Shown here one piece after another: positions 1 to 64,000 of a stretch of DNA of 64,000 nucleotides. Each line of letters starts with the position of its first letter. Within the stretch, counting starts at the first letter, position 1. A model generated the notes under the pieces. That model made no database searches, had not been told where the DNA came from, and worked only from the letters and a program-made list of their open reading frames with translations. This stretch comes from a phage, in the NCBI GenBank assembly GCA_028130375.1, contig GCA_028130375.1_3658.1. One strand, 5' to 3'. The position numbers were made by a program, and so were the translations under genes.

Positions 1-112
1 GGTCAACGTCTAGCGTGACAGGTGTCACAATCTCCTGTCCCACTGTGATCGTTAGTCGTTCTAACTCAAGCTTCCAGGGACCTTGGAACGAGTCTCACTA
101 CTAACCTTTAAA

Positions 113-139
113 GCCCCGCTTCGGCGGGGTTTATTTTTA
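113..139 (+). terminator. Rho-independent terminator (stem ccccgc / gcgggg, ttcg loop, T-run)
   Basis: Perfect 6-bp GC stem with ttcg loop at 114-129 followed by tttatttttat; the same hairpin recurs at 26545-26560. Confidence 0.65.
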
Positions 140-147
140 TGCTCAGA

Positions 148-176
148 TTGACTATTGTTACAAAATTTGGTAAAAT
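148..176 (+). promoter_or_regulatory. sigma70-like promoter TTGACT-17-TAAAAT upstream of baseplate operon
   Basis: TTGACT at 148-153, 17-bp spacer, TAAAAT at 171-176, about 35 bp before the first CDS. Confidence 0.5.
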
Positions 177-209
177 ACCTTGTAGAGATTTTCATACCGG
201 AGGAGTGAC

Positions 210-1700
210 GTGGCTAAGTATGGATTGACAGAGGCTGGTTTCGTTATACCAACCCTAAATGACCTAATCGTTGAAACTAAGCAAAGCCTGATCCGTGCTT
301 TTGGCGAAAACTTCAACGTACAGAGTAACTCCGTTGCAGATAAGCTGACCACTATCTTCAACGAGCGAGAGTATCAACTTATTCTTATGGCAGCATCTGT
401 ATACGCATCACAGACGCTGTATGGGGCAGAAGGTATCTACCTAGATGAGCTTCTTGGAAGACAGGGTATTTACCGAAGAGGCCGTTCTAAATCATCAGGT
501 ACCTGCCAGTTGACAATCAACACAACTGTGCCGTACAATATGATTTATGATTCCAAAACTTATACGCTGGACAGTGGCAACTTTGTTCTTAGCAACGATG
601 TGCAAGTAGCAGGGAATCTTATTGCTCACAGAATAAATGCTCCAGACCTAAGGATTGGGAAATACAACTTCCAAATTACCAACCAGACAGATGGAAGTAT
701 CAAAACAAAAAGCCTGGTTTTAACAGATAAATCTCTGGACTCTTCTGATTTGCCAAGCTTTTACGGAGAGATTAAGCAATTCATTGTCGATAATACAACC
801 CTGTTGAACGACGATTTGATTCAGATCGATATGTTGACAGGAACGTTGTGGATAGGGTACAATTCGAATCTTGATCAAGTTGGACTTAACAGTAGGGTAG
901 ATTTCAGAGTATCCCCGATTGTAGGGGAAAGAACTATCACACTGGATGTTATCGCTAACGAGGCTGGTGAGCTGTCAAGAGAAGCAGAAACCGTGACAAC
1001 AATGTCACCTACTCCTAGTGGATTTATCAAGCTTACCAACCGAGAAAGATTCAATGAGGGCAGGGATGTTGAGAAAGACTCAGAGTATCGCTTAAGAGCT
1101 TCCAGCACAAAACAGTTAACATCTAAGGCTACCCGTCCTGCAATCCTTAGCGCTGTAAGCGAGGTGAAAGGTGTTGAGAAAGTGAGAGTGTTCTCCAACA
1201 ACACCGATAAAACTGATGCTAAAGGTATACCTCCTTACAAGTTCCAAGTGGTTGTGTTTGGTGGTGCAACAGAAGACATTTGCCAAGCACTTTACCAAAC
1301 TATAGCCTGTACGAACAGGACTTATGGTAATATTTTCTACGATGTCACTACATCTGACGGTCAAACTGAAAGAATTTATTACTCCAAGGCAAACACCTAC
1401 CGCCTAGATGTAAGAATTACCTACTCCGGTGCTGCGCTTTCTACAACCGAAAAAGATGCCATTATAGAGGCTCTTTTGCAGGTTGTTAACGGACTGGATG
1501 TTGCAGATACGTTGTATAATATCCAATTGGTAGGTGCTGCATCTGCTGCTGTGTCAATAGGTAGATTTAATAGGCTGGTAATTCAAGTTAAATCCGTAGG
1601 AGCTTCTGATGAAGCTTACACTACAAACGATATTGTTGCGAACATGACCGAGGTGTTTGACCTCGACGAAAGTAATATAACTTTCCAACAAACTATTTAA
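210..1700 (+). CDS. Baseplate J-like (wedge) protein
   Basis: 496-aa ORF heading a run of tail genes; N-terminal region resembles baseplate J / Mu gp47-type proteins from memory; no search done. Confidence 0.5.
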   Translation: MAKYGLTEAGFVIPTLNDLIVETKQSLIRAFGENFNVQSNSVADKLTTIFNEREYQLILMAASVYASQTLYGAEGIYLDELLGRQGIYRRGRSKSSGTCQLTINTTVPYNMIYDSKTYTLDSGNFVLSNDVQVAGNLIAHRINAPDLRIGKYNFQITNQTDGSIKTKSLVLTDKSLDSSDLPSFYGEIKQFIVDNTTLLNDDLIQIDMLTGTLWIGYNSNLDQVGLNSRVDFRVSPIVGERTITLDVIANEAGELSREAETVTTMSPTPSGFIKLTNRERFNEGRDVEKDSEYRLRASSTKQLTSKATRPAILSAVSEVKGVEKVRVFSNNTDKTDAKGIPPYKFQVVVFGGATEDICQALYQTIACTNRTYGNIFYDVTTSDGQTERIYYSKANTYRLDVRITYSGAALSTTEKDAIIEALLQVVNGLDVADTLYNIQLVGAASAAVSIGRFNRLVIQVKSVGASDEAYTTNDIVANMTEVFDLDESNITFQQTI

Positions 1701-1711
1701 GGCGGCGAGAT

Positions 1712-2398
1712 ATGGCAGAGATTAAGTCGGATGTTAATCACATCCACACTCTGCCAGATTTTGTTCAGGGAGGTCTTGACTACCTGCCTGGAGATTTTCT
1801 GGCTGAGAAGGTTAATTTAGTCACATTCTTAACCGTATACCTTAAAAGGTTGGAGGATGTTGATAAGATGCTGGTAGGTTTGGCTGAAGGAAGATTGCTT
1901 AACAATGCCAGCGGAAGATACCTTGACGAAGTTGGTAATCAACTTGGTATTCTTAGGAATGGACTTTCAGATGCTGATTTTCGTGCCACACTAATTATTC
2001 AGCAGGCCGCAGCATCAAGGGGCGGGACTCGCGAAGATGTCATCTCCACCTTGCGACAATTGTTCGGAAGAGACAATTTCGATACGTGGAAAGGAGACAA
2101 CTTCAGGTTTGACATAAATATTAGAAAAACTTGCTTTGACATATTGCAGTCTATCGATCAGATCTTAGATATGCTACCATTACCTTGTCATTTGCGTCTT
2201 ACAGAATCGCAAGGGCAAGCTTTTGGTTTTGAAGGGGACTCTACAGCTCTTGGCTTCGGATCAGTGTGGGAAGAAAACCAATTCGGAGTTGGTGGTCTGG
2301 CTACTTTGCTATATGTTCCTGACGTAAGACCTGATTGGGACACCACAACCATTTATTGTGAAAGTATTACAGTAAACGCAACTAGACAGGAGGGTTAA
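1712..2398 (+). CDS. Putative baseplate/tail protein (P2 gpI-like position)
   Basis: 228-aa ORF immediately after the baseplate J-like gene, 11-bp gap; assignment is positional. Confidence 0.35.
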   Translation: MAEIKSDVNHIHTLPDFVQGGLDYLPGDFLAEKVNLVTFLTVYLKRLEDVDKMLVGLAEGRLLNNASGRYLDEVGNQLGILRNGLSDADFRATLIIQQAAASRGGTREDVISTLRQLFGRDNFDTWKGDNFRFDINIRKTCFDILQSIDQILDMLPLPCHLRLTESQGQAFGFEGDSTALGFGSVWEENQFGVGGLATLLYVPDVRPDWDTTTIYCESITVNATRQEG

Positions 2399-4470
2399 TG
2401 GCAACAGCTGTTTTTAAACCTTACCGTGATTACTCTACAATGGCTGCACGGTTTCATTACCGAACAGTTCAGGATACTGCCGTTCCTGGTAGGGATTATG
2501 ATCATGTTGAGGGCGATGTAACTATCCCAGTTGGGGCAACCAGTATTGAGATCCCCGTGGAAATTGTTGACAAATTACCCAACAGGTTGCCAAGAAGCTT
2601 CTTTATGGAGTTTTCATCAAAATCTCAAGGGGTGATGATTGGAACACAAAGGGCGAAATGTACAATAGTTTCAGATGAGAATCTTGACAGGATATCTTGG
2701 GATACTATTGAGGAGAGAATGTTTCACCCAAGATATTGGGTTACAACCACTCAGCAGACTGAAAGTACCTGTATTGTTGCAGATAACAACTGTTGTATTA
2801 ACCGTTTAGTGTCAAGAACATATGGAGGTATGGCTGGGTGCATTTGGGAAACAGTTGACAAGTATGACCATTTCGGTATTGGGTTTGATGATCACTATGA
2901 GATGAGAAACACCAAGCTTTGGTTCAGAATGTCAATAACCAACGCCAGCAACTTCTCCACTCCTGAAAAGATGATTATGACTGTAGACCTTGTTGATGGC
3001 ACAATCATCTATGTTCCTTTAGCTCAATATGCTGTCAGCATCTCAGAGGATAAGAATGTTGCAGAAATTCATATTGATTTTGAGGACTGCGTCGGGATGG
3101 ACCAGAACAACAACATGATGGGTGTTGATCCTCGGCAGGTGAGAAGGATTTTAATACCGCTTATGCCTAAAGACTGGGTAAGTAATAGCACAGACCCGAG
3201 AACGGAAAATGTAGAGTGTGAGTTGCGCCTAGATCTGCTTCAGCCAGACACAGGCTGGAAAATGATGCAACTTAACAATATCCAGGTGAGAGAGCACGAT
3301 GTTGGGATCTGCACCGCATATGACGATATGTGGAACGTGTCTCCTTTAAGGGTGTTGAACAATATCAAGCGTCTGGGCTATACCGGAACCATAAACCATT
3401 ATGTTGGTATGAGTCATTATTATGACTACACATGGTCAGGAACCCAATGGTCTATAAACAGAACAGGAGCGCTAAACGCTGCAGCTTATAAATGGCATGA
3501 TGATTTTATGTACAATGCCAAACGACATAACTTCGACGTTATGCAATCTGTAAGTTTTGAGCTTTTCAGCGATGCCTGCCCGTTGGAATGGACCCAAAGA
3601 GACTGGAACGATAACTACGCTAAAACAGGGTATACACCTTGTAGCTACCTCCTGTCTCCAACCATTGAAGAGGGTATGAATTTCCTTACTGCAGTATTTA
3701 AGAATTTTGCATCAGCCGCTATGAGAAACAACCTGCCAGTGATTATGCAGGTTGGTGAACCGTGGTGGTGGTACAATACCGATACTCGTAGACCTTGTAT
3801 TTATGATTACCCTACAAAACAGGCGTTTTATGATGAGACAGGCGAGTATGCATTAGATATTGGGACTATTGACGATCCTAAAACTGGAGGTGTTTACGAT
3901 AAGTATGTAGCATTTTGTCGTGGTAAGCTTGGCGCTCGTATTGCGGCTATTTCAAAGGCAATAAAGGCACACGCTGCATCAGCTCAGATGACAGCTCTGC
4001 TGTTTTTCCCAACCATTATGGAAACCGAGCTTACGCAAAAGCTTAACCTTGCTGACCAATATAAAAAGGAAGCAGGTGCTCTTGATTTCTTCTGCACCGA
4101 GTGCTACGATTGGGTGATGCAGGGAGGTATTGAAAAGGCAAAAGAGTCTGTAAACATACCTATCGTTAAGTTAGGTTGGCAACCGTCTGAAATACAATAC
4201 CTTGCAGGGTTCGTTCCTAGTAAAGAGCTTGCTCCGGTATATGGTTACGACCCAACCAGGAATTACCAAGAATTTTTATGGAGATGTATTTGCGGAAACA
4301 TGGCAACTATAGAGTATAGATATCCTGAGGTAAAACAGTATGTGTGGGCATACCCGCAAGTAATGTCTGACAGCATCACTGTTACCGCTAGAGATTCTAC
4401 CGTGCTTCATATGGGGCAGGTTGCTCTGAAAGGGTATGTAGAAGATGTTGTCCCGCCAGACTTCTCATAA
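2398..4470 (+). CDS. Putative baseplate or tail-fibre structural protein
   Basis: 690-aa ORF, start overlaps upstream stop (ATGG), sits in the structural operon. Confidence 0.4.
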   Translation: MATAVFKPYRDYSTMAARFHYRTVQDTAVPGRDYDHVEGDVTIPVGATSIEIPVEIVDKLPNRLPRSFFMEFSSKSQGVMIGTQRAKCTIVSDENLDRISWDTIEERMFHPRYWVTTTQQTESTCIVADNNCCINRLVSRTYGGMAGCIWETVDKYDHFGIGFDDHYEMRNTKLWFRMSITNASNFSTPEKMIMTVDLVDGTIIYVPLAQYAVSISEDKNVAEIHIDFEDCVGMDQNNNMMGVDPRQVRRILIPLMPKDWVSNSTDPRTENVECELRLDLLQPDTGWKMMQLNNIQVREHDVGICTAYDDMWNVSPLRVLNNIKRLGYTGTINHYVGMSHYYDYTWSGTQWSINRTGALNAAAYKWHDDFMYNAKRHNFDVMQSVSFELFSDACPLEWTQRDWNDNYAKTGYTPCSYLLSPTIEEGMNFLTAVFKNFASAAMRNNLPVIMQVGEPWWWYNTDTRRPCIYDYPTKQAFYDETGEYALDIGTIDDPKTGGVYDKYVAFCRGKLGARIAAISKAIKAHAASAQMTALLFFPTIMETELTQKLNLADQYKKEAGALDFFCTECYDWVMQGGIEKAKESVNIPIVKLGWQPSEIQYLAGFVPSKELAPVYGYDPTRNYQEFLWRCICGNMATIEYRYPEVKQYVWAYPQVMSDSITVTARDSTVLHMGQVALKGYVEDVVPPDFS

Positions 4471-4482
4471 TCAGGAGATAAA

Positions 4483-5523
4483 ATGTCAAAACCTAGTTTT
4501 CCATTAGAGATTTGGGCAGAGGAGGATCAGGTTCTGCCTAACACCCACAGACAGAACAGGCTACGCCCGATTGATGATTTGTGGAGAAAAGGTTGGGATC
4601 TTGGTCAAAAGCCCTCATGTGAAGAACTTAACTATATTTTCAATATGCTCGGGACTTGGGCAAAATACATTGCTGACGAGCAGATCCCAGCTCAAGAAGG
4701 CCGTTATCTGGTACGTGATAATAACTTGAGCGATCTTTTGAACATTCCTGTTGCCCGTAGAAACCTTGGGATTATCACTAAGGAAGAGGCAGACGCCAGG
4801 TATGTAAAAGTTACAGGTGATACAATGACAGGCCCCTTGGGGTTGCAACGTATCAACTTTAAAGCTGCCGAGACAGATAAGGCTTGGATAGAGACAACTA
4901 TTGGCCCAGATAAGACAACCCTCGACTTTGGGTTAAGTGATAATACCGGGCCGTTTGATGATGGTGGTACATCTACAGTAGATGCGTTTCGTTGGAGATT
5001 CCAGCCAACTCAGCCGGATATTAATCCAGAGTTCACTTTGATGTACCTTAACGCGATCACGGCTAATCGTGCGCTGTTGAAAGTGGTAGGCAATGTTGAA
5101 GTTGTTGATAACATGAGGTGCAATAACCTTACTATCAGCAATACAGCAACATTCACCAACTGTAATGTGGCCAGTCAGTTGACGGCTGGGTCAGTATATG
5201 TTAATGGTGGTGCAAGTTGTGACAGTATGGTTGTAAGAAGCCAGCACTGTGTTGTCGGCAACAGAAATGTGGTGCGCTCCGTGAATGGAGTGACGGCTAA
5301 CGGTAACGGTGATGTAACGATCACTATCCCGCAGACAGGTGTGCAAGACATCAGAATCGGTGCAAGACTTGTGGACGGCGTTTCTGAATCTCCAATCCGC
5401 AACGGATACGTTGTCACAGGCTGGCATTTCGGTGACAAAAAAGAGATGCGTGGTTCAACCTACTGGGCAGGACCTTTACAAAAACTTGTAAATGGTCAAT
5501 GGATCACTGTTAATTATGCATAG
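4483..5523 (+). CDS. Tail fibre protein, copy 1
   Basis: 346 aa; conserved fibre-type N-terminus (PLEIWAEEDQV...W..G), followed directly by a Tfa-type chaperone gene; C-terminal 20 aa nearly identical to the 6538-7581 product. Confidence 0.55.
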   Translation: MSKPSFPLEIWAEEDQVLPNTHRQNRLRPIDDLWRKGWDLGQKPSCEELNYIFNMLGTWAKYIADEQIPAQEGRYLVRDNNLSDLLNIPVARRNLGIITKEEADARYVKVTGDTMTGPLGLQRINFKAAETDKAWIETTIGPDKTTLDFGLSDNTGPFDDGGTSTVDAFRWRFQPTQPDINPEFTLMYLNAITANRALLKVVGNVEVVDNMRCNNLTISNTATFTNCNVASQLTAGSVYVNGGASCDSMVVRSQHCVVGNRNVVRSVNGVTANGNGDVTITIPQTGVQDIRIGARLVDGVSESPIRNGYVVTGWHFGDKKEMRGSTYWAGPLQKLVNGQWITVNYA

Positions 5524-5537
5524 ATCGGAGGACTAGC

Positions 5538-6122
5538 ATGAAAATACTTCAAGAGTTTAAACTTTACCAACCGGGATCTGGCGAATACCACTCCAACAAG
5601 GAAACCAAGGAGCTGACCCCTCAAGAGGTCGAGGATTACACCGCATACACTGGGTATTTTTTACGTAATGATGATGGTGATTGGTATGTGCAGTCACGAA
5701 CATTACGACAAGAAAATCCAGGTTGTATCTTCCTACTTGTTGACGAGAAGGGAATTCTTAAGACATCTACAGAAGAACCTGATGCCTTATGGCCTGCTCC
5801 AGGTCTTCGTGTGGTTATCGCCAAAAAAGAAGAGGTACCAGAAAACATTATGCTTCACCACGACGCTTTGCGTTTAGTTGGTGATGAATTTGTCACAGAC
5901 AATGAATTCTTTGTTCAACAGGCAGAGGGTGTCATAGAGACAGAACTTGCTTGGGCTACTGCTAGAATTGGTGCCTATCAAGACATGATTGACCTTGAAT
6001 ATGATCTTACTGATGACCAGAAACGTAACATCAGAGATTTGAAAATGTACAGGGTAAAACTTCTTGAAATAGATACATCTAAAGCCCCTGACATTTTCTT
6101 CCCGGAGCGACCTACCCTCTAA
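5538..6122 (+). CDS. Tail fibre assembly chaperone (Tfa family)
   Basis: 194 aa; C-terminus RNIRDLKMYRVKLLEIDTSKAPDIFFPERP matches the characteristic Tfa motif (YR..L..vD.S.APDI.WP..P) of lambda Tfa / Mu U / P2 G. Confidence 0.7.
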   Translation: MKILQEFKLYQPGSGEYHSNKETKELTPQEVEDYTAYTGYFLRNDDGDWYVQSRTLRQENPGCIFLLVDEKGILKTSTEEPDALWPAPGLRVVIAKKEEVPENIMLHHDALRLVGDEFVTDNEFFVQQAEGVIETELAWATARIGAYQDMIDLEYDLTDDQKRNIRDLKMYRVKLLEIDTSKAPDIFFPERPTL

Positions 6123-6133
6123 GAGGAGGTGTT

Positions 6134-6448
6134 GTGGAGTTGGATTTGGCGGCATTGTACGGTATCTGCATGGGTACCGTTGTCCCGATCTGTGTATGGG
6201 CTTTCAACCAGTGGCACACCAAATGGAAAGGCATTTCCAAGAGGTTGGATGAGCTGGAGAAAGACCTCATCTTAGTGAAAAACAGTATGGTTACAAAAGA
6301 TAAACTTGATTCCGTTATAGAGACCCGGTTAAGCAAGCTAGAGGCCGATATTAACGACCTTAAGCAGGATGTCAGGACAGATGTCTCCGGCATCAGAGCC
6401 GATGTACAAAAGATTTTGCACATGCTCGTAGAGCATAGTAAAAGGTAA
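6134..6448 (+). CDS. Membrane-anchored coiled-coil protein
   Basis: 104 aa; N-terminal hydrophobic segment LAALYGICMGTVVPICVWAF then heptad-like charged region; GTG/TTG start just after RBS agaggagg. Confidence 0.4.
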   Translation: MELDLAALYGICMGTVVPICVWAFNQWHTKWKGISKRLDELEKDLILVKNSMVTKDKLDSVIETRLSKLEADINDLKQDVRTDVSGIRADVQKILHMLVEHSKR

Positions 6449-6457
6449 ACAAAGGTC

Positions 6458-6490
6458 AGAACGGAAAGGACTCCGTTCTTGCATTTTGTT
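6458..6490 (+). terminator. Putative terminator hairpin (weak T-run)
   Basis: Stem agaacgga / tccgttct (6458-6479) followed by T-rich tract; overlaps the next promoter. Confidence 0.4.
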
Positions 6491-6507
6491 CTCTAAAGTG
6501 TTAAAAT
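6479..6507 (+). promoter_or_regulatory. sigma70-like promoter TTGCAT-17-TAAAAT for second tail-fibre gene
   Basis: TTGCAT 6479-6484, 17-bp spacer, TAAAAT 6502-6507, about 30 bp before the 6538 start. Confidence 0.5.
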
Positions 6508-6537
6508 AGTCCTAAGGAATTTTCTCAGGAGAACGCG

Positions 6538-7581
6538 ATGACTAAACCAGTTATCCCTCTTGATATTTGGGCCAATCAGGATGTTGTGCTTGAAAATACA
6601 GGAGAGTTGAATAAGTCTCAACCAAAAAAAGAAGAGAGATTGAAAGGTTGGGATATGACACAAAGAGTGGCATGTGAAGTTGTTAACTTTGAACTTCACA
6701 TGCTTTCTGCGTGGTTAAAGCATCTAACAGAAGATGTTGTCCCAGGATGGGATAATAGATTCTTAAGGGTCACTAATAATCTAGCAGACGTTCCAGACAA
6801 AGCTGCTGCACGTCAAGTTCTCAATGTATACTCGCCTGAAGAAATGGACGATCTGTATGTTGACAAGTCTGGAGACATAATGACTCAGACTCAAACTTTA
6901 GGTCTTCAAAGAATCGAGTTTGCATCTGCGTCAACAGACAATGCGGCAATATATACCACCATAACTCCAGACAAGACGACGATGGATTTCTGGATTATGG
7001 ACAACATCGGTGGTGCTGACGGCACAGACCTTGATGATCCTTCTCACCAAATAGACGGGTTCCGTTGGAGATTTCAACCTTCTGGTGGGCAGCCTGTGTT
7101 TTCGGCTATGAAGCTCAATGCTATAACTGCCAACCGTGCAAGACTGGCTATCCAAGGAAATCTTGAATGCAACGATGCAAAAAGTTCCTCTGCAAATGCC
7201 AATGCGGTCACGATACCAAGAGCCACTGTTAACGGACAACAATCCTGCGGAAGCGCTCAAATAGGTGGAAGAGTTGATTGTAACGATGAAACAGTCAGGG
7301 GTCAATATGCAACAGTTGGTGGAAGAAACGTGGTCCGCAGGGTAAATGGTAACGGCGCAGACAGTAGTGGTAACCTTACTATCCCTATGCCCAGCAGAGG
7401 GGTTGATGATGTAAGGATAGCAAACCGTTTCAAAACCACCTACAGAGAGTCAAGAGTCTACCCTGGACATGTGATGTGCTCTGGTAACTACGCTTATAAA
7501 CACCCTTATCAAGGTGATTACTGGACAGGTGCTATCCAAAAACTTGTAAATGGTCAATGGATCACTATATCTTATGCTTAA
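6538..7581 (+). CDS. Tail fibre protein, copy 2 (paralog of 4483-5523)
   Basis: 347 aa; N-terminus PLDIWANQDVV and C-terminus YWTGAIQKLVNGQWITISYA parallel copy 1; central region divergent. Confidence 0.55.
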   Translation: MTKPVIPLDIWANQDVVLENTGELNKSQPKKEERLKGWDMTQRVACEVVNFELHMLSAWLKHLTEDVVPGWDNRFLRVTNNLADVPDKAAARQVLNVYSPEEMDDLYVDKSGDIMTQTQTLGLQRIEFASASTDNAAIYTTITPDKTTMDFWIMDNIGGADGTDLDDPSHQIDGFRWRFQPSGGQPVFSAMKLNAITANRARLAIQGNLECNDAKSSSANANAVTIPRATVNGQQSCGSAQIGGRVDCNDETVRGQYATVGGRNVVRRVNGNGADSSGNLTIPMPSRGVDDVRIANRFKTTYRESRVYPGHVMCSGNYAYKHPYQGDYWTGAIQKLVNGQWITISYA

Positions 7582-7592
7582 AAAGAGGGTAA

Positions 7593-7859
7593 ATGAAACT
7601 AACTCAGTTTTTATGGGGACTGGTTGCGGCATCTGATGACCCTACGAAAGTGTCCCAATCTAAGCTATGGTCTAACATAGGCATGGCGGTGATGACTGGG
7701 GTGTTTATTCATATGGGGTATAATGATACGCTACCTGAATGGTATGCGTGGATATACGCGCCTTCAGTAGCTTGCCCCCAGCTTATTAGCAAATTCATCT
7801 CGCTCCGGTGGGGTTGCCAGCACCCTGACCACGTTAAAAACGAAGAGCAAAAAGCTTAA
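7593..7859 (+). CDS. Hypothetical small protein, possibly membrane-associated
   Basis: 88 aa with hydrophobic segments (SNIGMAVMTGVFIHMGY); follows fibre copy 2. Confidence 0.35.
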   Translation: MKLTQFLWGLVAASDDPTKVSQSKLWSNIGMAVMTGVFIHMGYNDTLPEWYAWIYAPSVACPQLISKFISLRWGCQHPDHVKNEEQKA

Positions 7860-7868
7860 GGAGAAATC

Positions 7869-9614
7869 ATGGCGCAAGACATGACAAGCTTTGAGCAGGC
7901 GGTAGATCAAGTAATTGTTGATTCTGAACGTTTGCACTTGGTTGTCAACGGTAACGCTGTGGATGAAGTTGTCGTAGAGGATGGGACCACCATCCCTACG
8001 GTACGAAAAGCCATGCTTGACAACCTTTATTTTAAAACGCCACCGATCCCTTGGGCGTATGGTGCATCCACAACAGTTTTTAACCAGCTGTATGAGTTTA
8101 AAGGGGACACAGGCCCTCAGTGGTGGTACGCTCCCGCAGCATCAAAATCTAACCCGGTTAGAATGCCAGCAGATCCTTCACAATCTCCAAACTGGAGATT
8201 ATACACCGATTCTGCAGTAATGGCAAAATATTACGCAAAACTTAACAGCCCAAGGTTCGAAGGTGACCCGCGAGTACCTACACCTCCAATGGACGATAAG
8301 TCAGAGTCTATAGCAAACACAGAGTTTGTTGTTGACTATGTTGATAGCATATTTGAAGCCATGGAGGGGATGAAAGTTACTGTAGGGTCTTTGGTGGTAA
8401 AAGGTCTTACAGAACTCGCCAACACCATAGTTGGAGGCACCCTTACCTTACATGGGCCTGTTAATGGAGCAGATTCTACTGCACGCTTCAGGAACCTAAT
8501 CCTCACGGCAAATACTTCTACACTCACTTTTGCGTGGAGCGATCCTAAGCATGCAGACTGGAGAAGCACAGAGCTGCAACCTCATGAAGTGTCCACCCAC
8601 AGGATTATAGCTGACACTATAACTTCCGGGAAACCAGTGGCTAATAATAACGATGTGCATTTTGATGGTCTGGGTAATAACTTTTTTGACTACGTGTACA
8701 TTCGTGGTAATGCCATGAAGTCAGCAACCGAACCGACATTGCAGGTCGATGGGACCACCAGGGTTAAGAACCTTGAGGTGACAGGCACCGTTACAGGGAT
8801 AACCTACTCTGTAGATGGCACCATGATCTACCCTAGCTATATTGAAAGCACGGGTGACGCATTAATAAATGGTGATTTGGAGGTTGGCGGGTCTGTAGTT
8901 ATTCGAGGTACGGCCTCTATCCAAAACATAGCTCTGAATACCTTAAGAGTCAATGAGCGTGCAACTTTTGAAGGAGAAGGGCTTACAGCCAACAAAGGTG
9001 TAATTACCGAGCTGACAACAACCACTTTAACTGCAACAACTGCAAACTCTGAAAACTGCAACGTTACCCGCAACTTGCAGGTAAATGGAGATGTCAGTTT
9101 AAACGCAGCAGGGACTGGCACCACCTCTGTTCACAACCTTGAAATATCCGGCACGGTGACCGGATGGCTGCCAGACTTCTCTAATGTCAACTTTGTCTGT
9201 AATGGCATTAACTCCAGTGGTAAGATAACCACCTCTCAAGAAATTGAGGCTGGTAAAACCATCACTGCCCCTACTTTCCACGCAGGGAAGGTAGATTTCG
9301 ATTTAGAGGAGGTTGACGCGTCCAGTGGGACATGGACACCTAACGGGCAGGCCAGTATGTATGTTGTCCACGCTAAAGGGGATTTTACAATAGGGCAGTG
9401 GCCTGGGACATCAGCGGAAGATAAACCTTATCCGTTCACTGCGGTTATCTATGTAATTCAGGATGCTGTAGGTCACAACGTGACTTTGCACGATAAGTAT
9501 GCTATCCTGTCGGCAACACCTGTTATTAACAACAGGGCTAACAGTGTTACCTTGCTGCAATTAACGTATTGTGGTGTTGGTGATATCGTAGACGTAGTAA
9601 TTGCACAACGTTAA
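7869..9614 (+). CDS. Tail fibre / tail spike protein
   Basis: 581 aa, Thr/Gly/Asn-rich with repeated TGTVTG-type motifs typical of beta-structured fibre shafts. Confidence 0.5.
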   Translation: MAQDMTSFEQAVDQVIVDSERLHLVVNGNAVDEVVVEDGTTIPTVRKAMLDNLYFKTPPIPWAYGASTTVFNQLYEFKGDTGPQWWYAPAASKSNPVRMPADPSQSPNWRLYTDSAVMAKYYAKLNSPRFEGDPRVPTPPMDDKSESIANTEFVVDYVDSIFEAMEGMKVTVGSLVVKGLTELANTIVGGTLTLHGPVNGADSTARFRNLILTANTSTLTFAWSDPKHADWRSTELQPHEVSTHRIIADTITSGKPVANNNDVHFDGLGNNFFDYVYIRGNAMKSATEPTLQVDGTTRVKNLEVTGTVTGITYSVDGTMIYPSYIESTGDALINGDLEVGGSVVIRGTASIQNIALNTLRVNERATFEGEGLTANKGVITELTTTTLTATTANSENCNVTRNLQVNGDVSLNAAGTGTTSVHNLEISGTVTGWLPDFSNVNFVCNGINSSGKITTSQEIEAGKTITAPTFHAGKVDFDLEEVDASSGTWTPNGQASMYVVHAKGDFTIGQWPGTSAEDKPYPFTAVIYVIQDAVGHNVTLHDKYAILSATPVINNRANSVTLLQLTYCGVGDIVDVVIAQR

Positions 9615-9621
9615 TATATCT

Positions 9622-9648
9622 AACCGCTCCTGACGGGGCGGTTTTCTT
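9622..9648 (+). terminator. Putative rho-independent terminator
   Basis: Imperfect hairpin aaccgc..tgac..gcggtt followed by ttttc, just after the 9614 stop. Confidence 0.45.
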
Positions 9649-9662
9649 ATCTGGAGAACACA

Positions 9663-12600
9663 ATGCTTCCAATCCCTTTGCTAAAACTTGGTCGTCATTT
9701 CCTCGATAAGAGGGGTGGAATTAAGGAACTTGCTGTTCTGTCATACCCAATAGACAACAGTGATGGTACAAGCAACACAGTATCCTATGTAAATAGCTTA
9801 GCTATACTTTTTGATGATGGTCAGCTTAATATTACTGGCTATAACAAGTTCGGAGAGTGCCGCACTGGGGATCGTAGCCCTATAAACTATCCGAGCGAAA
9901 CAGCCTGGAATGTTGATCATGTGTGGAGAGCAGACCGCGCGTTTGTGATCCGGACTTTTGATAACCAGTTTTTCTACATCGGCTGCACTGCAGGTCTTAT
10001 CGGATCCACTGCGGCAGGCGGTAATGATGTTTGCGTAAACGAGTGGACACCACTCCCAGAGCAGATTGTTAAAGGATTGCACCTTGACACCCACCCAGAA
10101 CGCCTTATTGAGGTGATGGGCGGTATTAACAACACTGTCTGGGTTATTGCAGAGGCAGAAGGTACTGGCATACTTAACCTGTATGGATCTGGTAACAACA
10201 CCTACGGATCTTTGCATGTAGATAAAAATCAGCATGCAACCCCTGTAAAGATTGGTGAGACATCGGAAAATCCTGAAACAGGCCCTTGGAAAAACCCAAG
10301 CATCAACTGTGAGGTGCATGACAACTCTGTTATTTTCGGTGGTCCTAGGGGTTTCTGGATTGCTGGATACGACTTTCTGAGAAATAACAGTAGAAACGAC
10401 CTTGTTTGGCCTCCTGTGCAGGTTACTCGTAACGATTTGAGGGGCATTCCTGCAGATGAGGAGTGGAAAGGGTTTATGTGTGGTCCTAACGGGGCAGTAA
10501 TTGCTACACAGAGGATGCATAGACCCGATGACCAGCAGCTTGTTAACGTATTTTATGGTCAAAACATTTGGGGAGATGATACATGGCGGGAACTGAATAT
10601 CACCTACACCCATGAGGTAATGATGGCTCGTGGGTACGGCACAAGTGGCATTTTCTTCAATAATGGCACTAAGCAGTATCGTGGGTTCTCTCGCAACTTA
10701 TGTAATGATATTGGTGCACAATCTGCAAACAATAGTCCTAGGGCCGATTTTATCCACTATCAAGCTCTTGCTACAGCTAAATATGTTGAGCAACGCCTGC
10801 CAGTCAGCTGGACAGAGAGTGTTTATTTCCAAGGCATCCACAGAGAAGGTTTCTTAGGGACCTTTACTGTTGTTAATGGTAAACTTTGGTGGTCAGGTAT
10901 CCCAAGGGGAAGTTTTACAGGCTCTAATAACCTGTTTGGCGGCAGACTTAATAGTCAGGGGTTCACAGAGGTTCCTGAGAATTGGTATAAAAATGTCCCA
11001 GTAGACAGTTGGGGCGTTGATGATATTTTCGACGTTAATGGTGTTAGCAGTGTTAGCAATATCTACATTGGTGACACGGTCAAGATGAAATTGAAGCCTC
11101 AGCCAGAGGGAGCTACGTTCATCATTGACAAGATTGAACTGGTGAATGCTGCAGGTACGGTTGTTACAGATGCAAATTACCAATTCTCCACCAACTGGAA
11201 CCACGGCGGGGCCAACGAAGTTGTTGTTACCCAGTATAACAGAAATGTTAACAGACGTGGCCTGTACTCTGTAAAAATAACCTATCATGACAAGCATGGC
11301 ACAGGCAGAACTCACACGACAAGGACTTTGAACTGGAACACCATAGTTCCTGCGTATCCGTCCAACGGCAAGTGGCATACCGTTGGTAGAAACAAGCAGT
11401 TCCATGTTAACGATACTGTATACTTTGGGCTGAATGGGACCCAGCCTGCAGTAGAAGGGGATACATCGTATATGGTCAGACTCCACAGAATGGATGCTGG
11501 ATCAGTCACTTATGATGTGACCCAAGAGATCTACGATCAAAGACGCGCCACGTATGACAATATTGTGAAAACACAAGCCTTGTGGGAGTTCAATCCTAAT
11601 GGCAAGGGTGGTAAAATGTTGCAGATTAATGAGCAGAACGGAACGTCGTTGACTGTTCACGAACACCCAGACCCTTGGCCTGATCCTGGAAAACCTCACC
11701 CGGGAGCTCGTACACTGAAAATTGTCAGCCATGATGCAGGATATTTCGGAATACGCTGGGAAGCTACAGTAAGATATGTCGACGGGACAACAAACAACAT
11801 AGGGATTACACTTGGCGGCACTAGTGAAGATAACTCGCTGAAAATTGCCTACACGCCCAGAGGTATCTCTATTGATAATATGGATGTTGTTCGCAATGGT
11901 TACGGCGATGTGAATGTCAAAGTTACTCTTGGCGAACATCTTGGTGGGGAAAGGATCATCATGTATGCCTTTGATCATGATCCACGCACCAATGGAACTT
12001 ATGCAAATCAGGCATGGAGTTACCTGATAAATGCACCTGAGCCGAATACTAAAGAGTTCTACTATGGTATGAAGCGAGATGTGTGCAAGAAAACAGGAAC
12101 ACATGACTGGATTGCTATCTGCGTTAAAGATGAGCGCACAGCTTGGGATGAGCCTGTTAACAGATGGTTCATAGGTATTCCTACCAGAAGTGATAAGTAT
12201 GTCGCAGAATATATTGTATGCATGGGCGGTACCAACCTAAACATGTGTTGGAACGAAGATGTAAACAAATACTCTGATTATGACTATATGAGGGATTACT
12301 CTTGTAATTTGTGGTTTAACCAAACTACAGGTTACCCTCCAAGACAGGCGAGAGTAAACCCTGCAATCTTCACAGACACGCAGGTTTTCTTGACAAAACA
12401 GGCCAACGAGGTTCAGACCTTCAAGAATAAATACGATCCTAACAAGTGGTTCTACAACTGTTACGGCGCATTTTTCTGGGGACCTGGTGAGTTACCTGGT
12501 GGGGGATCTTGCTTGAATGAGGCAACTTACGCAAGTGACTACATCATGGGGCAGGTCAAGAAGTATAAGATAATCCCCGGTCCTGAGACTTTGGGCAATG

Positions 12601-15299
12601 CAGTTGACCCTTATATCATCATGACTGCACTGAGATCAAACATGGATGGGACATCCATGTCCATGCAAATTCCGGTAACAAACGGATACAAACGTGTTGT
12701 GATGATCATTAAGTGCGACCTGATAGGTAAACAAGTTCTTGCAGAAAACGGGACATCCACACATCCTTTTGAGATCGCTCTGCACTATCAGTTTGCTGAC
12801 TCACCTTTTGCAGGGGATAAGAGAATATCTGATACAGACGCACAGCGTTGTAAGAAAGTATTGTTGGGTGCAGGTTGGTGGTGGTATGAGTTTGATTTAA
12901 CAGACAAATTCACCGACACGTCTAAAGTTGTAACAGGACTTCGTCTAGACCTTGGCGAGAACATGCACAAAGCTGTTTGTGATGGCACCTATGGTGACCC
13001 TACAATATACCTAAAATATGTTTCTTTTGAGCATCCGGAAGATGTTGTCTACGGTCCAAAACTGAGATTGTTTGGCAGCTGGATTGCAAAAGATAGGGTA
13101 GGCATGGGTAAGAAGGTAAGAGGGTTCTTGGTTGATGCAGGAACAGAAGACATGCTGGTTAATGCAGTATGGCCTGAATTACCTGGGACTCAGTGGGACA
13201 ACTCAGCCAAATCTATAAACTGGTTTAACATTCATAGGGCCATGTGGACCACTAACTGCTACTTGTGGAGAGAGCTTAACGATCAGGCCTTTGGATTCAG
13301 CGATGGTAGAAGGATGGCGATCATTTGCTGGACAACACTGCAAAGATGTTATGACCATGACTATGAGATTGGGGGCAGGGCATGGAAAAATATCAGGGAT
13401 AGAATCATAACCAATTTTGCAGACGACAACGGTGGTGGAGCACATAACTTTGGCACAAGCCGACTCATCCATTTGAACGGATCCTCAGCCTACAAGAAAG
13501 AAGGTTACTCTGGGTCTATGATCGAGTGGGGTCTGGTGAAAGATGCTCGCGTATTGATGGGCCAGCAACTTGCTGCCGCAATAGGTCCCAGCGCAGTGCA
13601 GTCGGTTAAACCAGCGTGGTTCGATATTCCATTGTGGTCACCCGGAACACCGGGAACTGCTGCAATCAACCCTGCCACTGGGGATCTGGAAATCTCCTGG
13701 GAAGACCTGAAGCAGGTCGGTGGTTGGGACAAAACAGGGTATCAGGTTCAATGGTGGAGGGCTGACGGATCTTTAGCCGCTGATGAGTTTGTTAAGGACA
13801 ATTTCTACACTATGTCCTCTGCAAAAGCACAGCAATTATTTGGTCAGGCAACTCCGTCAACGATCACCATGTCTATGTGCTGTAAAGACAACAGGACTGG
13901 AGCTTTGGGGCCAAGGGTTGCTAAAGTTTTCTCAGGTATTAAATGGAATCTACCTGTCCAAAGTATTTCATGGAAGCAAATAGGTGATAACAAGCTGCTG
14001 GTTACCCCTGCCTGTCAGTTCAACGCAACTCTTAACGTTGATCCTGCTGTTGCGGCAAACTCAGCTAAAGCTTCTGACTTCTCTGTGTCTAACACTGCTA
14101 TGGCAGATGTGAGGAAGATTGACACGCTGAACGCCAGAATTACCTGTAAAAACACTTATGGCACATTCCAAATCATCAACAACTTCACAGATGCTGATTC
14201 TAAGGTAGTGAGGACAGCAAGCCAGACTCTGAGTTTAGGAACTCTGGCCTATGCGGCCCTGATCACCGAACAGTCGGCAACACTCCAAGGAGGTGGTGTA
14301 GGCAAGTCCATTACAACACCTGTGTGGAAGCCAAATGAGTGGGTTGTGTTTGATTTGACTGTGGACTTCTCCAGCGATAATAACTGGACATGGGTAAGGA
14401 ATTGTTTGTCACAGTTGATGGGCGGTCCAAGCTCCGTTAGTGATAGTCACGACTCTACTGACCCGAGTGTGTTCCAGGTAGGTAAAACTCACCCAGAGAC
14501 TGGAGAAACGTTGCCTGACAGGAAGTATGCTTTGGTTTGCATCTCTTACGGGAAGGCAGATGTCACCTTCTCAGGGACACACACTTATAACGGAACCTAC
14601 AACTTCTCAAGGAAGTATAGTCTCAAAGCAGGGAACATTATAGACGAGGTTGGTGTGCTGTATAATCCGGGCAACGGCATAGGGATTGTTGGTGGTAAAC
14701 TGCAGATGCAGGAACCTTCTATTACCCCTTCCAACGTATCCGGGATTAGAAAGACTTGGGAAAGTAGTAATACCAACATTGCAACAGTGGATGCCACCAC
14801 AGGACTGGTAACATTTAAAGCTACTGGGAATGTCACCATAAAGTTTGTAGTTACAGATGATGCAGGGCGCAAAACGTCTTCAACATCTTTTACTGTCAAA
14901 CAGATGGCACCACAGTGGAGAATGTGGATAGGTACAGCAACAAACGGGGCATACCCTAATCCGGCAGGTACTTCTGGTATGAAGACTTTCTCTACAAGCA
15001 AACCGATGGAGTACGGCAGCGGTCCTAAGGTAGGGCAGATGGTGTACTTTGGTGCGTATATTCCTGAAATTATAGGGCTTCCGAGAAGTCAGCTTCAGTT
15101 GCTGTTTGGGGCTGGTGTTGACGATCTTGCCACTTTCGGGTATAGCGACAACATCGAGGCTGCAAGGAGTTCAGGATGGGTAGGGTTCAGAATGGAGTCT
15201 GGAAAGGAAGGCAGGATTCTAGGGACAGCCTCTATAGGTGTTATGTTCCCTGGTGACCAGCAGTATCGTCTAGAAGCCTACGCAACCTTTTCTCGTTAA
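9663..15299 (+). CDS. Giant tail fibre / adhesin with Ig-like (Big_2-type) domain
   Basis: 1878-aa ORF at the end of the structural operon; C-terminal segment ITPSNVSGIRKTWESSNTNIATVDATTGLVTFKATGNVTIKFVVTDDAGRKTSSTSFTV resembles bacterial Ig-like group 2 domains. Confidence 0.55.
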   Translation: MLPIPLLKLGRHFLDKRGGIKELAVLSYPIDNSDGTSNTVSYVNSLAILFDDGQLNITGYNKFGECRTGDRSPINYPSETAWNVDHVWRADRAFVIRTFDNQFFYIGCTAGLIGSTAAGGNDVCVNEWTPLPEQIVKGLHLDTHPERLIEVMGGINNTVWVIAEAEGTGILNLYGSGNNTYGSLHVDKNQHATPVKIGETSENPETGPWKNPSINCEVHDNSVIFGGPRGFWIAGYDFLRNNSRNDLVWPPVQVTRNDLRGIPADEEWKGFMCGPNGAVIATQRMHRPDDQQLVNVFYGQNIWGDDTWRELNITYTHEVMMARGYGTSGIFFNNGTKQYRGFSRNLCNDIGAQSANNSPRADFIHYQALATAKYVEQRLPVSWTESVYFQGIHREGFLGTFTVVNGKLWWSGIPRGSFTGSNNLFGGRLNSQGFTEVPENWYKNVPVDSWGVDDIFDVNGVSSVSNIYIGDTVKMKLKPQPEGATFIIDKIELVNAAGTVVTDANYQFSTNWNHGGANEVVVTQYNRNVNRRGLYSVKITYHDKHGTGRTHTTRTLNWNTIVPAYPSNGKWHTVGRNKQFHVNDTVYFGLNGTQPAVEGDTSYMVRLHRMDAGSVTYDVTQEIYDQRRATYDNIVKTQALWEFNPNGKGGKMLQINEQNGTSLTVHEHPDPWPDPGKPHPGARTLKIVSHDAGYFGIRWEATVRYVDGTTNNIGITLGGTSEDNSLKIAYTPRGISIDNMDVVRNGYGDVNVKVTLGEHLGGERIIMYAFDHDPRTNGTYANQAWSYLINAPEPNTKEFYYGMKRDVCKKTGTHDWIAICVKDERTAWDEPVNRWFIGIPTRSDKYVAEYIVCMGGTNLNMCWNEDVNKYSDYDYMRDYSCNLWFNQTTGYPPRQARVNPAIFTDTQVFLTKQANEVQTFKNKYDPNKWFYNCYGAFFWGPGELPGGGSCLNEATYASDYIMGQVKKYKIIPGPETLGNAVDPYIIMTALRSNMDGTSMSMQIPVTNGYKRVVMIIKCDLIGKQVLAENGTSTHPFEIALHYQFADSPFAGDKRISDTDAQRCKKVLLGAGWWWYEFDLTDKFTDTSKVVTGLRLDLGENMHKAVCDGTYGDPTIYLKYVSFEHPEDVVYGPKLRLFGSWIAKDRVGMGKKVRGFLVDAGTEDMLVNAVWPELPGTQWDNSAKSINWFNIHRAMWTTNCYLWRELNDQAFGFSDGRRMAIICWTTLQRCYDHDYEIGGRAWKNIRDRIITNFADDNGGGAHNFGTSRLIHLNGSSAYKKEGYSGSMIEWGLVKDARVLMGQQLAAAIGPSAVQSVKPAWFDIPLWSPGTPGTAAINPATGDLEISWEDLKQVGGWDKTGYQVQWWRADGSLAADEFVKDNFYTMSSAKAQQLFGQATPSTITMSMCCKDNRTGALGPRVAKVFSGIKWNLPVQSISWKQIGDNKLLVTPACQFNATLNVDPAVAANSAKASDFSVSNTAMADVRKIDTLNARITCKNTYGTFQIINNFTDADSKVVRTASQTLSLGTLAYAALITEQSATLQGGGVGKSITTPVWKPNEWVVFDLTVDFSSDNNWTWVRNCLSQLMGGPSSVSDSHDSTDPSVFQVGKTHPETGETLPDRKYALVCISYGKADVTFSGTHTYNGTYNFSRKYSLKAGNIIDEVGVLYNPGNGIGIVGGKLQMQEPSITPSNVSGIRKTWESSNTNIATVDATTGLVTFKATGNVTIKFVVTDDAGRKTSSTSFTVKQMAPQWRMWIGTATNGAYPNPAGTSGMKTFSTSKPMEYGSGPKVGQMVYFGAYIPEIIGLPRSQLQLLFGAGVDDLATFGYSDNIEAARSSGWVGFRMESGKEGRILGTASIGVMFPGDQQYRLEAYATFSR

Positions 15300-15312
15300 C
15301 AAGGGGGTAAAT

Positions 15313-15342
15313 AAAAAGGGGCCAAACGGCCCCTTTCTTTTT
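15313..15342. terminator. Bidirectional rho-independent terminator between convergent genes
   Basis: A-run, stem ggggcc / ggcccc with aaac loop, then T-run; lies between + stop at 15299 and - stop at 15347. Confidence 0.7.
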
Positions 15343-15346
15343 ATAG

Positions 15347-15547
15347 TTAGTAATACTCCCAACATGCCCCATCTTCAGACGGCTTGACGCGCTTACCTTT
15401 ATGGTCAACATAGGTATAGCCACAACCTTCACAAATAGCAGGTGCTGCATAGCCTTCCTTCCACTGATCCTCAGTGATCAGACCTTCCAAATCTTTGCAG
15501 TCAAAGCCAAACAACTCTTCAGAGCAATCTTTACAAAAATCAGCCAT
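15347..15547 (-). CDS. Small Cys-rich zinc-ribbon-like protein
   Basis: 66 aa with CKDC...C...CEGC...C spacing. Confidence 0.45.
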   Translation of the reverse strand: MADFCKDCSEELFGFDCKDLEGLITEDQWKEGYAAPAICEGCGYTYVDHKGKRVKPSEDGACWEYY

Positions 15548-15550
15548 TTC

Positions 15551-16015
15551 TCAGTCCTCGCATTTAACAAATTTTTCTATAGATCCACCAAGCACAGCTT
15601 GTTGTTTGATGGCACTTTCTTCATCATAGTGGATAGACTTATGTTCCGTACCTCCAAACTTACCTGTGTGGAAGGTGTGCACCCAAATCTCTTTAGGAAG
15701 GGATTTATTCTCTTCCTCCACCAACTCCCACATACCCCACAAGTGATCTGTGATATCTCTGATGAAATATCCCTCGCCGAGGTTTGTATTCACACTGTAA
15801 GCTGATTCGTGATCTCCGCAAATATAACGGAAGGCAGTGTACTCTTTACCTGGTGTGAAGTGAGTATCCATTAGTATGGCTGTTAAAGAATAAGGGTCTC
15901 GAAAGCCCAAGAACTTTAGTTTAACAATTTCGACATTTACATCTGCAAGATTATCCATGACGATCTCCTCTGTTTGGTTGGTGAGAATTATATATAGATC
16001 TGGTGGTGGTGTCAA
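15551..16015 (-). CDS. Hypothetical protein
   Basis: 154-aa ORF; true start may be the internal Met at about 15958. Confidence 0.45.
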   Translation of the reverse strand: MTPPPDLYIILTNQTEEIVMDNLADVNVEIVKLKFLGFRDPYSLTAILMDTHFTPGKEYTAFRYICGDHESAYSVNTNLGEGYFIRDITDHLWGMWELVEEENKSLPKEIWVHTFHTGKFGGTEHKSIHYDEESAIKQQAVLGGSIEKFVKCED

Positions 16016-16215
16016 GCCTAATTTTAAGAGATCTGAGAGGGTATTTTATTCAGGAAGGCAATCGCACAGGGTGGAGAAATTTATGAAGGCACAGGCCTCG
16101 TTTGAGGCCTTAAATTCTATTATGACACTTTGACATAGCGCTCTGACAAAGCTGGGAAGCCAAAAGTAGTGCCTATACTACCATAGGCTATCCACCATTG
16201 GAGTTCATCGTGACA

Positions 16216-16500
16216 TCATTTTCCGATCAGGAAGGTGCTGGGATAGCGGGTCAGTATTTTGGCATAAGCTTTAGGATCTGCATCTTCTGGGATAATGATG
16301 CTTGGAATATCTTTGTTATGACCACAGCAGCAGTTTAGCGTTTTCAAACCTGCTGCCCACAAACTCATGATAGGCTTAGCCATACACTTATCAAGGCACA
16401 CACGTTTTTTGCCGTCACGAAGATTTTTAGGCACATCAACGATAACATTTGGATGCTTGGCACCTTTCACTTTCCAATTATAGGATTTACACTTGCACAT
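16216..16500 (-). CDS. Cys-rich hypothetical protein (CCCGH motif), possible metal-binding/nuclease-like
   Basis: 94 aa with C-x-C, C...C and CCCGHNK motif; family not recognised. Confidence 0.4.
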   Translation of the reverse strand: MCKCKSYNWKVKGAKHPNVIVDVPKNLRDGKKRVCLDKCMAKPIMSLWAAGLKTLNCCCGHNKDIPSIIIPEDADPKAYAKILTRYPSTFLIGK

Positions 16501-16554
16501 TTAATCAGTCTCCGTCTAGAAAGCCGCACTATACGTTTTTGAGGTATACTTTAC

Positions 16555-16721
16555 TTAAAGTCTTTATCACCTGCCACGATTGCATGAATCCACTCATTGT
16601 GATGCTCAATAGCGGTGAGATGTAACATGATGTAGTGATCGTCATTGCCAAACATGGTATGATAGGCTTTGGCAGCATTTTGATATAACTTCCACATCAG
16701 GTAATGATATCTTCGCCTCAT
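16555..16721 (-). CDS. Small hypothetical protein (55 aa)
   Basis: Unlisted short ORF on - strand with GGAG 8 nt upstream of ATG at 16719-16721, filling an otherwise empty 230-bp gap. Confidence 0.25.
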
Positions 16722-16726
16722 GGCTC

Positions 16727-17197
16727 TTACTCCGGTTCAGGATCTGGGTAATCTTCAATAATAAAGGGCCATCCGTTCCGCTTAGCCTCAGACTTATACT
16801 CAATCTCCTTCATTGCAAACTCTAACTGATTCTTAGCCGGAATACATGCCGGAGAATCATCAATCCAGATATCTGGGTAGATATCAAACTGCGCCAGGTA
16901 GGCTGCCTTCTGAACACCACCTGTGTAGAACACACCAACATCGAGCTCCTTGCGCCAATACTCAATGTCTACATTGTCTTGAGTAATGAATCGGAAAGTC
17001 ACAAGGTAGACTGTCCACCCCTCCTTCTTCAGATCCCTGATCAGGCTGGAGAAGATGAAAGGGCTCGCATTAAACGTTCCATCAAAGTCGATGGCAATGA
17101 TGTGCGTGCCGTGGCGAGTCTCATATGGATTGCTCGTGGTAAGATTGCTGTAATTAAAAGGGACTTCTTCCCCGCAGTAGCTGTAGTCCATATTCAC
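16727..17197 (-). CDS. HAD-superfamily phosphatase / nucleotidase-like protein
   Basis: 156 aa; motif I IIAIDFDGT (DxDGT) and C-terminal IWIDDS acidic motif typical of HAD hydrolases. Confidence 0.6.
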   Translation of the reverse strand: MNMDYSYCGEEVPFNYSNLTTSNPYETRHGTHIIAIDFDGTFNASPFIFSSLIRDLKKEGWTVYLVTFRFITQDNVDIEYWRKELDVGVFYTGGVQKAAYLAQFDIYPDIWIDDSPACIPAKNQLEFAMKEIEYKSEAKRNGWPFIIEDYPDPEPE

Positions 17198-17469
17198 ACC
17201 TTCTCGTTGATAAATTTACGGGCGGTTTGGTGAGTTGTTTCTGCTGTCTTCAGAATGATATTAATTTTATCGTCAAGATCATTCATCTCGGCAGTTAATT
17301 CAGGAATCTCTCCGGCATGCATGGTGAAATCATACATAGACATGCCCAAGATCTCATTGATGCGGCGGTTGCATTCTGCAGCACGCTGGTTCATTTTCCA
17401 AGCTAACACCAAAGCCTCCTGCGTAGCCTCTAGTGCAAAATCTAATACGTCGGCCTCTTCTTTCGTCAT
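17194..17469 (-). CDS. Hypothetical protein
   Basis: 91-aa ORF, start overlaps downstream gene by 4 bp. Confidence 0.45.
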   Translation of the reverse strand: MTKEEADVLDFALEATQEALVLAWKMNQRAAECNRRINEILGMSMYDFTMHAGEIPELTAEMNDLDDKINIILKTAETTHQTARKFINEKV

Positions 17470-17526
17470 CTTAGTCTCTCCTGTTGTATTGTTGGTAGGT
17501 GTATGAATACCTTATAACTCACCTTT

Positions 17527-18093
17527 TTATTCAAACTGCAATAGTAAGTCCACCACCGCGCTAGGTCTGTCAACAAATTCCCCAGGTCCACATGCCCACA
17601 GAGGGTATCCGTCTACATACCGCCAAATCCAACCTGCAGTGTGGAGTTCGAGCAGGGCAGTACCGTCCTTACTGTCAACCACTCTTTCCCACAGTGTCGG
17701 GCAGCGAAGCTTGAGGATCGGATCCCCTCCCTTATACCCATCCATGTAGATACCCATTGCAAAGTTCAGCATCATCTTTTTGTGCACTGATCTTTTACTG
17801 AGGGTACTCATCACTTCCTCTTTGTGAATGTTTGTAAGCTTCTCCTTGGCTACCCGCAGATCGTTGCAACCATTGTTCAGCAGATCTTCCAGACACTTGA
17901 TCCGAAGGTCGTGAATGTCTTTGTCGTGTACCGTTGGCACAGGGTCGTAGCGGTATAGCACTGTTGATACAAGGTTGCTCGGGTGTGGGTCTGACAGCAA
18001 CCCATAACCCCAATACTCTTCTGTATCTGAAAGGACAAGACACCCAATGTCTCTGTCAAGCTTTCCTGTGTTGTAAGCCACATTGACCGCCAT
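17527..18093 (-). CDS. Hypothetical protein
   Basis: 188-aa ORF, no recognisable motif. Confidence 0.5.
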   Translation of the reverse strand: MAVNVAYNTGKLDRDIGCLVLSDTEEYWGYGLLSDPHPSNLVSTVLYRYDPVPTVHDKDIHDLRIKCLEDLLNNGCNDLRVAKEKLTNIHKEEVMSTLSKRSVHKKMMLNFAMGIYMDGYKGGDPILKLRCPTLWERVVDSKDGTALLELHTAGWIWRYVDGYPLWACGPGEFVDRPSAVVDLLLQFE

Positions 18094-18095
18094 GA

Positions 18096-18341
18096 CTATA
18101 GCTCCACTAGCAAAGTGCTTTCAAAGTGCCGTTCATGCAAACCGTTGTAAGGGACCACTTCTACAACGCCATCACGGACATATGGGGCCATCATGGTGGT
18201 ATAATCTCCAAACGGGTTGGTATTGTCACTAACCACAACCACCTTCTGCCATTCCTTGGCAGAGTGCCAAATAGATCTGCACTTCATCAGGTGTTCGAGA
18301 GCTCCAGGTAAAATTTTGTTACGTTCTTTACGGGTCTTCAT
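18096..18341 (-). CDS. Hypothetical protein
   Basis: 81-aa ORF tightly packed between neighbours. Confidence 0.4.
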   Translation of the reverse strand: MKTRKERNKILPGALEHLMKCRSIWHSAKEWQKVVVVSDNTNPFGDYTTMMAPYVRDGVVEVVPYNGLHERHFESTLLVEL

Positions 18342-18787
18342 AACAGATATAGCTCCTTATGAAAGTGGTCTTTTAATTTCTCACTGAGAAACTTCTTGAT
18401 ACCTTCCTCTAAAGTGTTTTCGATGTAGTCCAGCTTAACTGCTTCGATGGACATATCATAGATTGCCAGCTCTAAGCTGTCAAGTCCCATCATAGCATGA
18501 ACCATAAGATTTTCATCTTCAGATACATTCAGGGGACTTCCTATAACATCTGGAGGCAGAATAGTTTCCCAATTATTCTGGGTGGTAGTTCTCCCGCCAT
18601 CTACTTTACGGCGCAGTTCGAATGTGTTCTTAGTGTAGAACACTTCATAAGAAACGATACGACTGTCACTCTCATAATAAACGAAGTTCAGGTAGGAGCC
18701 TAGCCGCAGTCGGCAAACTTCCACCCCAAACCATTGTTTCTTATAAGAATTCAGGCTAATGCTGTCGCATTCACGTTTGCTCAACAC
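18338..18787 (-). CDS. Hypothetical protein
   Basis: 149-aa ORF. Confidence 0.5.
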   Translation of the reverse strand: MLSKRECDSISLNSYKKQWFGVEVCRLRLGSYLNFVYYESDSRIVSYEVFYTKNTFELRRKVDGGRTTTQNNWETILPPDVIGSPLNVSEDENLMVHAMMGLDSLELAIYDMSIEAVKLDYIENTLEEGIKKFLSEKLKDHFHKELYLL

Positions 18788-18803
18788 GGCTATCTCCTTT
18801 TTG

Positions 18804-19037
18804 TTAATCTTCGTAAATCAGGATTTCTGCTTTAGGTTTTCGTGCTTTCAGGTCCAGCTCTATCCAGTGCACCATAGCTGTTTCAAGAAAAACAGCTTGG
18901 ATGCATCCGTCCTCAGCGTGCCCCACCAACATAACGAGATCTTCACCTTCGTCATCTGCATCACGAACATAAAGAATCTCTCCAGATTCGAAGTCTTTCA
19001 CAACCTGATTGCTAGATAATTTTCTAATTTTTGCCAT
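18804..19037 (-). CDS. Small paralogous protein, array member 4 (divergent)
   Basis: 77 aa; shares the G-x-V/I..V and I.ILGE/IEIL themes of the three upstream 87-aa genes. Confidence 0.45.
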   Translation of the reverse strand: MAKIRKLSSNQVVKDFESGEILYVRDADDEGEDLVMLVGHAEDGCIQAVFLETAMVHWIELDLKARKPKAEILIYED

Positions 19038-19038
19038 A

Positions 19039-19302
19039 TCAGAAACCCTCTAAAAAGCTCTTGTAGAAAACAATCTCAGTATCCACACCAGTCACAATCT
19101 TGTCGTTCCTGATTTCATCGGTAAGATAGGTGTCAAAACGCAGAACCTGTGTGGTGTTGTCACACATCCACTCAGCTGTGACCATTGCGAAAATCTTAGC
19201 ATCTTCATTATCTGGTGTGAATGTTACCACCTCACCGCACTTAAACTTTTCGATAGGCTGAGTGTTAGCTTTCGGTTCTGCGATAGTGATTTTTGTGGTC
19301 AT
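19039..19302 (-). CDS. Small paralogous protein, array member 3
   Basis: 87 aa; CGEVVTF...IVFY pattern parallels the neighbouring paralogs. Confidence 0.5.
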   Translation of the reverse strand: MTTKITIAEPKANTQPIEKFKCGEVVTFTPDNEDAKIFAMVTAEWMCDNTTQVLRFDTYLTDEIRNDKIVTGVDTEIVFYKSFLEGF

Positions 19303-19565
19303 TATTCTCCTCCTTCTTTTGAATAGCTTGTCTCTCCAAGGATGGTAATTTTGGTGTCAAGCTCTGTAACTTTCATGTTTGGCGGCAGATCGTACAACTC
19401 ATTATTTTCTAAATCGAACCCCCACACACAATGTTCTCCTGTTTTGACAATCATAACTATGTTTTGAATGCCGTCTCCGTCGCAACTTACCACGGTCCCA
19501 CACGGAAAACTGTCTGCACGCTTTTTGTTCTTCACCTTAGAATTGAATACAATGCTGGTAGCCAT
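19302..19565 (-). CDS. Small paralogous protein, array member 2
   Basis: 87 aa; MATSIVF..CGTVV...ITILGE; start and stop overlap its neighbours. Confidence 0.5.
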   Translation of the reverse strand: MATSIVFNSKVKNKKRADSFPCGTVVSCDGDGIQNIVMIVKTGEHCVWGFDLENNELYDLPPNMKVTELDTKITILGETSYSKEGGE

Positions 19566-19828
19566 TATTGTTCCTCCACCATAACTTCGCCAAGAATTTC
19601 TATGCAGGCATCCATTTCTGTAACAACCAAACTGTGAGGCAGTTCTACAAACACCTTTCTGAACAGGTCAAATACCCCAACATATATGTTTGCAGGATGT
19701 GATTTTACAACAAGTGCTGTATTCACATCCCCAAGTTCATCAACAAACATCACCACAGTGCCTGGAGCTACTGAGGACAGATACTTCTTAGTTTTACGGT
19801 TTGATGCAAATTTTAACTCTGTTGCCAT
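19565..19828 (-). CDS. Small paralogous protein, array member 1
   Basis: 87 aa; MATELKF..PGTVV...IEILGE. Confidence 0.5.
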   Translation of the reverse strand: MATELKFASNRKTKKYLSSVAPGTVVMFVDELGDVNTALVVKSHPANIYVGVFDLFRKVFVELPHSLVVTEMDACIEILGEVMVEEQ

Positions 19829-19843
19829 AAATAACCTCCTCTC

Positions 19844-21325
19844 TTACTTAGCGTACTCGATTAATTCCACAGTTTTCCCAAAGCTCGGGATATAATTTTT
19901 ATTATACCCCTCAGTGAGGACCCATAGAGTATCGTACTTTTTCCACTTGTTGTCAACAACCTTTTGTTCAAAGTTATGCTCAAAGTATAGGTCGGTCAGG
20001 ACGATGACATCTTTTGCATTAGGTATGTTGGCATCCAGATACTCGAACACGCAAGCAGCTGTTGTGCCCCATGTTGAGTGGACCTCATAGTTGACCATCT
20101 CGTCTATGTTGCCGCGAGTGTATACTTTAACCTCTCCAACCTCAGTTGACCAACAGAACATTGTAACCTTAAACTCTTTATACAGATTGCACAATCCGGT
20201 GATTTCATTGAACATTTTCTTTAAAGTTCTTTGAGAGATCGAGCCAGAAACGTCTAAAGCCACCACAATATCTATAGTGTTTTCCGGATTACGACCAGGA
20301 ACAATAACGTGCTGGTTCTTGTTTATAGCCCCAACTTTTCGCATTGTGCTGGTCAAAGACCCAGATCGGCGACCAGGTTTTCTGTAGGTCAGTTCGGCCT
20401 TTCTTTTAGACAACATACGTTGCTTAATGATGTCTATATAGTTGATTACAGGCTTACCTCTGTTCTTGACAAACTCACGCACCGCCTCAGGGCAACGGCC
20501 TCCGGACGCTTGCATTGCTGCCTCCAGCATATCACCAGAGTCCTGCATGGCCTGATCTTTATCAGATTGGCTGATTACAGGTTGTGGCTGATCATACCCC
20601 ATAGCCTTTCCAAGATTATCACTGGTGCCACCGTTCCCACTCATGTGATCATCGGTTTGTCGCTTATCACTTTGAGAGTTCTCACCTTTACCGTTCTTAC
20701 TTTTACCGTTATTCTGATCTCTTTGCTTATCAAGAACTGCATAAACGTTCTCAGCAATCCATCCATGAAACTTCATGTCGCAGTAGCAGCTGGCTAAGAA
20801 GCCAAAAGGCTTACCTTTCATGAACGTAGTGCTTTTCCCCTTCGGGAAGAAAACACAAGGAGGTTTGCTAAAGTCAACCACAAGGCCTGTGTTGATAACG
20901 TGATCACAAGCAATATTGAACAGTTCCGGCTCAAAGCTTTTACCACGGACTAGGTGATCACAGATAATATGCCCCACCTCATGTGACAGAAGGAAGGCCA
21001 CCTCTTTCACAGATTTTGGGGAATAGAAAACTTCAGCCATCTCAAACTGCTCGTCAGTTAGAGAAGCCTTAAGAATAGCCTTGCGTTCATCAGCCAATCC
21101 CATAATGAACTCAGGACTGTAATAGATGCGTTTATGGTCGGTTGCCATGGTGGAGCACCATGTGTGGTTTTCTACGAACTGCAACCCTGACAGTAGTGTG
21201 CCATAAAACGGCAACTTTTCAAGGAGATACATACGTGCAGCCTGCAACATTCTCAGGGCATCATCTTTCTGCGAGGCAATGATTTCTGAACTTCTGCTAT
21301 CCATTAAAACTCCAGAAGGGGCCAT
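19844..21325 (-). CDS. VWA-domain protein with N-terminal HExxH metallopeptidase-like domain
   Basis: 493 aa; HEVGH zinc-binding motif in the N-terminal half; MIDAS-type motif DVSGSIS within DIVVALDVSGSISQ in the C-terminal half. Confidence 0.75.
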   Translation of the reverse strand: MAPSGVLMDSRSSEIIASQKDDALRMLQAARMYLLEKLPFYGTLLSGLQFVENHTWCSTMATDHKRIYYSPEFIMGLADERKAILKASLTDEQFEMAEVFYSPKSVKEVAFLLSHEVGHIICDHLVRGKSFEPELFNIACDHVINTGLVVDFSKPPCVFFPKGKSTTFMKGKPFGFLASCYCDMKFHGWIAENVYAVLDKQRDQNNGKSKNGKGENSQSDKRQTDDHMSGNGGTSDNLGKAMGYDQPQPVISQSDKDQAMQDSGDMLEAAMQASGGRCPEAVREFVKNRGKPVINYIDIIKQRMLSKRKAELTYRKPGRRSGSLTSTMRKVGAINKNQHVIVPGRNPENTIDIVVALDVSGSISQRTLKKMFNEITGLCNLYKEFKVTMFCWSTEVGEVKVYTRGNIDEMVNYEVHSTWGTTAACVFEYLDANIPNAKDVIVLTDLYFEHNFEQKVVDNKWKKYDTLWVLTEGYNKNYIPSFGKTVELIEYAK

Positions 21326-21333
21326 TGGCCCCT
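21316..21333 (-). terminator. Hairpin terminator for the 21338-22381 gene
   Basis: aggggcc-att-ggcccct palindrome with T-run on the - strand, immediately downstream of the stop at 21338. Confidence 0.45.
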
Positions 21334-21337
21334 GTCA

Positions 21338-22381
21338 TTATTTAACGTGTTTGAAAATACCTGCCAACTCGGTCATTGTCATGCGGGTGGTCTTCATAAG
21401 ATCTGTCATAGCTTTCTCCATAATTGGAGATACTACCATAAAGTTTCCTTTAGTGAAACCTTTATTCCAGTCGGTCACCAACAGGGGTTTAAGTCCAGCT
21501 CCAAGACGTTCACCAGTTAAAGCACAGCATTTGCGAATATACGAACTCTTAAATTGGCTGAACGACAGATCAACTTTCATACCTACATCGTAGAACGTTT
21601 GACAATAGAAAGTGTAAGCTTTGGCAATCTCAACATCATCAGGTAGTGCAGGAACCTCTTCTGTAAGCCCCTCTTCGACCTCCTGAGTCTCTTTTTCCTC
21701 TTCATGCACCTGTTGCGTCATTTCTTCAATCTCTTCTGTGATAGGCTCGTTTACAATGTCGGAAATGTGCTTCTTGGGTGCACGATAAGTAACTTTAGAC
21801 ATCGGTAGCATATCTTCCTCCTCTTCTTCGTCAAAGAGTGCTAGTTTATCCTCTTCCGTTCCATATTGCAAGATGAAATCTTCAAAAGTATAATCACCTT
21901 TCAATTTCTCCATACGCTCTTCGCTCAGGTGGAGCATCATCTGCTGGACAATTTTTCGATCAGTTTCGTCTTTAATCAAGACTGCAGTCTTTTTATCTAC
22001 CAGACAGTCCTTTAGAGAGTTGCATCTCAATCCCACCACACAACAGTTATCAACCGCATAAGGACCTTCATCATCTATCCGCTCCAGGGATGGGTAGAAA
22101 GGATTCCCCAGCCCGTTTTCATCTGTGTGCATGTCAAAAGGTATAAGGGTATAGTCGCATACTCCATCTCCTAAAAGTTTTTTACCAAATAGGAGGTATT
22201 CTTCCCATGACAGGTCGAACTCTATATCTCGTTTCCGTGCGTTATTCTGTTTGCGTCTATATTTTTTGAGCAAGCGCTCTAACTCTTCTGGTGTATAATA
22301 TTTTTCAAGATTCATGAGTCGTCTCTCGTGCTCTGTAAGTGAAGAAATCGTATCAATTGTCTCAACAGATGTCAACATCAA
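21338..22381 (-). CDS. Hypothetical protein with two Cys-containing modules and an acidic linker; internal start candidate
   Basis: 347 aa; module ERIDDEGPYAVDNCCVVGLRCNSLK and a second CCALTGERLG...module; Glu-rich linker; internal RBS gaggagga + ATG (MSKVTYRA) lies in a 29-bp inverted repeat. Confidence 0.55.
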   Translation of the reverse strand: MMLTSVETIDTISSLTEHERRLMNLEKYYTPEELERLLKKYRRKQNNARKRDIEFDLSWEEYLLFGKKLLGDGVCDYTLIPFDMHTDENGLGNPFYPSLERIDDEGPYAVDNCCVVGLRCNSLKDCLVDKKTAVLIKDETDRKIVQQMMLHLSEERMEKLKGDYTFEDFILQYGTEEDKLALFDEEEEEDMLPMSKVTYRAPKKHISDIVNEPITEEIEEMTQQVHEEEKETQEVEEGLTEEVPALPDDVEIAKAYTFYCQTFYDVGMKVDLSFSQFKSSYIRKCCALTGERLGAGLKPLLVTDWNKGFTKGNFMVVSPIMEKAMTDLMKTTRMTMTELAGIFKHVK

Positions 22382-22388
22382 AAACGTG

Positions 22389-22417
22389 TTGACTTTACTC
22401 TAACTCCACAATATAGT
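22389..22417 (+). promoter_or_regulatory. sigma70-like promoter TTGACT-17-TATAGT in divergent intergenic region
   Basis: TTGACT 22389-22394, 17-bp spacer, TATAGT 22412-22417, about 40 bp before the 22458 start. Confidence 0.55.
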
Positions 22418-22457
22418 GCACCCATTCGAAAGAAAACTAACATAGGAGCACTTACTT

Positions 22458-23357
22458 ATGGCAAATCTTAACAGTTTTAGTACGCGGTGGAAACAGGACA
22501 TAACAACCAATCTTTCAGCTGGGGACATCCTTTCTGCAATTTACGAGGCTTTAGATGATAAAGCTACTTCAAAAGCGGTTTGTACCAACCCATTAATTCC
22601 TATAGTGATGAAGGTTATTGAGCGTAGATTGGTATCTGGGTCTGATAAGTGGACATATTTAGATAATGAAGGACACACCTATTCCAATGGGTATGTCGAT
22701 ATAAAAGTAGAATACGCGGTATCATACCGCCGGAGCGGTTCTGTAACTTTCAACTTCTCTGGAGGTTTTCGATCTCTGGCTACCTCACCTTTTGTTTCCT
22801 CAGAGGAGAAGTATGAGCTGCCATTTCTTTGGATGATGGCTAACGCGACAGGAAAAACCCCCGTTAGCATCCGAGTAAAATACAACTACAACGGATCTAG
22901 TAAGATCTATGCCGAAAGTGTCTCAGCAAGTTTTTATTTTGTGATGGGGGATGGAATCCTCAAACATATAAAGATGTGCGATATGCATGATGTTATAAAT
23001 GAAGTGACTGATAAGAATGTTCTAGTGAAAGACCTCAACAATTTTTATACACCTGGAGACTATTACGTCAGCCGTCCACTGTGCATCTTTAATGCCGCAC
23101 ACCCTCTAGGTGAGTATTTGATCGCCAATAGCGATATTGCCAATAACCGCTTCGAGGTAGCAAGAGTTCAGAATGAGGTATTGACATCTTGCAAGAGCGG
23201 TGATAAGTTTACCGAAGAAGAGATGGGTGTTTTAGAAATGATGGGATATAAGTGTAGCCTTTGGGTAGATGAGGTGTTTAATGATTGCATCTATGGACAG
23301 GATATTTACCCATTAAAGAAGTATACTGATACAAGTTTAATTTATGCGAGGGTTTGA
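22458..23357 (+). CDS. Hypothetical protein
   Basis: 299-aa ORF opening the + strand block. Confidence 0.55.
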   Translation: MANLNSFSTRWKQDITTNLSAGDILSAIYEALDDKATSKAVCTNPLIPIVMKVIERRLVSGSDKWTYLDNEGHTYSNGYVDIKVEYAVSYRRSGSVTFNFSGGFRSLATSPFVSSEEKYELPFLWMMANATGKTPVSIRVKYNYNGSSKIYAESVSASFYFVMGDGILKHIKMCDMHDVINEVTDKNVLVKDLNNFYTPGDYYVSRPLCIFNAAHPLGEYLIANSDIANNRFEVARVQNEVLTSCKSGDKFTEEEMGVLEMMGYKCSLWVDEVFNDCIYGQDIYPLKKYTDTSLIYARV

Positions 23358-23632
23358 CTATGATGAAGGCATGTGGTAATGTATATTACGTCGGTGAACA
23401 TGTTCAGGCAGACAGTGTGTGGAAATCTATTAAGTCCACCACTGACGATGCCTTTCTGAGTGGACTATGTTTCCCCAATCCGGGAGACATCCTCCCTCAT
23501 CCTGGAGATTTTGTTGTCAACAAGATGGACGGTTATACCGTGTGCCTGATGGTTGAAAAAATCTTTTTAGACACTAGACACAATCACCGTCTTGTGTTAA
23601 AATTTCAAGAATGTAAAATGACAATTGCCTAA
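23354..23632 (+). CDS. Hypothetical protein
   Basis: 92-aa ORF, start overlaps upstream stop. Confidence 0.45.
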   Translation: MTMMKACGNVYYVGEHVQADSVWKSIKSTTDDAFLSGLCFPNPGDILPHPGDFVVNKMDGYTVCLMVEKIFLDTRHNHRLVLKFQECKMTIA

Positions 23633-23645
23633 GGAGACCTTACCG

Positions 23646-24002
23646 ATGTCTAAAGTTACTTATCGTGCAGCTATTTACTGCAATGAACACCCAATCAATA
23701 ATGATGGTCACTGCCTTTTTAAAGAAAATCAATTGGGCTGTATTGTCCTCCCTGATGAAGGGGAAGGTTATCTGATTGCATTGACAGGGTTTGAACCTGA
23801 GGCTCTGGAAGCCAATCTGGACTACCTGGTAGAAGAGGGTGCTGCAGACCTGGTTGCCAATGGCCTCTCCATAAGCCTTGACGAAGTAGAGCGCTTCATG
23901 GGCAATTACCGTGTAGTGCGTGAGTTTACTATCGAGGTGGAAACTCCCGAGTGGGGTAGCCATGAAACTAATGCCGAAGAAAAAGAAGAGGAGGTAGAAT
24001 AA
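23646..24002 (+). CDS. Hypothetical acidic protein (starts MSKVTYRA)
   Basis: Start moved to ATG 23646, preceded by aaggagacc; the first 8 codons are identical at DNA level to an internal segment of the 21338-22381 gene. Confidence 0.5.
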   Translation: MSKVTYRAAIYCNEHPINNDGHCLFKENQLGCIVLPDEGEGYLIALTGFEPEALEANLDYLVEEGAADLVANGLSISLDEVERFMGNYRVVREFTIEVETPEWGSHETNAEEKEEEVE

Positions 24003-24259
24003 TGAAAGTGCAGATCTTGACTAATGCCGAGAAGATGTTTATTGAAGATACACCTTTTGAAGCTGGTGAGCTACAGTTCGTTTATTTTGTTGACTTAGAT
24101 AAGGTGTTTCCTGCACTGAATCTAGGTTTGGATGAAGTTCCTCATAAGGTTTTGTGCCAAGTTGTTCGTGCCTTGGCGGCAGAGGGGGAGTTCCACACCC
24201 TTCAAGATGTCCAGACCTACGGGTATCTTGAACTACAACGAGAAGAAGAGGTGGACTGA
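24002..24259 (+). CDS. Hypothetical protein
   Basis: 85-aa ORF, ATGA overlap with upstream gene. Confidence 0.45.
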   Translation: MKVQILTNAEKMFIEDTPFEAGELQFVYFVDLDKVFPALNLGLDEVPHKVLCQVVRALAAEGEFHTLQDVQTYGYLELQREEEVD

Positions 24260-24261
24260 TA

Positions 24262-24642
24262 ATGGCTCAGTGGAAGACAACAGTTGACCTTCATGATCAG
24301 TGGTTAGGACGCATCACTGAAGACGGGAAGCTAGTGGAGTGGGACAATAAGCATGTTAGCGAGTTGGCAAGTATTGTGGCTGGCAAGTTACGCTCCAAGT
24401 TCCCTGAACAACTGGATCCTGATAGTTCAAAGTTCGATCCTGAGTTAGAGGATGTTGTATACTACTTCGACACCGTTGATGACTACGACGCGTGGTTTGC
24501 AGCACGGGAGCTTTACCCACAAGGCTCTGCTATGCGCCAGATGGAAGAAGATTATCCTCCGTGTGAGCAATTCAATAGTGCAATGACTTGCCTCTATGAT
24601 TGGGCAGATAAGAACCTTGTCTGGATTCGGACTGCATTTTAG
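24262..24642 (+). CDS. Hypothetical protein
   Basis: 126-aa ORF. Confidence 0.5.
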   Translation: MAQWKTTVDLHDQWLGRITEDGKLVEWDNKHVSELASIVAGKLRSKFPEQLDPDSSKFDPELEDVVYYFDTVDDYDAWFAARELYPQGSAMRQMEEDYPPCEQFNSAMTCLYDWADKNLVWIRTAF

Positions 24643-24686
24643 TGGGCAGGAATGGCGGCAAGGATGCTGCTTAAGGAGTAGTAGAG

Positions 24687-24956
24687 ATGTTATACCAGCA
24701 ATATGAACTTCGTGCAGAAAAAGAGTTAAATTTTGACAAAGATATTCACAGATATTATTATGGGAAAGTTAGAGGGCAAGCAAGAAAGTGTACTCCAACA
24801 CTCTTTTATGCCAGCAGACGACTAGCGCCAGAAGAGGCAACAGCAGAAAGGGTTGCGTACAACTGGAGAGTCACGTATGATATTGACAGATTCGATGTGA
24901 TATCTGTTTTGGAAAACTTTGAAAACACTTACACACAAGTAGAGGACTTTTACTAA
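24687..24956 (+). CDS. Hypothetical protein
   Basis: 89-aa ORF. Confidence 0.45.
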   Translation: MLYQQYELRAEKELNFDKDIHRYYYGKVRGQARKCTPTLFYASRRLAPEEATAERVAYNWRVTYDIDRFDVISVLENFENTYTQVEDFY

Positions 24957-26140
24957 TGTCAAGAAACGTATTCGAAAGTGGTCAAATCACTGTCCGTGAG
25001 TTGCCAGCTATTATTCAGTTTGCCCAACGTCATAGCCGATCTGTCCTAATTTTGGGACCAATGGGTGTGGGTAAAAGCCAGGTGATGAAGCAGATCGCTG
25101 ATAATATGTTCGGTGAGCGAGATGACAACCTTGTTGACGTGCGACTGTCAGATAAAGATCCTGCCGACTTATCTGGGCTACCTATCCCTGTAGAAGCGGA
25201 TGGAACTACACGTACAGTGTTTGCAATTCCAGAATTTTGGCCTGCGGATCCTGACTGGAGCGGAATTATCTTTCTGGATGAGCTCACTCATGCAGATAAC
25301 TACCTGCAAAAGGTTGCAATGCAAATTATGCTTGACCACAAGTGCGGCACCTATGCATTCCCTAAGGGTTCTGTTTTTGTGGCTGCGGGTAACCGTTCTA
25401 CAGATGGTGCGGTTCTTTCGGCGCTCGAAGCCCCTCTGGCTAACCGTTTTATCATTGTAGAGGTTACAAGCAATGCAGAGGTGTTTATTGAGGACTACGC
25501 ATTCCTCAACGGGGTTCACTCCTCTGTAATTGGGTATCTGAAAAGAGTTCCATCAGCTATTGATAATTATGAGGCTATGGCTGAGATTAATTGTCCATCT
25601 TTTGCCACACCACGATCTTGGGTTGCTGCATCTGACATCTTGCACGATTTTGACAGCGGTATTATTTCTGACGCTATGGCCCGTGTTCTTCTACAAGGTG
25701 CTATTGGTCACACTGCAGCGGTAGAGATCTGGACTTACCACACCAAGAAACGTAATTTACCGGAAATCGGTCGGATTATGGCAGGTGGCTGCAAAGAATA
25801 CGTAGGTCCTAAGCAGCCAGACATTTTGTGGATTCTTGGATCTGAAGGTTGTATCGCTATTCGCAATATGATGGAAAATGCAAGTATCTCAGACGAAGAT
25901 CTTGTCAGCTGCGTGGCAAACTTCCTCGATTTCCTTTGGGAAAACTTCAAGGACGAGAACCGAGATTTTGTATTCTCAGTCTTTATGGCGATGATGAAAC
26001 CTAATGCCTTAGGAAATGCCTTGCTTATCGGTAAAGGGCGTGACAAGATTGTTGCTCAGCTGATCAAAGCATACCCAAACCTGATGAAGATTGTAAAAGA
26101 GTTTGGTGAAGAGTTTAGCGCCATTTTGGCTAAAGCTTAA
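24956..26140 (+). CDS. AAA+ ATPase, MoxR/CobS-like
   Basis: 394 aa; Walker A GPMGVGKS, Walker B IIFLDELTHA, sensor-like AAGNRS. Confidence 0.8.
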   Translation: MSRNVFESGQITVRELPAIIQFAQRHSRSVLILGPMGVGKSQVMKQIADNMFGERDDNLVDVRLSDKDPADLSGLPIPVEADGTTRTVFAIPEFWPADPDWSGIIFLDELTHADNYLQKVAMQIMLDHKCGTYAFPKGSVFVAAGNRSTDGAVLSALEAPLANRFIIVEVTSNAEVFIEDYAFLNGVHSSVIGYLKRVPSAIDNYEAMAEINCPSFATPRSWVAASDILHDFDSGIISDAMARVLLQGAIGHTAAVEIWTYHTKKRNLPEIGRIMAGGCKEYVGPKQPDILWILGSEGCIAIRNMMENASISDEDLVSCVANFLDFLWENFKDENRDFVFSVFMAMMKPNALGNALLIGKGRDKIVAQLIKAYPNLMKIVKEFGEEFSAILAKA

Positions 26141-26150
26141 GGGGGGTTGT

Positions 26151-26531
26151 ATGGCTAAAGTAGGTAAGCGGGGAAACTACCTGGTGGTATTGACCGAGGA
26201 GCCGGAGAAGGAGTACGAATGCAGCTCCACTTGCGTGATCGATATCCGAGAAAAAGATGTAGATGAAGTCTGGTTTAAAATATTGGACGCTTGCGATAGC
26301 AGTGATTATTTCTTCATTTATGTCAACGATAAGGCTGGATTCTTCCATGACGACGGAGAGTTGCCGTATGAAATCTATGAACTTGTAGAGGCTTGCCATC
26401 GTGGAGATGCGGAGTTGTTTGGCCTACGGCTGAAAAGCGGTAAATTCTTCTATCAAGATGAGTGCATGAATCTTCATAACTTTGTAGAGGGAACTTGCAA
26501 CGATGGAGAGATTTTGGCACACTACGATTAA
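26151..26531 (+). CDS. Hypothetical protein
   Basis: ORF trimmed to ATG 26151 after RBS aagggggg; 126 aa. Confidence 0.45.
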   Translation: MAKVGKRGNYLVVLTEEPEKEYECSSTCVIDIREKDVDEVWFKILDACDSSDYFFIYVNDKAGFFHDDGELPYEIYELVEACHRGDAELFGLRLKSGKFFYQDECMNLHNFVEGTCNDGEILAHYD

Positions 26532-26543
26532 TTTCTAAGACCT

Positions 26544-26570
26544 CCCCCGCTTCGGCGGGGATTTTCTATT
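26544..26570 (+). terminator. Rho-independent terminator (ccccgc-ttcg-gcgggg + T-run)
   Basis: Same hairpin as at 114-129, followed by attttctattt. Confidence 0.65.
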
Positions 26571-26580
26571 TGGAGTCATT

Positions 26581-27081
26581 GTGAAAATTAAGATCTTTGC
26601 TATTATTTTGAGCGCACTTTTATCGCTGCCTGTTGTTGCAGCACCAAAACAAAAAGTATATCATACTTGCAAGCCATCAGATACTAAGGAAAACATTCTG
26701 GCATGCAATATCTACAGGGAAGCTAGAGGAGATGGCACGATGGGTATGCTGGCATCTGGGTTTGCCACACTAAACAGGAAATCCCACCCTAAATACCCAG
26801 ACACTATAAGAAAGATTGTCTACCAACCTAACCAGTTTTCGTGGACAAACCACGGCAAAACTTTTAAGGTGACAGAAAAAGATTCATGGGATCACGCTAA
26901 AAGTCTTGCAAAGATGCTTCTAAAGGTCTATAATAACAACCATGTTGCATACATGGCTATGGACATAACAGGTGGAGCAACACACTACCATACAACCAAA
27001 GTACGACCGAAATGGGCAAAAAAGATGCAGAGGACAGCTCAATTCGGGAGCCATATCTACTACAAGGAGCGCAATAAATGA
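26581..27081 (+). CDS. SleB-family cell-wall hydrolase with N-terminal signal peptide
   Basis: 166 aa; signal-like MKIKIFAIILSALLSLPVVAAP; NIYREARGDG...TLNRKSHPKYPDTIRKIVYQPNQFSW closely parallels the SleB catalytic core as I recall it. Confidence 0.8.
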   Translation: MKIKIFAIILSALLSLPVVAAPKQKVYHTCKPSDTKENILACNIYREARGDGTMGMLASGFATLNRKSHPKYPDTIRKIVYQPNQFSWTNHGKTFKVTEKDSWDHAKSLAKMLLKVYNNNHVAYMAMDITGGATHYHTTKVRPKWAKKMQRTAQFGSHIYYKERNK

Positions 27082-29060
27082 TTGTAAACAGTAATGAAAC
27101 TAAAGCAGTGCTGACCGGAAATATGGAGGTCACCAGGGGCTCAATTTCTCTGAACAAAGAGACTTTTGGGCTAATCATTAAAGGGATTTACGAAGATAAG
27201 GTGCTGGCAAGCTGCCGTGAACCAATCTTCAATGCTGTGGACTCCCATGTTGAGTCTGGACGGGGTGATGTACCGATCATCATTCACTCTCCTACAGACC
27301 TTGAACCATACTTCTTTGTGCAGGACGTTGGATTGGGCATGTCAGAAGAGATGGTCCGCAACACTTTCATGAATCTCGGGGAGTCAACCAAGCGCAACAG
27401 CAACGCTCTGGTAGGTAATAAAGGTGTAGGTTCAAAGGCCCCGTTCAGCATGGTGGACACTTTCGATGTGATTAGTGTGCACAACGGTGTTGAAAGCACA
27501 TATCTATTGTTCTTGGATCAGGGTATCCCAAACGTTACCAAGATCCGCGAGCGGAAGACTGAAGAGCACAACGGGGTAAAAGTTCAGTTCCATGTTAAGA
27601 AAGAGCATGTTCTGAAATATCGCACTGCTATTGCGTCATGCCTACGCTATGCAAAGTTTCCGTTTACCGTTACCGACCCTATGACCAGTAAGATGCTGGA
27701 AGGTGACAAGGTTGAGGCGCAGTATCGCTACGAGAAAGATGGTTGGAAAATGACTATCCTGAAAGGTTATACCAGTTCTGATGAGAGCCGTGTTGTGATG
27801 GGTCACCAACCTTACCGCTCTAAGTTCCTGGAGACATTGACCGATTACCCTGCAATCTGCGTGGAAATTCCTATTGGGGATTGCAATATTAACCCTGGGC
27901 GTGAATGGACCATAGAGGGCCATGACGACGGTGGATTCCAGGATCGCCTGGAGGCCTTTGTCAAAGAAGGTATACGTCTTCGCGGGGCAGAAGTTGTTGC
28001 AGAACTGGAGACGGCAAAAACCTCCGCAGAAGCACGTGAAATGATGAAGAATAGTGGGGTGTTCGGACACATCTTCGGCAAAAACTTTATGTGGAACCGT
28101 TGGGAAGAAACAGGACTTGGAGACTTAGGCGATTGTGAAATTTTCGCTGGCGGCTTAAATAAAGGCCGCATAGGCTATGCTCGTTATGGAAAGTCAGAGT
28201 TCTTACGGGGAGTCTATTTAGTATTTAACGACGGAGACGGCAAATATAACCGAAATAAGTGTAACTACTTAAGCGAGATCACCGGACGCAACGTTTTCTA
28301 TTGCCGTAACACGGATCTGGTGGAAGAGTTTAAAGAAGCGGCACACCACCCGTTCTTTGCAGATACGGTCAAATTGTTATCAGAGCTCCCTCGCCGACCT
28401 GTCAAGAAAGGTGAAACAAAAACTCGTTATGAGCCAGGCTATTGGGTTAAAAAACTTGAGAAGGATGGTTACTTCCGCCGTGAGCGTATTACTAAGGCAG
28501 AGTTCCGGAAGATTAAACACTGCATCCCTTATGAGGGTGATATCCAACGTGGAAGTTGTTGGCTGGGGCAGATGAGTAACATCTACCAGCAAGATTATGA
28601 CCGTGTACGTGCGGCACTTCAGATTCCTGAAGGTGAAGATCTGTATCTGGTATCTGAATCTCGTCTGCTTTGGACTGATCCTGATTGCCAGTATGTTACA
28701 GAGAAGAATGTGGAGCACCTGTTGAAAGAGGATGCTTGGAAATTCTTACTGACCCGTGCAGCAAATGAAACTTCTTATGACAGCCTGTATAGACAATTAG
28801 GGAAAATTATTCCCATGCAAGATTTTGGAAATTATCGGCCACATTTCCACAAGTGGGAAGGTAACACCACGTGGAAGCACAGTGAGCTAAATCATCGTGC
28901 CAAAATCTTAATCGCCAACCGAGTTAAATGCGGGAAGGCCTATATTGCAAGATTGGAAAAGAAATACCCACTTTTGAAGCATGTAGGCTTGAAATATTGG
29001 GACACCCCTGCTATGATTGAATACCGTGAGCTGATTGATACAAAGAATAACACCAAATAA
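27078..29060 (+). CDS. rIIA: rIIA-like protein (GHKL ATPase fold)
   Basis: 660 aa; N-box EPIFNAVDSH, G1 QDVGLGM, G2 GNKGVGSKAPF; immediately upstream of an rIIB homolog. Confidence 0.85.
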   Translation: MIVNSNETKAVLTGNMEVTRGSISLNKETFGLIIKGIYEDKVLASCREPIFNAVDSHVESGRGDVPIIIHSPTDLEPYFFVQDVGLGMSEEMVRNTFMNLGESTKRNSNALVGNKGVGSKAPFSMVDTFDVISVHNGVESTYLLFLDQGIPNVTKIRERKTEEHNGVKVQFHVKKEHVLKYRTAIASCLRYAKFPFTVTDPMTSKMLEGDKVEAQYRYEKDGWKMTILKGYTSSDESRVVMGHQPYRSKFLETLTDYPAICVEIPIGDCNINPGREWTIEGHDDGGFQDRLEAFVKEGIRLRGAEVVAELETAKTSAEAREMMKNSGVFGHIFGKNFMWNRWEETGLGDLGDCEIFAGGLNKGRIGYARYGKSEFLRGVYLVFNDGDGKYNRNKCNYLSEITGRNVFYCRNTDLVEEFKEAAHHPFFADTVKLLSELPRRPVKKGETKTRYEPGYWVKKLEKDGYFRRERITKAEFRKIKHCIPYEGDIQRGSCWLGQMSNIYQQDYDRVRAALQIPEGEDLYLVSESRLLWTDPDCQYVTEKNVEHLLKEDAWKFLLTRAANETSYDSLYRQLGKIIPMQDFGNYRPHFHKWEGNTTWKHSELNHRAKILIANRVKCGKAYIARLEKKYPLLKHVGLKYWDTPAMIEYRELIDTKNNTK

Positions 29061-29070
29061 GGAGACAGTT

Positions 29071-30276
29071 ATGATTTTCATCTACGAACACTTCAAAACT
29101 CGTAAAGAAGCACGCGACCGCCGTGCAGAACTTGAGAAGAAGGGTTTCACATGTGCCATTGAGAAAGGCGACACAACCTGGACACTGGCAGTTGGTGCCC
29201 CAGAGTTGTTCGATCCTGACCGTGACAGCGTCTGCTACACCCGTGAGGATTTTGAAACCCGCGAAGAGGCCCGTTTATTTCGATACGGTCTGGAAGATAA
29301 CGGTAAGTACGCTATGATCTTAGATTTAGGCGAAGGTTCCGTTAAACGTTGGGGCGTGGTATACCCACTGTGTGTTGTTCACGGTGTGGGGTTCACTGGG
29401 GTAGCAATCAAGTCAGAAGAACCTTTAGTAGAAGTCAAAGATCCGGTGCTGGAGGTGGTGAGCAGTGTGTCTCAGCAACAGACTCGAAGCATCGAGCCTT
29501 TGGTAGTTATTTGTGGGGAACTCCTCCAGATCACCTGCAACGAAGGCATTTTTGAAATTCGCCGCAGCGAAAGTGAGGAAGTTTACCAGAAAGTCTTCGA
29601 CCATATCTCTGTTCAGGAATATGATGAGGCAATTGGTGAAATCCTTGTCTGGCTGGAACGCAAGAATGAGTTCACCACACTTGCAGACAACCTGATCATG
29701 AAAGATGGTAAGCTCTACTACTACGGTGTAGAGATGCGATCCACCATTGCAAAGAAAATTGAGAAAGATTATGCAGATGGAACACTGGATGACCGCTATG
29801 TGAAATTCCTCGTTCGCCTGCTACGCAATCCTTCTGCAAAATCTGTAAACATGCTCTACGATTTTATGCAGGCCAACGATATCCAGATTGCAGAAGATGG
29901 TCGAATCATTTGCTACAAAGGGGTTCAGTTTAACGGCAGCAAGTGGGTGGATTGGCACAGTGGTAAAGTTCCACAATACCAGGGTGCTTTTGTATCCATG
30001 CCTCGTAACTTTGTAGAGGATGATCCGGAAGCTGCGTGCTCCTATGGCTTACACTGCGCCAGCAAAGAGTATGCAAAGAGCTACGGCACTGTAATGACTG
30101 TTATGGTTGATCCTGCAGATGTGGTTAGTGTGCCATACCAACACAATAGCGCTAAGTGCCGTGCATGCCGCTATGAGATTGTAGTAGCTCCGGAAGCACG
30201 CAAAGATGGAGACCCTATTGAATATGTAGTTGATCGTGACGGTAACACTATCGACATTCTTTACGAGGAGGCGTAA
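29071..30276 (+). CDS. rIIB: rIIB-like protein
   Basis: Start moved to ATG 29071 after RBS ggagaca; C-terminal region matches T4 rIIB as recalled from memory (shared NPS.KSV..L.DF, MPR, CS.GLH..SK.Y, DVVS.P, AK.R.C.YE). Confidence 0.85.
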   Translation: MIFIYEHFKTRKEARDRRAELEKKGFTCAIEKGDTTWTLAVGAPELFDPDRDSVCYTREDFETREEARLFRYGLEDNGKYAMILDLGEGSVKRWGVVYPLCVVHGVGFTGVAIKSEEPLVEVKDPVLEVVSSVSQQQTRSIEPLVVICGELLQITCNEGIFEIRRSESEEVYQKVFDHISVQEYDEAIGEILVWLERKNEFTTLADNLIMKDGKLYYYGVEMRSTIAKKIEKDYADGTLDDRYVKFLVRLLRNPSAKSVNMLYDFMQANDIQIAEDGRIICYKGVQFNGSKWVDWHSGKVPQYQGAFVSMPRNFVEDDPEAACSYGLHCASKEYAKSYGTVMTVMVDPADVVSVPYQHNSAKCRACRYEIVVAPEARKDGDPIEYVVDRDGNTIDILYEEA

Positions 30277-31646
30277 TGGAAAAAGGGCAGTATGATGTAG
30301 GCACAGATGCTGCCCTCGTTGCAATCATGAGCGGTGAGAATGTCTTCGTTTCAGGACCCGCAGGTTGTGGGAAGACGTACCTCATCAACATGATCCAGTC
30401 AATGTATGGGGACTCTTGCATAACGGTTGCCCCGACAGGGGTAGCCGCTTTAAACGTTAATGGAGCAACAGCACACCGAACCTTCGATCTTGCAGCAGGT
30501 GTGAGCATGGAGTCAGACTGGACCGCAATAAGGGCAAAAACAGCAAAGCCTTTGAAAAGCAAGGCATTTACCATCCTAATTATCGATGAAATCTCTATGA
30601 TCCGCGCTGATAAGTTTATAGAGATGGATAGGAAACTCCGCTTCCTTCGAAAAAACGACAAACCTTTCGGAGGCATACAGGTCATATTGTTTGGCGATTT
30701 TTACCAGGCACCTCCTGTTGTCTCTTCTATGGAGAAGGAAGCCTATTTCAACTTCTACCATACGGACCTGTGTTGCTATACCGAATCTTGGAAAGAGCTT
30801 GACCTCCACAACATAGCCCTAATAGATCAGTTCCGACAGGAGTCTATTCGATTTGCCACAATGCTCAACTGTGTTCGTGAGGGTCGTCGCATAAAAGAGG
30901 TTGTAGCAGAACTTAATGCTCGCTGTTACAAAGGTGGTGTACCAACAGATGCTCTCACAATTTGCGCCACCAACAAACAAGCAGAGGAAGTGAACAGAAG
31001 GTTCTATGATGCCATCAACGCCCCAGAGAAGGTATACACTGGTGAAATGAAGGGTAAGTTTCCCTCCACCCTGCCAGTTGAGCAGGAGATGAAGTTGAAA
31101 ATTGGCATGAAAGTTATGATAACCGCCAACGATGTTGACCCGACGCACAAAGTACCTTATTATGTTAACGGAACACGTGCCACAATTGTTAAATTTAAGA
31201 ACAAGGCGGTGGTGGTAGAGCTTGAAGATGGAACACAGGTTGACATAGAGCAGAGGTTGTGGGAGAATAACGAGTATAAGCCATCTCAGAGATACAACAT
31301 TGCAGAAAGGAAGATGGAGAAGTTTATAGAGAGGGTAGTGATTGGGTCATACAAGCAACTTCCTCTGAAATCTGGGTACGCCGTAACATCTCATAAAAGT
31401 CAAGGACTTACGCTAGATTGTTACAACCTAGACCTTGGAAAGAACGGAGCTTTCTCTCCTGGGATGACGTATGTTGCTTTGAGTCGGGTTAAGACAATAC
31501 AAGGAATAAACCTGTTGCGTCCACTAAGAGAAGTTGACATTATTGTTGACCCGCGAGTCGTAGAGTTTTACAATACAACATTCCCTGACTTAGACAAAAT
31601 TGTCAGGAAAGATTTTGAAACCAGAGCCGAAGAGGGGGACGTATGA
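30276..31646 (+). CDS. SF1B DNA helicase, Dda/RecD/Pif1-like
   Basis: 456 aa; Walker A GPAGCGKTY, motif Ia TVAPTGVAA, motif II LIIDEISM, motif III GDFYQAPPV, motifs V/VI TSHKSQGLT and YVALSRVK. Confidence 0.85.
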   Translation: MEKGQYDVGTDAALVAIMSGENVFVSGPAGCGKTYLINMIQSMYGDSCITVAPTGVAALNVNGATAHRTFDLAAGVSMESDWTAIRAKTAKPLKSKAFTILIIDEISMIRADKFIEMDRKLRFLRKNDKPFGGIQVILFGDFYQAPPVVSSMEKEAYFNFYHTDLCCYTESWKELDLHNIALIDQFRQESIRFATMLNCVREGRRIKEVVAELNARCYKGGVPTDALTICATNKQAEEVNRRFYDAINAPEKVYTGEMKGKFPSTLPVEQEMKLKIGMKVMITANDVDPTHKVPYYVNGTRATIVKFKNKAVVVELEDGTQVDIEQRLWENNEYKPSQRYNIAERKMEKFIERVVIGSYKQLPLKSGYAVTSHKSQGLTLDCYNLDLGKNGAFSPGMTYVALSRVKTIQGINLLRPLREVDIIVDPRVVEFYNTTFPDLDKIVRKDFETRAEEGDV

Positions 31647-31984
31647 GTTTGTGGAGAAATATAGTTAACTACGTGTGTGGCAATCCAACTCCTGAAGAGA
31701 AGGATGTTGTGATTCACGATTTTACTAAAAGATCCCGTGAAAAAGATCTACTGTTAACAAAGGTGACTGATAAAGACCCTGCAGCAGGGGACTGGGCAGG
31801 TTTTGCGTTTACATTGGACAAATACACCTTTAACAAAGGTGACTACCTTGTTGTGGATTTTAACGAAGACATTGAGGGTGCTGAACCTTACTATCAGACC
31901 CTTATTGTTGCAGGGTGTGTTAATCTATCTGCAGGTATGCACAGTTTGATTCTTTTTGAGCTTGACTCTGAAGACCTTGAGTAG
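31643..31984 (+). CDS. Hypothetical protein
   Basis: 113-aa ORF, ATGA overlap with helicase stop. Confidence 0.45.
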   Translation: MSLWRNIVNYVCGNPTPEEKDVVIHDFTKRSREKDLLLTKVTDKDPAAGDWAGFAFTLDKYTFNKGDYLVVDFNEDIEGAEPYYQTLIVAGCVNLSAGMHSLILFELDSEDLE

Positions 31985-32045
31985 TAAGATGTGAGTATAA
32001 AGGGGAGGCCTCCTCCCCACAAAAAACTAAGGAGAGCACCAAACG

Positions 32046-33371
32046 ATGAGCAAAACCAAATTAGAACTTACCTGGATAGGTAAAAACGAGCGCAAAAAGT
32101 TAGAGCCCCACATTTTGTTAGAAGATTCTAGCAAATCTTACCACAGCCAGAAAGTGACCGAAAACGATATTTTTGATAATAAACTGATTTTTGGAGATAA
32201 CTTATTAGCATTGAAGGCGCTAGAGCAAGAGTATGCAGGCAAAGTGAAGTGTGTTTACATAGACCCACCATTCAATACCGGGAGGGCTTTTGAGCATTAC
32301 GATGATAGCCTGGAGCATTCCATTTGGCTGGGCTTAATGAGGGATAGGTTAGAAATAATTCGTAATCTTCTAAGTGATGATGGGGTAATATTCGTTCACT
32401 TAGATGATTGCGAAATGGCGTATTTAAAAGTTTTGATGGACGAGATTTTTGGTCGTGCAAATCAGTTAAATACCATATCGATGACCACAAATTCCCCTTC
32501 GGGATTTAAGGCAACAGGAGCCACAGTTTTCTCCACAGCAAACTTTTTGCTTGTATATGCAAAAGATCGCACCCAGAAACCGCTTAACAAAATCTATATA
32601 CCTAAAGGGTATGATACAGGATATAACAAATACCTATTAAACCCGGATGACCATTATAAAAATTGGACGTGGTGCGGTATTGCCGATGCGTTTGCAAAGG
32701 CCAATGGCTATAAAGATGCAAAAGAAGCCAAGAAAAAACTGCCTGATACATTCGATGATGAATTAGCACAATTCGCAATTGATAATGCAGAACGTGTATT
32801 TCAATCTGTTGCAATTGGTGGTGGTGCTAAAATAAAGAGAAAAGAAACTATCGAGAAGTCAAAGAAAGATAGGGATAAGGTTTATGTACATCCAAATGAG
32901 GATGTTGAAGGATTTTATATCGCAAATGGTAGGCAAATGGTCTTTTACTCCAATAGGCTTTTGGAAATTGACGGTGAGATGCAACCTGCGGAACTAATAA
33001 CTGATGTTTGGACAGACATTAGTTGGAATGGAATAGCAAATGAAGGCGGCGTTAGTTTCAAAAATGGGAAAAAACCAGAAGCGCTTTTGAAGCGGATTTT
33101 CGAAATGTGCACGCGAGAAGGCGATTTGGTATTGGATTCATTCGGTGGTTCTGGAACTACTGCTGCTGTAGCTCATAAGATGAAAAGACGCTGGATCTCA
33201 ATCGAGCTAGGTGATCATTGTCATACCCATATTATTCCGCGCTTGGAAAAAGTGATCGATGGCGAAGATCAAGGTGGTATTTCTAAGTCTGTAAACTGGC
33301 AAGGTGGTGGTGGCTTCCGTTATTACAAACTTGCCCCGGCCTTAGTTGCGAAAGATAAGTCTGATCAATAA
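32046..33371 (+). CDS. DNA methyltransferase, amino-MTase type (N6-adenine or N4-cytosine), beta-class order
   Basis: 441 aa; catalytic motif IV VYIDPPFNTG precedes AdoMet motif I DSFGGSGTTAAVA. Confidence 0.75.
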   Translation: MSKTKLELTWIGKNERKKLEPHILLEDSSKSYHSQKVTENDIFDNKLIFGDNLLALKALEQEYAGKVKCVYIDPPFNTGRAFEHYDDSLEHSIWLGLMRDRLEIIRNLLSDDGVIFVHLDDCEMAYLKVLMDEIFGRANQLNTISMTTNSPSGFKATGATVFSTANFLLVYAKDRTQKPLNKIYIPKGYDTGYNKYLLNPDDHYKNWTWCGIADAFAKANGYKDAKEAKKKLPDTFDDELAQFAIDNAERVFQSVAIGGGAKIKRKETIEKSKKDRDKVYVHPNEDVEGFYIANGRQMVFYSNRLLEIDGEMQPAELITDVWTDISWNGIANEGGVSFKNGKKPEALLKRIFEMCTREGDLVLDSFGGSGTTAAVAHKMKRRWISIELGDHCHTHIIPRLEKVIDGEDQGGISKSVNWQGGGGFRYYKLAPALVAKDKSDQ

Positions 33372-33375
33372 AGAG

Positions 33376-33690
33376 TACAATCAAATGATGAAACGTTATA
33401 AACCATACACTTTTGAAATCGATTTCGAACTTGACGATATGTTCACTGTGGAAGCTCAGGCAGTTGTCCAGTTGCCAGACCCAGAGTGTCGTGATTCTGA
33501 TGTTGACTATTATGGATTTAGACAGATCACTGATGTGCATGTTTACCACAACGGTGAAGAGGTGGACTTCCACAAACTGCCAAACGATATGCGCCACTCA
33601 ATTTACAAACGTGCAGCCCGTGAACTAGAGTCCTATCTTGATGCAGCGACGACAGCAGCTGCATTTGCCGAAGAAGTGGGAGGTTTCTGA
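33376..33690 (+). CDS. Hypothetical protein
   Basis: ORF trimmed to ATG 33376 to avoid overlap with the MTase; about 104 aa. Confidence 0.4.
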   Translation, partial: YNQMMKRYKPYTFEIDFELDDMFTVEAQAVVQLPDPECRDSDVDYYGFRQITDVHVYHNGEEVDFHKLPNDMRHSIYKRAARELESYLDAATTAAAFAEEVGGF

Positions 33691-34085
33691 TGATTACAGA
33701 TGTGAAGATTGTCCAATACCACTTAACCAAGTTGGAAGATGCTGAGAAAGAGCTTGCAGAAGTTCTGAATAGTGGATATACTTTGCTATCATGCGCCTGC
33801 TCAGACACCTACGCTGTGTGGACACTTATCAGGAAGGAAGAGCCTGCAGGGATCTTGGTGCCAAACCCTAAGATTATTAGTGAGGTGGATGACTACCCCC
33901 AGGACGGCCTGCCAGAAGGCTGGGAAGTATGGGAAGGTGGTGAAAACCCTGCACCAGGTAAGTGGGTAAAATACAAACTACGTAGTGGTGCACAGTACGC
34001 TGACTACTCTGATGACCTAGACTGGAGTCATTCTTCACCAGGATCATCTGCAAGTTCATATGATATCGTTGCTTTTCAGGAATAA
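33690..34085 (+). CDS. Hypothetical protein
   Basis: 131-aa ORF. Confidence 0.45.
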   Translation: MITDVKIVQYHLTKLEDAEKELAEVLNSGYTLLSCACSDTYAVWTLIRKEEPAGILVPNPKIISEVDDYPQDGLPEGWEVWEGGENPAPGKWVKYKLRSGAQYADYSDDLDWSHSSPGSSASSYDIVAFQE

Positions 34086-34097
34086 GGAGAGGGTGTT

Positions 34098-34580
34098 ATG
34101 TCAGATTTTATGTGGAAAGTAGGCTATGCCACTCCTGAAATGTGCGAGGCTTGCTTTGTGAAAATAGGCCGCGAGGATATCGACAAAGTGATCCTTAAGT
34201 TTCGTGATGTGGCTGTGATCGGCAACCGAGTGCTTAAGCACTTAAAGAATCTGAAGCTCACTAAAAAGAAGTTCTTCGGGCTTTTCGAAGAGAAAGTTGA
34301 TGCTTGGACCCATTGCATTCAGGAAGCTAAATCTCACTACAGTGCTATCGTTACTCCAGAACGGGTAGCTAAGATGGAAGGATTCATTAACAGCACAGAA
34401 TTTGAGTGTCTGAAAGCTGCACTCGATAGTTATCCGAAATGCCTTAAGCACTTGGACAAGTATGCAGAAAAGGATGGGGAAATGTATCTAACCCTGGACG
34501 CATATTATGAGATGCAAGAAATTTTAAATTTAGATTTGACATTGGTATCCACCGAGTATACAATAGGTATCCGGGTTTAA
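34098..34580 (+). CDS. Hypothetical protein
   Basis: 160-aa ORF with RBS ggagagggtg. Confidence 0.5.
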   Translation: MSDFMWKVGYATPEMCEACFVKIGREDIDKVILKFRDVAVIGNRVLKHLKNLKLTKKKFFGLFEEKVDAWTHCIQEAKSHYSAIVTPERVAKMEGFINSTEFECLKAALDSYPKCLKHLDKYAEKDGEMYLTLDAYYEMQEILNLDLTLVSTEYTIGIRV

Positions 34581-34586
34581 CACTAG

Positions 34587-34614
34587 GCCCTGCCCGAAAG
34601 GGTGGGGCTTTTTG
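34587..34614 (+). terminator. Rho-independent terminator (gccctgcccgaaagggtggggc + T-run)
   Basis: GC hairpin with gaaa loop then ttttt; identical 22-bp hairpin at 44754-44775. Confidence 0.65.
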
Positions 34615-34631
34615 CATTAGGAGACAGCAAA

Positions 34632-35396
34632 TTGAAATTTATCTACAAAGAACACTACCACAAAGGTGTTGTGTGGAGTCTATTTGACGGGTCTGGTGGT
34701 GCAGTCATTGACTGGGCAAAAGCTGGGTACCTGTGCCTGTGCTTTAATGCAGAAGGCGCTGATCACGGCAGTTATGCAGAGGTGATCACCGATCATCCCA
34801 ACATTCACTATGTGGACTATTGGATTGACCCGTGGTTCCCTCAGGAAACTTTTTGCATGTATCCGGCTCCAGATTTTATTCTTGCATTTCCTCCGTGCAC
34901 GCATTTAGCGGTATCAGGTGCTGCACATTTTAAGAAAAAGCTGGCTAAGGACCCCATGATCCAAATTAATGCTGTAAAGGATGCTCGGGTTGCGGAAGAG
35001 CTGGGAGAGATTTACGATTGCCCGTGGCATGTAGAGAATCCTGTGGGTGTTATGTCCACACTGTGGCGCAAACCTGATTACCGTTTTCACCCTTCGGATT
35101 ATGGCGGGTATTTACCGGAAGATGATGTAAACCCATGGTTTCCTGAATTTATAGCTCCACGTGATGCCTATCCAAAAATAACTTGCGGCTGGATAGGTAA
35201 TGGATTTATAATCCCAGCCACAAAACCTGTCCCGCAAATAGTTGACGCGGTTAGCGGGTATTCCATGCAACACGCCAAGCTGGGTGGAAAGAGTGCAAGA
35301 ACGAAGATGATTCGAAGCCTCACACCACGTGGCTGGGCAAAAGCCGTATTCCTAGCAAACGAGCCTGTAGTAAGGAGCAGAATTAATGGGAAGTAA
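34632..35396 (+). CDS. Divergent C5-cytosine methyltransferase-like protein
   Basis: Start placed at TTG 34632, 7 nt after aggaga; motif I-like LFDGSGGA, PC-motif-like AFPPCTHLAVSG, ENV-like HVENPVG; short and atypical (PCT rather than PCQ). Confidence 0.5.
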   Translation: MKFIYKEHYHKGVVWSLFDGSGGAVIDWAKAGYLCLCFNAEGADHGSYAEVITDHPNIHYVDYWIDPWFPQETFCMYPAPDFILAFPPCTHLAVSGAAHFKKKLAKDPMIQINAVKDARVAEELGEIYDCPWHVENPVGVMSTLWRKPDYRFHPSDYGGYLPEDDVNPWFPEFIAPRDAYPKITCGWIGNGFIIPATKPVPQIVDAVSGYSMQHAKLGGKSARTKMIRSLTPRGWAKAVFLANEPVVRSRINGK

Positions 35397-37464
35397 ATTT
35401 ATGGCATCTGCATACAACCGTTTCGGTGAGCCAAACCCGAAAGCAACTAAGTATAAAAGTGGGGGAAGTGTGAAACGAGACTATCGTGATGAAAAAGAAG
35501 TTGAAACTGTAGAGACTGTTTTAGAAAATACTAAAATTGTCCCTGTCCCACAACAAAATATCGGTCTGATGGCTGCACAATATTTTGGTGTGCGATCAGC
35601 ATTGTCACAAGAAGACGGTGTGACAGTCACTGCAACATATTTCCCATATTACGACCGCTACGGAAATCTGTCCGGTTTCAAAAAGCGTGACTGGACTATT
35701 CCTAAAGAACAAAGGGGCCACTTCTCCGTTGTTGGCATCGTAAAGGCCAACTCCCAGATGTTTGGTCAAAAGCTGTGTGCATCTTCCAACAACCGTAAGC
35801 AGATTAACGTTTGTGAGGGAGAAGGTGATGTTATTGCAGCATGGCAGGCTGCATATCAGATACAAGTAAAAGGGATTCTCACCAACGCTAAAGCCCCGGC
35901 AAAGGTGAAGCAGTGGGCTAAAGAGGTCCAGGACGGGATCGACGCAGTTATCAACGGTGGTGATCTGGCAGGAAAACCCTGCCTGCCTTTTGTTGGAATT
36001 AACTGTGGATGTGCAAACGCAGTAGATACTTTTGCAAACAATGAGAAGTTTATCCGTAGCTATGGAACAGTTGTACTGGCAATGGATAACGATGCAGCTA
36101 ACGAGGTAGAGAAGCAAAAACACGTCATTAAAGGTGTTGAGGCCACGCACAATATCGCAGCATTTTTGATGGCTGATAACGTTTACCACGTAGAATACCC
36201 TGGTGAAGTAAATGACCCTGACGGGGTAAAAGATATCCGTGACATGCTGAAGGCTAAAAAGCTGGAAGATATTGTCAACATGTTCCGGCATCCTGTTAAA
36301 TATGTGCCTGATGCTGTGTCGGATTTAGAAGACTTCTCTATCGAGTCTTTGCGGAAAAAGACTTCCAACGGGGTAGATATCAGCGCAGAGTTCCCAAAAC
36401 TGCAAAAAATGCTAAAAGGCTTGCACAAAGGGACACTCGTAATGCTTACAGGGCCATCAGGGGGCGGTAAAACAACTGTAGCTAAAAAACTGGAACATTG
36501 TATTGCAAGATACCTAATGGACCCGACATGCCCGAAGGCTGATGACTATGAAGAGGATGATCGTCTATGTATGATCCATCTTGAGGAGGACCCAGAGGAA
36601 GCAATTAACTCCTTGTATGCAAACCAGTTAGGGTTTGATGTTAAAGAGTTTGTTGAAGATCCTAGCCAGTTTTTAACTGATCAAGAACACGCAGAGATTC
36701 ACCAATCATGGGCAAAAGCTGGAAAAATCAAAGTGTTCAAACATTTCGGGTCTATTCCGGTGGATGAGTTGATTACCAAGCTTAAGCAAATGGTTTGCCT
36801 GTACCATTGCCGTTATATTGTGCTGGATCACCTGTCCATGGTAATTTCAGGGCTTAATGTTAAGGATGAGCGAAAAGAACTGGACATGGCTATGACTCAG
36901 CTGGCTGCGTTTTGTAAGCAGTTTAACGTGTTTATCTTGGTGATCGCTCACCTCAAACGTACAGAGATTGTGCCTCCTAAGGACAAGGATGGTAACCCGT
37001 TACCTTTCTGGTATCCTGTGCGAAAAGAGAATTTGCGAGGATCGGCGGGGCTTGAACAGTTGAGTTGGGTAGTCATAGGTGTCGAGGCCGAAGAAATGGT
37101 GGATCGTTCTCGTGGACGTGTCCGTCTGGTAGGTCTTAAAAACCGTCCAGCAAAAACTCTAGGTATTGCTGACACTTTGGTTATGGACCCGCACACAGGT
37201 AAGTTCCATGATGCCAGTAATTGGTACTGGGACAAAGAAATGCAAATGTTTACAGACGGAGAAGGTGGGGAGGTTGTTTGGAGACCTCAAGCTATGTTTG
37301 AGGATCAGGAGCATGCAGTTGTAGAAACACCTATGGGCAAGGTTGTGGCTGATAAGGTTGTAACTCCTACTGTTAAGCCTGTTGACACGCAGGAAGACCT
37401 CCAGTACGATGATCCATCCTCTGACCAGGTCCCTGGTTTTGAGGATGATGAAACGCCTTTTTAA
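35386..37464 (+). CDS. Primase-helicase (TOPRIM primase + DnaB-like helicase, T7 gp4-like)
   Basis: 692 aa; TOPRIM CEGEGD and MDNDAAN; Walker A GPSGGGKTT, Walker B-like IVLDH; acidic C-terminus ending DDETPF. Confidence 0.8.
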   Translation: MGSKFMASAYNRFGEPNPKATKYKSGGSVKRDYRDEKEVETVETVLENTKIVPVPQQNIGLMAAQYFGVRSALSQEDGVTVTATYFPYYDRYGNLSGFKKRDWTIPKEQRGHFSVVGIVKANSQMFGQKLCASSNNRKQINVCEGEGDVIAAWQAAYQIQVKGILTNAKAPAKVKQWAKEVQDGIDAVINGGDLAGKPCLPFVGINCGCANAVDTFANNEKFIRSYGTVVLAMDNDAANEVEKQKHVIKGVEATHNIAAFLMADNVYHVEYPGEVNDPDGVKDIRDMLKAKKLEDIVNMFRHPVKYVPDAVSDLEDFSIESLRKKTSNGVDISAEFPKLQKMLKGLHKGTLVMLTGPSGGGKTTVAKKLEHCIARYLMDPTCPKADDYEEDDRLCMIHLEEDPEEAINSLYANQLGFDVKEFVEDPSQFLTDQEHAEIHQSWAKAGKIKVFKHFGSIPVDELITKLKQMVCLYHCRYIVLDHLSMVISGLNVKDERKELDMAMTQLAAFCKQFNVFILVIAHLKRTEIVPPKDKDGNPLPFWYPVRKENLRGSAGLEQLSWVVIGVEAEEMVDRSRGRVRLVGLKNRPAKTLGIADTLVMDPHTGKFHDASNWYWDKEMQMFTDGEGGEVVWRPQAMFEDQEHAVVETPMGKVVADKVVTPTVKPVDTQEDLQYDDPSSDQVPGFEDDETPF

Positions 37465-37522
37465 TGTTTAACAAAGAGTGGGAGGGGTAGTACAACCGCC
37501 TCCCCTTTAAGGAGAACTGTAT

Positions 37523-40300
37523 ATGAGCATGTGGTCGTTCGATTTTGAGTCATCCGGTTTGCTGGAAGACCCAGATCTTTATTATCACTGCGGTCTGTTT
37601 AAAGAGCTGAATAAGAACCGTTTTATGCTGTTCCTTCCTCTAAATGACCGCACACACTACTCCGAGGAGGATATGGAGAAGGCTAAGAACTTTATTCTGG
37701 CAAAGAAAACTCTTTATAAAGATTTTGAAGTTCGCATAGCAGATTTTTCGGAGTTGGAAGGTTGGCTCACAGGCAATTCCGACTGGTCACCAACAGCTTT
37801 GAACTGCCATAACTGCTACAGTTATGACTTTATGCTGATGGAAAGATTATCCGGTATTCATTTTGATATGTTCCGTGATCCTAAATGCATGGGGACTATC
37901 AACGACCACCAGGTTAACCTGTTTGATACGTTGGCGATGAGCCGAATCTTATGGCCTGATCGCCCTTTACCAAAAGGTTGTCCTGACTCCGTATTCAACC
38001 CGGTTACTAAGAAAATGCAGCCTGTTGGTCCTCACGGCCTTATGGCATGGGGCTACGCCCTTGGTAACCAGAAAGTTCAAATTGATGACTGGCGCGATCT
38101 TCCGTTGTGGAAGTATGTGGATCGTGTATTCGAGGACGTTATCATCCAGGAGCTGCTCTGGAAAGAGCTGGTAGCGGAATCAAAAGGTGTATTCTACGGC
38201 AAATCTGACATGCAGAACTTTATGTACGATCCTGCCAAAGAGAAGCCGAAAGGGTTCAAGAAGATCACCTGGAAGAACGCATTGCGCCGGGGTATGCTGC
38301 AACACTTCCTGATGGAGCTGCAGGCCCGTCAGGGTGTGTATTTTGACATAGATGGAGCTATTGCTTTACGTGACCGTTGCGATGCGTGGATGAAAGAAAT
38401 CGCTGATCGTGTTGAACCGCAACTACCTTTAAAAGAGCTGTCAATGTCTCAGCGGCCCAAGTTCCCTGAAAAGCCGTTTAACCAAGATGGGACAATCTCC
38501 AATAATGGTTGGAAATGGTTAAAAGATAAGCTTGGCTATCCTGTAGATATGAGCGCTTTAGAGTTCAAAGCCCCGCCTAAGCGAGCATTTACCTCTACAG
38601 GAGATGTCAGTAAGATGGGGATAAAATGGTGTGAAGAGATGGGCTGCAAAGACCCCGATAAGATGGCTGATTTCTTGAGAGGCTATATTAAGGGCACCTC
38701 CACACCACAACCTTTACCTAAAGAGCTAATGGATCAGGCAATAAGTGATCTACAGCAGAAGCGAATGCCGGACTGCAAGATACCTATGAAAATCAGCAAC
38801 CAGGACGACATTAAGCGATACCTGATCAGTGCTGGTTGGCTTCCAACAATGTGGAGAACTAAGGATGTAACTAAAGACAGCAAGAAGAAAGCTCTACCTG
38901 ATGCAGATGTTGATGCACGAGTATATGCATATATGGACGAGCTTTTAGAGTCAGAGTATTGTGACCTGATTATCAACTTCTGGAACAAAACTGATGCTAA
39001 GTTCCAGACAACCGTGCACAAGTTCCGAAGCTTTCCTAACTCCGAAAGGATTAAAAAGGAAGTATTCGGGAAAATACGTAGAAAAGCTAGGGCACTTATT
39101 ACTTCTCCGCAACTGAAAGATACGTTTGGACACCTATGCCCTAATCTTGAAAAATTGAACGGAGAGATGGCTAAAGATATCGTCTTGTGGTTATCATTGC
39201 GAAACCGCAGATCGGTCCTTGATCCAATCAAGGAGGATAAGGTTGATACTGGTCTTCTTAATCACCCACGTTTGAAGATTGACCATAAGCTTCCTGCTAA
39301 AAGTTCTGGATTAACAAACACTTCCCGACAGAAACACAGTATTTGTGCAAACATGCCTAAACCATCTCCTAAAGTGGTTATGGGTAAAGAGATGCGTAGT
39401 CTGTGGGGTGTTCCTCCAGGATACTTTGAGATCGGTATTGACGGGTCCAACTTAGAGCAGCTTATCGGGGCTTGGGGTGCCTTTGAGTTCGACAACGGCC
39501 TGTATTACGATGTTGTAAGTAACGGGGACGCACACCAAAACAATGCTGAGGCATATACAAAAGTAGCAGGTAGAGAGGTGTCTCGTAACGACGGTAAACC
39601 TATCACGTATGGGGTTATGTATGGGGCACAAAAAGATAAAGTTGCAGATATGCTGGACATCTCTCCAGAGTTGGGACAAAGGGTAATCGATGCACTCTGG
39701 GATGCCAACCCTGGTCTTAAGGGGCGTAAAGAAGATCTGGAGAAATTCTGGGAAGCAACGGGTAAGAAGTTTATCTACTCTTTTGATGGTCATGCTATCT
39801 GGACCCGATCTAAACACTCTTTACTTAATGCATACCAACAAAATGGCGGTGCATCGTTGTGTGATTTAGTTGGGATACTCATGCACCACCAAATGGTGAA
39901 GCGTGGGTGGTACGATGAAGGTGTCCGTCGTATTATTTATTACCATGACGAATATCAGCTTCAAGTCCCTGACACACCGAAGTATAAGACTGTGTACACC
40001 TTCGACACAATTGAAGAACTGGAAGCATTTAAGGCAGAACAGGAGGCCAAACTTCATGTGTTCGACGGTCATAAGTACAAAAAGGCACGCAAAGATGAGG
40101 ACGGAAACGAAGTAGTTGACAGGGACGGAAACACGGTGTACGATCCTATCCTGAACGATGACGGAAAGCTTGAGCTTATCTGGAGCCCTGTGGGTGAAAT
40201 GGTGGTGCATTGCTTCTGGCAAGCTTCTAAAATGATGGGAGTCCCGTTCCAGATCACAGGTGAATACCTGTGTGGTCGTAATTGGGGTGATTGTCACTAA
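37523..40300 (+). CDS. DNA polymerase, family A, with 3'-5' exonuclease domain
   Basis: 925 aa; Exo I FDFESSG; motif A-like IGIDGSNLEQL, motif B-like RNDGKPITYGVMYG, motif C YYHDEYQL. Confidence 0.9.
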   Translation: MSMWSFDFESSGLLEDPDLYYHCGLFKELNKNRFMLFLPLNDRTHYSEEDMEKAKNFILAKKTLYKDFEVRIADFSELEGWLTGNSDWSPTALNCHNCYSYDFMLMERLSGIHFDMFRDPKCMGTINDHQVNLFDTLAMSRILWPDRPLPKGCPDSVFNPVTKKMQPVGPHGLMAWGYALGNQKVQIDDWRDLPLWKYVDRVFEDVIIQELLWKELVAESKGVFYGKSDMQNFMYDPAKEKPKGFKKITWKNALRRGMLQHFLMELQARQGVYFDIDGAIALRDRCDAWMKEIADRVEPQLPLKELSMSQRPKFPEKPFNQDGTISNNGWKWLKDKLGYPVDMSALEFKAPPKRAFTSTGDVSKMGIKWCEEMGCKDPDKMADFLRGYIKGTSTPQPLPKELMDQAISDLQQKRMPDCKIPMKISNQDDIKRYLISAGWLPTMWRTKDVTKDSKKKALPDADVDARVYAYMDELLESEYCDLIINFWNKTDAKFQTTVHKFRSFPNSERIKKEVFGKIRRKARALITSPQLKDTFGHLCPNLEKLNGEMAKDIVLWLSLRNRRSVLDPIKEDKVDTGLLNHPRLKIDHKLPAKSSGLTNTSRQKHSICANMPKPSPKVVMGKEMRSLWGVPPGYFEIGIDGSNLEQLIGAWGAFEFDNGLYYDVVSNGDAHQNNAEAYTKVAGREVSRNDGKPITYGVMYGAQKDKVADMLDISPELGQRVIDALWDANPGLKGRKEDLEKFWEATGKKFIYSFDGHAIWTRSKHSLLNAYQQNGGASLCDLVGILMHHQMVKRGWYDEGVRRIIYYHDEYQLQVPDTPKYKTVYTFDTIEELEAFKAEQEAKLHVFDGHKYKKARKDEDGNEVVDRDGNTVYDPILNDDGKLELIWSPVGEMVVHCFWQASKMMGVPFQITGEYLCGRNWGDCH

Positions 40301-40349
40301 TGTAAACTATCAACACATGGAAGTGTTGTTGAGCAAAGAGGAGACTTTT

Positions 40350-40667
40350 ATGGTAGTAGAACCAACAAAAACATTTACATCCATGACTATCCCTGTTATT
40401 ATGCAGGTGGAGTGTGTTCAGGTATCTCAAGTGTGGCCAGGCACTAAAATCCCAACAGGGCCTGATTTCTTTCAGGTTGGGAAAGTGTACAATGTCTGGA
40501 AGGCACCAGATTGTCACCCTTTCATTAAAGAGAAGGCACCAAATTGCTACCCTTTCATCAAAGATGACCGTGGAATGCTGTGGTATCTTGGAAATGATTT
40601 GACACTGCACCTTGGGAATGCTATTATTGCAGTATTCAGACTTAACAAGAAGGAGACTGATCAATGA
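40350..40667 (+). CDS. Hypothetical small protein
   Basis: ORF trimmed to ATG 40350 after gaggag; contains internal tandem repeat HPFIKEKAPNCYPFIKDD. Confidence 0.35.
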   Translation: MVVEPTKTFTSMTIPVIMQVECVQVSQVWPGTKIPTGPDFFQVGKVYNVWKAPDCHPFIKEKAPNCYPFIKDDRGMLWYLGNDLTLHLGNAIIAVFRLNKKETDQ

Positions 40668-40891
40668 CGACTTTGGTTAAAGCTACCTTTGTAGAAGAAA
40701 AGATGACAGACCTGTCATTCTTTAAAGAAGGAAAGACCTACGAGGTTTATTACGATAAAGCTCGTGCAAACAAGATGATTAAAGACGAGGAAGGGATTGC
40801 CTGGTTTATCTCCCATCTGGCAAACGGTGAGTATCATATCTACGGAACCACCCTGCTTGCCAAGTTTGTAGCTGTTGAAGAGGACCTATGA
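40664..40891 (+). CDS. Hypothetical small protein
   Basis: 75-aa ORF, ATGA overlap. Confidence 0.4.
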   Translation: MTTLVKATFVEEKMTDLSFFKEGKTYEVYYDKARANKMIKDEEGIAWFISHLANGEYHIYGTTLLAKFVAVEEDL

Positions 40892-41082
40892 AAGTAAAGT
40901 ATCTGGCTGAGGGTATGAGTAGGTATTTCACCCTTGGTGAAGAATATTGGCCCTTTACAAGCAACGGCGATGTCTACGTGAAAGATAATTTCGGCACGCC
41001 GTGGTTTCTGCACCCTAATGGGCTGGGATACTCCATTTACTGCGGTGCAGTGAACAACACAACACTTGCAGAGTTTGTATAG
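40888..41082 (+). CDS. Hypothetical small protein
   Basis: 64-aa ORF, ATGA overlap. Confidence 0.4.
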   Translation: MKVKYLAEGMSRYFTLGEEYWPFTSNGDVYVKDNFGTPWFLHPNGLGYSIYCGAVNNTTLAEFV

Positions 41083-41092
41083 AGGAGGTAGA

Positions 41093-41464
41093 ATGTTAGT
41101 AAAAGGTACCCACACAGTCAAACAACGTATTGAAGTTGAGATTGATGACTGCGAGCTGAAGCATATTTTACGGTCATGCTCCAACGTTTTGCTCCTTAGC
41201 ATTCTTCAGGAGCGAGCAGAGAACGAGTTCTTAAATGCACTGGCAGGCCGTCCTGGTGACTTCTGTGTGCGTAAGCGTGGTGACAACAAGTCATGGCTGT
41301 GGGAAATCGATGCCGACTGGGATTACCACAAAAATGAGGGTATAGATGAGCCTATTCGTGAATTGACAGACAAAGAGGTTCAGATGTACAATGAAGTTTG
41401 TCATTGGGCAACACGCCAACAAATTTACCTCGACCCTGTGTGGTTGATTGAAAATAGTCATTGA
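41093..41464 (+). CDS. Hypothetical protein
   Basis: ORF trimmed to ATG 41093 after gaggaggtaga. Confidence 0.45.
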   Translation: MLVKGTHTVKQRIEVEIDDCELKHILRSCSNVLLLSILQERAENEFLNALAGRPGDFCVRKRGDNKSWLWEIDADWDYHKNEGIDEPIRELTDKEVQMYNEVCHWATRQQIYLDPVWLIENSH

Positions 41465-41540
41465 CAAGAAGTAAGATTAGATATAAGATGCTTCACACAA
41501 ACAGAGCGTTGATTGTTTAACACTTAAGGAGACCGCTAAG

Positions 41541-41795
41541 ATGAAAATTACTTTGAAGCCAGAATGCGTTGCAAATGACCGAGCTTTTAAAGATTGCACA
41601 GTCGGTGCAATTTATGAAGCAGAGTTTTGTGAGAACCCTCTGGTAAAAGCCCTTCTGGAAGAAGGGGCCCCTTTATCACAAGAAGAGATCGATGAGCTGG
41701 AAAACTCAGCACAGTGCCTTACCTTTAAAGATGACGAAGGAGACTCTGTCTGGTGCACTGTTAATGAAGTAGTTTTTGTAAAACCTGAACATTAA
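41541..41795 (+). CDS. Small Cys-containing protein, paralog A
   Basis: 84 aa; KPECVANDRAFKDCT...DDEGDSVWCTVNEV parallels the next gene. Confidence 0.45.
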   Translation: MKITLKPECVANDRAFKDCTVGAIYEAEFCENPLVKALLEEGAPLSQEEIDELENSAQCLTFKDDEGDSVWCTVNEVVFVKPEH

Positions 41796-41798
41796 TAC

Positions 41799-41827
41799 TT
41801 GACAACAGTGATGGGGCCTAATATAAT
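41799..41827 (+). promoter_or_regulatory. Consensus sigma70 promoter TTGACA-17-TATAAT
   Basis: TTGACA 41799-41804, 17-bp spacer, TATAAT 41822-41827; about 30 bp before ATG 41859. Confidence 0.6.
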
Positions 41828-41858
41828 GGCCCTATCAAAACGAAAGGGGACCACAGCA

Positions 41859-42119
41859 ATGACCAAACAATATCAACGAATTAAAGCCAAGGTTAAGCCA
41901 GACTATCTGGAGAAGGACTCTGCTTTTCGGGACTGCACAGCCGACAAAGTTTACACAGGGACTGTCCTGTTGAACGATAAACTTGAAGTAGATGTGCTGG
42001 GTAAAGAGGCCGTTATCGAGGATGACAACGGTGACTGTGTTTTCTGCACCACACGGGAGCTAGAAGTCTTAGAATACTTCGGTGAAATCTTCAACTCCTT
42101 AGACGACGAGGAAGCGTGA
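41859..42119 (+). CDS. Small Cys-containing protein, paralog B
   Basis: Start moved to ATG 41859 downstream of the promoter and RBS aaagggga; KPDYLEKDSAFRDCT...DDNGDCVFCTTREL. Confidence 0.45.
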   Translation: MTKQYQRIKAKVKPDYLEKDSAFRDCTADKVYTGTVLLNDKLEVDVLGKEAVIEDDNGDCVFCTTRELEVLEYFGEIFNSLDDEEA

Positions 42120-42508
42120 TGAAAAATATTTGGGATATTGGTATCTTTGAAGCCTCTAAGCTTGACGGTGCTGATGGGGTGATTATGGTGTCTGATGGCA
42201 AGGCAACACTAACTTCAGGAGATATCATCTATGCCTTGGACGAGCTGGCGCTTCTGAAATCTACCGGTAACACTTTAGAGGAGCGTCTTCAAGGCTTCGC
42301 CTTCAAAGAAGGCACAAATACCGCCATGATGTGCACCACACGGACAGTCCAGGTTGGTAACGGTGTCTATATGATCATTGCTGTGTGTCCTAAATTCAGC
42401 AACGTCAACAAAGATGATGCTGACGCTGTCAACGATGTGGTTGTTCTCTTCGTGGGTGACGCTATGGCAGACCTGATGAATGCAGGAGAAGCGGCAAATG
42501 AAGACTGA
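42116..42508 (+). CDS. Hypothetical protein
   Basis: 130-aa ORF. Confidence 0.45.
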   Translation: MMKNIWDIGIFEASKLDGADGVIMVSDGKATLTSGDIIYALDELALLKSTGNTLEERLQGFAFKEGTNTAMMCTTRTVQVGNGVYMIIAVCPKFSNVNKDDADAVNDVVVLFVGDAMADLMNAGEAANED

Positions 42509-42800
42509 AAACATTACCCCAGCAGGGTTCTTAAAAGTATACCGTGAACTGCTATATACTACAGAGGACAGTGTTCTAGAGTATCCAGAATATCTTTTGC
42601 TGTATAAGTATCTACAGGAAGCTGGTGAAAATCTGCCAGTTAGTGCAGAAGGCGGTCCGAACTGGGTATACAGCGCATGGAGAAAGGTTGACATTCTCCC
42701 AGATCCAGGTAAAGATATGGTAGTTTGGCAGCTTATCAACAACATCGGGATTCCAATCTTTGATGAAGCTGTTAAAATCTATTTTGAACTTAACGATTAA
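42498..42800 (+). CDS. Hypothetical protein
   Basis: ORF trimmed to ATG 42498. Confidence 0.4.
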   Translation: MKTENITPAGFLKVYRELLYTTEDSVLEYPEYLLLYKYLQEAGENLPVSAEGGPNWVYSAWRKVDILPDPGKDMVVWQLINNIGIPIFDEAVKIYFELND

Positions 42801-42817
42801 TATCAGGAGACCTTAAG

Positions 42818-43063
42818 ATGACTGAAGTAGTTGCTCGCGCAGGACAGAAAGTACGTTGTGTTGAAGTAGGTTTTGGTGGCAAAGGGTGTCAAAACTTGAC
42901 TCAAGGTAAGGAATACGCTGTTATTTCTGGTGGTGGCGACGAAAGTATCGTGTTCGAGGGTCACATCCTGGATGCTGAAAACTTTGAAATCTTTGACGAC
43001 GATGGGGATCCGATCACCTGCCTGCTGGACGGGAATTGGGGAACTTTTGAAGTGATTGGCTAA
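42818..43063 (+). CDS. Hypothetical small protein
   Basis: 81 aa, RBS aggagacc. Confidence 0.45.
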   Translation: MTEVVARAGQKVRCVEVGFGGKGCQNLTQGKEYAVISGGGDESIVFEGHILDAENFEIFDDDGDPITCLLDGNWGTFEVIG

Positions 43064-43146
43064 CAAATATCTATTGTAATTTGCAGAAGGGGATGCTAAA
43101 ATAGTGTCTCCTTCTATGTTGTTCAAATAAAATCGGAGATTCCATA

Positions 43147-43512
43147 ATGGAACAAATGAACGATCAAACGTCGGTTGCAATGAACGAGCAAGAACAACCT
43201 CAAGAATTTTTCTTAGGGTTAAGTAAAGATCAAGTGTCTCTTTTGCTAGTGCTTTCTTCTTTCATGGGAAGACTTCAGGAGCTCACACAACAACCGGAGG
43301 CTGAACAATTATTTCAGGCTCTGCGCGAAGAAGAAAAATATCGTCGTTTGGACTATGCCTTAGGTTGGGTAGCTCAACAACGAGATATGCTGATGGCTCT
43401 CTCTGGGACCACAAGTTTTGCAATGGGCCTGTTGGCTCAAGTTCAGGACAAATTAATTCAGGCAGGGTTTGCACACACGGCAAACACTAACGAAGAACAA
43501 GGAGACAAATAA
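43147..43512 (+). CDS. Hypothetical protein
   Basis: 121-aa ORF directly upstream of SSB. Confidence 0.45.
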   Translation: MEQMNDQTSVAMNEQEQPQEFFLGLSKDQVSLLLVLSSFMGRLQELTQQPEAEQLFQALREEEKYRRLDYALGWVAQQRDMLMALSGTTSFAMGLLAQVQDKLIQAGFAHTANTNEEQGDK

Positions 43513-44738
43513 TGAGCGTTATTCAACAATTCGCTAACCCGATGAATCCGCGTGAAACTGTTTTACTGGCTCACGGCATGATTAAACGTGTCAGCATCAA
43601 GCCTATCAAAGGTGCTGATCCTACAACAGGTATTAAAACCACTGTGTGGCAAGGTAAGAAAATTGAATCCAGCCACACCATCTCTTTACTGATTTCTGAA
43701 CTGGATTCCTCTGATAACCTGCTTCAAGGTGGTGAAGAAGTTTGGATCAGTATGGGTGATAAGCTGCTTAAACCTGGTCATCAAGACTCTGTCTCTGTTA
43801 AAATTGATGACAAGTGGGAAACCGTAACGCCGGGATGGATCGTAAATATCCCTTTGAAGGCAAACGAGCATAACGGTAAGACCTATTACAAAGGCTCACT
43901 AGCTAAGATGGTCAAGCTGGGTGCAGGAGAGGCTCCAGCAGCGACCCAGCAGCAAAAACAGCAACAAGGTGCACAATCACAAGGCCAGAAGCAGAAACCT
44001 CAGCAGAATGCCAATCAGGACGTTTTACGCATCTATGGCGATGTGACTCAGATTGTTGGCAACGTGGTTACTGTTAATGACCACAAGATTGGCGAAGGTG
44101 CCATGGTTGTCACTGATGAGCAGCTTAAAGACCTGGTGGTAGGTGGTCGTGTTGCAGCCATTGTTGACAAAGACACCGGAAACATTATCAGTGGTTTCAA
44201 AGCCTATCCACCTAAGGCAGAGAACGGCACCCAAGGCTCTGGTGGCAAGCGTAAATCCTCTTACGACCCTATTGGTGTGGAGACGGGACATAGCATCAAT
44301 GCGTTGCAAATCATCCTAGATCGCGGGTTTAAGGTGGACGACCCACTAAGCGTGGCTAAAACACTGCACGTAGTCACCGTTGAGCTTAAGAAAGAGTATG
44401 CTCAAGCCACCAACCGAACTGAGGATGAAGTAGGTGCCAGTGTCGGTAATGCGGTGTTGAACGCTTGTCGCCGTATTGACAAGAAAACGAAAGTTGATGA
44501 TTTTGCAGCGGCAATTACTGCAGAAGCAAAAGATGTCTTGACTAATCTGGCTGAGCCGTTGTACGATTGGATCAAGAACGGTGCTGGGTCAACTGACCAT
44601 CAAGAACCTCAGGCTGCCAAACAGGAAGCAGCTCCACAGCAAAACACTGTAGACGCTCCTCCTGTAAATGATGAGGAAGATGACCCAATGGATCAGAATC
44701 CAGCACAGTACGCCTTTGATGATGACATCCCTTTTTAA
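43512..44738 (+). CDS. ssb: Single-stranded DNA-binding protein
   Basis: 408 aa; Gln/Gly-rich linker and acidic C-terminus ending DDDIPF, as in E. coli SSB; located in the replication module. Confidence 0.6.
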   Translation: MSVIQQFANPMNPRETVLLAHGMIKRVSIKPIKGADPTTGIKTTVWQGKKIESSHTISLLISELDSSDNLLQGGEEVWISMGDKLLKPGHQDSVSVKIDDKWETVTPGWIVNIPLKANEHNGKTYYKGSLAKMVKLGAGEAPAATQQQKQQQGAQSQGQKQKPQQNANQDVLRIYGDVTQIVGNVVTVNDHKIGEGAMVVTDEQLKDLVVGGRVAAIVDKDTGNIISGFKAYPPKAENGTQGSGGKRKSSYDPIGVETGHSINALQIILDRGFKVDDPLSVAKTLHVVTVELKKEYAQATNRTEDEVGASVGNAVLNACRRIDKKTKVDDFAAAITAEAKDVLTNLAEPLYDWIKNGAGSTDHQEPQAAKQEAAPQQNTVDAPPVNDEEDDPMDQNPAQYAFDDDIPF

Positions 44739-44753
44739 CAATTAGTTAACATA

Positions 44754-44782
44754 GCCCTGCCCGAAAGGGTGGGGCATTTTTG
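44754..44782 (+). terminator. Rho-independent terminator (identical hairpin to 34587-34608)
   Basis: gccctgcccgaaagggtggggc followed by attttt. Confidence 0.65.
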
Positions 44783-44800
44783 TATAATGAGATCTGAAAA

Positions 44801-45217
44801 ATGACATTAGAAGATATCATTGTTAAACCTGAGAACTATGACCAATACAATCTGTCAACTCAATCTGTAGACCTCGGATGCGCCACAGTCAGTGCATGGC
44901 TGGTTAACGGAAAAGAGCTGGATAAATGCTTAGAAGCTCACATGTCTATTAACAAGTTTCTGGATGAAAATACTCACTGGCTTGAAGGTGCAGGCGTATA
45001 TGCTTCATGGTTGGAGAGTATGGGATTCGACTACCAATCTGAAGAGGGGTGGTGGAGCTATTTAGCTATCTGCCCAGAGACGCTGCAATGCTTCATGAAA
45101 TATTCTGAAGATTTGGAGTACCGGGCGGTGGTTGATAGTGCTATTGCCCGTTATAGCCGTAAACCTTTTTCCCACGACATTAAAACTGTGGAAGAATTTG
45201 TTGAAGTTTTCTGTTGA
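44801..45217 (+). CDS. Hypothetical protein
   Basis: 138-aa ORF. Confidence 0.45.
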   Translation: MTLEDIIVKPENYDQYNLSTQSVDLGCATVSAWLVNGKELDKCLEAHMSINKFLDENTHWLEGAGVYASWLESMGFDYQSEEGWWSYLAICPETLQCFMKYSEDLEYRAVVDSAIARYSRKPFSHDIKTVEEFVEVFC

Positions 45218-45313
45218 CACAAGTTGAAAGGTGTGCAATTATAACTTCATAGAACGGGAGGACGTGATGAACGAAGAAAACTGGGATGTATAACTAACAG
45301 GAGGCCACTGCCC

Positions 45314-45511
45314 ATGATTTATCGAATCCGTGTAAGAGAAGATGCACCAGGCTGTTACTTTGACTGGCGTGGGTGGTGGTTTCTCCACCCGATGGATGGA
45401 CTCACAGATAGAATGCTGGATGCTGCCCTTTATACAGATACCGACATAGAATATAATCTCTATCTGAAGGACGGTATAGATAACGGTCTATTTGAAGCAA
45501 TTCCTGTGTAA
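45314..45511 (+). CDS. Hypothetical small protein
   Basis: 65 aa, RBS aggagg. Confidence 0.4.
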   Translation: MIYRIRVREDAPGCYFDWRGWWFLHPMDGLTDRMLDAALYTDTDIEYNLYLKDGIDNGLFEAIPV

Positions 45512-45579
45512 GAGACTGTGATAGCCATGTTTTATGATCTTCCTGTAGCACCACCACCTGTTGAACCCGGAGAACTAAG

Positions 45580-46005
45580 ATGACCTATGAAATGCCAAAA
45601 CTGATTCGTGACGATGCCCAAAACGCCCACACCTTTATCATGGGCAAACGCATGGATATTATTTGTCATAAAGATTTCTGGGAAGGGAGTTACTTCACAG
45701 AGTATTTTGGTAAACTGGACAATGGTCTGCTGATCCAGCTCTACACCGATGCGGAAAACAACATTCACTGGGAGTTCGAAACTGAAGATATCCATAAACT
45801 TTTCACCTTCCTCGGTATTAAGGTTGAGGCCAAGTTTGAAGAAGGTGAGTGCGACGATTGTGGATTCTATGAGGTAACAGATTTCTATCTCCCGAGTGGT
45901 GAGAACCTTTACTATGAAAGCCACTTCGGTAACTCCAATATGCCACAGTGCTGGACTGAGTTTTTTGAAATTGCGGAAGAGGAGCTGGCATACCGTGATT
46001 ATTGA
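45580..46005 (+). CDS. Hypothetical protein
   Basis: 141 aa, RBS ggagaa. Confidence 0.45.
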   Translation: MTYEMPKLIRDDAQNAHTFIMGKRMDIICHKDFWEGSYFTEYFGKLDNGLLIQLYTDAENNIHWEFETEDIHKLFTFLGIKVEAKFEEGECDDCGFYEVTDFYLPSGENLYYESHFGNSNMPQCWTEFFEIAEEELAYRDY

Positions 46006-46453
46006 TACTGTAGAGGGGGATTTAATCTCCCTTTTTAAGAGCGGTGCTGGTCACCTGATCCACGGTTGCAACTGCTTCCACACAATGGGCAAGGGGATAG
46101 CAAAACAGATCGCCCGTGAGTTCCCTCAAGCACTGGCAGCTGACAAAGAGACCAGACATGGTTGCCTAAGTAAACTGGGCGCGTTCTCAAGATGGGAGCA
46201 CTTATCTCCGATAGGTATTGTCTACGGAATAAATCTGTATACTCAGTTCTACCCAGGGCCTAATGCTGAATATTTCTCAATCCTGAAAGGCTTTGAGCGA
46301 GTCAATGAGGTATTCGAGGGATCGACTTTACCATTCTACATCCCTAAGATCGGGTGCGGCATAGGCGGTTTGAAGTGGGAACACGTAGAGGACGTTATTA
46401 ACCTTGCCACTTTCGACATAGATATTGTCGTGGTGGAGTACAAAAAGTGTTGA
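45993..46453 (+). CDS. Macro-domain (ADP-ribose binding/hydrolase-like) protein
   Basis: GTG start after gaggag; GDL...HLIHGCNC...MGKGIAKQI and FYIPKIGCGIGGLK resemble the macro-domain signature segments. Confidence 0.55.
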
Positions 46454-46705
46454 CGACAATCTTCTGAGGTGATATAGTTTCCACAACAACTAAGAGAGGA
46501 GAGCACTGTGGAGACTAAAATCTTAATTCTTGCTGTGGTAGATACAACCGAAGGAGCTATATTCGAATCTGCAGGAGGGTATTTCTACCTACCATACGGA
46601 AAAAGAACTTCCGAGCCAAGTAAAGATTCAATCCTCAAAGTGTTCCCGTGTGCTTTCTGGCTGGAGATTTTGGTATAAGATTGCAGAGGATTTGGGAGAG
46701 AATTA

Positions 46706-46899
46706 TGAGAAACAAGAAAGAACTTTACTCTGGTGAGTGGATCAACGATCAACAGGTGGGAGAGGTAACCTGCTTCCGATGTTTTACCAGGTACAATCTT
46801 AAAACTGCACCAAAAAGTGTTCCAAAGACTGACGGTTATTACATAAAAGAACCTCATTGCCCAAAATGTAAATGCCGATTGTACTGGAGCAATCTGTAA
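46706..46899 (+). CDS. Small zinc-ribbon protein
   Basis: Start ATG 46706 after gggagaga; CFRC...CPKCKC. Confidence 0.4.
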
Positions 46900-46903
46900 G
46901 AGG

Positions 46904-46931
46904 TTGACATCTGAAAACTGCAGTGTATAAT
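46904..46931 (+). promoter_or_regulatory. Consensus sigma70 promoter TTGACA-16-TATAAT
   Basis: TTGACA 46904-46909 and TATAAT 46926-46931. Confidence 0.55.
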
Positions 46932-46962
46932 ATACGCATAAACTAACAGAGAGCGATGTATT

Positions 46963-47154
46963 ATGGTAATTTTTAACCGGGATGGTATCATAGTTAGACA
47001 GCACCCGTTCCTTGAATACTATCAAATTGAGCAATGGTGCTACGGGGATTGCAGTCACTCCTATGGACAAAGTTGGGGGTATCGCACAGTTTTTGAATCA
47101 ACAGATCTTGACAAAGTAAGACAGAAAGTTTTAGAACTTCTTAACAACAAGTGA
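46963..47154 (+). CDS. Hypothetical small protein
   Basis: 63-aa ORF downstream of the promoter. Confidence 0.35.
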   Translation: MVIFNRDGIIVRQHPFLEYYQIEQWCYGDCSHSYGQSWGYRTVFESTDLDKVRQKVLELLNNK

Positions 47155-47164
47155 GTATCGTGCC

Positions 47165-47497
47165 ATGGTAACATTGGAAAGACGTAAAGCTATCGCCGCC
47201 ACACTGGCAGACATCTTTTGGGATTGCAACTTAAAAGATACCCGATATTGTGGCGCATCTGTAGATGTATTATTCCCACGGCCCACCATTGTTGCAATGG
47301 GCAACCTGCTCGATGTGGTATATGGAGCATGGGACAAGGAAGGTGGATTCTATATCTGGCAACCTGACTACGGGACCTGGAAAGAGGTTAGTGGTTCTGC
47401 GGACTTCACTCCTGCAGAGGCTAAAATGGATGGCTGGAAAATCTATGTCGGTAACGACATGGAACTGAAAGGCGAAATTGTTTACTGGTTACCTTAA
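47165..47497 (+). CDS. Hypothetical protein
   Basis: 110-aa ORF. Confidence 0.45.
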   Translation: MVTLERRKAIAATLADIFWDCNLKDTRYCGASVDVLFPRPTIVAMGNLLDVVYGAWDKEGGFYIWQPDYGTWKEVSGSADFTPAEAKMDGWKIYVGNDMELKGEIVYWLP

Positions 47498-47517
47498 GAA
47501 AGTGCAGGAGATAAAGT

Positions 47518-47763
47518 ATGAACAAAGGGTGGACATTTGTAGACGGCGTTAAAAACATGCCTCTAGGAAAGTATATTGTAGCCATGGCAGATGAGAATGG
47601 CAAGGTGGATTTCGGAGTTTGCGAGGTTGTTCTTGCAGGATCTGGTGACTATGCTCACAAAACTGGGATAATTAACGGTCATTTCTACTTTGATTACAAC
47701 CCTGTTGTGGCGTATATGGCTATGCCAGAGTTAGAGCTCTCAAAGGAGGGTGCAGATGTTTAA
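47518..47763 (+). CDS. Hypothetical protein
   Basis: 81 aa, RBS aggaga. Confidence 0.45.
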   Translation: MNKGWTFVDGVKNMPLGKYIVAMADENGKVDFGVCEVVLAGSGDYAHKTGIINGHFYFDYNPVVAYMAMPELELSKEGADV

Positions 47764-47953
47764 GCTTAAATCTGCATGGAACATCGCTGTGGGGGACGAG
47801 ATCCGTATCCCAGGTGGAAAGACCATTATGAAGATATCTCGTATCGAGTACGAAGGTGATCGTGTATTTCATATCTTTGCAGAGGATGGTCGAGAAATTT
47901 ATATACAGGCAGGCTCTCACATCTATATTCGTAAGAAAGGGGACGACAAATGA
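47750..47953 (+). CDS. Hypothetical small protein
   Basis: 67 aa, overlaps neighbours. Confidence 0.4.
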   Translation: MQMFKLKSAWNIAVGDEIRIPGGKTIMKISRIEYEGDRVFHIFAEDGREIYIQAGSHIYIRKKGDDK

Positions 47954-48279
47954 CAGAGATCATCATTTCAACTGCAGGGTATGTGTTCCTGACAATCATT
48001 GCACTGACCATTCTGGTTGTGGTATATGGAATTGTTATTCTCCCTATTCTTGAGACAATTAGTTTGTGTCGGTGTTGGAGAAAGGCTTACGGTCCACAGC
48101 CGTGGAAGGACTGGCCCCACCTTGTGCACATAGCGTTCTCTTATGCTTATGATCACGCCAGCAGTGCATGCATAACCGGGTATCACGCCCACAACTGGAG
48201 CTGGGAAGGGTTGAGGAAATGGAATGTTACAAAGACCATACCTCTCCGCATGTACAAACCTAAAAACAAAGACAGCTGA
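47950..48279 (+). CDS. Putative membrane protein
   Basis: 109 aa; N-terminal hydrophobic stretch YVFLTIIALTILVVVYGIVILPIL. Confidence 0.45.
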   Translation: MTEIIISTAGYVFLTIIALTILVVVYGIVILPILETISLCRCWRKAYGPQPWKDWPHLVHIAFSYAYDHASSACITGYHAHNWSWEGLRKWNVTKTIPLRMYKPKNKDS

Positions 48280-48589
48280 TACTTGAAAATTCCTGGCATA
48301 TCAAGTGTAAGGAGGATTTCTAAAATGGATTTCCTCCTTTTGATATTTCACCGGGTTAGATATTTTAAAATTCTTAGAAAATCAGAAAATGGATCGAAAA
48401 CTAAAATGGATTTTTCAGAGCAGGCGCGACAAACCGAATCACTCATCCTATCGTTTGCACCATATTCCAGTCCACCATTACAGATTTCCCGCACATGCTT
48501 ACATCCTTCTACTGGAACTTCCTCCACTTACCCTTGACCTTTTATGGTAATAATCTAACCACTATCTTGAGGTTGCGGTACAGCTTTCC

Positions 48590-48770
48590 GGGTACTCGAT
48601 CTGTTTTTCGTTTCAAAGATTGAATTTTCTTAAAATTTTTCTCGATAAATTTCTCAGTACTCGATCTGTTTTTCGTTTTCTGAATCGGATTTTCTGGAAA
48701 TCGTTCCGGAGCTCGACCTGAAATTTTTGGGAACGAAATCGATTTTTCGTTTTCAGAAATGGATTTTTAA
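48590..48770. repeat. AT-rich direct repeats (tactcgatctgtttttcgttt x2 plus degenerate copy)
   Basis: Exact 21-bp repeat at about 48591-48611 and 48655-48675; related cgatttttcgttttc near 48740; aaatggattt motif recurs 4 times in 48320-48760. Confidence 0.6.
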
Positions 48771-48881
48771 AATTTCTATATGGGAATATTTTATGGGATA
48801 CTGTTTTATAGGAAATTGTTACGGAGGGTAATTAGCACGCTAATTAAATTTATTAAATGCGAGGAGTTCTCATTTAGAATT

Positions 48882-48900
48882 TTGAATGATAATCATTCTC
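48882..48900. promoter_or_regulatory. Fur-box-like operator (15/19 match to GATAATGATAATCATTATC)
   Basis: ttgaatgataatcattctc. Confidence 0.45.
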
Positions 48901-49016
48901 GTTTGCAGAATAACGGGCACCCCCGGTGATTGTCTCCCGGCCCCTGTTGCCCCGGCTTGTTATTATAGTATCACACAGGACAAAGAAGGCAAGGATTTTT
49001 TGCATAAATTTTTAAA

Positions 49017-49035
49017 TGATAATGATAACCGTTCT
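49017..49035. promoter_or_regulatory. Fur-box-like operator (16/19 match)
   Basis: gataatgataaccgttctc; followed, like the first copy, by a GC-rich about 35-bp element. Confidence 0.45.
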
Positions 49036-49055
49036 CATTTTATGCAGCGCCCATC

Positions 49056-49090
49056 CCCGGTGGTTATCTCCCCCGTCACCGGTGCCTGCC
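49056..49090. repeat. GC-rich dispersed element (inverted copy at 58031-58066, partial copy at 48918-48945)
   Basis: ccggtggttatctcccccgtcaccggtgcctgccg versus reverse complement of 58031-58066 (about 31/35 identical). Confidence 0.55.
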
Positions 49091-49529
49091 GTCCTTTCGA
49101 TAGGTATATTGTGCCACCTGGCGGGGCCGCTGTCAACACCTTTCAAAAAAAATTATAACCAGGTGCGCCCACTGCCAGGACCTGGCGGGGCCAGTCTGGC
49201 AGGGGAGAGTGAAAGCTTGCAAACCTGGTAGGGCTATGCTATAGGGTAGGCAACAACTGGAGAGGAGGTACAAAAATGAAAGGTAATATGATCCCCTGGA
49301 AAATGTAGCGACTAATGACGCTGAGGCTATCGCCATGGTTGAAAAGGCTATGGCGGGAGCGTTGGAACATAAAGAAGAGTACGAAAAAATGGTGGTTAAC
49401 CTGGCGGGGGCGGCAGGTGGATTCTATCATAAAAATAATTTAAAATAGTCGTTGACAACAAGGTTAATCATGGTATTATTACCCTACAAGGTGAACAACA
49501 CCGCACTAACCAGTAAAGAGGATAAATTT

Positions 49530-49727
49530 ATGAACGCATACGGGATCAAAGTACGTCGCAACACTCGCCAGGTGGTCACCAATCAAGTGATTTGCCGGGT
49601 GGATGTAACCATCAACAACGGGCAAGGCCTTTATAAATTTCGTCGCGGTCATAGCTATACCCTGCAACAGCTTAATCGTTGCGCCCTGACAAAAGGTCAG
49701 ATCAACCACTGGTTTAATAAAAAATAA
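49530..49727 (+). CDS. Hypothetical small protein (first gene of small-gene cluster)
   Basis: ATG 49530 after aaagaggataaa; upstream TTGACA at 49463-49468. Confidence 0.35.
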   Translation: MNAYGIKVRRNTRQVVTNQVICRVDVTINNGQGLYKFRRGHSYTLQQLNRCALTKGQINHWFNKK

Positions 49728-49791
49728 GTATTGACATATAGTCCGACACCAAATACACTAAAAGCACAAAAGACACTAAGAGGATAAAATC

Positions 49792-50190
49792 ATGAAAACC
49801 ACTACCTTTAATTTTGATAATGCAGACTTTTCTTTTTCTGATGTCAAGAACTGCCGCCGTGATCGTGGATTTTACAAGGCTTATAATCTGGTGGGCCTGG
49901 ACGATGACAATAATTTGCACGAAGTAGCTGAGATCCGGTATTATGCCGCCGCCAGCGGGAACACTTACTACTGCGTTTTTTGGATACACGACAACAAGAA
50001 CAATAAGTACGGCTATACTGGCGGCAAGGCGAGCGGTCACGGTTATGATAAAGCTAACGCAGCACTTGAGAGCGCATTAAATGCTATGGGGATCACTGCC
50101 GACGGCTGGATCTACGAAGAAGAGTTTTTGTCGGCACTTGCTGACCACCTAGGCTATAAAAAGCACATTGTAACATGCGCCCACGAATAA
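49792..50190 (+). CDS. Hypothetical protein
   Basis: 132 aa; preceded by TTGACA..TACACT promoter and conserved UTR aagaggataaaatcATG. Confidence 0.5.
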   Translation: MKTTTFNFDNADFSFSDVKNCRRDRGFYKAYNLVGLDDDNNLHEVAEIRYYAAASGNTYYCVFWIHDNKNNKYGYTGGKASGHGYDKANAALESALNAMGITADGWIYEEEFLSALADHLGYKKHIVTCAHE

Positions 50191-50272
50191 AAATCATTGA
50201 CACGCTGCAAAATTTAAGTAAACTAGACACAAAAGGCGGGAATGTTTCCCGCCAGCACAAAGGAAAAAGATC

Positions 50273-50677
50273 ATGAATAAGAACGTACGCCGCATCATGA
50301 ACGAGTTGGCAAACGATGAAAAAATTATTGACATGCATTTGATCAACATTTGCCGCCGTTGTGTAACATATAACAACCGCGCCGCAAAAGCGCGTGAGAT
50401 GAACGCAAAAGGCACCTTAAAGCCATTCCAGGTGGTGGTAAAGGCCATTAAAGATGTAACTAATACGGCAAACCAGGTACAGGGGAACACCAACGAGAGT
50501 ACCAATATTGATCCAGCTTACATCATGAAACGGATCCGGACCTGCAAGAACAAAGAGCAAGTGTATAATGTCATAGACTGGTTGGATTCTATGGGCGATG
50601 TGGTTTACAATAGGTTTTCTGCAGCTATCGAGATCCAGCTTGACAGGTTGGACGGTAAAGTACTGAAAACTTACTAA
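50273..50677 (+). CDS. Hypothetical protein
   Basis: 134 aa; cassette TTGACA-16-TAAACT, hairpin ggcgggaatgtttcccgcc, SD, ATG. Confidence 0.5.
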   Translation: MNKNVRRIMNELANDEKIIDMHLINICRRCVTYNNRAAKAREMNAKGTLKPFQVVVKAIKDVTNTANQVQGNTNESTNIDPAYIMKRIRTCKNKEQVYNVIDWLDSMGDVVYNRFSAAIEIQLDRLDGKVLKTY

Positions 50678-50678
50678 G

Positions 50679-50725
50679 TTTATTTTTAGATGGCCTTGAC
50701 TTCAGGGCCATCAATAAAGTAAACT
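50679..50725 (+). repeat. Promoter-bearing stem-loop repeat, copy 1
   Basis: ttatttttagatggccttgacttcagggccatcaataaagtaaact; 7-bp stem gatggcc / ggccatc with TTGACT in the loop, TAAACT downstream. Confidence 0.65.
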
Positions 50726-50757
50726 AATCTCAACTAAGCGAAAAAGGGGGCTTTAAG

Positions 50758-50877
50758 ATGAGCACTACACGCCAATACACAAAGGTAACTATTATCGTTT
50801 GCGTTGTCGGTTACATCCTGGCGCAAATGTTAATGAGTAGCGCTAACAGTTTTGCAAAATTTTTCTTAAATTTTTAA
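50758..50877 (+). CDS. Tiny hydrophobic peptide (39 aa)
   Basis: Unlisted short ORF after the repeat; RBS aaaaaggggg; sequence MSTTRQYTKVTIIVCVVGYILAQMLMSSANSFAKFFLNF. Confidence 0.3.
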   Translation: MSTTRQYTKVTIIVCVVGYILAQMLMSSANSFAKFFLNF

Positions 50878-50956
50878 TTGACAAACTGACTTAGATCGAT
50901 ATACTTAAACACGTAAACGGGAAAACTTCCCAGAGCACACAAAAGGAGAAAACACC

Positions 50957-51298
50957 ATGACTACTATGACCGCCGCAGAAAAAGCTATGCAGATCGCCGC
51001 GCTGAAAAAACAGATCGCAGACCTTGAGAACAAGATCGATAACTTTGAAATCGACGAGGACAAGTACGACGAAAACTATGATGAATGGTTAGACGAGATC
51101 TACGGCGAAATTATGATCGGAAACATTTCTTTTCTTCCGTCGCGTATCCTCAAGGAGCTAGATCCTATCGCTTACCGCTGCGGATTTGGCGACTACATCG
51201 ACAGCCTGGATATTGAGGACGATGAAGAATACCAGGAACTACAGACAGAGTTAGAAGAAGCAAAAGAAGAGCTTGCGGAGCTGGAAGAAAACGAGTAA
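50957..51298 (+). CDS. Hypothetical acidic protein
   Basis: 113 aa, Asp/Glu-rich C-terminus; cassette TTGACA-16-TATACT + hairpin + aaaaggagaaaacaccATG. Confidence 0.5.
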   Translation: MTTMTAAEKAMQIAALKKQIADLENKIDNFEIDEDKYDENYDEWLDEIYGEIMIGNISFLPSRILKELDPIAYRCGFGDYIDSLDIEDDEEYQELQTELEEAKEELAELEENE

Positions 51299-51300
51299 GA

Positions 51301-51346
51301 TTATTTTTAGATGGCCTTGACTTCAGGGCCATCAATAAAGTAAACT
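51301..51346 (+). repeat. Promoter-bearing stem-loop repeat, copy 2
   Basis: Identical to copy 1 over about 46 bp, directly after the 51298 stop. Confidence 0.65.
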
Positions 51347-51387
51347 TTATACTGTTAACACTGAACTAATTCAGAGGAGTTAAAACC

Positions 51388-51633
51388 ATGGCAGCACTAA
51401 TCACCAAATATTATGCCCCTACCAACACCAAAAGCGCCCGTATCATGGTAAAAGGCTTCGGACGTAAAAAGGTTTACACCTGGGATTATGCCTTAGACAC
51501 GGAAGACAACTACACCAACGCGATGACCGATTTTATTAATGATCTGAACACGCGGATCTTGACAAATTATAAAATTACCGATATTGCCTATATAGGGGAA
51601 GGCGGGATCTGTTTTGTCGGTATCGTCAAATAA
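51388..51633 (+). CDS. Hypothetical protein
   Basis: 81 aa with RBS gaggag. Confidence 0.5.
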   Translation: MAALITKYYAPTNTKSARIMVKGFGRKKVYTWDYALDTEDNYTNAMTDFINDLNTRILTNYKITDIAYIGEGGICFVGIVK

Positions 51634-51709
51634 GCTGTTTTTTCGGTGGTCCTGGTAGCAGGGCCATCTATAAAGATAGTTTATCAACACAATGAAAGGA
51701 GAAAGTAAC

Positions 51710-52063
51710 ATGATCAGCGGGGCAAGTTTTATTATTGGCGCTATTGCTACGGCTTTAATTGTAAACAAGATCCAATCCAAAAACGAAAAAGAGAGCAACG
51801 CGCTTACAGAATACCCATTTTGGGTATTCAACGACAATGAAGACTACATTATCAAGTACAAGGATGAGAAAGGGGACCAGGTAACACCGAGACCGATCCC
51901 AGCTTACAAGATGCAAGAAACATTATACCGCTTAAAGGCTGGCGGCGCAAAAATCGTAGACTTTTGGGGATATGATTGCAAGGATCAGGAGACTATAAAA
52001 CGTCGTATCCGGGCGATTCAGGCAAATATTGAGATCAGTAAAGGGGGCGTTTATGAAAATTAA
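51710..52063 (+). CDS. Putative membrane protein
   Basis: ATG 51710 after aaaggagaaagtaac; N-terminal TM-like ISGASFIIGAIATALIV. Confidence 0.45.
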   Translation: MISGASFIIGAIATALIVNKIQSKNEKESNALTEYPFWVFNDNEDYIIKYKDEKGDQVTPRPIPAYKMQETLYRLKAGGAKIVDFWGYDCKDQETIKRRIRAIQANIEISKGGVYEN

Positions 52064-52250
52064 TTTCGAAAAAATTGTAAAGCGCCCCCACGATTCCGAA
52101 GAGCTGCCGGAACGCCGCCAGCGTAACAATAAACTGAATAAACCGAAAAGGTTCGGGAAGATCTGGAGAAATCACTATGATCGCAAATTACCGAGCCTGC
52201 TTTTGGAACGTGAACGACAGGCGGAACGATACCGCCACAAAGACAAATAG
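52053..52250 (+). CDS. Small highly basic protein
   Basis: About 65 aa rich in Arg/Lys (KRPHDSEELPERRQRNNKLNKPKRFGK); followed by a terminator hairpin at about 52268-52297. Confidence 0.4.
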   Translation: MKINFEKIVKRPHDSEELPERRQRNNKLNKPKRFGKIWRNHYDRKLPSLLLERERQAERYRHKDK

Positions 52251-52495
52251 CAACCAACGCCCCGCCATTGTGAGGGGCTTTTTATTTCTATCCCGCCGAT
52301 AGCGCCCCTGGTTGGCCCTACAAGCGCCATAAAGGCCCCTACCTATGCAATCCCCTTTCTTAACCTGAAAACAGCGTCTAGGGCCGTTTTATGGCGTTAA
52401 AAATATTATTGACAGTGATTCTATTTAAAGCTTGACACCTTGGGATAGTCCGGATATACTAACCACATCAAAGCAAGAAGGAAGGAGTAAACGCC

Positions 52496-52756
52496 ATGCG
52501 TAAATTAAAAAATTTTGATAAAGTCGATGTTGTCCTGAATAATTTTTACTACTGCAATAATAAAGCCGTTTGGTGGCGTGATAGTTCCACCGATAAAGTT
52601 AAAGCGCGCTTTCTCCAAGGGCACTGGCAAGGCCGTCCAGTGATTAAAATCCTGGGGCAATTGGTAGCGTTTAAAAATTGCCGCCGTGTTGATGACGTTG
52701 AAGAGATTCTAAACATTTTACGCCACAATAATTTAAAAAATAGTGTTGACAAGTAA
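52496..52756 (+). CDS. Hypothetical protein
   Basis: 86 aa; cassette TTGACA-17-TATACT upstream. Confidence 0.5.
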   Translation: MRKLKNFDKVDVVLNNFYYCNNKAVWWRDSSTDKVKARFLQGHWQGRPVIKILGQLVAFKNCRRVDDVEEILNILRHNNLKNSVDK

Positions 52757-52830
52757 GTCTCAATAAGTATACTTAAACACACAGGCGGGAAGTTTTCCCG
52801 CCACTAACAAAGAAAATAGGAGAAAATATC

Positions 52831-53454
52831 ATGACCACCGTTAACATTACTACAGGTTACAATTTATCTTTCGACGTGCTGACCGGCGAACAAAAAGAAA
52901 AAGCTGTTGAAATGGTCCGCGAAAGAGAAGAACACAGCGGGGATAACTTTTTTGCAGAAAGTGTAATTGAGTACTATAAAGAATATGTTTTTCCAGAGTA
53001 TGGCCTTGAAGATACCGAAATACATTGGTCCGGCTTTTGGTGTCAAGGCGACGGCGCATCAATTAGCGCTGAAAATGTAAACTTAGAAAAATTCTTGCGT
53101 AAGGTTAAAGCGCTTACAAAATTCCGCTTAATTAGACACTTGTTCGGCACAATGCATGATGGCGAACTGTCAGCCAGCGTTGAACGTATCCCGTTTAGCC
53201 ATTATCATCACGAAAACACAATAGGCGGGTGCATCGATACCAATTGGCTAGACCTGACCACCAAGCAAGAGGATAAAGTTGAAGAGCTGGAAGAGCTGAT
53301 CACCGAGACGGTACGGGAGTTATCCCGCAAGGTTTACGTAGACCTGGAGCAAGCCTATCTTGAACAATTCACCACCGAAAACCTGATCGGCCTTATCGAG
53401 GCCAATGATTGGCGGTTTGATGTGGATGAATATGGCGAGATGACTTTTTCATAA
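52831..53454 (+). CDS. Hypothetical protein
   Basis: 207 aa; cassette TTGACA-16-TATACT, hairpin ggcgggaagttttcccgcc, aaataggagaaaatatcATG. Confidence 0.55.
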   Translation: MTTVNITTGYNLSFDVLTGEQKEKAVEMVREREEHSGDNFFAESVIEYYKEYVFPEYGLEDTEIHWSGFWCQGDGASISAENVNLEKFLRKVKALTKFRLIRHLFGTMHDGELSASVERIPFSHYHHENTIGGCIDTNWLDLTTKQEDKVEELEELITETVRELSRKVYVDLEQAYLEQFTTENLIGLIEANDWRFDVDEYGEMTFS

Positions 53455-53542
53455 ATAAAGTGTTGCAATAACCTAAAAACCTGCTATATTAGAACTCAAG
53501 GGGCAAGAAGTTTGCCCCACACAAAACAAAGAGGAAAACATC

Positions 53543-53923
53543 ATGAAAAGCACCACTAAAGCCATTGACACCGTTATGTTTAACCTGGTTACCTTTCGCG
53601 AGGATATGAAAGATCTTCCACGTGAAACAGTGCGCGATCACATTGAAAACTATCGCAAACTAATCAAAGAGTTGCCTTTAAAACGTGACCAGTACGCGGC
53701 TAACGCTATGCTTAACGCTATGATCAAGAAAATGATCCAGTGTGATTTGACTTTAGCTTATGATTATGCAGGTGGTCGTTTTGCAGTATACAATCAGCCC
53801 GTGCCCGGTATGAGCACCACCGAAGAATTGCACGCGTTAAATCTGAAACAAGATGTATGGGATAACATGCCCCGCGTGGTGGTGTGGGCAGAAAGCGGAA
53901 AGATTTACGGCGATAATTTTTAA
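53543..53923 (+). CDS. Hypothetical protein
   Basis: 126 aa; upstream hairpin ggggcaagaagtttgcccc and aaagaggaaaacatcATG. Confidence 0.5.
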   Translation: MKSTTKAIDTVMFNLVTFREDMKDLPRETVRDHIENYRKLIKELPLKRDQYAANAMLNAMIKKMIQCDLTLAYDYAGGRFAVYNQPVPGMSTTEELHALNLKQDVWDNMPRVVVWAESGKIYGDNF

Positions 53924-53987
53924 TCAGGTAACAGGCGGCATATTTGCCGCCTTATTGTTAAACAGAACTGCAAAAGAGGTACATAGA

Positions 53988-54359
53988 ATGGAATTTATTA
54001 TTTTGGCTGTAGTAGTTGCCTTGTTCAACGCCTGGATAGCTGGCAAAATAGGTAGATCCGCTTTTCTATGGTTTGTTATATCTATTTTCCTGGGAGTGGT
54101 TGCAACCATTGTACTAGTTATCCTTGCAATTGTTGACAAGGATAATAATAAGAAGGGTAAAGTATTTTCCGACCTGTATGACGCCCAAACTTTTGTTAAC
54201 GCCTATTATAGTGATCTTCCGGTCTCCTTGCGCTGCAGCCTGGCGCAACAAGTTTTTGATGAGGCTAAAACCAGAGATCAAGCCCATGAGATATGTTTAA
54301 CTGAGGCGGATCGCCTATTTGAGAGGAATAGAAAATATGTGGGCCAACCGTTTAAATAA
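53988..54359 (+). CDS. Putative membrane protein (2 TM)
   Basis: ATG 53988 after aaagaggtacatagA; MEFIILAVVVALFNAWIAGKIG and FLWFVISIFLGVVATIVLVILAIV. Confidence 0.45.
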   Translation: MEFIILAVVVALFNAWIAGKIGRSAFLWFVISIFLGVVATIVLVILAIVDKDNNKKGKVFSDLYDAQTFVNAYYSDLPVSLRCSLAQQVFDEAKTRDQAHEICLTEADRLFERNRKYVGQPFK

Positions 54360-54582
54360 TGCCACGTTAATTAATCCCTTTAGTGAAGATTTGAAGCCAG
54401 CCGCCTGGCGTGACGGATTCAATAACGAACGCTTTATTTTCAGGCCTGATCTTGAGGAATTTTATAACAATGGATCGAACAACAGCGGAGATAATTTTTC
54501 TTGTGGTGTGTGTCGTGATGGTACTCCTGGGGGCCATTGTAAACCACGTCACTACTACCAGGAGGAAAGGGGGAGACGATGA
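54337..54582 (+). CDS. Hypothetical small protein
   Basis: ATG 54337 after gagaggaa; overlaps an alternative-frame ORF, so it is uncertain. Confidence 0.3.
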   Translation: MWANRLNNATLINPFSEDLKPAAWRDGFNNERFIFRPDLEEFYNNGSNNSGDNFSCGVCRDGTPGGHCKPRHYYQEERGRR

Positions 54583-54837
54583 CAACCAAGGATAAGCCAT
54601 GCACCGATAAGGTGCGCCGCGTTATGGTATGGCTTGAGATTATCGCCCTTGAAATATTGCTAGGAGTAGGGATGTACTTTATCGCTGTAAGTAACTAGGA
54701 ACGGCCCCCGATCATGGGGGCCTATCTTTTTAAAAAATTTTTCTTCCGTGGTGTTGCAATCCGGTCCGGAATGTGGATAATAACAATCAACGGGGAGCTA
54801 ATCCCCACCACCACAAAAACCAGAAAGGAGAAACAAA

Positions 54838-55038
54838 ATGAGCAACAATATCCGCGTTATTAACTTCAAAAAAGAAGAAAAAATTGCCGTGCTGATTGAC
54901 GGTCAAGAAATCTTCAAGGGCGACTATGAAGATCATCAAACGGCGATTAGTATCACTCGCGTGATTGGTTACCATAATTTTTACCCCCAAGGCGCTGAGG
55001 CAGCGGTTAAACGAATCAAAGAGATTGTAGGCCTGTAA
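54838..55038 (+). CDS. Hypothetical small protein
   Basis: 66 aa; promoter TTGCAA..GATAAT, hairpin ggggagctaatcccc, aaaggagaaacaaaATG. Confidence 0.5.
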   Translation: MSNNIRVINFKKEEKIAVLIDGQEIFKGDYEDHQTAISITRVIGYHNFYPQGAEAAVKRIKEIVGL

Positions 55039-55041
55039 AAT

Positions 55042-55085
55042 TTATTTTTAGATGGCCTTGACTCCAGGGCCATCAATAAAGTAAA
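55042..55085 (+). repeat. Promoter-bearing stem-loop repeat, copy 3
   Basis: Same element with one substitution in the loop (ttgactcc vs ttgacttc). Confidence 0.65.
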
Positions 55086-55131
55086 TTTAAACCCTGTTAA
55101 AATACCACACAGTTAACAAGGAGTGATAGAC

Positions 55132-55431
55132 ATGTTTATCCAGGCTAATAATCTTTATTTCTTTGATGGTCAGATCGTAGATGGTGTGGAAGTGGAGATC
55201 ACCGGGTGCCCTGGCGGTCAGGCTATGACTTTTCGGAATAATGCCTTTGATGATTCTCATATCGTTATGAGAATGGAAGTTACGAAGCTGGACGACAAGA
55301 AAACACTTATTGACTATTCTGTGAAAGATCATCCAGACTACCGCATGATCCATGGCGATTTGTGCATTGTTGACCGTGACAAGGTGGGCGGCATTGTGAT
55401 CGCTATTGTGAACGATGTTTTCTCAAACTAA
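55132..55431 (+). CDS. Hypothetical protein
   Basis: ATG 55132 after aaggag. Confidence 0.5.
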   Translation: MFIQANNLYFFDGQIVDGVEVEITGCPGGQAMTFRNNAFDDSHIVMRMEVTKLDDKKTLIDYSVKDHPDYRMIHGDLCIVDRDKVGGIVIAIVNDVFSN

Positions 55432-55448
55432 TTTCAGCAGGCGATTTT

Positions 55449-55799
55449 ATGAAAGTCAAACTATATTACCTTAATGAGCTTAACCCCCTTGCCCAGGTCC
55501 GCGCCCTAGCTAATACCTTGATTTGTGAGAAATCTGTATATTGTGTTGAGCTTAACGCCATGCGTGAACGTCTCAAAGGTGGTTACTTTGACATCCATGC
55601 TGCAATCAACGGCCTGAATATAGAATTTATACGCTTACGTAACAGCCGCCGGAATCTGGCAAGAATGGAACAAGATCCGGCCCACCTTCGTAAGCTGGTT
55701 ATTGAAAATCATCTGATGTTTAATGCCGAGGGTGATTATTACCATTTTCACCGCAAACGCTGGTACCGTGGCGGCAATACAGGCAAGAATGCAAAATAA
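55449..55799 (+). CDS. Hypothetical protein
   Basis: 116 aa; followed by terminator hairpin aggctatgc-aat-cgcatagcct at about 55836-55866. Confidence 0.5.
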   Translation: MKVKLYYLNELNPLAQVRALANTLICEKSVYCVELNAMRERLKGGYFDIHAAINGLNIEFIRLRNSRRNLARMEQDPAHLRKLVIENHLMFNAEGDYYHFHRKRWYRGGNTGKNAK

Positions 55800-56001
55800 G
55801 GCCCCAGGCAGGGCCTACAGCGACCTAAACACTAGCAGGCTATGCAATCGCATAGCCTTTATTGTTTTGACGTTACAACGGCCCTAAGGTGCTTAAAAAA
55901 AAATTTTAAATAAAGGCTTGCATCAAGTCGAACAATATGGATAATAAGAGGTGTAGGGAGGTGATGCCTCCAATCATTAACAAAAACAGGAGTTAAAGAA
56001 T

Positions 56002-56286
56002 ATGGCTATTGTTACCGCTGGCGATGTAGTAAAAATGGAAGCGAAGTATTTAAAAGCTGGTATGCATATCATCCGCAATGATCTTGAACTGGTCCTCACT
56101 ATGGTTGATTATAACCCTGGTCAAGATTATCCAAGTGTTGACTACTTTTTTGAGTATGTCGATGAAGAGCTAAAAGAGGATGAGGCCTACTGCGGAGAAT
56201 TCTGCAACTACTTTTGCCCTGACGAGGTTGTAAAAGTTATCTACCAACCTGGCGTACCTTTCCCGCTACACGCTATCAATAAATAA
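56002..56286 (+). CDS. Hypothetical protein
   Basis: 94 aa; promoter TTGCAT-17-(G)ATAAT at about 55919-55950. Confidence 0.5.
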   Translation: MAIVTAGDVVKMEAKYLKAGMHIIRNDLELVLTMVDYNPGQDYPSVDYFFEYVDEELKEDEAYCGEFCNYFCPDEVVKVIYQPGVPFPLHAINK

Positions 56287-56341
56287 ACCCGGCGGGGCCG
56301 AAAAGGCCCCCAATTATGAAAATAAAGAGAGGTAAATCATC

Positions 56342-56575
56342 ATGATGGAACAAATTAAACGCACTGAGGCTATTAATGGCAATGTGATCTATTTTGTCAG
56401 CAAAAACGAAAAAGGCGTACCCTATGCGGCGGTAACAGTACAACCTGACGGCGATTATTGGTTTACTGTGTACGGCGCTTATTCTTTTGGGCGTCCAGTG
56501 CATGATAAAATTTTGAAAGTAGCGAACCCTACCGGGAAGAATATCACAGCAGAAAAATTTTTTGAAAATAGTTGA
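56342..56575 (+). CDS. Hypothetical protein
   Basis: 77 aa, RBS agagaggtaaa. Confidence 0.5.
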   Translation: MMEQIKRTEAINGNVIYFVSKNEKGVPYAAVTVQPDGDYWFTVYGAYSFGRPVHDKILKVANPTGKNITAEKFFENS

Positions 56576-56650
56576 CATGACCATATAAGACTGTAATATA
56601 TAAATCAAAGGGGGCAACAAGCCCCACCAACCACAAAGAGGATAAAAATC

Positions 56651-56830
56651 ATGGCTATTATTGCAAAGACTGAGATCGTAGGCTTAGATTCTATTCTCCT
56701 CGCATATGAGGAAGCTATAGAAATGTATGTGGTTTCCTATGGTGAGTATATCCGTGAATATAAATCTATTGATCTGGCTTTTGAATGTTATATTCGCCAG
56801 GTTAATAAAGCGTACGATGATTATCGTTAA
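56651..56830 (+). CDS. Small hypothetical protein (59 aa)
   Basis: Unlisted short ORF with full cassette TTGACA..TAATAT, hairpin, acaaagaggataaaaatcATG. Confidence 0.35.
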   Translation: MAIIAKTEIVGLDSILLAYEEAIEMYVVSYGEYIREYKSIDLAFECYIRQVNKAYDDYR

Positions 56831-57035
56831 AATAGTTTGACAACAAACAACCATCTAACAAAGCATAATACATAAGGTGGTAGAATGATCCGCCACCCGG
56901 AACAAAGAAGAGGTAAACACCATGAAACAAAAATTAATTGATGCTGTGATCCTGGTTATTGCCCTGGGTATTGGCCTGATTGCAACCATGGCTAATATGA
57001 TCTTGTCTTCCAACGGTATCTGGTGAGGTTGGCAA

Positions 57036-57251
57036 ATGATCACTAACAAAACAGGCAAAACAGAATTTTTACGCAACTTACAGATCGGCAAGCCTGAGAT
57101 CTGGTATTGCACTAAAACACCACGTGACGAAATGAAAGACTTCACCGCCACGTTGCAACGGGTAAAGATATCCATCACGCAGAAAAAGGCCTTATTAGTG
57201 GTGGAAGGTGAGATCCCCCAAACCGTTGTTATAGTTGAGCGTACAGCATAG
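57036..57251 (+). CDS. Hypothetical protein
   Basis: 71-aa ORF. Confidence 0.4.
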   Translation: MITNKTGKTEFLRNLQIGKPEIWYCTKTPRDEMKDFTATLQRVKISITQKKALLVVEGEIPQTVVIVERTA

Positions 57252-57342
57252 TTTAATTTATACCGATACCCGAAAATTAACCAACAAAGCATAAACAGGC
57301 GGTTACCGCCGCCTTAAACGTAGCAGAAAGAGGATAGACACA

Positions 57343-57627
57343 ATGAAAAAGATGATCGCAGTGGTTGCCCTGGTTGTTGGACTTAATGCGCCTGTAATGG
57401 CTAAAGAGCTGGCAAAAGAGGTTAATCTAACGGATATTCATGCCGTCAATAAAATCGGGGTTACTTATCGCTTATGCCTTGCCGCTAAAACTTTCCAGGA
57501 CGGCACGACAGAGTACTACGGATTCGAGGGTATCCGGTGCGGTGAGCTTGCTCGCGACCTTAAGGAAGATCCAGACCTGGAAGATCTGCCCATCACCGTA
57601 AACGGTAAAGCTTACGTAAACCGTTAA
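57343..57627 (+). CDS. Small secreted/periplasmic protein (signal peptide)
   Basis: 94 aa; MKKMIAVVALVVGLNAPVMAKE looks like a Sec signal; RBS agaaagagga. Confidence 0.5.
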   Translation: MKKMIAVVALVVGLNAPVMAKELAKEVNLTDIHAVNKIGVTYRLCLAAKTFQDGTTEYYGFEGIRCGELARDLKEDPDLEDLPITVNGKAYVNR

Positions 57628-57779
57628 CCATGAGAAAGATAATCATCACCTTGGGGATTGTGGCGGGATCGCTGGCGCTCTTTCCCCTTATGGTTAGGTA
57701 TGTGCTGATCAGTATTGTCCTGGTAGTCAGTGATCTATTGGAAACGGTTGGCACCTTGTTTTAAAGAGCGATAAAAAAA

Positions 57780-57971
57780 ATGAATGTCGAACAAGTTAGA
57801 AAGGTATTGGCGGTACTGCGTTATCATAATCATAGAAAGGTCATAGACGATCCTGATTATGTCGATTCAAACCTGGAAGAGGATACACTACAAGCCATAA
57901 GTAACATGCAAGAATTGCTAAAGCGCATGACAGAGAAAAACCGACCGGACTACATAGGCGAAAAAATATAA
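57780..57971 (+). CDS. Hypothetical small protein
   Basis: 63 aa; followed by hairpin aaaacagg..cctgtttt + T-run at about 57986-58015. Confidence 0.4.
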   Translation: MNVEQVRKVLAVLRYHNHRKVIDDPDYVDSNLEEDTLQAISNMQELLKRMTEKNRPDYIGEKI

Positions 57972-58030
57972 TATTTATAAACTACAAAACAGGGCTTGCA
58001 ATGGTCCTGTTTTTTGTTATACTTATTCCA

Positions 58031-58066
58031 CGGCAGGCACCTGGCGACGGGGGAGACAATCACCGG
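58031..58066. repeat. GC-rich dispersed element, inverted copy
   Basis: Reverse complement matches 49056-49090. Confidence 0.55.
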
Positions 58067-58181
58067 GCCTGCCTGTCATATAAGAACTATAAAAACCGTT
58101 GACATCTGCCATGGGGTGGGGTAACATTTATCTTGAAGGGGCAAAAGTGCCCACACAACAACCAGGAGAGAGGAAAACATT

Positions 58182-58454
58182 ATGTCAAGCTGGATTAATC
58201 AAGAAGTCGAATCACGTTTTAATGCTATATGGGATCTCATCGAAAAAGAGGACGGAACATCAAGCCCCTACCTCAACAATTTGGAATTCCATTTTGTGGA
58301 AGCGATGAACGCAGAACATGATCACGAAGGTGGCGCGGATGAGTTCGCTAAAGGTTATGGCTTTAACAATGCCAACGAAATGATCGAGGCGGTAGTACTC
58401 CAGGCTGAGGAAGATTATCAATTAAAAACGCTTGAATTCTGCCGCCGTAAGTAA
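58182..58454 (+). CDS. Hypothetical acidic protein
   Basis: 90 aa; promoter TTGACA-17-TAACAT at about 58086-58114. Confidence 0.5.
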   Translation: MSSWINQEVESRFNAIWDLIEKEDGTSSPYLNNLEFHFVEAMNAEHDHEGGADEFAKGYGFNNANEMIEAVVLQAEEDYQLKTLEFCRRK

Positions 58455-58514
58455 TAAGATAATGACACGGGCCAAAAGGCCCACTAATCAGAACCACACA
58501 AAGAGAGAAAGAAA

Positions 58515-58733
58515 ATGACAACCCGTAAAATTAAAGTTGTTTGCATTGAATCGACTGGGGGCGCTTTTGTAGTTGGTCAGGAATATAATGCGGTTTTAAT
58601 GGGTACGGATTGGAAGGTTAAAGGCCTTAATGGTTACGAGTACGGCACTACTTGCGGCTTGCGTGGTCGAATCGGATACGTGAGTTTAGACAATAAAGAA
58701 AAATTTGTTTTCGACACCCTTGTGAGTAAATAG
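58515..58733 (+). CDS. Hypothetical small protein
   Basis: 72-aa ORF. Confidence 0.45.
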   Translation: MTTRKIKVVCIESTGGAFVVGQEYNAVLMGTDWKVKGLNGYEYGTTCGLRGRIGYVSLDNKEKFVFDTLVSK

Positions 58734-58810
58734 CATGAATTGCTAAAGACTGATCTGCGAACTGCTGTATTATCAACTAATCAAAACGAACCACATAAAG
58801 AGTAAACATC

Positions 58811-59074
58811 ATGAAACGTCTGGATCAGCTTAAATTAGTTCAGTACATGGCCTACAGAATTCTTGAAGTCCAAAAAGGTAGCAAAAAAGAGGTTTGCGAG
58901 AAAGCTTATAAGATCTTTACCCGCAAAAAAGATGACTGGATGCTGCGCCAGACCAAAAAGGCTGACATCTTGGGGTACCTGGAAGAAGAGATCCGCCTTG
59001 AAGAGCAAGAAGAGATCCGCCGTAGTGAGGCAGATTATCAGGCAGCTTGGGAAAGCTGGATGAGTAACAAATAA
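58811..59074 (+). CDS. Hypothetical protein
   Basis: 87-aa ORF. Confidence 0.5.
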   Translation: MKRLDQLKLVQYMAYRILEVQKGSKKEVCEKAYKIFTRKKDDWMLRQTKKADILGYLEEEIRLEEQEEIRRSEADYQAAWESWMSNK

Positions 59075-59217
59075 TACAACAAGTTACGGTCAGGGGGTAA
59101 TAAAGCCCCTTGATCACATAAAAATTATGCTATCCCTGGTTGACAGGGATCGGCAGTTTTGCTATATTCTTTTTTGAAGGGAAGTTGTAAGAAAATTAAC
59201 TAAGAGGTAAAAACACC

Positions 59218-59637
59218 ATGAACATTAAATCTAATAATCCGGCATATAGCTTTGATAACGCTTTTTGTCACGGTCCGGCGGCGAAAGGATTCGAAATCGA
59301 TGGTAAACTAATTATTGTCAATGTTGACGGGGAAGAGGTTGCAGTATATCCGGTGGCAGACGTAAAAAGTCGTTTACAATGCCGCATGGATGTTACCGCC
59401 TACCAGCTTGATCCGGTCCGCATAGTTGCCCTGGTCCTGGAAGGAGAAATTAAAGCCATGCACCATAGCAACAGGTTTATTGGTGACGCTCAGGATAATA
59501 TGAAAGTATGCCGCCATAAAGTTAATGAAGTGCTTAAAGAGTACGGCTATAAAGATCTTATGATCAAACGTGAGGAAAAATTCCGCTACCGTAACGACCT
59601 GGCAAATCGGATTTTTGAAATATACGAATCATTATAA
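59218..59637 (+). CDS. Hypothetical protein (last gene of cluster)
   Basis: 139 aa; promoter TTGACA-17-TATATT at about 59141-59169; terminator hairpin aaggggcttaggcccctt + T-run at 59655-59680. Confidence 0.5.
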   Translation: MNIKSNNPAYSFDNAFCHGPAAKGFEIDGKLIIVNVDGEEVAVYPVADVKSRLQCRMDVTAYQLDPVRIVALVLEGEIKAMHHSNRFIGDAQDNMKVCRHKVNEVLKEYGYKDLMIKREEKFRYRNDLANRIFEIYESL

Positions 59638-60298
59638 TTTTTAACTGAATTATCAAGGGGCTTAGGCCCCTTTCTTTTTGTCTGCTCTTCCCCCCTACCA
59701 TAAACGGCCCTACCTGGCAAGTGGAATAATTGACGAGCCATCAATCCCACACACTGTACAAATATACATGTAAAATAGCTATTGCATAACCTTTCATTGT
59801 GTGGTAGCGGTGCTATTTTTTACCCGTTTTCCTTCCAAAATTGCACGTAATGCAGTTATTGCACAAAATTTAACCTGATGCACATCTTCAATATCTTGTC
59901 AACAACTAAAAATCTTTATAAGTCATACACTTACACAAACCAAAGAGCGTGTTCTACGTGAAAAATCGAGTATAACTATAGCCGCCAGATCTCAGAATTT
60001 ACGTACGCTCGCCATTCTATAGCCTGCTAAGCATTTATTCCAACCATAGAATAACGGAATAGTCAATACCTGCATAAAATAATTATTCGTGTAAACTGCA
60101 TAACATAAATCAGCTTAGGTGTCAACATTTTTCGTAAACAGTCTGAAATTATCACGGTGAGTTATCATAAACAGAGAAATCTTTAGTCGTCTAATGTTTA
60201 CTGTACGTTACTATACTAACTGAAATCATTAGATGACTAATAGAAAGATAAGAAATAATTAACAATACAATTATTTTATCTGTAACAATAAGGCAACT

Positions 60299-60530
60299 AT
60301 GCAAACGAATGGCATGGCGCGACGGAGTCGCGACATAATATAAAAGCAGTAACCATCACCCCCGTGATAGTTTGTCTGCAAACTATTAATCAGATCATAG
60401 TTGCCTTGTATTTAGTTAATCATGACATAACAAGCAAGGCAACTATAGATCTTCTAATAGTTGCCCTGCTTTTATATTATGTCATAGATTATTAACTTGC
60501 TAATAGTTATCATGCAAACGAATGGCATGG
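60299..60530. repeat. Nested inverted/direct repeat block (GGCAACTAT arms; 20-bp direct repeat atgcaaacgaatggcatggc)
   Basis: ggcaactat at about 60292 and 60437 with reverse complement atagttgcc at about 60399 and 60458; exact 20-bp direct repeat at 60299-60318 and 60511-60530. Confidence 0.6.
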
Positions 60531-60533
60531 CTT

Positions 60534-60608
60534 ATCATTTCCATGTAAACTGTCAAGGTGTAAACTATCCAGGCGTAAACAGTCTATGCGGGAACAATCT
60601 ATACGTGA
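60534..60608. repeat. Iteron-like tandem array (5 copies, period about 15 bp, core GTAAAC-W-GTC)
   Basis: gtaaactgtcaagg / gtaaactatccagg / gtaaacagtctatg / gaacaatctatacg / gtgaacagtgaaac; further GTAAACAG copies near 60100, 60136, 60907, 61676. Confidence 0.6.
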
Positions 60609-61254
60609 ACAGTGAAACATGAAATAATAACAGTCGTTATTGTTCCATATTGTGTCATAGTATGTCACCATTATGTCTAAAGTGTCTAAGGTGTCAGACA
60701 AGTTTTTCTCCTCTTTGTCAAGTGCTGCATGAAAAATTTACAATCTTGTATGGTAGCATTTTTGCGGCCATGTTTACATTCAGCGATGTATGTATAAGCC
60801 TTGTTGTGTGGGCGTTTAGACGTCTAGACGGTTGGAAGTCCACAGGTCAATATCTAATCTATCGGCTGCTAACTATATCCCACACAAATAGTAATAAATA
60901 TAATTGTTATATGCGTAAACAGTAACTCATGTTATCAATCCCTGTATGTATCGCCAGTGGTGCGCATAATGGGTATTATGTTAAATTGCCCGTAATGATA
61001 ACAGTTCTCACAATGATAGGTATTCTCATTCATCCACACAAAATAGGTTGCAAATGTTGTGCCACTGTGTGAACGGCCTGGCCTATTAATTTCTCTCACT
61101 GCCTCGATATTTGAGAATTGTTATAAGAATGAGAAGTATTCCCATTCCGTCCGCCTGGCAGCGCTCCTGTAGGTCCTGCAAGGACTCTAGCTGAAAGCTA
61201 GACCCTTCGGGCCTCCCTGTAGGTCAGGTCAAAATCGTGGCAGAACTGAGCCTG

Positions 61255-61470
61255 TTCAGATATTTCTGGCTGACTCTTCAGGTCTGTGTGGGAAAAGCCA
61301 ACCTCTCCGGCGGGGCAGGGGGAGGTCAATTAAAAAATTTACGTGGTGTATGAAGCGCTCTTCAGGTAAGGCAGGTATTATGGGATGAAACCCTCTTCAG
61401 GCAATGATATTTGTGGGTGTGATATTTGCTGGAAAGCCAGATATGACGGGACTCCCGGCGGGGCAGGGGT
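61255..61470. repeat. GC-rich direct repeats (CTCTTCAGG several copies; cYccggcggggcagggg x2)
   Basis: ctcttcagg at about 61275, 61349, 61393 (again near 61805); ccggcggggcagggg at 61307-61321 and 61455-61469. Confidence 0.55.
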
Positions 61471-62165
61471 AGTACAGACAGGGAAAATATGAGAATGTAG
61501 TTGGGGAAATTGATCAGACAGGTAGAGTATGGAATATGTTACAAGTATGTTAAATATGGAGGTTGAATATCTGTAGGATTTGTGTGTAAAATCAAAGACT
61601 TAAGGGGTGTTGTGGTATTTTCTATAAATAATTCAAGTTTAATAGGCAATATTTGTCTCTATCCGCTTTGTGTGGTAAACAGATTCAGATTAGATTGGTT
61701 TACAAGTGTATACATAATATACAAATTAAAGATACAAGAAACCCCCCTCCCCCCTTCGGCTACCATTCACCTTTTCCTCTGACTGGTACTTAAACACTTA
61801 TTCAGACTCTTCAGGTTATCACCCATATATCATATGGCAGTGACTGGTGTCCTCCGGCCCCTCTTTCGTCACCCGTCCGCTTCGCCATGCTAATGCCATA
61901 GCTAATGGTTCGGTTGTTCACCCTGTTCACTCAGGTGTATCTCTATACCCCTTCAAACCGAAGAGAACAGAAAACCCGAATTACTCGGTAAAAGAAAAGA
62001 GAAGAACTTAATTTTATCAGGATAGGCAAGAATGTCAAGGCATGACTGCTCACTAAACAAGCAAACAGTCATGTGTGGGAGGTAAGTGATTGTGGTGGTA
62101 GGAAATTTAGTTGAAAGATGTGTTATAGGTGCTTCCAGCACTTTAGCCGGGCAGCTAATTGTGTG

Positions 62166-62381
62166 TCAGTCCAGCGGTTCATCCTCTACTTCACTGAAAT
62201 CAATGTTCATGGTCTCTTCCCAACCATCGATCTCAGCACAAGAGTGGAGTTCTTTAGGGTTTACTCCCAAAGCCTCAGCAACAGAGTCTATATTTAACAC
62301 CTCTGGCAGGTATGATTCATCGAATTCAAGGTAAATCAGGCCACGAGTGTTGTCAGCTCCACCAAATATCTCTATCTTCAT
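62166..62381 (-). CDS. Hypothetical acidic small protein
   Basis: 71-aa ORF on - strand. Confidence 0.4.
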   Translation of the reverse strand: MKIEIFGGADNTRGLIYLEFDESYLPEVLNIDSVAEALGVNPKELHSCAEIDGWEETMNIDFSEVEDEPLD

Positions 62382-62502
62382 AAAATCTCCTCTGGGAATG
62401 AAAGTGTGAACAGGGTTTTATACGTTCTAATGCACAGGAATTATACACGTTTGCCTCTTCAGGCCATGCTTTAGCATGAGGAACCTGTGTGGGCTCGGTG
62501 CT

Positions 62503-62715
62503 TCATAGTCTACCACCTCTGAACTCTTCGTGCTCAGGCATAATAGAGAACCAGATATCTACGATGTCCTCCCACGTCAGGTCATCAGCCTCAGGATCTG
62601 TCTGGGACGAAGATGAAGAGTCCTCAGAATCTAAGTTTTCCTCTTTAACTGGCTCATCCAAGGGACATATGGTCACTCCTTCGGATGTCTCTTCAGATGC
62701 ATGTGTGTTGATCAT
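62503..62715 (-). CDS. Hypothetical acidic small protein
   Basis: 70-aa ORF; an overlapping + strand ORF also exists so strand is uncertain; - strand chosen to match neighbours. Confidence 0.3.
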   Translation of the reverse strand: MINTHASEETSEGVTICPLDEPVKEENLDSEDSSSSSQTDPEADDLTWEDIVDIWFSIMPEHEEFRGGRL

Positions 62716-63075
62716 GTTCCACCCGTGAGTATTCCGGCAACAGCCGCTATGGAAGTAATGATCATCAGGATCACCACTAAAACTTCAGACAATGTTCTCA
62801 TTGTGTATTCCATATTCTCCAAACTGTGTGTGGATACTATCACGGGAGCGGTAATGTGTCAACAGAAACGCCGCGAGGGTTTGGTTAAAATCCGAGCGTA
62901 TGGTGATTTGGGTCAAAACGGACGTGCGTTCTCGCTACGCTCGAAAGAGAGATTTGTTTGTAGGAAGCTCTTAAACGCTCTGTAATGAGATTATCTGTCC
63001 AAGGTATGCAATCGTGCACCAGATAAAGAAAAGGACGCCACAGAGCGTCCTAGGTGTCTTAAATTTGATATTTTG

Positions 63076-63375
63076 CTATACCCATGAGGGCTTATCAAGG
63101 TTGGAGTAGCTGAAAGGTGTCAAAAGGTGACTGTCAAAATCTCTCAAACTATCTAAATCTTTTTCCTCGTCCTGACACCATCTGTGCCTACATTTATTGT
63201 TGTAGTGCATAGAATGCATAGCGTTCTGCAATTTAACAGGCACAAGTGATTCAGGAGTAGATAGTATTGTTGGGTATGCCAGAACCACCTCAAACAGTGG
63301 AAACACATCGAAACTAAAGTCTACCTCTGCAGAGGTTGATGGCATGTAAGAGTATTTAGCCGCCTTTGTAGACAT
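63076..63375 (-). CDS. Hypothetical protein
   Basis: Start moved to ATG at 63375 after gaggtgg; about 99 aa. Confidence 0.45.
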   Translation of the reverse strand: MSTKAAKYSYMPSTSAEVDFSFDVFPLFEVVLAYPTILSTPESLVPVKLQNAMHSMHYNNKCRHRWCQDEEKDLDSLRDFDSHLLTPFSYSNLDKPSWV

Positions 63376-63383
63376 AATCCACC

Positions 63384-63710
63384 TCACACAGGTTTGATAA
63401 TACCTTTACCGAATAACTCTTCGTATCTAATCTTATCCGGATCCCACTCCTGGATAATTTCGAAGACAATATCCAACCCTGGGATAATCACTTCTCCAGT
63501 GTCGAGCTTAGCAAGAACAAAACCGGAAGGTTGAATGGTTTCCCAGTTGCGCCGATTGGAATAGAAGACCTCGAAAATATCGCCGACCTTTATCTGTTGA
63601 TCAAGATGTTCAAGATTCTCTTTCATATAGACGCAGCGGATTTTTCGTGCAGGCCATAGACCACCTGCATCACGTTCATTTAGCTCTTTTACAGTGATTG
63701 GTATACCCAT
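63384..63710 (-). CDS. Hypothetical protein
   Basis: 108-aa ORF. Confidence 0.5.
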   Translation of the reverse strand: MGIPITVKELNERDAGGLWPARKIRCVYMKENLEHLDQQIKVGDIFEVFYSNRRNWETIQPSGFVLAKLDTGEVIIPGLDIVFEIIQEWDPDKIRYEELFGKGIIKPV

Positions 63711-63733
63711 CTCAAATCTCCTTCATAGATAGT

Positions 63734-63763
63734 AAAAAGAGGGGCCCAAGCCCCTCTCTTTGT
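63734..63763 (-). terminator. Terminator hairpin (agaggggc-ccaa-gcccctct)
   Basis: Perfect 8-bp GC stem flanked by A/T runs, downstream of a - strand gene ending at about 63766. Confidence 0.55.
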
Positions 63764-63765
63764 CA

Positions 63766-64000
63766 TTATTCTACAGAGCGTTTGAACAGAATGTCTGCCT
63801 CAGACATGTGCTCAACCTCTTCTTCGATTTTAGCGCGACGTTTTTCAGCCTCATAGCGAATATCGAACTCGGTAGCCACCAGAGATTTGATGAATTTAGG
63901 AGAATACAGGTGATCCTGCTTCTCAACGAGAATGATATCCTTAATGGCATCTTTCAGATCTTTAATCTGAAGTTGGAGTTCTACCAGTTCTTCGATTGTT
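63766..64000 (-). CDS. Hypothetical protein, C-terminal fragment (continues beyond window)
   Basis: Open - strand frame across the window edge, hand-translated as ...TIEELVELQLQIKDLKDAIKDIILVEKQDHLYSPKFIKSLVATEFDIRYEAEKRRAKIEEEVEHMSEADILFKRSVE-stop. Confidence 0.4.
   Translation of the reverse strand, partial: TIEELVELQLQIKDLKDAIKDIILVEKQDHLYSPKFIKSLVATEFDIRYEAEKRRAKIEEEVEHMSEADILFKRSVE

Follow-up and report, generated by a model that had tools for sequence, protein, structure and literature searches.

Paralogous short tail fibres with a single chaperone gene in Escherichia phage Murica, an rV5-like Vequintavirus

The closest described counterparts of the locus analysed here are the short tail fibres of other phages and the fibre pair of rV5 itself. 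T4 carries a single such protein, gp12, a functional analogue that binds the LPS core irreversibly as a baseplate fibre, and its chaperone (gp57A) is of a different kind. In Mu, the fibre GpS (PDB 5YVQ; baseplate 9KI1) docks through its N-terminus on a wedge protein, and a Caudo_TAP chaperone gene (GpU) lies immediately 3' of the fibre gene. Mu obtains two specificities by inversion of the G segment (S/U vs S'/U'), with no more than one expressed per particle. phiTE (PDB 9CUY/9MJN) and phi92 (fibre III, gp147) have one short fibre each, that of phiTE being 554 aa long with a coiled coil and Ig-like domains. According to the cryo-EM papers on these two phages, a wedge protein (wedge 1 in phiTE, gp145 in phi92) serves as the docking site of the short fibre, residues 3-92 of the phiTE fibre forming the joint that binds wedge 1; phi92 gp147 is described as a downward-pointing Mu-like fibre and a proposed mediator of irreversible adsorption. 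For rV5, Kropinski 2013 (PMC3606486) describes a fibre pair, gp33 and gp30, with the chaperone gp32, reports HHpred similarity of both fibres to T4 gp12, and lists both among the proteins detected in phage proteomics. Maffei 2021 (PMC8594841) classes the two as paralogues, both of them short tail fibres resembling Mu GpS, and likens their chaperone to GpU. The 42-43% identity of the paralogues, the single chaperone and the late promoter P030 are already published in these two papers.

The window analysed here, 64,000 nucleotides in length, derives from Escherichia phage Murica, an rV5-like Vequintavirus (100% nucleotide identity; 117 related records), and the locus is the Vequintavirus short-tail-fibre module, the pair having been described before in rV5-like E. 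coli phages. The genes, the hairpin, P030, the repeated 30-nt tracts and the closing terminator described below lie on the + strand. The first fibre, STF1 (346 aa, 4483-5523), is rV5 gp33 and 'short tail fiber protein 1' of BASEL; the second, STF2 (347 aa, 6538-7581), is rV5 gp30 and BASEL 'short tail fiber protein 2'. With the chaperone Tfa (194 aa, 5538-6122; rV5 gp32), they are the same genes as those of Kropinski 2013, and the object itself does not differ. In its original form the observation repeats what has been published on a widespread group of coliphages that are candidates for therapy, and it adds little. The separate histories of anchor and tip domains, gene conversion and the promoter footprint are not described in the portions of Kropinski 2013 and Maffei 2021 consulted. 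What we add is the anchor type of STF2, the variable gene slot in which it sits, the concerted evolution of the 3' ends, and the conservation of promoter and hairpin across lineages.

Two open reading frames of 346 and 347 aa had been predicted to encode tail fibres with conserved ends and divergent centres. The frames and the assignment both held: the two products belong to one family of tail-fibre proteins (phrog_4465, E about 1e-166 to 1e-171), and pairwise alignment showed paralogy over their full length (BLASTP 153/356 identical, 43%, E=5e-94). The predicted C-terminal motif was also present, with 15 of the last 20 residues identical (binomial P 0.005 vs a 44% background). The contrast between ends and centre stood for the first ~20 and last ~20 residues, and failed for the N-terminal anchor, which is the least similar domain, and for the central part of the shaft, which is the most similar. 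Taken domain by domain, the copies are 38% identical over the anchor (residues 1-110), 46% over the shaft (residues 111-258) and 47% over the linker and tip together. In 30-column windows it was highest centrally, at alignment columns 106-225 (46-68%), and lowest at columns 46-90 (27-30%), 211-270 (14-30%) and 301-345 (28-33%).

Comparison with solved structures matched the N-termini of both fibres to the phiTE short tail fibre, the anchor being homologous to that of the phiTE and phi92 gp147 type. Against PDB 9cuy, residues 1-108 of STF1 scored E=1.4e-19 and residues 1-83 of STF2 scored E=1.3e-9; the family profile A2 matched 9cuy at both the N-terminus (8e-27) and the C-terminus (1e-9). The C-terminal tip is homologous to that of Mu GpS, including the (P)xQKxxNGxW strand. 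STF1 reached 5yvq through its tip with E=1.7e-6, and profile A2 with E=1.7e-14 (tip i-E 2e-8, residues 279-347 vs 439-503). In PDB searches, STF2 by itself and an STF2-only profile did not reach Mu GpS 5yvq, and STF2 is counted as Mu GpS-type because of its 43% full-length paralogy to STF1. An AF2 monomer model of STF1, built from an 18-sequence alignment, was of low confidence (pLDDT 57.8, pTM 0.28); with this model, Foldseek gave 5yvq_A as the sole significant match (5.5e-7). Similarity to T4 gp12 was not recovered: no gp12 chain appeared when the PDB was searched with the profile at E<=1, or among the Foldseek matches listed, and these searches did not reproduce the published HHpred hit.

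The arrangement of the genes resembles that of Mu in part. Like Mu GpS, STF1 is followed directly by its cognate chaperone gene; unlike Mu, Murica has two complete genes in direct orientation with one chaperone, and both products are reported in the virion. An invertible switch of the Mu G segment or P1 C segment type was rejected, as both genes are on the + strand and there are no meaningful inverted repeats: those found in 4400-7700 were only 18-19 nt long with 78-79% complementarity, lay within coding sequence, and none flanked the genes. The restriction of Tfa to the first fibre, as originally predicted, was confirmed (Pfam Caudo_TAP E=9e-12 on residues 121-192; phrog_136 E=2e-36); the gene next to STF2 encodes instead an 88-aa membrane protein (7593-7859; rV5 gp29; phrog_1322 'membrane protein', E=3e-32). 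Tfa is single-copy, tblastn giving 221 places in 221 records, one per phage record. A phmmer search of the PDB with Tfa did not match Mu GpU; the Pam3 paper describes the conserved C-terminal domain of Mu Tfa as not solved.

Upstream of the fibres lies a 228-aa baseplate wedge protein (1712-2398; rV5 gp35; phrog_4056 'baseplate protein', E=2.5e-103), on which, by analogy with the solved baseplates, the short tail fibre probably docks; we equate it with phiTE wedge 1 and phi92 gp145 on the basis of synteny. Its gene is found immediately 5' of a fibre gene in all genera examined, and the protein has an extra C-terminal stretch of ~18 aa compared with the single-fibre genera. The order Baseplate_J protein, ~210-228-aa baseplate protein, fibre is strict in PVP-SE1, Mydo and PHB05. 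In Murica it is relaxed, as a 690-aa fibre protein (2398-4470; rV5 gp34) intervenes before STF1. The gene for this protein is missing from the equivalent position in PVP-SE1. It carries Calx-beta, NCTSP_N and NCTSP TIM-barrel domains (PF23845 E=4e-80, PF23844 E=7e-13), is annotated in BASEL as the lateral tail fibre, to which glycosidase and deacetylase domains are assigned, and belongs to a class proposed as NGR glycan binders in a receptor-prediction preprint. The paralogue pair is not a subject of that preprint or of the Septuagintavirus paper.

The phylogenetic distribution shows that an ancestral fibre-chaperone pair of the Mu GpS/GpU type underwent duplication earlier than the divergence of the known Vequintavirus lineages. 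Two places per record occurred only in Vequintavirus and in the metagenomic clade L003/L011-L014, and the pair is single in Seunavirus, Mydovirus, phi92-like phages and Certrevirus. The position and the anchor type of STF1 are still those of the ancestor, and the chaperone gene has stayed with it. It is nearer than STF2 to the single-copy fibres (45% vs 39% identity to PVP-SE1, 47% vs 38% to Mydovirus). The anchors of STF1 and STF2 are 38% identical, and each is closer to PVP-SE1 (56% and 49%, respectively) than to the other. STF2 has a distinct and conserved anchor type: in the anchor tree, the STF1 clade had 100% bootstrap support and the STF2 clade (three lineages) 99%, and a sister grouping of the two had 0%. 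In the divergent lineage L003, L011-L014, the tips of the two paralogues are 84-89% identical and the anchors 38-41%; therefore the conserved difference between the copies lies in anchor and shaft, not in the tip.

STF2 lies two genes 3' of STF1, in a variable slot between the 88-aa gene and that for a 104-aa protein (6134-6448; rV5 gp31; phrog_5345 E=1e-48), whose N-terminal segment is hydrophobic and whose remaining part resembles a coiled coil. The 104-aa protein also follows Tfa in PVP-SE1, where its annotation is 'membrane protein'; in Mydo, the same position is taken by an ORF of equal length. The slot itself is filled otherwise in these phages, by a 4-TM gene in PVP-SE1 and a 133-aa gene in Mydo. 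The counterpart of the 88-aa protein is PVP-SE1 gp42, whose record calls the product similar to that of rV5 and a membrane protein.

The extreme 3' ends of the two genes show concerted evolution. A 30-nt tract encoding QKLVNGQWIT is identical in STF1 (5479-5508) and STF2 (7537-7566) of Murica, and it is the same in both copies of L001 and L016 as well. In L006-L008 the tract carries 2-3 synonymous changes, each common to both paralogues. L013 has a fresh tract, with 34 of 49 codons identical between copies vs 18-24 of 46-48 in its sister genomes. The last of the codon windows along the Murica pair has 9 of 10 codons identical, compared with a background of 32% (P=3e-4 before correction for ~34 windows). 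These comparisons show that gene conversion, recurring over short tracts and acting along with purifying selection, holds the C-terminal strand YWxGxxQKLVNGQWIT alike in both copies.

The fibre pair had been taken for alternative receptor-binding fibres, and this is the part of the original prediction that is poorly supported: both genes are scored essential on one host, the tips in a divergent clade are near-identical, and allelic variation is lacking. Each paralogue is at least 95% identical across all ~117 Vequintavirus records but one, with no allelic variation, a point for which Maffei 2021 is also cited. In the HIDEN-SEQ 2025 transposon screen of the sister phage Bas54 (Extended Data Table 8), both fibres were scored Essential on E. 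coli K-12, with 3/61 and 1/57 TA sites hit in the two genes, and the Tfa, 104-aa, 88-aa and 581-aa genes were Essential too. Every gene from bas54_0032 to bas54_0040 was scored essential, so these calls could include polar or stoichiometric effects. As described for the T4 library of that study, the transposon was designed without a terminator so as to limit polarity; the Bas54 library was made in the same way except for the choice of anti-CRISPR gene. Six tryptic peptides from Murica STF1, STF2 and Tfa had no match in the rV5 supplementary files, including the MS table (Kropinski 2013), which in the portion consulted covers major virion proteins only; the presence of the fibres in the virion therefore rests on the text of that paper. 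The published data, in which plaque formation on one host depends on each of the two genes, suggest that the phage needs both fibres at once, so that the pair are probably not interchangeable alternatives.

We consider it unlikely that the two fibres serve two LPS core chemotypes, either sufficing on a given host and the two together giving a broader range. In the Murica-type tips, the paralogues agree at just 25-35% of residues ~290-325, each copy has a promoter of its own, and Maffei 2021 and Kropinski 2013 describe, respectively, a broad host range of rV5-like phages and a suggestion by the rV5 authors that two LPS chemotypes may be recognised. All of this would suit such a division of labour, but both genes are scored essential on the single host K-12, the divergent-clade tips are 84-89% identical, and the paralogues are invariant among ~117 genomes of a phage group whose host-range determinants do vary. 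Rather doubtful, too, is a role of STF2 as a structural adaptor or branch on another fibre, for example the 581-aa fibre, essential for assembly and not for adsorption. Its own anchor type, its putative co-transcription with p88 and p581 from P030, the physical contact of long and short fibres in phiTE and the branched, multi-fibre baseplates of rV5-like phages would be consistent with this role; yet STF2 retains a complete Mu-GpS-like tip, in clade B nearly identical to the STF1 tip, which fits a distal exposed end needing Tfa. Co-assembly of STF1 and STF2 into heterotrimeric fibres would account for the need for both, for the single Tfa and for the constrained lengths (346 and 347 aa) and the C-terminal strand common to both, but is very improbable given anchors that are 38% identical and form separate clades, shafts that differ by several indels (including 8 residues inserted in clade-B STF2), and solved relatives (Mu GpS, the phiTE short tail fibre) described as single-protein trimers.

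Our overall explanation, that a duplicated module supplies two non-redundant fibre sets served by one Tfa, with re-initiation at P030, stands in our judgement about an even chance of being right. Each set of short fibres, with an anchor unlike that of the other, would dock at a baseplate site of its own, anchor divergence being the one ground for proposing separate sites. A single Tfa would fold both sets from their common tip, which would explain the identical tip end, and the LPS core would be the target of both sets, in irreversible adsorption as well as in triggering contraction. We propose more tentatively, and with less than even confidence, that the fibres are an obligate, non-interchangeable pair: anchors diverged to their own baseplate sites, one chaperone, a C-terminal strand kept identical by gene conversion, and thus two differently mounted copies of essentially one LPS-binding tip, both needed for contraction. 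If true, such an obligate two-mount arrangement would be without precedent in any solved myophage baseplate. The details of the locus pose a concrete, cheap question for cryo-EM and transposon-screen groups already working on these phages, namely where the second short fibre is located and why both are needed. Chaperone sharing and gene conversion would also be a practical constraint on engineering the receptor-binding tips of rV5-like phages, in which the last ~20 residues are probably best left unaltered.

The hairpin and the TTGCAT-17-TAAAAT promoter predicted ahead of the second gene are both there, the latter with a TGn extended -10. The hairpin (6458-6479) has an 8-bp stem and an AAGGAC loop, and its 3' side leads into T-rich sequence and the -35 hexamer. 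RNA folding of 6446-6495 gave -17.5 kcal/mol (z=-4.6). Other lineages keep the hairpin with different stems, 4 of 7 pairs having changed on both sides, and pairing across lineages was found in 71% of cells vs 29-60% for slid controls; the alignment holds 6 sequences, the clade-B stem is shifted by one position, and the covariation support is modest. The U-tract is interrupted, and the hairpin is absent from the terminator list of the rV5 authors (Kropinski 2013); it is probably a weak terminator or an RNA-stability element.

The promoter (6479-6508) consists of a -35 hexamer at 6479-6484, a 17-nt spacer and a -10 hexamer at 6502-6507 (TGT-TAAAAT-A, the rV5 late motif), and Table S4C of Kropinski 2013 lists the site as 'putative late promoter P030'. 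By its motif and conservation, P030 belongs to the rV5 late promoter class (TGGTAAAATA motif, sigma-70-like extended -10). A generic sigma-70 scan did not list it, its -35 hexamer matching at 3/6 positions, and across 1-16000 that scan found no excess of promoter-like sites (32 vs 28.4 expected); the consensus by itself is therefore uninformative, and support comes from conservation in other lineages. There, TTGCATTTT, N14 and TGnTAAAATA are invariant in 6 distinct lineage sequences while spacer and flanks diverge. The window has 5 matches to the motif vs 1.07 expected, among them TGTTAAAATA at 6499-6508. The one further TGnTAAAATA match checked, at 32825, falls within an ORF, and the motif is thus not diagnostic by itself. 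From its position, transcription from P030 is expected to start near 6514, ahead of the AGGAG ribosome-binding site of STF2 at 6527-6531. Transcription from the upstream late promoter P036 (148-177) may be attenuated or processed at the hairpin, and re-initiation at P030 would set the dose of STF2, p88 and p581 apart from that of STF1, Tfa and p104. Differential expression of the two fibres, raised in the original prediction, is plausible. The last gene of the unit encodes the 581-aa fibre protein (7869-9614; rV5 gp28; phrog_4549 E=3e-251), which has Phage_phiTE_241 domains, with PF26208/PF26209 recorded on orthologues, and the unit is closed by an intrinsic terminator at 9622-9643, which is t028 of rV5 in Table S4D of Kropinski 2013.

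Positions 4000-8000 were 100% identical, on the reverse strand, to Escherichia phage Murica (KT001917), an rV5-like myophage of the genus Vequintavirus, and 95-99.7% identical to ~115 further records. Gene order was taken from the annotated neighbours in Murica and the BASEL phage CarlMeissner, and rV5 gp numbers were assigned by matching the genes in order to those of rV5, together with cross-references in the PVP-SE1 record. The Baseplate_J wedge protein (210-1700, rV5 gp36) is followed by a 228-aa baseplate protein (1712-2398, gp35), a 690-aa NCTSP/deacetylase-type fibre (2398-4470, gp34), the first short tail fibre, STF1 (4483-5523, 346 aa, gp33), the tail-fibre assembly chaperone Tfa (5538-6122, gp32), a 104-aa membrane/coiled-coil protein (6134-6448, gp31), the second short tail fibre, STF2 (6538-7581, 347 aa, gp30), an 88-aa membrane protein (7593-7859, gp29), a 581-aa fibre (7869-9614, gp28) and a terminator (9622-9643, rV5 t028). 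Roughly 16-21 GenBank "Campylobacter phage" records (MG0656xx; host Campylobacter jejuni) matched rV5-like or phi92-like phages of E. coli at 99% identity, and are probably mislabelled or derived from contaminating coliphages.

Both fibre genes were present as originally predicted, and their products aligned end to end (153/356 residues identical, E=5e-94). The pair had been described as having conserved ends and divergent centres, and this was only partly borne out. Of the last 20 residues 15 were identical, matching the predicted terminal motif (binomial P 0.005 against a 44% background). The N-terminal anchor (residues 1-110) was the least similar domain (38% identity), and identity peaked within a section of the shaft (alignment columns 106-225, 46-68%). 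Low-identity stretches spanned columns 46-90, 211-270 and 301-345. Tfa follows the first fibre only, as predicted; it is a 194-aa ORF (Caudo_TAP, E=9e-12; phrog_136) present once per genome (221 places in 221 records). The predicted hairpin (6458-6479, folding z=-4.6) and promoter (TTGCAT, 17-nt spacer, TAAAAT, with a TGn extended -10) lie in the same 89-nt intergenic stretch before STF2. The genes, chaperone, hairpin and promoter of this module are real.

The two-fibre locus with these elements is a known feature re-discovered here, as it has been described for rV5 and in the BASEL collection. In the sections of Kropinski et al. 2013 (PMC3606486) that concern the pair, rV5 gp30 (347 aa) is 42.3% identical to the similar-sized gp33, both have HHpred similarity to the T4 gp12 short fibre, and gp30, gp33 and gp32 are all listed among the proteins detected by phage proteomics; Table S4C of that paper gives TTGTTCTCTAAAGTGTTAAAATAGTCCTAAGGAATTT as the putative late promoter P030, a sequence that corresponds exactly to 6488-6524. 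The text of Maffei et al. (PMC8594841) dealing with short fibres names two homologues of the pair, Mu GpS/GpU and the short fibre that phi92-like phages carry in one copy, and reports no allelic variation. In the phi92 cryo-EM structure the single orthologue, gp147 (fibre III), was assigned to a Mu-like fibre at the bottom of the wedge protein gp145, and the authors proposed that irreversible adsorption proceeds through this fibre and that it sets off contraction. In the phiTE cryo-EM structure, short-fibre residues 3-92 form the joint that binds wedge 1.

The evolutionary account of the pair, covering its distribution, slot, anchors and tips, is new here. Two copies per genome were found only in Vequintavirus and in a divergent metagenomic clade of five loci (L003, L011-L014), in which STF1 is 73% identical to Murica STF1 and gene order is the same. 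Seunavirus, Mydovirus and Justusliebigvirus carry one fibre copy followed by Tfa, and the Certrevirus and Aeromonas phage records had one place per record among the matches listed. Between the 104-aa and ~88-aa genes (6449-7592), where Vequintavirus has STF2, PVP-SE1 has a 4-TM membrane protein and Mydo a 133-aa ORF (counterparts of the slot lie at 8997-9470 in locus L005 and 7919-8320 in L010). Because these small genes are unrelated, this part of the locus counts as a slot whose content varies among Vequintavirinae genera. On the question of which copy is ancestral, STF1 was consistently nearer than STF2 to single-copy fibres (45% vs 39% identity to that of PVP-SE1, 47% vs 38% to that of Mydovirus, and E=1e-19 vs 1e-9 for the phiTE anchor).

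Domain-wise neighbour-joining trees with bootstrap were built for anchor, shaft and tip. In the anchor tree STF1 and STF2 each formed a clade (100% and 99%), and the two were never sisters (0%); the STF1 and STF2 anchors were 56% and 49% identical to that of PVP-SE1, compared with 38% to each other. The shafts (residues 111-258) were weakly sister (68%). In the divergent clade the STF1 and STF2 tips of a genome were 84-89% identical and clustered together (100%). The conserved difference between STF1 and STF2 thus lies in the anchor and shaft, not in the tip.

The likeness of the 3' ends extends to codons. The 30 nt encoding QKLVNGQWIT are identical between STF1 and STF2 in Murica, CarlMeissner and locus L016, and both paralogues of the sub-lineage L006-L008 have the same two to three silent substitutions (CTT to CTG, GTA to GTC, CAA to CAG). 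In the last window of the Murica pair 9 of 10 codons were identical compared to ~32% elsewhere (P=3e-4 before any correction for the ~34 windows). In most genomes of the divergent clade the amino-acid identity was 85-95% with synonymous identity no higher than background, pointing to purifying selection. The L013 pair had a fresh tract (34/49 codons identical, with a 29-nt exact run), and there STF1 residues had also changed to the STF2 state. The simplest reading of these sequence patterns is recurrent short-tract gene conversion, kept by selection. The single shared Tfa would be the obvious selective agent holding the 3' ends alike, and we infer that it binds both tips; its fibre-binding N-domain is 43% identical between the two clades.

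Both fibres belong to phrog_4465. A family profile built from 18 homologues matched the phiTE short fibre at both termini (N-terminus 8e-27, C-terminus 1e-9), the short fibre repeats of Pakpunavirus P7-1, the tip of Mu GpS (2e-8 over residues 439-503) and Mu S'. The AF2 monomer model was poor (pLDDT 57.8), and its sole significant Foldseek match was the Mu fibre-chaperone complex 5yvq; T4 gp12 appeared neither in the profile search of the PDB at E<=1 nor among the listed Foldseek matches of this model. In the C-terminal motif Q, G and W are invariant in 18/18 homologues, and its counterparts are VYIRPVQKNINGTWYNV in Mu and YYKPIQKKVNGVWVTI in phiTE. The STF1 tip module (5341-5520, residues 287-345) recurs with 57-61% identity at the C-termini of unrelated phages' fibres, namely 52-kb Salmonella/E. 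coli myophages (ciri and UPF_BP2 among them) and ~150-kb phages (nepoznato, for example), and also in a metagenomic fibre of 532 aa. Exchange seems to take place at the conserved linker VVGGRNVVRSVNG, so the STF1 tip behaves as a mobile module.

The three lineages provided six distinct versions of the intergenic stretch, in which the arrangement TTGCATTTT, N14, TGnTAAAATA was invariant while spacer and flanks diverged. A hairpin with an AAGGA loop persisted although its stem differed, 4 of 7 pairs changing on both sides (pairing in 71% of cells vs 29-60% in slid controls). Terminator and promoter are laid out in this order before the wedge gene too, where a strong intrinsic terminator (111-132) is directly followed by the putative promoter P036 (148-177; TTGACT-17-TAAAAT with TG, a near-consensus extended -10); this agrees with the finding that bas54_0031, the fibre gene upstream, tolerates transposon insertions. 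The late transcript may be partly terminated or processed at the hairpin and re-initiated at P030, which would give STF2, the 88-aa protein and the 581-aa fibre their own dose.

The original prediction that the pair are alternative fibres fared less well. In the HIDEN-SEQ transposon screen of the sister phage Bas54 on E. coli K-12, both STF1 (3/61 TA sites hit) and STF2 (1/57) were scored Essential, as were Tfa, the 104-aa and 88-aa proteins and the 581-aa fibre; the large flanking fibres bas54_0031 and bas54_0041 were dispensable. Since each is required on one host, they are not alternatives in the usual sense. Polar effects could still account for part of this essentiality, because all genes from bas54_0032 to bas54_0040 are essential. 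The transposon as designed for the T4 library carries no terminator, the Bas54 library was made likewise apart from the anti-CRISPR gene used, and the authors argue that polarity is not widespread. The evidence is better matched by a non-redundant pair that has one chaperone, anchors that differ and a tip end made alike by conversion than by alternative fibres, and we hold this reading with middling confidence.

Two small predicted membrane proteins are encoded inside the tail-fibre operon (6134-6448 and 7593-7859), and both genes were scored Essential in the Bas54 screen. Counterparts are annotated in the PVP-SE1 record, and Mydo ORFs match in size and position. The 104-aa protein starts with a hydrophobic segment, is coiled-coil-like over the rest of its length and gave a weak XhlA-like match in Pfam (E=0.016); the 88-aa protein belongs to phrog_1322. 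The T4 holin gene t adjoins gene 38, and by analogy the two might be lysis proteins; they might instead be fibre-assembly factors.

The 690-aa protein (2398-4470) has a Calx-beta domain together with an N-terminal and a TIM-barrel domain whose Pfam names refer to non-contractile tail sheath proteins, and is annotated in BASEL as a lateral fibre with glycosidase and deacetylase domains. Its gene adjoins STF1 in Vequintavirus and is missing from that position in PVP-SE1. The 228-aa baseplate protein (1712-2398) has a ~18-residue C-terminal extension, VRPDWDTTTIYCESITVNATRQEG (residues ~206-228), which the orthologues in PVP-SE1 and Mydo, both single-fibre phages, lack; the PHB05 orthologue has a different end. 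In tblastn against orthologues of the two-fibre metagenomic clade the alignment reached residue 224, which suggests that this clade has retained most of the extension. The extension might serve STF2 or the 690-aa fibre as an additional docking element.

Follow-up and report, generated by a model that had tools for sequence, protein, structure and literature searches.

Four small open reading frames follow each other in tandem in a phage DNA stretch of 64,000 nucleotides (contig GCA_028130375.1_3658.1; this whole stretch is called the window below). The question which this locus raises is whether the four genes are copies of one ancestral gene, and what their products do for the phage. A first interpretation, made from the letters of the DNA (the sequence-only reading), saw in them diversified paralogues of a phage accessory module, typical of host-interaction or anti-defence factors under diversifying selection.

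The gene array and the phage that carries it

The 5.5 kb around the array are 99.9% identical to Escherichia phage Murica, Shigella phage CM1 and the BASEL phage CarlMeissner (Bas48), and the array region matches 119 phage records, all of them rV5-like Vequintavirus. Judged by this nucleotide identity, the window belongs to a Vequintavirus (an rV5/Murica-like coliphage). All four open reading frames are present on the minus strand, in the tandem arrangement that had been described for them. The features referred to in the following are:

19565-19828, minus strand: g1, open reading frame of 87 aa (phrog_10698)
19302-19565, minus strand: g2, open reading frame of 87 aa (phrog_10698), paralogue of g1
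19039-19302, minus strand: g3, open reading frame of 87 aa (phrog_12861), remote paralogue and most constrained member
18804-19037, minus strand: g4, open reading frame of 77 aa (phrog_12046), most divergent member
19313-19814, minus strand: swappable cassette, from codon 6 of g1 to the end of g2, without detectable nucleotide similarity to rV5-type phages (blastn)
19844-21325, minus strand: metallopeptidase with DUF2201_N and VWA-like domains (Pfam PF13203, E=4e-28; PF09967, E=3e-11), upstream neighbour of the array
18338-18787, minus strand: gp017 homologue, 149 aa, downstream neighbour of the array
22347-22375, minus strand: sigma-70-type promoter (rV5 P11), TTGACA-17-TACGAT with an extended -10 TG, upstream of an Srd-like gene
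about 24956-26140, plus strand: MoxR ATPase, the usual partner of a DUF2201_N/VWA metallopeptidase

The genes of the array are the same as gp014, gp015 and gp016 of rV5, gp13-16 of Murica and bas48_0051-0054 of Bas48, and more than 100 public genomes encode their proteins with 93-100% identity. In the public annotation, g1-g4 are hypothetical proteins (Murica gp13-16, bas48_0054-0051). Full-length matches to PHROG profiles were obtained for all four (g1, 7.6e-43, and g2, 4.8e-41, both to phrog_10698; g3, 8.8e-62, to phrog_12861; g4, 5.1e-55, to phrog_12046). The array is an ordinary but tidy case of a lytic phage with accessory paralogues in tandem, whose genes are already in the databases, unnamed.

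The gene junctions differ from the ATGA-type overlaps ascribed to them, none of which is present. At the g1/g2 and g2/g3 junctions the sequence is TAATG, with one base common to the stop codon of g1 and the start codon of g2, and likewise to the stop of g2 and the start of g3, and the stop of g3 is separated from the start of g4 by a one-base spacer (TGAtATG). The Shine-Dalgarno sequence of g1 (AGGAGG) is located at 19840-19835, and that of each array gene is formed by the last codons of the preceding gene; g1 itself starts 16 bases past the metallopeptidase stop codon. Overlapping starts and stops are general across this genome.

The sequence segments said to be shared by all four products hold for part of them. 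The MAT start is found in g1 and g2 (g3 starts with MTT and g4 with MAK), the (C/P)G(T/E)VV segment in g1 (PGTVV), g2 (CGTVV) and g3 (CGEVV) with SGEIL in g4, and the C-terminal I(E/T)ILGE segment in g1 and g2, being absent from g3 and g4.

tRNA and Rfam scans of the window returned nothing. Furthermore, 16 records named 'Campylobacter phage' (host C. jejuni) match positions 17000-22500 of the window at 90% identity or more (C12, 99.0%); a mistaken host label or contaminated preparations are the probable cause.

Relationship of the four proteins

Similarity beyond chance, and with it the proposal that the four genes are tandem paralogues, was confirmed by a direct pairwise score for g1 and g2 and by profile tests for g3 and g4, whose scores none of 2000 shuffled sequences reached. 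The proteins g1 and g2 share 38% identity (local score z=19; 0 of 2000 shuffles equal the score). Marginal pairwise local scores were obtained for g2-g3 (z=4.5), g3-g4 (z=3.7) and g2-g4 (z=3.0), and g1-g3 and g1-g4 gave no significant score in local alignment against 2000 shuffles.

The profiles were built on variants from related phages and included gp014, the rV5 protein of the g1/g2 type. Against the g1/g2/gp014 profile, g3 scored 15.6 bits (best of 2000 shuffles, 12.2), and hhalign gave P=4e-6 over 72 columns. The score of g4 against the g1/g2/gp014+g3 profile was 14.2 bits (best of 2000 shuffles, 9.2), with hhalign values of P=0.03 versus g1/g2/gp014 and P=0.016 versus g3. When all 358 open reading frames of the window were searched, g3 and g4 were the top matches outside each profile's own members, and this HMM search returned no further members of the family. 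In a neighbour-joining tree with g4 (a single sequence) as outgroup, the g1, g2, gp014 and g3 subtypes each received 98-100% bootstrap support, g1, g2 and gp014 forming an unresolved trichotomy.

By these scores, g1 and g2 are clear paralogues, and g3 and g4 are related to them distantly yet significantly; above-chance similarity unites all four in one family, with the link to g4 being the weakest. The family originated by ancient tandem duplication.

A predicted small β-barrel fold

The AlphaFold2 model of g2, made from a six-sequence alignment, has six strands (pLDDT 74.9), and that of g4, made from its own orthologues only, has a short helix and five strands (pLDDT 66.5). Both models, which are of medium confidence and come from shallow, separate alignments, have their five core strands in the same alignment columns. 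Fold and strand order, as modelled for g2 and g4, are hence those of one family as well. Both models match small β-barrels of the Tudor, SAWADEE, PWWP, KOW and Sm classes and have many of their top matches in common. The four proteins are probably stand-alone SH3/Tudor/Sm-like small β-barrels of about 9-10 kDa, as far as these models can be taken as a guide.

The array proteins are without sequence similarity to the SH3-like barrel class (Tudor, SAWADEE, PWWP, KOW, uL2 SH3-like, Sm/Hfq). Sequence searches with them in Pfam, NCBIfam and PDB gave only sub-threshold noise, with no match to Tudor or PWWP Pfam families at an E value of 1 or below and no Pfam match of g1-g4 to LSM or Hfq. They differ from this class in being acidic and, in the case of g1-g3, in a predicted extra long N-terminal strand; an aromatic cage or an Sm motif was not evident on an informal look at the sequences. 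The pI of all four lies between 4.5 and 5.0, which argues for protein binding over nucleic-acid binding.

The nearest structures in BFVD are g1 and gp014 themselves, followed by many uncharacterised phage proteins of 70-87 aa. Among the latter are proteins of N4-like and other lytic phages (N4 Gp21; two each in 172-1 and EP335) with Foldseek TM values of 0.57-0.69. Like the array genes, several of these are present in multiple copies per phage. These uncharacterised proteins are comparable with the array proteins in size and predicted fold, but just 10-22% identical to them in sequence.

Could only g1 and g2 be related, and the likeness of g3 and g4 to them reflect convergence of unrelated small β-rich proteins of similar length? 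The pairwise scores of g1-g3 and g1-g4 below significance, the modest hhalign values for g4, its absence from the results of an exhaustive profile search (see below) and the division of the genes among three distinct PHROGs would all agree with that. However, no shuffled sequence matched the profile scores of g3 and g4, both were the top non-member among the window's open reading frames, the separately built models have the same strand order in the same columns, and the genes are adjacent and of similar size; convergence is thus very unlikely in our view. What is gained here is mainly annotation: PHROGs keeps three separate families of unknown function, and the present analysis unites these as paralogues of a single family and assigns a predicted fold to it.

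Distribution of the family

When homologues of g2, g1 and g4 were sought by word-indexed search, nothing beyond near-identical Vequintavirus proteins came back. Among 1.84 billion protein representatives, an exhaustive HMMER search detected five true members, all from this phage group (its leucine-rich-repeat matches were rejected as spurious), and a scan of IMG/VR with g3 gave two loci only. On the evidence of these searches, the family is an orphan, known only from phages of the Vequintavirus group. The four-gene form is also present in a more divergent lineage (L016-L018).

In PVP-SE1, the metallopeptidase gene is directly followed by a homologue of rV5 gp017 (PVP-SE1 gp215, whose annotation records this similarity), and in KpS8, CR3 and W70 one gene of 120-170 aa stands in the array position. 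No relative of g1-g4 was found by HMM search of the equivalent regions in these four phages, which are other members of the Vequintavirinae. As the flanking genes adjoin without the array there, the array is an insertion specific to Vequintavirus and close relatives, and the gp017 homologue marks its far edge.

One member was observed in another setting. A short ENA metagenome contig (L014) carries at 1355-1606 a gp014-type gene (P0026, 83 aa, about 60% identity to rV5 gp014). It stands alone, between a gene for a 217-aa protein and a homologue of a cysteine-rich 126-aa protein (L007, 5801-6181), and beside neither the metallopeptidase nor g3 or g4, which implies that members of the family can relocate.

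Copy number and exchange of the first cassette

Both g3 and g4 are present in one copy each in 118 of 118 Vequintavirus records, g3 with 93-100% identity across all of them. The g1/g2 type is present either in two copies (g1+g2, 44 of the 118 records) or in one copy of the rV5 gp014 type (the other 74), and the g1 subtype is restricted to the four-gene version of the array. The gp014 protein of rV5 (85 aa) has about 40% identity to both g1 and g2. We considered a recombinant of g1 and g2 as its origin and rejected this, since the identity to both is an even 33-46% in all three thirds of the alignment; this even similarity along the length marks gp014 as a third subtype rather than a chimera.

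In blastn comparisons, the window is 92-97% identical to rV5, FV3 and Pr121LW and 86-95% identical to two metagenomic relatives. The similarity to rV5-type phages ends at 19814, 15 nt into g1, and restarts at 19313, where the ribosome-binding site of g3 lies. Judging from these sharp breakpoints, the variation is whole-cassette replacement, with g1+g2 on one side and a single gp014-type gene on the other. Pr121LW is classified as V. murica and yet has the gp014 type, so the cassette type is independent of the species. The first slot of the array is polymorphic among co-circulating phages, and its exchange proceeds by recombination at conserved gene boundaries.

Polymorphic accessory slots, in which small accessory genes are swapped between related lytic phages, are a familiar feature of such genomes. 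The array resembles them in its slot between conserved genes, in recombination at the boundaries and in genes that are non-essential in a laboratory host. It differs from them in that the alternatives are paralogues of one family and not unrelated genes.

Selection on the array genes

dN/dS values were calculated by the Nei-Gojobori method for orthologue pairs over the whole gene, with exclusion of pairs with saturated dS. The values were 0.06-0.24 for g1, 0.15 for g2, 0-0.10 for gp014, 0.02-0.13 for g4 and 0.01-0.05 for g3, the last range resting on near-saturated dS. Between the paralogues, synonymous sites are saturated. The diversifying selection postulated in the sequence-only reading is not supported by these results, as every orthologue comparison gave 0.24 or less, and neither a dN/dS above 1 nor divergence faster than that of the neighbours was found. 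It has to be replaced by purifying selection combined with cassette exchange. Purifying selection in the range of 0.01-0.24 also indicates that all four are real genes.

Compared with lineage L016, the neighbouring genes have 55-82% protein identity with saturated synonymous sites, g1 has 56% and g2 64%; the divergence of these two is on a par with that of the genes around them. For g3 and g4 (L016 4258-4756), protein identity is 98% and 95%, respectively, with a dS of about 0.6. Between the window and phage Aya, g3 has 44 synonymous and 7 non-synonymous differences and is near saturation even between close relatives. These two proteins are among the most conserved ones of the region and are unusually constrained. 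The comparison suggests that the g3-g4 block has probably been exchanged between lineages, in addition to extreme constraint on the proteins.

Transcription context and neighbouring genes

The promoter P11, located upstream of gp011 in the rV5 record (NC_011041), maps exactly onto the predicted promoter at 22375-22347. One transcription unit was proposed for rV5 genes 11-26, with gp11 being Srd-like (PMC3606486). The paralogues go unmentioned in the same paper, and gp14-16 are not among the virion proteins that its main text names (PMC3606486). Going by predicted and annotated promoters, the array lies in a P11-driven unit, with an Srd-like anti-sigma gene and the VWA-metallopeptidase gene upstream. 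This position under a predicted sigma-70 promoter, together with the non-essentiality of the orthologues of three of the genes in Bas54 (see below), is in line with the accessory region that had been proposed.

Two elements upstream of the array were observed in addition. A GC-rich hairpin at 21317-21333 (minus strand), between the Srd-like gene and the metallopeptidase gene, is given as a terminator in the Murica annotation, and a sigma-70-like match (10 of 12 positions) lies at 19928-19956 (minus strand), about 100 nt upstream of g1 and within the end of the metallopeptidase gene. With this hairpin and this promoter-like match, the array may be partly independent of P11 transcriptionally.

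Note also that several annotations of the neighbouring genes look like propagated misannotations. PHROGs and RefSeq name the metallopeptidase/VWA gene (19844-21325) and the Srd-like gene (21338-22315, minus strand) 'HNH endonuclease' and the gp017 homologue (18338-18787) 'tail protein'; Pfam supports metallopeptidase plus VWA for 19844-21325. The genes for the MoxR ATPase (24956-26140, plus strand) and the VWA-metallopeptidase (19844-21325, minus strand) are on opposite strands, about 3.6 kb apart.

Dispensability of the orthologues

A gene essentiality map obtained by HIDEN-SEQ exists for Bas54, a Vequintavirus of the three-gene type (10.1101/2025.11.20.689424). On E. coli K-12, 17 of 17 TA sites were disrupted in bas54_0054 (gp014 type), 13 of 15 in bas54_0053 (g3) and 12 of 12 in bas54_0052 (g4), and all three genes were called non-essential (10.1101/2025.11.20.689424). 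The orthologues are thus dispensable in this laboratory host.

For the clinical E. coli isolate CFE311, the log2FC values were +0.46 for the gp014 type, +0.33 for g3 and -1.32 for g4, none of them significant (q>=0.68), whereas insertions in the genes for MoxR (-7.23, q=0) and the metallopeptidase (-2.20, q=0.009) were depleted; gp017 showed a downward but not significant value of -2.28 (10.1101/2025.11.20.689424). The host of these values is uncertain and was taken to be CFE311, as the sheet of supplementary file 9 headed 'resampling_K-12_vs_CFE303' cites the command line and data of strain 311. A second resampling sheet (part 19) repeats the numbers of the first, and the values therefore represent one host. 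MoxR was reported to act in counter-defence, its target being the predicted system DS-28 (10.1101/2025.11.20.689424).

Possible function of the array

We tentatively favour the reading that the four proteins are early accessory binders of host or defence proteins that act stoichiometrically, and put its probability at roughly 0.45. In its favour are the acidity of the proteins and their build as small stand-alone domains, their dispensability, the polymorphism of the cassette and the genes that surround the array. In such a scheme, translation of the four genes would be coupled, and each protein would bind a host or defence protein early and in stoichiometric amounts, serving as an accessory factor of host takeover or counter-defence. 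The paralogues would have specialised on different partners, g3 and g4 with their near-invariant sequences on a conserved one and the swappable genes of the first slot on more variable ones. However, sequences as constant as those of g3 and g4 speak less for an arms race than for a housekeeping contact with a component of the phage or a conserved one of the host. Nor is the overlap of genes, a common trait of phage genomes, proof that they are translationally coupled or that their products form a complex.

Against this reading, no partner or phenotype is on record for any of the four proteins, the orthologue insertions were not significantly depleted in CFE311, and the models are of medium confidence from shallow alignments, with BFVD neighbours that are all uncharacterised. 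An anti-defence role of the array, as the sequence-only reading had envisaged, is plausible, and the array region also carries experimentally supported counter-defence genes (MoxR and VWA-metallopeptidase); the relevant data, from one host, are negative.

Alternatively, the four proteins could be subunits of one hetero-oligomer, for example an Sm/Lsm-like ring or a Tudor-like dimer, which coupled translation would supply with equal amounts of each. The gp014 protein alone would then be a homo-oligomer, and g1+g2 its duplicated heteromeric counterpart. We consider this unlikely, because overlaps of starts and stops occur throughout the genome, the low pI values are unlike those of RNA-binding Sm proteins, a look at the array sequences revealed neither an Sm1 nor an Sm2 motif, and the gp014-like gene on contig L014 is solitary and in another context. 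More elaborate still, and highly doubtful to us, is a swappable specificity cassette on a fixed scaffold, with g1+g2 and gp014 as interchangeable heteromeric and homomeric versions and a core of g3 and g4 that would lock onto a conserved host machine.

The Tudor/KOW-like folds could also point to regulators, which would bind RNA polymerase or nucleic acid and would redirect transcription or translation of the host in concert with the Srd-like anti-sigma factor. This seems improbable, as the Tudor/KOW structural matches are no better than dozens of equal-scoring matches to other small barrels, the proteins are acidic, the orthologues are non-essential, and the array is absent from sister genera which keep the Srd-like gene (e.g., PVP-SE1 gp218).

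Finally, the array proteins could serve the MoxR ATPase and VWA-metallopeptidase module as adaptors or substrates when it counters a host defence system. The spacing of 16 bases between the metallopeptidase gene and g1 speaks for this, as do the requirement for MoxR and the metallopeptidase in CFE311 (Bas54) and the downward, though not significant, values for g4 and gp017. However, PVP-SE1, KpS8, CR3 and W70 keep the metallopeptidase without the array, with no relatives found there by HMM, and CR3 retains an ATPase gene directly upstream of the metallopeptidase. Furthermore, insertions in the gp014-type gene and the g3 orthologue were not depleted in the host where MoxR reached -7.23. Neither co-occurrence nor a shared phenotype thus connects the array with this module; distribution and transposon data disfavour such a role, and we hold it to be hardly probable.

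If binding of host or defence proteins is true, the array would add a family of small β-barrel effectors from phages of therapeutic relevance, the rV5-like group, whose hosts include E. coli O157 and isolates from the urinary tract. The g1+g2 and the gp014-type phages of the BASEL collection are a ready-made natural experiment for this.

Other paralogous genes in the window

Two more pairs of paralogues were seen on the plus strand. The adjacent small open reading frames at 41541-41795 and 41799-42119 (84 and 106 aa) have 30% identity over 77 residues (E=2.5e-6). The genes at 4483-5523 and 6538-7581 encode paralogues of 346 and 347 aa with 43% identity, which are probably the T4 gp12-like short tail fibres, gp30 and gp33 of the rV5 paper.

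Follow-up and report, generated by a model that had tools for sequence, protein, structure and literature searches.

A MoxR-class ATPase and a VWA protein with a zincin-like domain, encoded in divergent transcription units of an rV5-like phage, as probable halves of one module

Organization of the locus

The window analyzed here, a stretch of 64,000 nucleotides, comes from an rV5-like E. coli phage (Vequintavirus) and is 99.9% identical to phage Murica. Two of its genes encode a MoxR-class AAA+ ATPase and a fusion protein combining a zincin-like domain with a von Willebrand factor A (VWA) domain (Table 1). They are located on opposite strands and point apart, with a gap of 3,651 bp (21305-24955) containing six genes and two predicted promoters. 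A previous sequence-only reading of this DNA had described the genes as about 3.6 kb apart and split across a divergent promoter region, and both statements hold. Both genes carried GenBank annotation before this analysis: the ATPase is annotated as 'ATPase / MoxR ATPase' in Murica, CarlMeissner and rV5, and the VWA protein corresponds to Murica gp12, 'metallopeptidase, contains von Willebrand factor domain'. As this type of pair has in addition been described in jumbo phages (Iyer et al., 2021), the module is already known; a search of the literature retrieved no experimental study on any member of the pair.

Table 1. Features of the locus (positions in the window).
Feature	Position	Strand	Remarks
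Zincin-like (DUF2201_N) + VWA (DUF2201) fusion gene, 486 aa	19844..21304	-	homologue of N4 gp25
MIDAS	19985..20254	-	complete; DVSGS 20240-20254, GTT within 20060-20071, TD within 19985-19999
Putative zinc site	20903..20983	-	conserved residues; HEVGH 20969-20983, H124 20954-20956, D141 20903-20905
GC-rich hairpin AGGGGCCAATGGCCCCT	21317..21333	-	junction of Srd-like and VWA genes; annotated terminator in Murica
Srd/anti-sigma-like gene	21338..22315	-	first of leftward unit; phrog_3118, phrog_4592, phrog_1400; annotated 'anti-sigma factor'
Sigma-70-like promoter TTGACA-17-TACGAT	22375 to 22347	-	leftward; predicted, consensus match
Sigma-70-like promoter TTGACT-17-TATAGT	22389 to 22417	+	rightward; predicted, consensus match
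Small gene, phrog_6318	24262-24642	+	kept in all split-type relatives with the ATPase in reach
Small gene directly 5' of ATPase gene	24687-24956	+	stop overlaps ATPase start (ATGA)
MoxR-class AAA+ ATPase gene, 394 aa	24956..26140	+	ORF; homologue of phage N4 gp24
Walker A GPMGVGKS, residues 34-41	25055..25078	+	G37, G39, K40, S41 invariant, 22 sequences
Walker B IIFLDE, residues 104-109	25265..25282	+	L107, D108, E109 invariant
Sensor 1 AAGNRS (N146) and arginine finger LANRF (R164)	25382..25450	+	A144, G145, N146, R147, N163, R164 invariant
Sensor 2 TPRSW (R220)	25607..25621	+	P219, R220 invariant
Intrinsic-terminator-like hairpin	26545..26560	+	end of rightward unit; annotated terminator in Murica and Gotham

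The leftward unit, which adjoins the lateral tail-fibre gene, begins with an Srd/anti-sigma-like gene located directly upstream of the VWA gene and in the same orientation in all 17 genomes sharing this split layout. The hairpin at the junction between these two genes is possibly a partial terminator or attenuator. On the other strand, the terminator-like hairpin sits one gene past the ATPase. The two back-to-back promoter sites were also predicted independently by the annotators of phage Gotham (PhagePromoter), and in 16 of 17 relatives the Srd-like gene is likewise preceded by a TTGACA-17-GATAAT-type site. These promoter calls are consensus matches whose count over the whole region (21 versus 15.6 +/- 3.9 expected) is not above chance.

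The sequence-only reading had assigned the two domain types to 24956-26140 and 19844-21325, and both ORFs are present as stated. The VWA gene, however, most likely starts at 21304 rather than 21325, since the ATG at 21304 has a GGAG sequence 8 nt upstream and corresponds to the Met at which homologues begin, as well as to the GenBank start. The ATG at 21325 is an unlikely start as it lies within the GC hairpin and lacks a Shine-Dalgarno sequence.

Domains and motifs of the two proteins

The VWA protein significantly matches DUF2201_N (PF13203; 99.1 bits versus a cut-off of 23.2, 4e-28) and the VWA-like DUF2201 (PF09967; 44 bits versus 26.4, 3e-11), along with phrog_1314 (7e-123) and N4 gp25 (E = 2e-20). 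Alignment of 23 diverse homologues revealed that H115, E116, H119, H124, A139 and D141 are invariant, and so are the MIDAS residues. The proposal that a MIDAS-containing VWA domain is joined here to an HExxH domain is thus supported, with a MIDAS that proved intact on alignment. The N-terminal domain is likely zincin-like and a putative peptidase, judging from its sequence; its similarity to M48/SprT proteins is weak, and structure comparison gave no close solved structure for it. The VWA half finds its structure matches in the MIDAS domains of NorD and Rea1, and 12 of the 23 homologues weakly match VWA_CoxE, the type to which the partner of the MoxR ATPase CoxD belongs. The secondary structure of this compact domain contains no obvious long 'finger' like the insert of NorD in the NorQ pore, which suggests that docking on the ATPase may differ.

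The ATPase matches phrog_1297 'ATPase' (2e-110) and N4 gp24 (27% identity, E = 3e-28), and its catalytic residues show no variation in an alignment of 22 relatives. It is a divergent MoxR-class AAA+ protein in which all these motifs are intact. Because it scores under every Pfam AAA gathering threshold (AAA_5, 16.7 bits versus 22), the 'MoxR-like' label is drawn from its relatives, from a profile search and from its predicted fold instead of a direct family hit. Relatives with 31-35% identity contain PF07726 and PF07728, the family profile matches midasin AAA domains (E = 1.5e-13), and the AF2 model (pLDDT 81) has NorQ and CbbQ, both MoxR structures, as its best superposition matches (TM 0.59-0.61 normalised to target). 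The earlier designation as MoxR/CobS-like is therefore retained in its MoxR part, while a CobS identity was rejected since the Pfam search returned no CobS or CobT family.

Conservation of the pair and related systems

That these two families normally form a pair, as the sequence-only reading assumed, is borne out by a very strong conserved adjacency in phages and bacteria. With the VWA gene as the centre, 92 of 93 assessable viral loci have the ATPase gene within 10 kb; with the ATPase gene as the centre, 70 of 71 have the VWA gene within this distance, which also covers the partner in all bacterial loci (77 of 77). Almost without exception the ATPase gene precedes the VWA gene on one strand, mostly with less than 300 bp between them. 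Among the loci examined, only L012 and L211 are assessable cases of one gene without its partner within 10 kb. L012 and Salmonella phage NINP13076 represent a sub-lineage in which more than 10 kb separates the genes (~35 kb in NINP13076), a spacing at which a shared promoter region cannot underlie co-regulation.

The direct homologues in Schitoviridae, N4 gp24 (AAA+ ATPase) and gp25 (vWFA protein), align over most of both proteins, have the same domain content and count among the 14 genes that form the core of N4-like phages (PMC4193335). An rIIA-like gene lies within a few kb of either pair. The N4 genes are next to each other on the same strand, with the ATPase gene leading, while those of the window diverge and are separated by 3.6 kb. 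In Vequintavirus, the VWA protein also contains an extra helical insert (~37 alignment columns) ahead of the HExxH helix, and the C-terminal helical region of the ATPase is longer. Certrevirus phiTE retains neighbouring genes in the order MoxR-(HNH)-VWA, all on one strand. The split layout, with the Srd-like and VWA genes on one side of the promoters and the ATPase unit on the other, is kept over 43% to 97% VWA identity and is a lineage-specific, stable rearrangement in Vequintavirus and several sister genera. This arrangement is derived and common to several genera, the pair itself having already been described in N4-like and jumbo phages.

The pair of group 2.2 jumbo phages (Iyer et al., 2021; PMC7824862) has the same architecture, and tblastn located both families in Atu_ph07, G17/7t3-type phages and Yersinia fHe-Yen9. 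That study, confined to jumbo phages, already stated a chaperone/co-chaperone pairing and proposed a role in virion assembly; it covers neither the 137-kb Vequintavirus members nor their split layout in an early-type region. In bacteria such as Sulfurivermis fontis and Chromatiales, DUF2201 proteins (PF13203 + PF09967) with an upstream AAA_5 ATPase share the same Pfam domains, invariant HExxH...H...D and MIDAS residues and partner ATPase family. These pairs are chromosomal and strictly adjacent (77/77), with 21-25% identity to the phage protein.

Among the characterized NorQ/NorD, CbbQ/CbbO, RavA/ViaA and CoxD/CoxE couples, the modelled fold of the window ATPase appears nearest to NorQ and CbbQ, and the VWA half, with its full MIDAS, resembles the NorD and Rea1 domains. 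By analogy, the working principle of NorQ-type couples, a hexamer with one VWA adaptor and a MIDAS-bound client (PMC9976466, PMC13036017), is likely common to the phage pair. In contrast to the window protein, NorD, CbbO, ViaA and CoxE have no HExxH peptidase-like domain, the known job of these couples is metal insertion or enzyme reactivation, and the pore-inserting finger of NorD is not evident in the compact DUF2201 domain. Acidianus two-tailed virus also encodes a MoxR (p618) and VWA (p892) pair, involved in tail development (cited in PMC7159879 and PMC7824862); this is an archaeal virus, and its VWA partner is devoid of a peptidase domain (PMC7824862).

Proposed function and alternatives

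Collectively, these data make it probable that the two genes are halves of one conserved module, in which a MoxR-class ATPase and a VWA partner with a zincin-type domain would perform ATP-driven, MIDAS-targeted remodelling and proteolysis during early or middle infection. By analogy with NorQ/NorD (PMC9976466, PMC13036017), the ATPase would assemble as a hexameric ring onto which a single VWA protein docks, the MIDAS metal holding an acidic residue of the client. ATP hydrolysis would then remodel the client, or the VWA adaptor itself, letting the attached zinc-peptidase domain cut the client; the outcome would be a two-component ATP-dependent metalloprotease/chaperone. In Vequintavirus and its sister genera, a rearrangement put the genes in two divergent transcription units. 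Co-expression early in infection was probably retained, as both units appear to fire from one back-to-back pair of host-type promoters. We infer early or middle timing from these promoters, from the neighbouring Srd-like and rIIA/rIIB genes and from the assignment of N4 gp24/25 to the middle genes, a point that PMC4193335 cites from Kazmierczak and Rothman-Denes (2005). A non-structural client of early or middle infection, either from the host or from the replication phase of the phage, is somewhat more likely than a virion protein.

Tentatively, the module could serve host takeover or counter-defence: early in infection, it would catch and cleave or disable a host protein, for instance one involved in defence, transcription or RNA decay. 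The invariable position of the Srd-like gene, the promoter type, suggestive of early expression, and the proximity of rIIA/rIIB in rV5-like and N4-like phages, rII genes acting against Rex exclusion (PMC11879866), are consistent with this role. However, the core-gene status of the pair in N4-like phages of very different hosts (PMC4193335) better fits a universal phage-internal role, free-living Gammaproteobacteria keep the same module vertically, and the searched models of known defence and anti-defence systems gave no match.

A virion-assembly chaperone or protease which helps to fold or assemble tail, fibre or head proteins and trims them appears doubtful. This role was proposed for the MoxR and vWA-with-N-terminal-metallopeptidase pair of group 2.2 jumbo phages (PMC7824862) by analogy with the pair required for tail growth of Acidianus two-tailed virus; a few virion-protein genes are found near the gp24/gp25 homologues of roseophage RPP1 (PMC4193335), and the tail-fibre gene adjoins the VWA unit of the window. 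Yet the window genes, with host-type promoters, are located among small early-type genes, the Srd-like gene and rIIA/rIIB, outside the structural module, and the N4 homologues are middle genes adjoining dCTP deaminase. Moreover, conserved bacterial homologues occur in chromosomal, non-prophage-like settings (thioredoxin, ferrochelatase, Lon), and structural genes show no co-variation with the pair across lineages.

A non-proteolytic role in metal-cofactor insertion or enzyme activation, like that of NorQ/NorD, CoxD/CoxE, CbbQ/CbbO or CobS/CobT, corresponds to the job of most characterized MoxR/VWA couples (PMC9976466, PMC13036017, PMC7159879) but is unlikely here: in HExxH, the general-base Glu shows as little variation among 23 distant homologues as the metal ligands, all being invariant, which points to hydrolysis. 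In addition, CobS, CobT and chelatase families gave no Pfam match, and phage or bacterial neighbourhoods show no client enzyme in consistent association with the pair, although the N4-like pair lies among nucleotide-metabolism genes (dCTP deaminase; in RG-2014, dUTPase and thymidylate synthase), ferrochelatase is nearby in 17 of 80 bacterial loci and weak VWA_CoxE matches were obtained. In such a scheme, the HExxH domain would bind metal or recognize the client, for example a nucleotide-metabolism enzyme.

Finally, it is highly improbable that the two genes became functionally independent in the split lineage, their likeness to a pair being merely historical: despite their opposite strands, the intervening genes and promoters, and the larger distance (more than 10 kb) in NINP13076 and L012, all split-type genomes examined keep both genes with all catalytic residues, similar divergence is observed in the same relatives (50-98% identity for the ATPase, 43-97% for the VWA protein), and the partner is rarely missing within 10 kb.

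Conserved motifs of the VWA protein and the ATPase

The minus-strand gene encodes a protein combining an N-terminal DUF2201_N domain ("putative metallopeptidase domain", PF13203; 99.1 bits for a cut-off of 23.2, residues 96-321) with a C-terminal DUF2201 domain ("VWA-like domain", PF09967; 44 bits for a cut-off of 26.4, residues 353-488), both above their Pfam gathering scores. Across 23 diverse homologues, the residues of the putative zinc site (H115, E116, H119, H124 and D141) and A139 are invariant, as are those of a complete MIDAS (D358-x-S360-G-S362, G420-T421 and T444-D445). These data support the sequence-only reading, which had described a MIDAS-containing VWA protein with an N-terminal HEVGH domain. 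The open reading frame then proposed (19844-21325) does exist; its start, however, is better placed further in. Indeed, the ATG at 21325 lies within a GC hairpin and lacks a Shine-Dalgarno sequence, while the ATG at 21304 has GGAG upstream, coincides with the methionine at which homologues begin and is also the start used in GenBank. The VWA gene therefore almost certainly starts at 21304 and encodes a product of 486 amino acids. Its N-terminal zincin-like domain, for which no close solved structure was found, shows weak M48/SprT-like similarity, and the DUF2201 family is itself described as a "putative" peptidase. Directly downstream of this gene lie three abutting open reading frames of 87 residues each, two of which are paralogues (39% identity, E = 6e-12); all three are limited to the closest relatives.

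The open reading frame of the plus-strand gene has been confirmed, with a product of 394 amino acids. This protein contains a Walker A (GPMGVGKS), a Walker B (IIFLDE), a sensor 1 (AAGNRS), an arginine finger (LANRF) and a sensor 2 (TPRSW) motif. The key residues of these motifs do not vary among 22 aligned relatives, which extend down to 27% identity and include one bacterial sequence. The clear Walker motifs reported earlier are thus borne out. With Pfam, AAA_5 reaches 16.7 bits for a cut-off of 22 and the remaining AAA models are likewise sub-threshold, while an NCBIfam search returned no match. The protein is nevertheless a divergent MoxR-class member and not a non-member, since relatives at 31-35% identity carry PF07726 and PF07728. 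This assignment also relies on the family profile, which matches midasin AAA domains (E = 1.5e-13), and on the AF2 model (pLDDT 81), for which the top TM scores obtained with Foldseek correspond to the MoxR structures NorQ and CbbQ2 (0.59-0.61, target-normalised). Accordingly, the MoxR half of the initial "MoxR/CobS-like" description holds and the CobS half does not: no CobS, CobT or chelatase family was found among the Pfam and NCBIfam matches of either protein, and identity with the CobS/CobT cobaltochelatase was rejected. Between the Walker A and Walker B motifs, where the helix-2 insert and pre-sensor-1 beta-hairpin of AAA+ clade 7 were looked for, there is a conserved DVRLSxxxPxDxxGxP...AxPxFWPxDP stretch, and residues 68-89 are modelled at pLDDT below 50. 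Collectively, neither protein has lost any of the residues required to hydrolyse ATP, to carry out zinc-dependent hydrolysis or to bind the MIDAS metal.

Reciprocal co-occurrence of the two genes

Co-occurrence was assessed by fetching the loci around homologues of each gene and searching them with profiles of both proteins; the scan of the genome contigs used a sub-alignment, the full diverse alignment having no conserved stretch. Of 97 viral loci centered on VWA homologues, 92 encode an ATPase of the family at a distance of no more than 10 kb; four of the other five are contigs which break off just upstream of the VWA gene. The corresponding bacterial figure is 77 of 80, and the remaining three loci are truncated. 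Conversely, the VWA-zincin gene is present in 70/80 viral loci centered on the ATPase, and in nine of the ten loci lacking it the sequence stops no more than 200 bp from the ATPase gene; among loci that could be assessed, a DUF2201 VWA gene is thus present in 70/71. Except in close relatives of the window phage, the ATPase gene invariably precedes the VWA gene on the same strand, and the gap is usually below 300 bp, as on the Sulfurivermis fontis chromosome. The two genes are inherited together. This reciprocal co-occurrence and usual adjacency, in viruses as in bacteria, substantiate the initial claim that both families normally act as a pair. The two findings named beforehand as speaking against it, a defective MIDAS and a lack of co-occurrence in relatives, are contradicted by an intact MIDAS and by these counts.

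The pair is not confined to rV5-like phages. In phage N4, gp24 and gp25 are homologues of the ATPase and of the VWA protein (E = 3e-28 and 2e-20, respectively) and are encoded by adjacent genes; they belong to the 14 core genes of N4-like phages, where they were listed as "unknown" and "vWFA domain" (PMC4193335). The same pair, a MoxR ATPase and a vWA protein with an N-terminal metallopeptidase, has been described in group 2.2 jumbo phages (Iyer et al., 2021; PMC7824862). The vWA-MoxR-VMAP ternary conflict systems differ by a third component, VMAP, and by variable effectors fused to vWA (Kaur et al., 2020; PMC7159879). Membership in these systems was rejected: neighbourhood comparison of the 97 viral and 80 bacterial loci revealed no third gene conserved with the pair across lineages, and PADLOC gave no matches. 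The two small genes next to the ATPase gene are limited to the genera with the split layout, as is the Srd-like gene next to the VWA gene.

A split arrangement around a predicted bidirectional promoter region

Within the window, the ATPase gene is not immediately upstream of the VWA gene on the same strand, as is usual in the family, but 3.6 kb away on the opposite strand. This is a difference of arrangement and not a missing partner. The two genes belong to divergent units headed by back-to-back predicted promoters (see the table below), in agreement with the proposal that a divergent promoter region separates them; both promoters, as well as the terminator, were also predicted independently by the annotators of phage Gotham.

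Features of the region encoding the ATPase and the VWA protein
Feature	Coordinates	Strand	Remark
Three 87-residue open reading frames	19039-19302, 19302-19565, 19565-19828	-	Downstream of the VWA gene
VWA-zincin gene	19844-21304	-	Follows the hairpin in the leftward unit
Leftward unit after hairpin		-	VWA-zincin gene, then run of small genes
Hairpin	21317-21333	-	Between Srd-like and VWA-zincin genes
Srd/anti-sigma-like gene	21338-22315	-	First gene of leftward unit
Inverted repeat, first arm (29 nt)	21779-21807	-	Inside Srd-like gene
Leftward promoter (predicted)	22375 to 22347	-	Heads unit of the Srd/anti-sigma-like gene
Rightward promoter (predicted)	22389 to 22417	+	Followed by six small genes, ATPase gene and one more gene
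Inverted repeat, second arm (29 nt)	23641-23669	+	Covers start codon of gene 23646-24002
Small gene	24262-24642		Limited to split-type genera
Small gene	24687-24956		Limited to split-type genera
Promoter-like site (predicted)	24733-24761	+	Inside small gene 24687-24956
ATPase gene	24956-26140	+	MoxR class
Terminator (predicted)	26545-26560	+	Closes rightward unit
SleB-like hydrolase gene	26581-27081	+	Pfam Hydrolase_2
rIIA gene	27078-29060		

All relatives with a VWA protein sharing 43-97% identity with that of the window, across several genera, have this split layout. In these relatives, the Srd-like gene directly precedes the VWA gene, and the homologue of small gene 24262-24642 directly precedes the ATPase gene, 3.4-5.1 kb away on the other strand. 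In 16 of 17 such loci, the Srd-like gene is preceded, at a distance of ~60-70 bp, by a near-consensus site of the TTGACA-17-GATAAT type. By contrast with this layout, Certrevirus members, which belong to the same subfamily and are represented by phiTE and by four metagenomic contigs (33-36% identity), keep MoxR then VWA on one strand; the gap is 17-40 bp, except in phiTE, where it holds an inserted HNH gene. The adjacent same-strand order is also that of bacteria, N4-like phages, aquatic viral contigs and all other phage groups. Since Certrevirus, the other phage groups and bacteria all retain this order, the split is a derived and stable rearrangement common to several genera and not a peculiarity of the window genome; both genes remain served by a single bidirectional promoter region. 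Comparison with phiTE did not yield the breakpoints, since phiTE_055 has no homology to the Srd-like gene. One sub-lineage goes further: at locus L012, no ATPase gene lies closer than 10 kb to the VWA gene, and in Salmonella phage NINP13076 (MZ326168, 161 kb), as assembled, ~35 kb separate the two genes (96376-97794 and 133185-134348), which are on the same strand.

Two further observations concern the promoters of this region. The promoter-like site lying ~195 nt upstream of the ATPase start is, within the region, the closest to the sigma-70 consensus (TTGACA-17-TATTAT, 11/12), and this predicted site could serve as the ATPase's own promoter. In addition, the divergent promoters are flanked by the two arms of a perfect 29-nt inverted repeat, TACCGATGTCTAAAGTTACTTATCGTGCA, with 1,833 nt between them; none would be expected by chance. 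One arm encodes an internal ..MSKVTYRA in the Srd-like protein, and the product of the gene whose start is covered by the other arm begins with MSKVTYRA. Both arms in perfect form are limited to Murica-type genomes; rV5-type genomes have the 23646-side copy only, and more distant relatives have none. This repeat may have arisen by recent gene conversion, or it may act as a substrate through which the promoter segment is inverted.

Putative activity, client and significance of the pair

By analogy with characterised MoxR/VWA couples, the ATPase would assemble as a hexameric ring binding one VWA adaptor. NorQ/NorD offers a model for the ring, the adaptor and the MIDAS-client contact (PMC9976466; PMC13036017), in which case the MIDAS metal would grip an acidic residue of the client, and not of the ATPase, and ATP hydrolysis would be passed on through the VWA adaptor; binding between NorQ and NorD withstands mutation of the MIDAS. 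No obvious pore-inserting finger was seen in the compact DUF2201 VWA domain. With an HExxH domain on the adaptor, the captured client might undergo ATP-assisted proteolysis or proteolytic maturation, which we favour over pure metal insertion because the catalytic Glu of this domain is invariant. No functional data were retrieved from the literature searched on DUF2201/COG3864, the rV5 MoxR protein and N4 gp24/gp25, which covered screens by CRISPRi-ART and by transposon insertion.

Regarding the client, the boldest reading, which we consider rather doubtful, would make the pair an ATP-dependent metalloprotease encoded by the phage and acting in trans, active in early or mid-infection on a non-structural protein, either a host factor or a protein of the replication/transcription phase, and not in virion assembly. 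A non-structural client in early or mid-infection ranks slightly ahead of the published alternative, in which the pair would act in virion assembly and process structural proteins (PMC7824862); gene context somewhat disfavours the latter. In the window, both genes belong to units with host-type promoters, among small genes of early type, the Srd-like gene and rIIA/rIIB; in N4, the pair is found in the middle region, adjoining a dCTP deaminase gene and a few kb from rIIA; and the bacterial homologues occupy ordinary chromosomal contexts. Metal insertion and functional independence of the two proteins rank well behind, and a known defence or anti-defence component was rejected, with nothing significant in PADLOC or NCBIfam. 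If the metalloprotease reading is correct, the pair would represent a general takeover or maintenance device common to N4-like, rV5-like and jumbo phages, and its conserved co-transcription with the Srd-like gene in split-type genera would be a clue to the pathway.

As in rV5-like phages, an rIIA-like gene is located within a few kb of the pair in N4 (locus L262) and in four N4-like loci (L086, L093, L096 and L099), a linkage which may simply be that of a shared early/middle module. The SleB-like cell-wall hydrolase (Hydrolase_2, 2e-19), which has a hydrophobic, signal-like N-terminus, is encoded after the terminator that closes the ATPase unit and before rIIA, and thus in an early-type region and not in a lysis cassette.

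The 8 kb around both genes are 99.9% identical to Escherichia phage Murica, in which GenBank already annotates gp12 as "metallopeptidase, contains von Willebrand factor domain" and gp4 as "ATPase"; other records of matching phages name the latter "MoxR ATPase". Because public records and papers already contain both genes, their domains and the notion of a pair, little is gained as a genome-scan finding, and the additions are modest: the quantified reciprocal co-occurrence, the derived nature of the split, with both genes kept at one bidirectional promoter region across several genera, and the corrected VWA start codon. The pair is nonetheless among the few non-replication, non-structural gene pairs common to very different large lytic phages, being core in N4-like phages and present in rV5-like and jumbo phages, and to many bacteria. 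The client of this module, core to N4-like phages, is a real question, to which the contribution here consists in pointing to convenient model phages: Vequintaviruses are easy to handle, notably Bas48 CarlMeissner (BASEL collection) and EdH4, already used with CRISPRi-ART, and the split allows either gene to be perturbed without a polar effect on its partner.

PHROGs assigns "HNH endonuclease" to phrog_1314 (the VWA-zincin family) and phrog_3118 (the Srd-like family), and "ATPase" to phrog_13164 (an 89-residue open reading frame upstream of the ATPase gene); no HNH or ATPase features were seen in the corresponding proteins. The labels have been carried over into RefSeq and further records; NC_041871 lists "HNH endonuclease (x2), ATPase (x2)". 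Finally, 122 phage records match at 90% identity or more, nearly all of them rV5-like Vequintaviruses of E. coli. Sixteen GenBank "Campylobacter phage" records (host Campylobacter jejuni; e.g., MG065635 and MG065647) are 98-99% identical to the window phage, which suggests host mis-assignment or contamination in these deposits.

Follow-up and report, generated by a model that had tools for sequence, protein, structure and literature searches.

Within the genome of an rV5-like phage, the translation start of one gene is repeated, letter for letter and in the opposite orientation, inside a second gene. The locus raises the question of whether this second copy is a working internal start, the trace of a gene fusion, a regulatory or recombination element, or the remains of a copying event.

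The inverted repeat and the two genes that carry it

The window, the whole 64-kb stretch of DNA that was analysed, belongs to a Vequintavirus (rV5-like) and is ~100% identical to phage Murica. As reported by a first-pass annotation, a 29-bp sequence (TACCGATGTCTAAAGTTACTTATCGTGCA) is found at 23641-23669 on the plus strand and, as an exact inverted repeat, at 21779-21807 on the minus strand. Exactly two copies are present in the window, none further being detected at up to three mismatches; the arms of the pair are separated by a spacer of 1,833 nt, and all other exact inverted repeats in the 64 kb are at most 18 nt long. The features of the locus are as follows.

21338..22315, minus strand: gp011 coding sequence, 325 aa, starting at ATG 22315, with the frame open to TTG 22381
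21585..22088, no strand: divergent allelic cassette of ~400-500 bp, seen in genome comparisons, covering the gp011 linker and the end of the N-domain and holding the patch
21779..21807, minus strand: recipient (derived) arm in the gp011 linker, encoding (L)PMSKVTYRA, from alignments with relatives
21809..21824, minus strand: SD-like AGAGGAGGA (21816-21824) followed by 5 nt and an in-frame ATG (21811-21809); anti-SD duplex of -12 kcal/mol
22316..22457, no strand: divergent promoter region between gp011 and gp010, which puts the arms into opposite transcription units
23641..23669, plus strand: donor arm, the gp008 translation-initiation region from -5 to +24 around ATG 23646; ancestral, across Vequintavirus
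23646..24002, plus strand: gp008 coding sequence, 118 aa, a putative protein (phrog_12908), from ORF, annotation and PHROG

The plus-strand copy indeed starts the 118-aa gene at 23646 (MSKVTYRA...), with AAGGAGACC directly before it, and the minus-strand copy lies in frame inside the ORF 21338-22381, where it encodes MSKVTYRA as in gp008. A promoter scan placed promoter-like sites in the intergenic region at 22389..22417 (plus) and 22375..22347 (minus); promoters of this divergent region are annotated in rV5 and Gotham, and the arrangement is also supported by the rV5 paper. Since the arms lie in opposite transcription units, both divergent mRNAs contain the 29-mer in sense orientation, around an AUG.

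The 347-aa ORF beginning at TTG 22381 corresponds to the 325-aa protein that databases start at ATG 22315 and annotate as "anti-sigma factor" or "HNH endonuclease", the latter being the RefSeq label. In this protein an acidic linker joins an N-terminal Srd/EndoVII-like domain to a conserved C-terminal domain. It matches phrog_3118 (1.7e-112), phrog_1400 (Srd anti-sigma factor; 3.5e-10) and phrog_4592 (6.5e-13), the similarity to the Srd profiles phrog_1400 and phrog_4592 being confined to the N-terminal region. The Srd protein of T4 is a stimulator of RNase E, formerly described as an "anti-sigma decoy". By profile similarity gp011 appears to be a Srd-like protein, in agreement with the rV5 paper, which considers gp11 a probable Srd homolog; it differs from T4 Srd by the additional acidic linker and conserved C-terminal domain, and by its RefSeq label. 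This likeness is a matter of the host gene gp011 and not of the repeat. The acidic linker is probably disordered, its pLDDT being 26-29 in a low-confidence AlphaFold2 model (8-sequence alignment, mean pLDDT 49) that was too poor for fold searches and was set aside for that purpose. A PDB profile search with gp011 returned no relatives and no solved structure, a BLASTP comparison of its N- and C-terminal halves gave no significant internal duplication, and Pfam gave no informative match for gp011, gp008, gp009 or gp010.

Ancestral and derived alleles of gp011

The gp008 arm is the older of the two. It is identical in rV5, which has no gp011 arm, and it is conserved at 29/29 positions in at least 31 non-carrier records, with variants of one to three mismatches in L003, L004, nomine, Alma and ECP32. 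The gp011 patch was found in 28 of ~119 database records, in 23 of which both arms are perfect. Ancestral alleles of gp011 were aligned from rV5, I29, JeffSchatz, 10C2, Pr121LW, isim, SYGMH1 and IMG/VR contigs; at the site of the patch rV5, I29, JeffSchatz, isim, SYGMH1 and a 62-65%-identical sister clade carry the conserved motif PMQDFKNFMADRA / PAQELREFMEKRA. Because rV5 and many relatives have the gp008 arm only, and the ancestral gp011 motif is kept at 62-65% identity, the sequences identify the gp011 arm as a derived copy of the gp008 start with a lineage-restricted distribution.

In the carriers, the 25 nt between the microhomologies ACCGATG and ATCGTGCA[GC] have given way to 13 nt of gp008, which are the nucleotides lying between the same two microhomologies in the donor. 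DNA alignments show that ACCGATG and ATCGTGCAGC were common to both genes before the event, and that ACCGATG (21800-21806) and ATCGTGCA (21779-21786) are already present in ancestral gp011 alleles; the new bases are thus those at 21787-21799 (TCTAAAGTTACTT) plus the T at 21807. The net change is a deletion of 12 nt, in frame (four codons fewer), by which PMQDFKNFMADRA became PMSKVTYRA, and identity to gp008 rose from 7 + 10 nt in ancestral alleles to 29/29 in the derived one. The 13 replaced bases and T21807 all equal gp008, so that every altered base within the 29-mer is templated. Three substitutions beside the tract (21808, 21778 and 21773) match neither gp008 nor the sampled ancestral alleles; they seem compatible with the background divergence of the cassette. 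Error-prone synthesis was considered as their source and found unsupported, the whole cassette being ~12% diverged from the sampled ancestral alleles. The immediate pre-event allele is absent from the sampled alleles, which counts against a copying model; scans of IMG/VR and of metagenomes yielded only 6 and 8 related loci, respectively, none with an intermediate allele.

It had been suggested that a recent recombination fused two genes at this point. The recombinational part of that suggestion holds, in that the gp011 arm is a derived gp008 copy, but no fusion took place, 25 nt having merely been overwritten by 13. A comparison with relatives, which the first-pass annotation had proposed as a check, found no ortholog split here: gp011 is a single protein in all full-length homologs down to 55% identity, its two-part architecture is alike in all relatives to 55-65% identity, and the short homologs are frameshifted or truncated by contig ends. 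The joining of formerly separate genes was rejected, as homologs are single and phrog_3118 spans both halves.

The distribution of the patch is restricted and mosaic. Outside 21585..22088, JeffSchatz, I29 and 10C2 match the window at 99-100% identity, against 84-90% inside it, and ECP32 presents the opposite pattern; from these comparisons, the cassette with the patch appears to be exchanged among vequintaviruses through homologous recombination. Five records show independent drift of the arms, with one mismatch each in the gp008 arm of nomine, A51.2 and PMBT16, two in that of Alma, and, in ECP32, one in the gp011 arm and two in the gp008 arm; P0001 carries a K-to-E change in the gp011 copy. 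None of the changes in nomine, A51.2, PMBT16, Alma, ECP32 and P0001 is compensated in the opposite arm, which argues that there is no selection for arm identity. The patch replaced a conserved peptide motif, yet it persists in many isolates.

Origin of the gp011 arm

With good though not full confidence, the inverted repeat can be regarded as the scar of a single templated ectopic copying event from the 5' end of gp008 into the gp011 linker. The template would have been the ancestral gp008 5' end and the recipient the linker 1.8 kb away in inverted orientation, the ancestral gp011 already having, at either end, a match to the gp008 start (ACCGATG and ATCGTGCA(GC)). A 3' end, nascent or invading, may have paired at one microhomology, been extended by 13 nt plus one flanking base with gp008 as the template, and switched back at the second microhomology, with 25 nt exchanged for 13 in frame. 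Either a cross-fork template switch in replication or microhomology-primed short-patch repair synthesis would serve as the route, and the data do not distinguish the two. The rewritten allele would then have been tolerated in the variable, probably disordered acidic linker and would have spread within a cassette of ~0.4-0.5 kb as co-infecting vequintaviruses underwent homologous recombination. The sequences themselves show that the gp011 arm is derived, which way the copying ran, where microhomologies bound the tract, that the distribution is limited and mosaic, and that the arms drift separately; we infer both this molecular mechanism and that the repeat as such has no function.

Template switching that homogenises imperfect inverted-repeat arms is an established kind of event, the original proposal being that of Ripley (1982) on phage T4 rIIB (PMC7202029; PMC8604942), and template-switch mutations have been described in E. 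coli thyA and lacZ reporters (PMC7202029) and in yeast coding genes (PMC8604942). The present case resembles these quasipalindrome events, for which there is thus a phage precedent, in that an imperfect inverted repeat became perfect, one arm dictating all changed bases of the other, in a tract bounded by pre-existing short homologies and with several adjacent codons altered together. The derived allele raises the identity of two pre-existing imperfect arms, and the recipient changes are specified by a donor that is itself unaltered, the three substitutions just outside being untemplated. It differs in that the arms lie in two genes on divergent operons, with a net deletion of 12 nt, and above all in the spacer, which is 1,833 bp instead of the tens of bp suited to a hairpin or fold-back. 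Spacers of quasipalindrome template switches in the literature are roughly 70-100 bp or less; since the separation here is far above these classical values, a hairpin-mediated intramolecular switch is unlikely and a cross-fork or recombination-based route must be invoked. The classical intramolecular form was therefore ruled out, while intermolecular, cross-fork and repair variants stay.

Ectopic short-patch gene conversion, or synthesis-dependent strand annealing, offers a second parallel, since there too a short tract is copied one way from a non-allelic donor, the donor itself stays unaltered, and microhomology is present at both tract ends. However, the 7-10 bp of homology available here are far below canonical recombinase needs, and no homing endonuclease site or other break-inducing element was found. 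The pre-existing microhomology was also considered as a statistically remarkable feature, and this was dropped: bipartite 7+10 pairs within 5 kb number 80 in the window against ~58 in simulations, such substrates being common.

Internal initiation and other readings of the repeat

The strong RBS that had been noted before the minus-strand copy exists as the SD-like AGAGGAGGA, but it lies ~14 nt from the repeat ATG at 21802, too far for an optimal RBS at that codon. With a suitable spacing of about 5-10 nt, the better candidate for an internal start is the ATG at 21811 (Met191 of the 347-aa ORF), 5 nt from the GGAGG and older than the repeat. The SD-like run and this upstream ATG are also found in rV5, SYGMH1 and the sister clade L005-L008, L026 and L029. 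The idea that the repeat implies internal initiation falls with this, since the run, made of Glu codons, and two in-frame ATGs are present in relatives that have no repeat; on sequence grounds internal initiation is possible, being neither implied nor excluded by the repeat.

It is nevertheless conceivable, if rather unlikely, that gp011 yields a full-length protein and a C-terminal-domain isoform, and that in Murica-type phages the gp008 translation-initiation region (-5 to +24) retunes or strengthens the internal start. The SD-like run is the strongest anti-SD match of gp011, just 5' of two in-frame ATGs, whereas the annotated gp011 start has a weak SD (-3.0); the sister clade shares the run and the first ATG, the predicted local accessibility resembles that of real starts, and the start would sit in the linker between two conserved domains. 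However, the run consists of GAG/GAA codons of the acidic linker and could exist without selection. Given its distances of 14 nt to the repeat ATG and 5 nt to the older one, any start would not come from the repeat, and the same two ATGs occur in ancestral alleles that lack it. Moreover, predicted accessibility does not favour the derived allele (0.48-0.51, against 0.56-0.67 in ancestral ones), and there are no stand-alone C-domain orthologs. Compared with T7 gene 4A/4B, gp011 likewise has an in-frame ATG after an SD-like sequence at a domain boundary of a two-domain protein, but its SD is mis-spaced for the repeat ATG, a by-product of Glu codons, and both older than and independent of the repeat.

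An adaptive effect of the patch is possible. In one specific form, which we regard as unlikely, the copied patch would be non-neutral because the gp008 initiation region, placed behind the strongest SD-like sequence of gp011, creates or boosts a C-terminal-domain protein, maybe co-regulated with gp008 through the 29-nt mRNA sequence; if true, this would explain the spread of a motif-destroying allele into several genomic backgrounds by recombination. A TTGACG-16-TATGCT promoter-like match overlaps the patch as well. A promoter reading was dropped, promoter-like matches being no commoner (8) than in shuffled sequences (6.3).

A shared cis-regulatory element is a very improbable alternative. The 29-mer would act as an mRNA operator, recognised by a translational repressor, an RNA-binding protein or an sRNA, and, once recruited into gp011, would co-regulate gp008 with gp011 or its C-terminal part; in its favour, the identical sequence stands in sense around an AUG in both divergent transcripts. 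Each genome, however, contains just two copies, most of the genus has no gp011 copy, the arms drift independently, and the hairpin potential is weak (4-5 bp); Rfam gave no match to a known RNA family over 21000-24300 at E<=1.

That the repeat is a recombination substrate is more doubtful still. A 1.8-kb inversion would swap the downstream halves of the divergent operons, producing an in-frame gp011N-gp008 fusion and placing a stand-alone gp011C behind the gp008 RBS, and the shared frame of the two arms does allow an in-silico inversion to give two intact chimeric ORFs. The geometry of the locus resembles that of the Mu G and P1 C segments, where crossover takes place within coding regions, and as in Mu G, P1 C and Salmonella Hin short inverted repeats in coding sequence flank ~2 kb whose inversion would exchange C-terminal parts in frame. 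Yet the predicted junction (...AAGGAGACCTTACCGATG...CGTGCACCCAAGAAG...) does not occur in any of 117 records, colinearity holds for all 116 full-length matches with no second orientation in any genome, no invertase gene is nearby and no recombinase is annotated within +/-3 kb. The site is lineage-specific, unconserved, derived in one allele class only and decaying, and an arm of 29 bp is barely long enough for general homologous recombination; a site-specific invertible segment was accordingly rejected. Chance similarity, convergent evolution or an assembly artefact has a negligible probability and is refuted by the data: none of 100 dinucleotide-preserving shuffles contained a match to the 29-mer, the identical sequence recurs in 28 records that were sequenced independently, as well as in metagenome contigs obtained by different laboratories in different countries, and the identity extends over five untranslated gp008 nucleotides.

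The repeat therefore looks like a copying or repair scar between short matching sequences, and not like a fusion or a designed second start; it is ordinary in kind and leaves the current understanding of phage biology unchanged. It is a natural example in which ancestral allele, derived allele and donor are all sampled, and it suggests that in a lytic phage genome templated copying between microhomologies of 7-10 bp can reach across ~1.8 kb, a single step having changed four to nine codons in a conserved motif and left a perfect inverted repeat. Annotators and screens for repeats should be aware of such copies, which mimic designed regulatory repeats or gene fusions. The Murica-type and JeffSchatz-type alleles are nearly isogenic around the locus, and the pair is a ready system for asking whether an internal start, or the linker motif of gp011, matters for a putative Srd-like early protein.

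The two arms of the repeat and their genes

The phage is a Vequintavirus, an rV5-like myovirus of E. coli, and the region is 99.9-100% identical to that of phage Murica, with about 120 phage records matching it at 91% or more. Exactly two copies of the 29-mer TACCGATGTCTAAAGTTACTTATCGTGCA are present in the window, and no exact inverted repeat of these 64 kb is longer:

23641-23669, + strand: gp008 arm, positions -5 to +24 of the 118-aa gene starting at 23646 (MSKVTYRA...), behind AAGGAGACC
21779-21807, - strand: gp011 arm (the patch), in frame within ORF 21338-22381, encoding the same eight residues, MSKVTYRA

No further match was found elsewhere in the window with up to three mismatches allowed, and 100 dinucleotide-preserving shuffles gave none. 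The inverted repeat is real and non-random, and the window search and reading frames bear out the first-pass annotation, which had described an exact 29-bp inverted repeat giving MSKVTYRA in both genes. Since gp011 lies on the - strand and gp008 on the + strand, the arms belong to opposite operons and the 29-mer is in sense on both mRNAs.

The gp008 product belongs to phrog_12908 and has no assigned function. The - strand gene, numbered gp011 as in Murica, corresponds to rV5 gp11 and is annotated in databases as 325 aa from the ATG at 22315; the whole protein matches phrog_3118 (E=1.7e-112), and PHROG profiles show similarity of its N-terminal region to the Srd and endonuclease VII families, with no Pfam match and no solved relative. 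The rV5 genome paper describes gp11 as a probable Srd homolog, and T4 Srd reportedly stimulates RNase E (Qi et al. 2015, as cited in PMC4980113). AlphaFold2, run on an 8-sequence alignment, gave a poor model of gp011 (mean pLDDT 49), in which the linker holding the patch has a pLDDT of 26-29, a value consistent with disorder, though not proof of it.

Origin and spread of the gp011 arm

In a scan of related loci, rV5 and two IMG/VR contigs lack the gp011 arm but carry that of gp008. The gp011 site reads ...EEEEDMSPMQDFKNFMADRAANKHISDIV... in rV5, I29, JeffSchatz, 10C2, Pr121LW, isim and UViG_000001, ...EEWEEDMSPMQDFKNFMANRGANKH... in SYGMH1 and UViG173923, ...MTPAQELREFMEKRAEKHIKDIV... in a sister clade of 62-65% protein identity, and ...EEEEEDMLPMSKVTYRAPKKHISDIV... 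in the window and its allele class. Because the non-carrier motif is common to these relatives, including the sister clade, it is ancestral and conserved. When 81 nt around the gp011 arm were used as query, the arm was found in 28 of about 119 records, 23 of which also have a perfect gp008 arm; the latter occurs alone, 29/29, in at least 31 further records. Judged from these alignments, the gp011 arm is derived, and the many records with the gp008 arm alone, together with the ancestral gp011 motif, show that copying went from gp008 to gp011. The DNA alignments read as follows:

Ancestral gp011: ATG TC ACCGATG [CAGGATTTTAAAAATTTCATGGCTG] ATCGTGCAGCC
gp008: CC TT ACCGATG [TCTAAAGTTACTT] ATCGTGCAGCT
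Window gp011: ATG CT ACCGATG [TCTAAAGTTACTT] ATCGTGCACCC

Ancestral gp011 and gp008 already shared 15 of the 29 bases (ACCGATG and ATCGTGCA), and 25 nt of gp011 have given way to the 13 nt that separate these microhomologies in gp008, with one flanking base replaced as well, a net in-frame change of -12 nt. At sequence level, this swap bears the mark of templated copying that was both primed and resolved at microhomologies. Such templated mutations were first proposed by Ripley in phage T4 and are documented in E. coli and yeast, where imperfect inverted-repeat arms are homogenised (PMC7202029, PMC8604942). As in that class of template switch, the imperfect inverted arms of gp008 and gp011 would have been made identical from one of them; however, the spacer is 1,833 bp here against 70 bp or less in the documented T4, E. 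coli and yeast cases, which makes a hairpin intermediate unlikely. It is more plausible that a short stretch of the gp008 start region, bounded by microhomologies, was copied into the gp011 linker either when synthesis switched across a fork to the other template or by microhomology-primed repair synthesis in a recombination-proficient phage. The substrate is unremarkable, since bipartite 7+10 microhomologies abound: the window contains 80 such pairs within 5 kb, simulations about 58.

A cassette of ~500 bp (21585-22088) holds the patch and differs from the alternative allele by roughly 12-16%. To either side of this cassette JeffSchatz, I29 and 10C2 share 99-100% identity with the window, against 84-90% within it, and ECP32 does the reverse, at 98% within and 88-94% outside. 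The patch allele has clearly moved among genomic backgrounds by homologous recombination, and both the species 'murica' and the species 'APECc02' contain carriers as well as non-carriers of the gp011 arm. Three substitutions adjoining the tract (21808, 21778 and 21773) have no counterpart in gp008 or in any of the ancestral alleles sampled; given the divergence of the cassette, they are explained as ordinary differences of an unsampled parental allele.

The arms have also drifted. One mismatch (TGCCG) separates the gp008 arm of nomine, A51.2 and PMBT16 from the 29-mer, and two separate that of Alma; ECP32 differs at one base of its gp011 arm and two of its gp008 arm, and in P0001, a metagenomic protein, the gp011 copy carries K->E. 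In no case does the opposite arm show a compensating change. The repeat region has no Rfam match and only weak hairpin potential, and the repeat is, by this comparison, not maintained. We consider it likely that the repeat is a lineage-restricted scar, left by templated, microhomology-bounded copying of the gp008 start region into the gp011 linker and spread afterwards by recombination. The event would be a fresh instance of a known mutational kind and stands out chiefly because donor and recipient are 1.8 kb apart.

Internal initiation, inversion and gene fusion

The first-pass annotation saw a strong RBS before the gp011 copy and took the repeat to imply either internal initiation or a recent recombination fusing two genes. 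The strongest anti-SD match in gp011 does lie upstream of this copy (AGAGGAGGA, 21816-21824; -12 kcal/mol versus -3.0 at the annotated start), but it ends 14 nt ahead of the repeat's ATG (21802) and 5 nt ahead of another in-frame ATG (21811). The equivalent of ATG 21811 and the SD-like run of Glu codons are present in rV5, SYGMH1 and the sister clade, all of which lack the repeat; such runs arise without selection in an acidic linker written in GAG/GAA. Predicted accessibility of the start region does not favour the derived allele. From this spacing, these relatives and the accessibility, the repeat neither implies nor requires internal initiation, which is possible in gp011, most plausibly at 21811. 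It seems improbable that a C-terminal gp011 protein is translated separately, or in larger amounts, because of the imported gp008 initiation region. A sigma-70-like TTGACG-16-TATGCT is located at 21807-21834 (-), and the last base of its -10 hexamer is the first of the gp011 arm; in ancestral alleles the hexamer is TATGTC, without the final T, and the spacer of rV5-type alleles is 3 nt shorter as well. The number of promoter-like matches in the region does not exceed shuffle expectation.

Recombination between the arms would invert the 1.8-kb segment. Both genes read the repeat in the same frame, and inverting the segment in silico joins gp011N to gp008 in an intact fusion and leaves gp011C on its own behind the gp008 RBS; however, the predicted junction occurs in 0 of 117 database records, all full-length database matches are colinear, and no annotated recombinase lies within 3 kb. 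The earlier proposal that recombination fused two genes fails, as all homologs down to 55% identity are single N-domain/linker/C-domain proteins, no relative splits gp011 (the few short homologs are frameshifted or truncated), and one PHROG profile covers both gp011 halves.

Neighbouring genes, records and other repeats

Labels of gp011 (21338-22315, -) conflict among records, which call it anti-sigma factor (Srd-like), HNH endonuclease, anti-termination protein or type II restriction endonuclease; the adjoining metallopeptidase/VWA protein, gp012, is likewise 'HNH endonuclease' or 'anti-sigma factor' in some. In the rV5 record DQ832317 (L009, 180-1526, against window 19844-21325) gp012 ends early with a different C-terminus (448 vs 493 aa) and the region is annotated as two overlapping ORFs, probably through a frameshift or sequencing error in this old record. 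Sixteen 'Campylobacter phage' records (MG0656xx) list C. jejuni as host and share 92-99.6% identity with this region of an E. coli vequintavirus, which points to doubtful host labels or to mixed lysates. Downstream of the metallopeptidase/VWA gene, three successive ORFs of similar sequence (19039-19828, -; each 87 aa, 264 bp) form a tandem paralogous gene family.

A dense cluster of short repeats at 60276-60531 looks iteron- or operator-like, with AAGGCAACTAT / ATAGTTGCC in both orientations, an exact 20-nt direct repeat, ATGCAAACGAATGGCATGGC, at 60299 and 60512, and an exact 18-nt inverted repeat at 60332 / 60466. A 51-nt intergenic element in four copies, 69-100% identical (50675-50725, 51296-51346, 51631-51681 and 55037-55087), has a GGCC...GGCC hairpin with A/T-rich flanks; it is probably a terminator/promoter module that recurs between small early genes. 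At 48585-48780 a 57-nt unit is repeated three times in tandem, with diverged copies (61-100%) spaced 65 and 74 nt.
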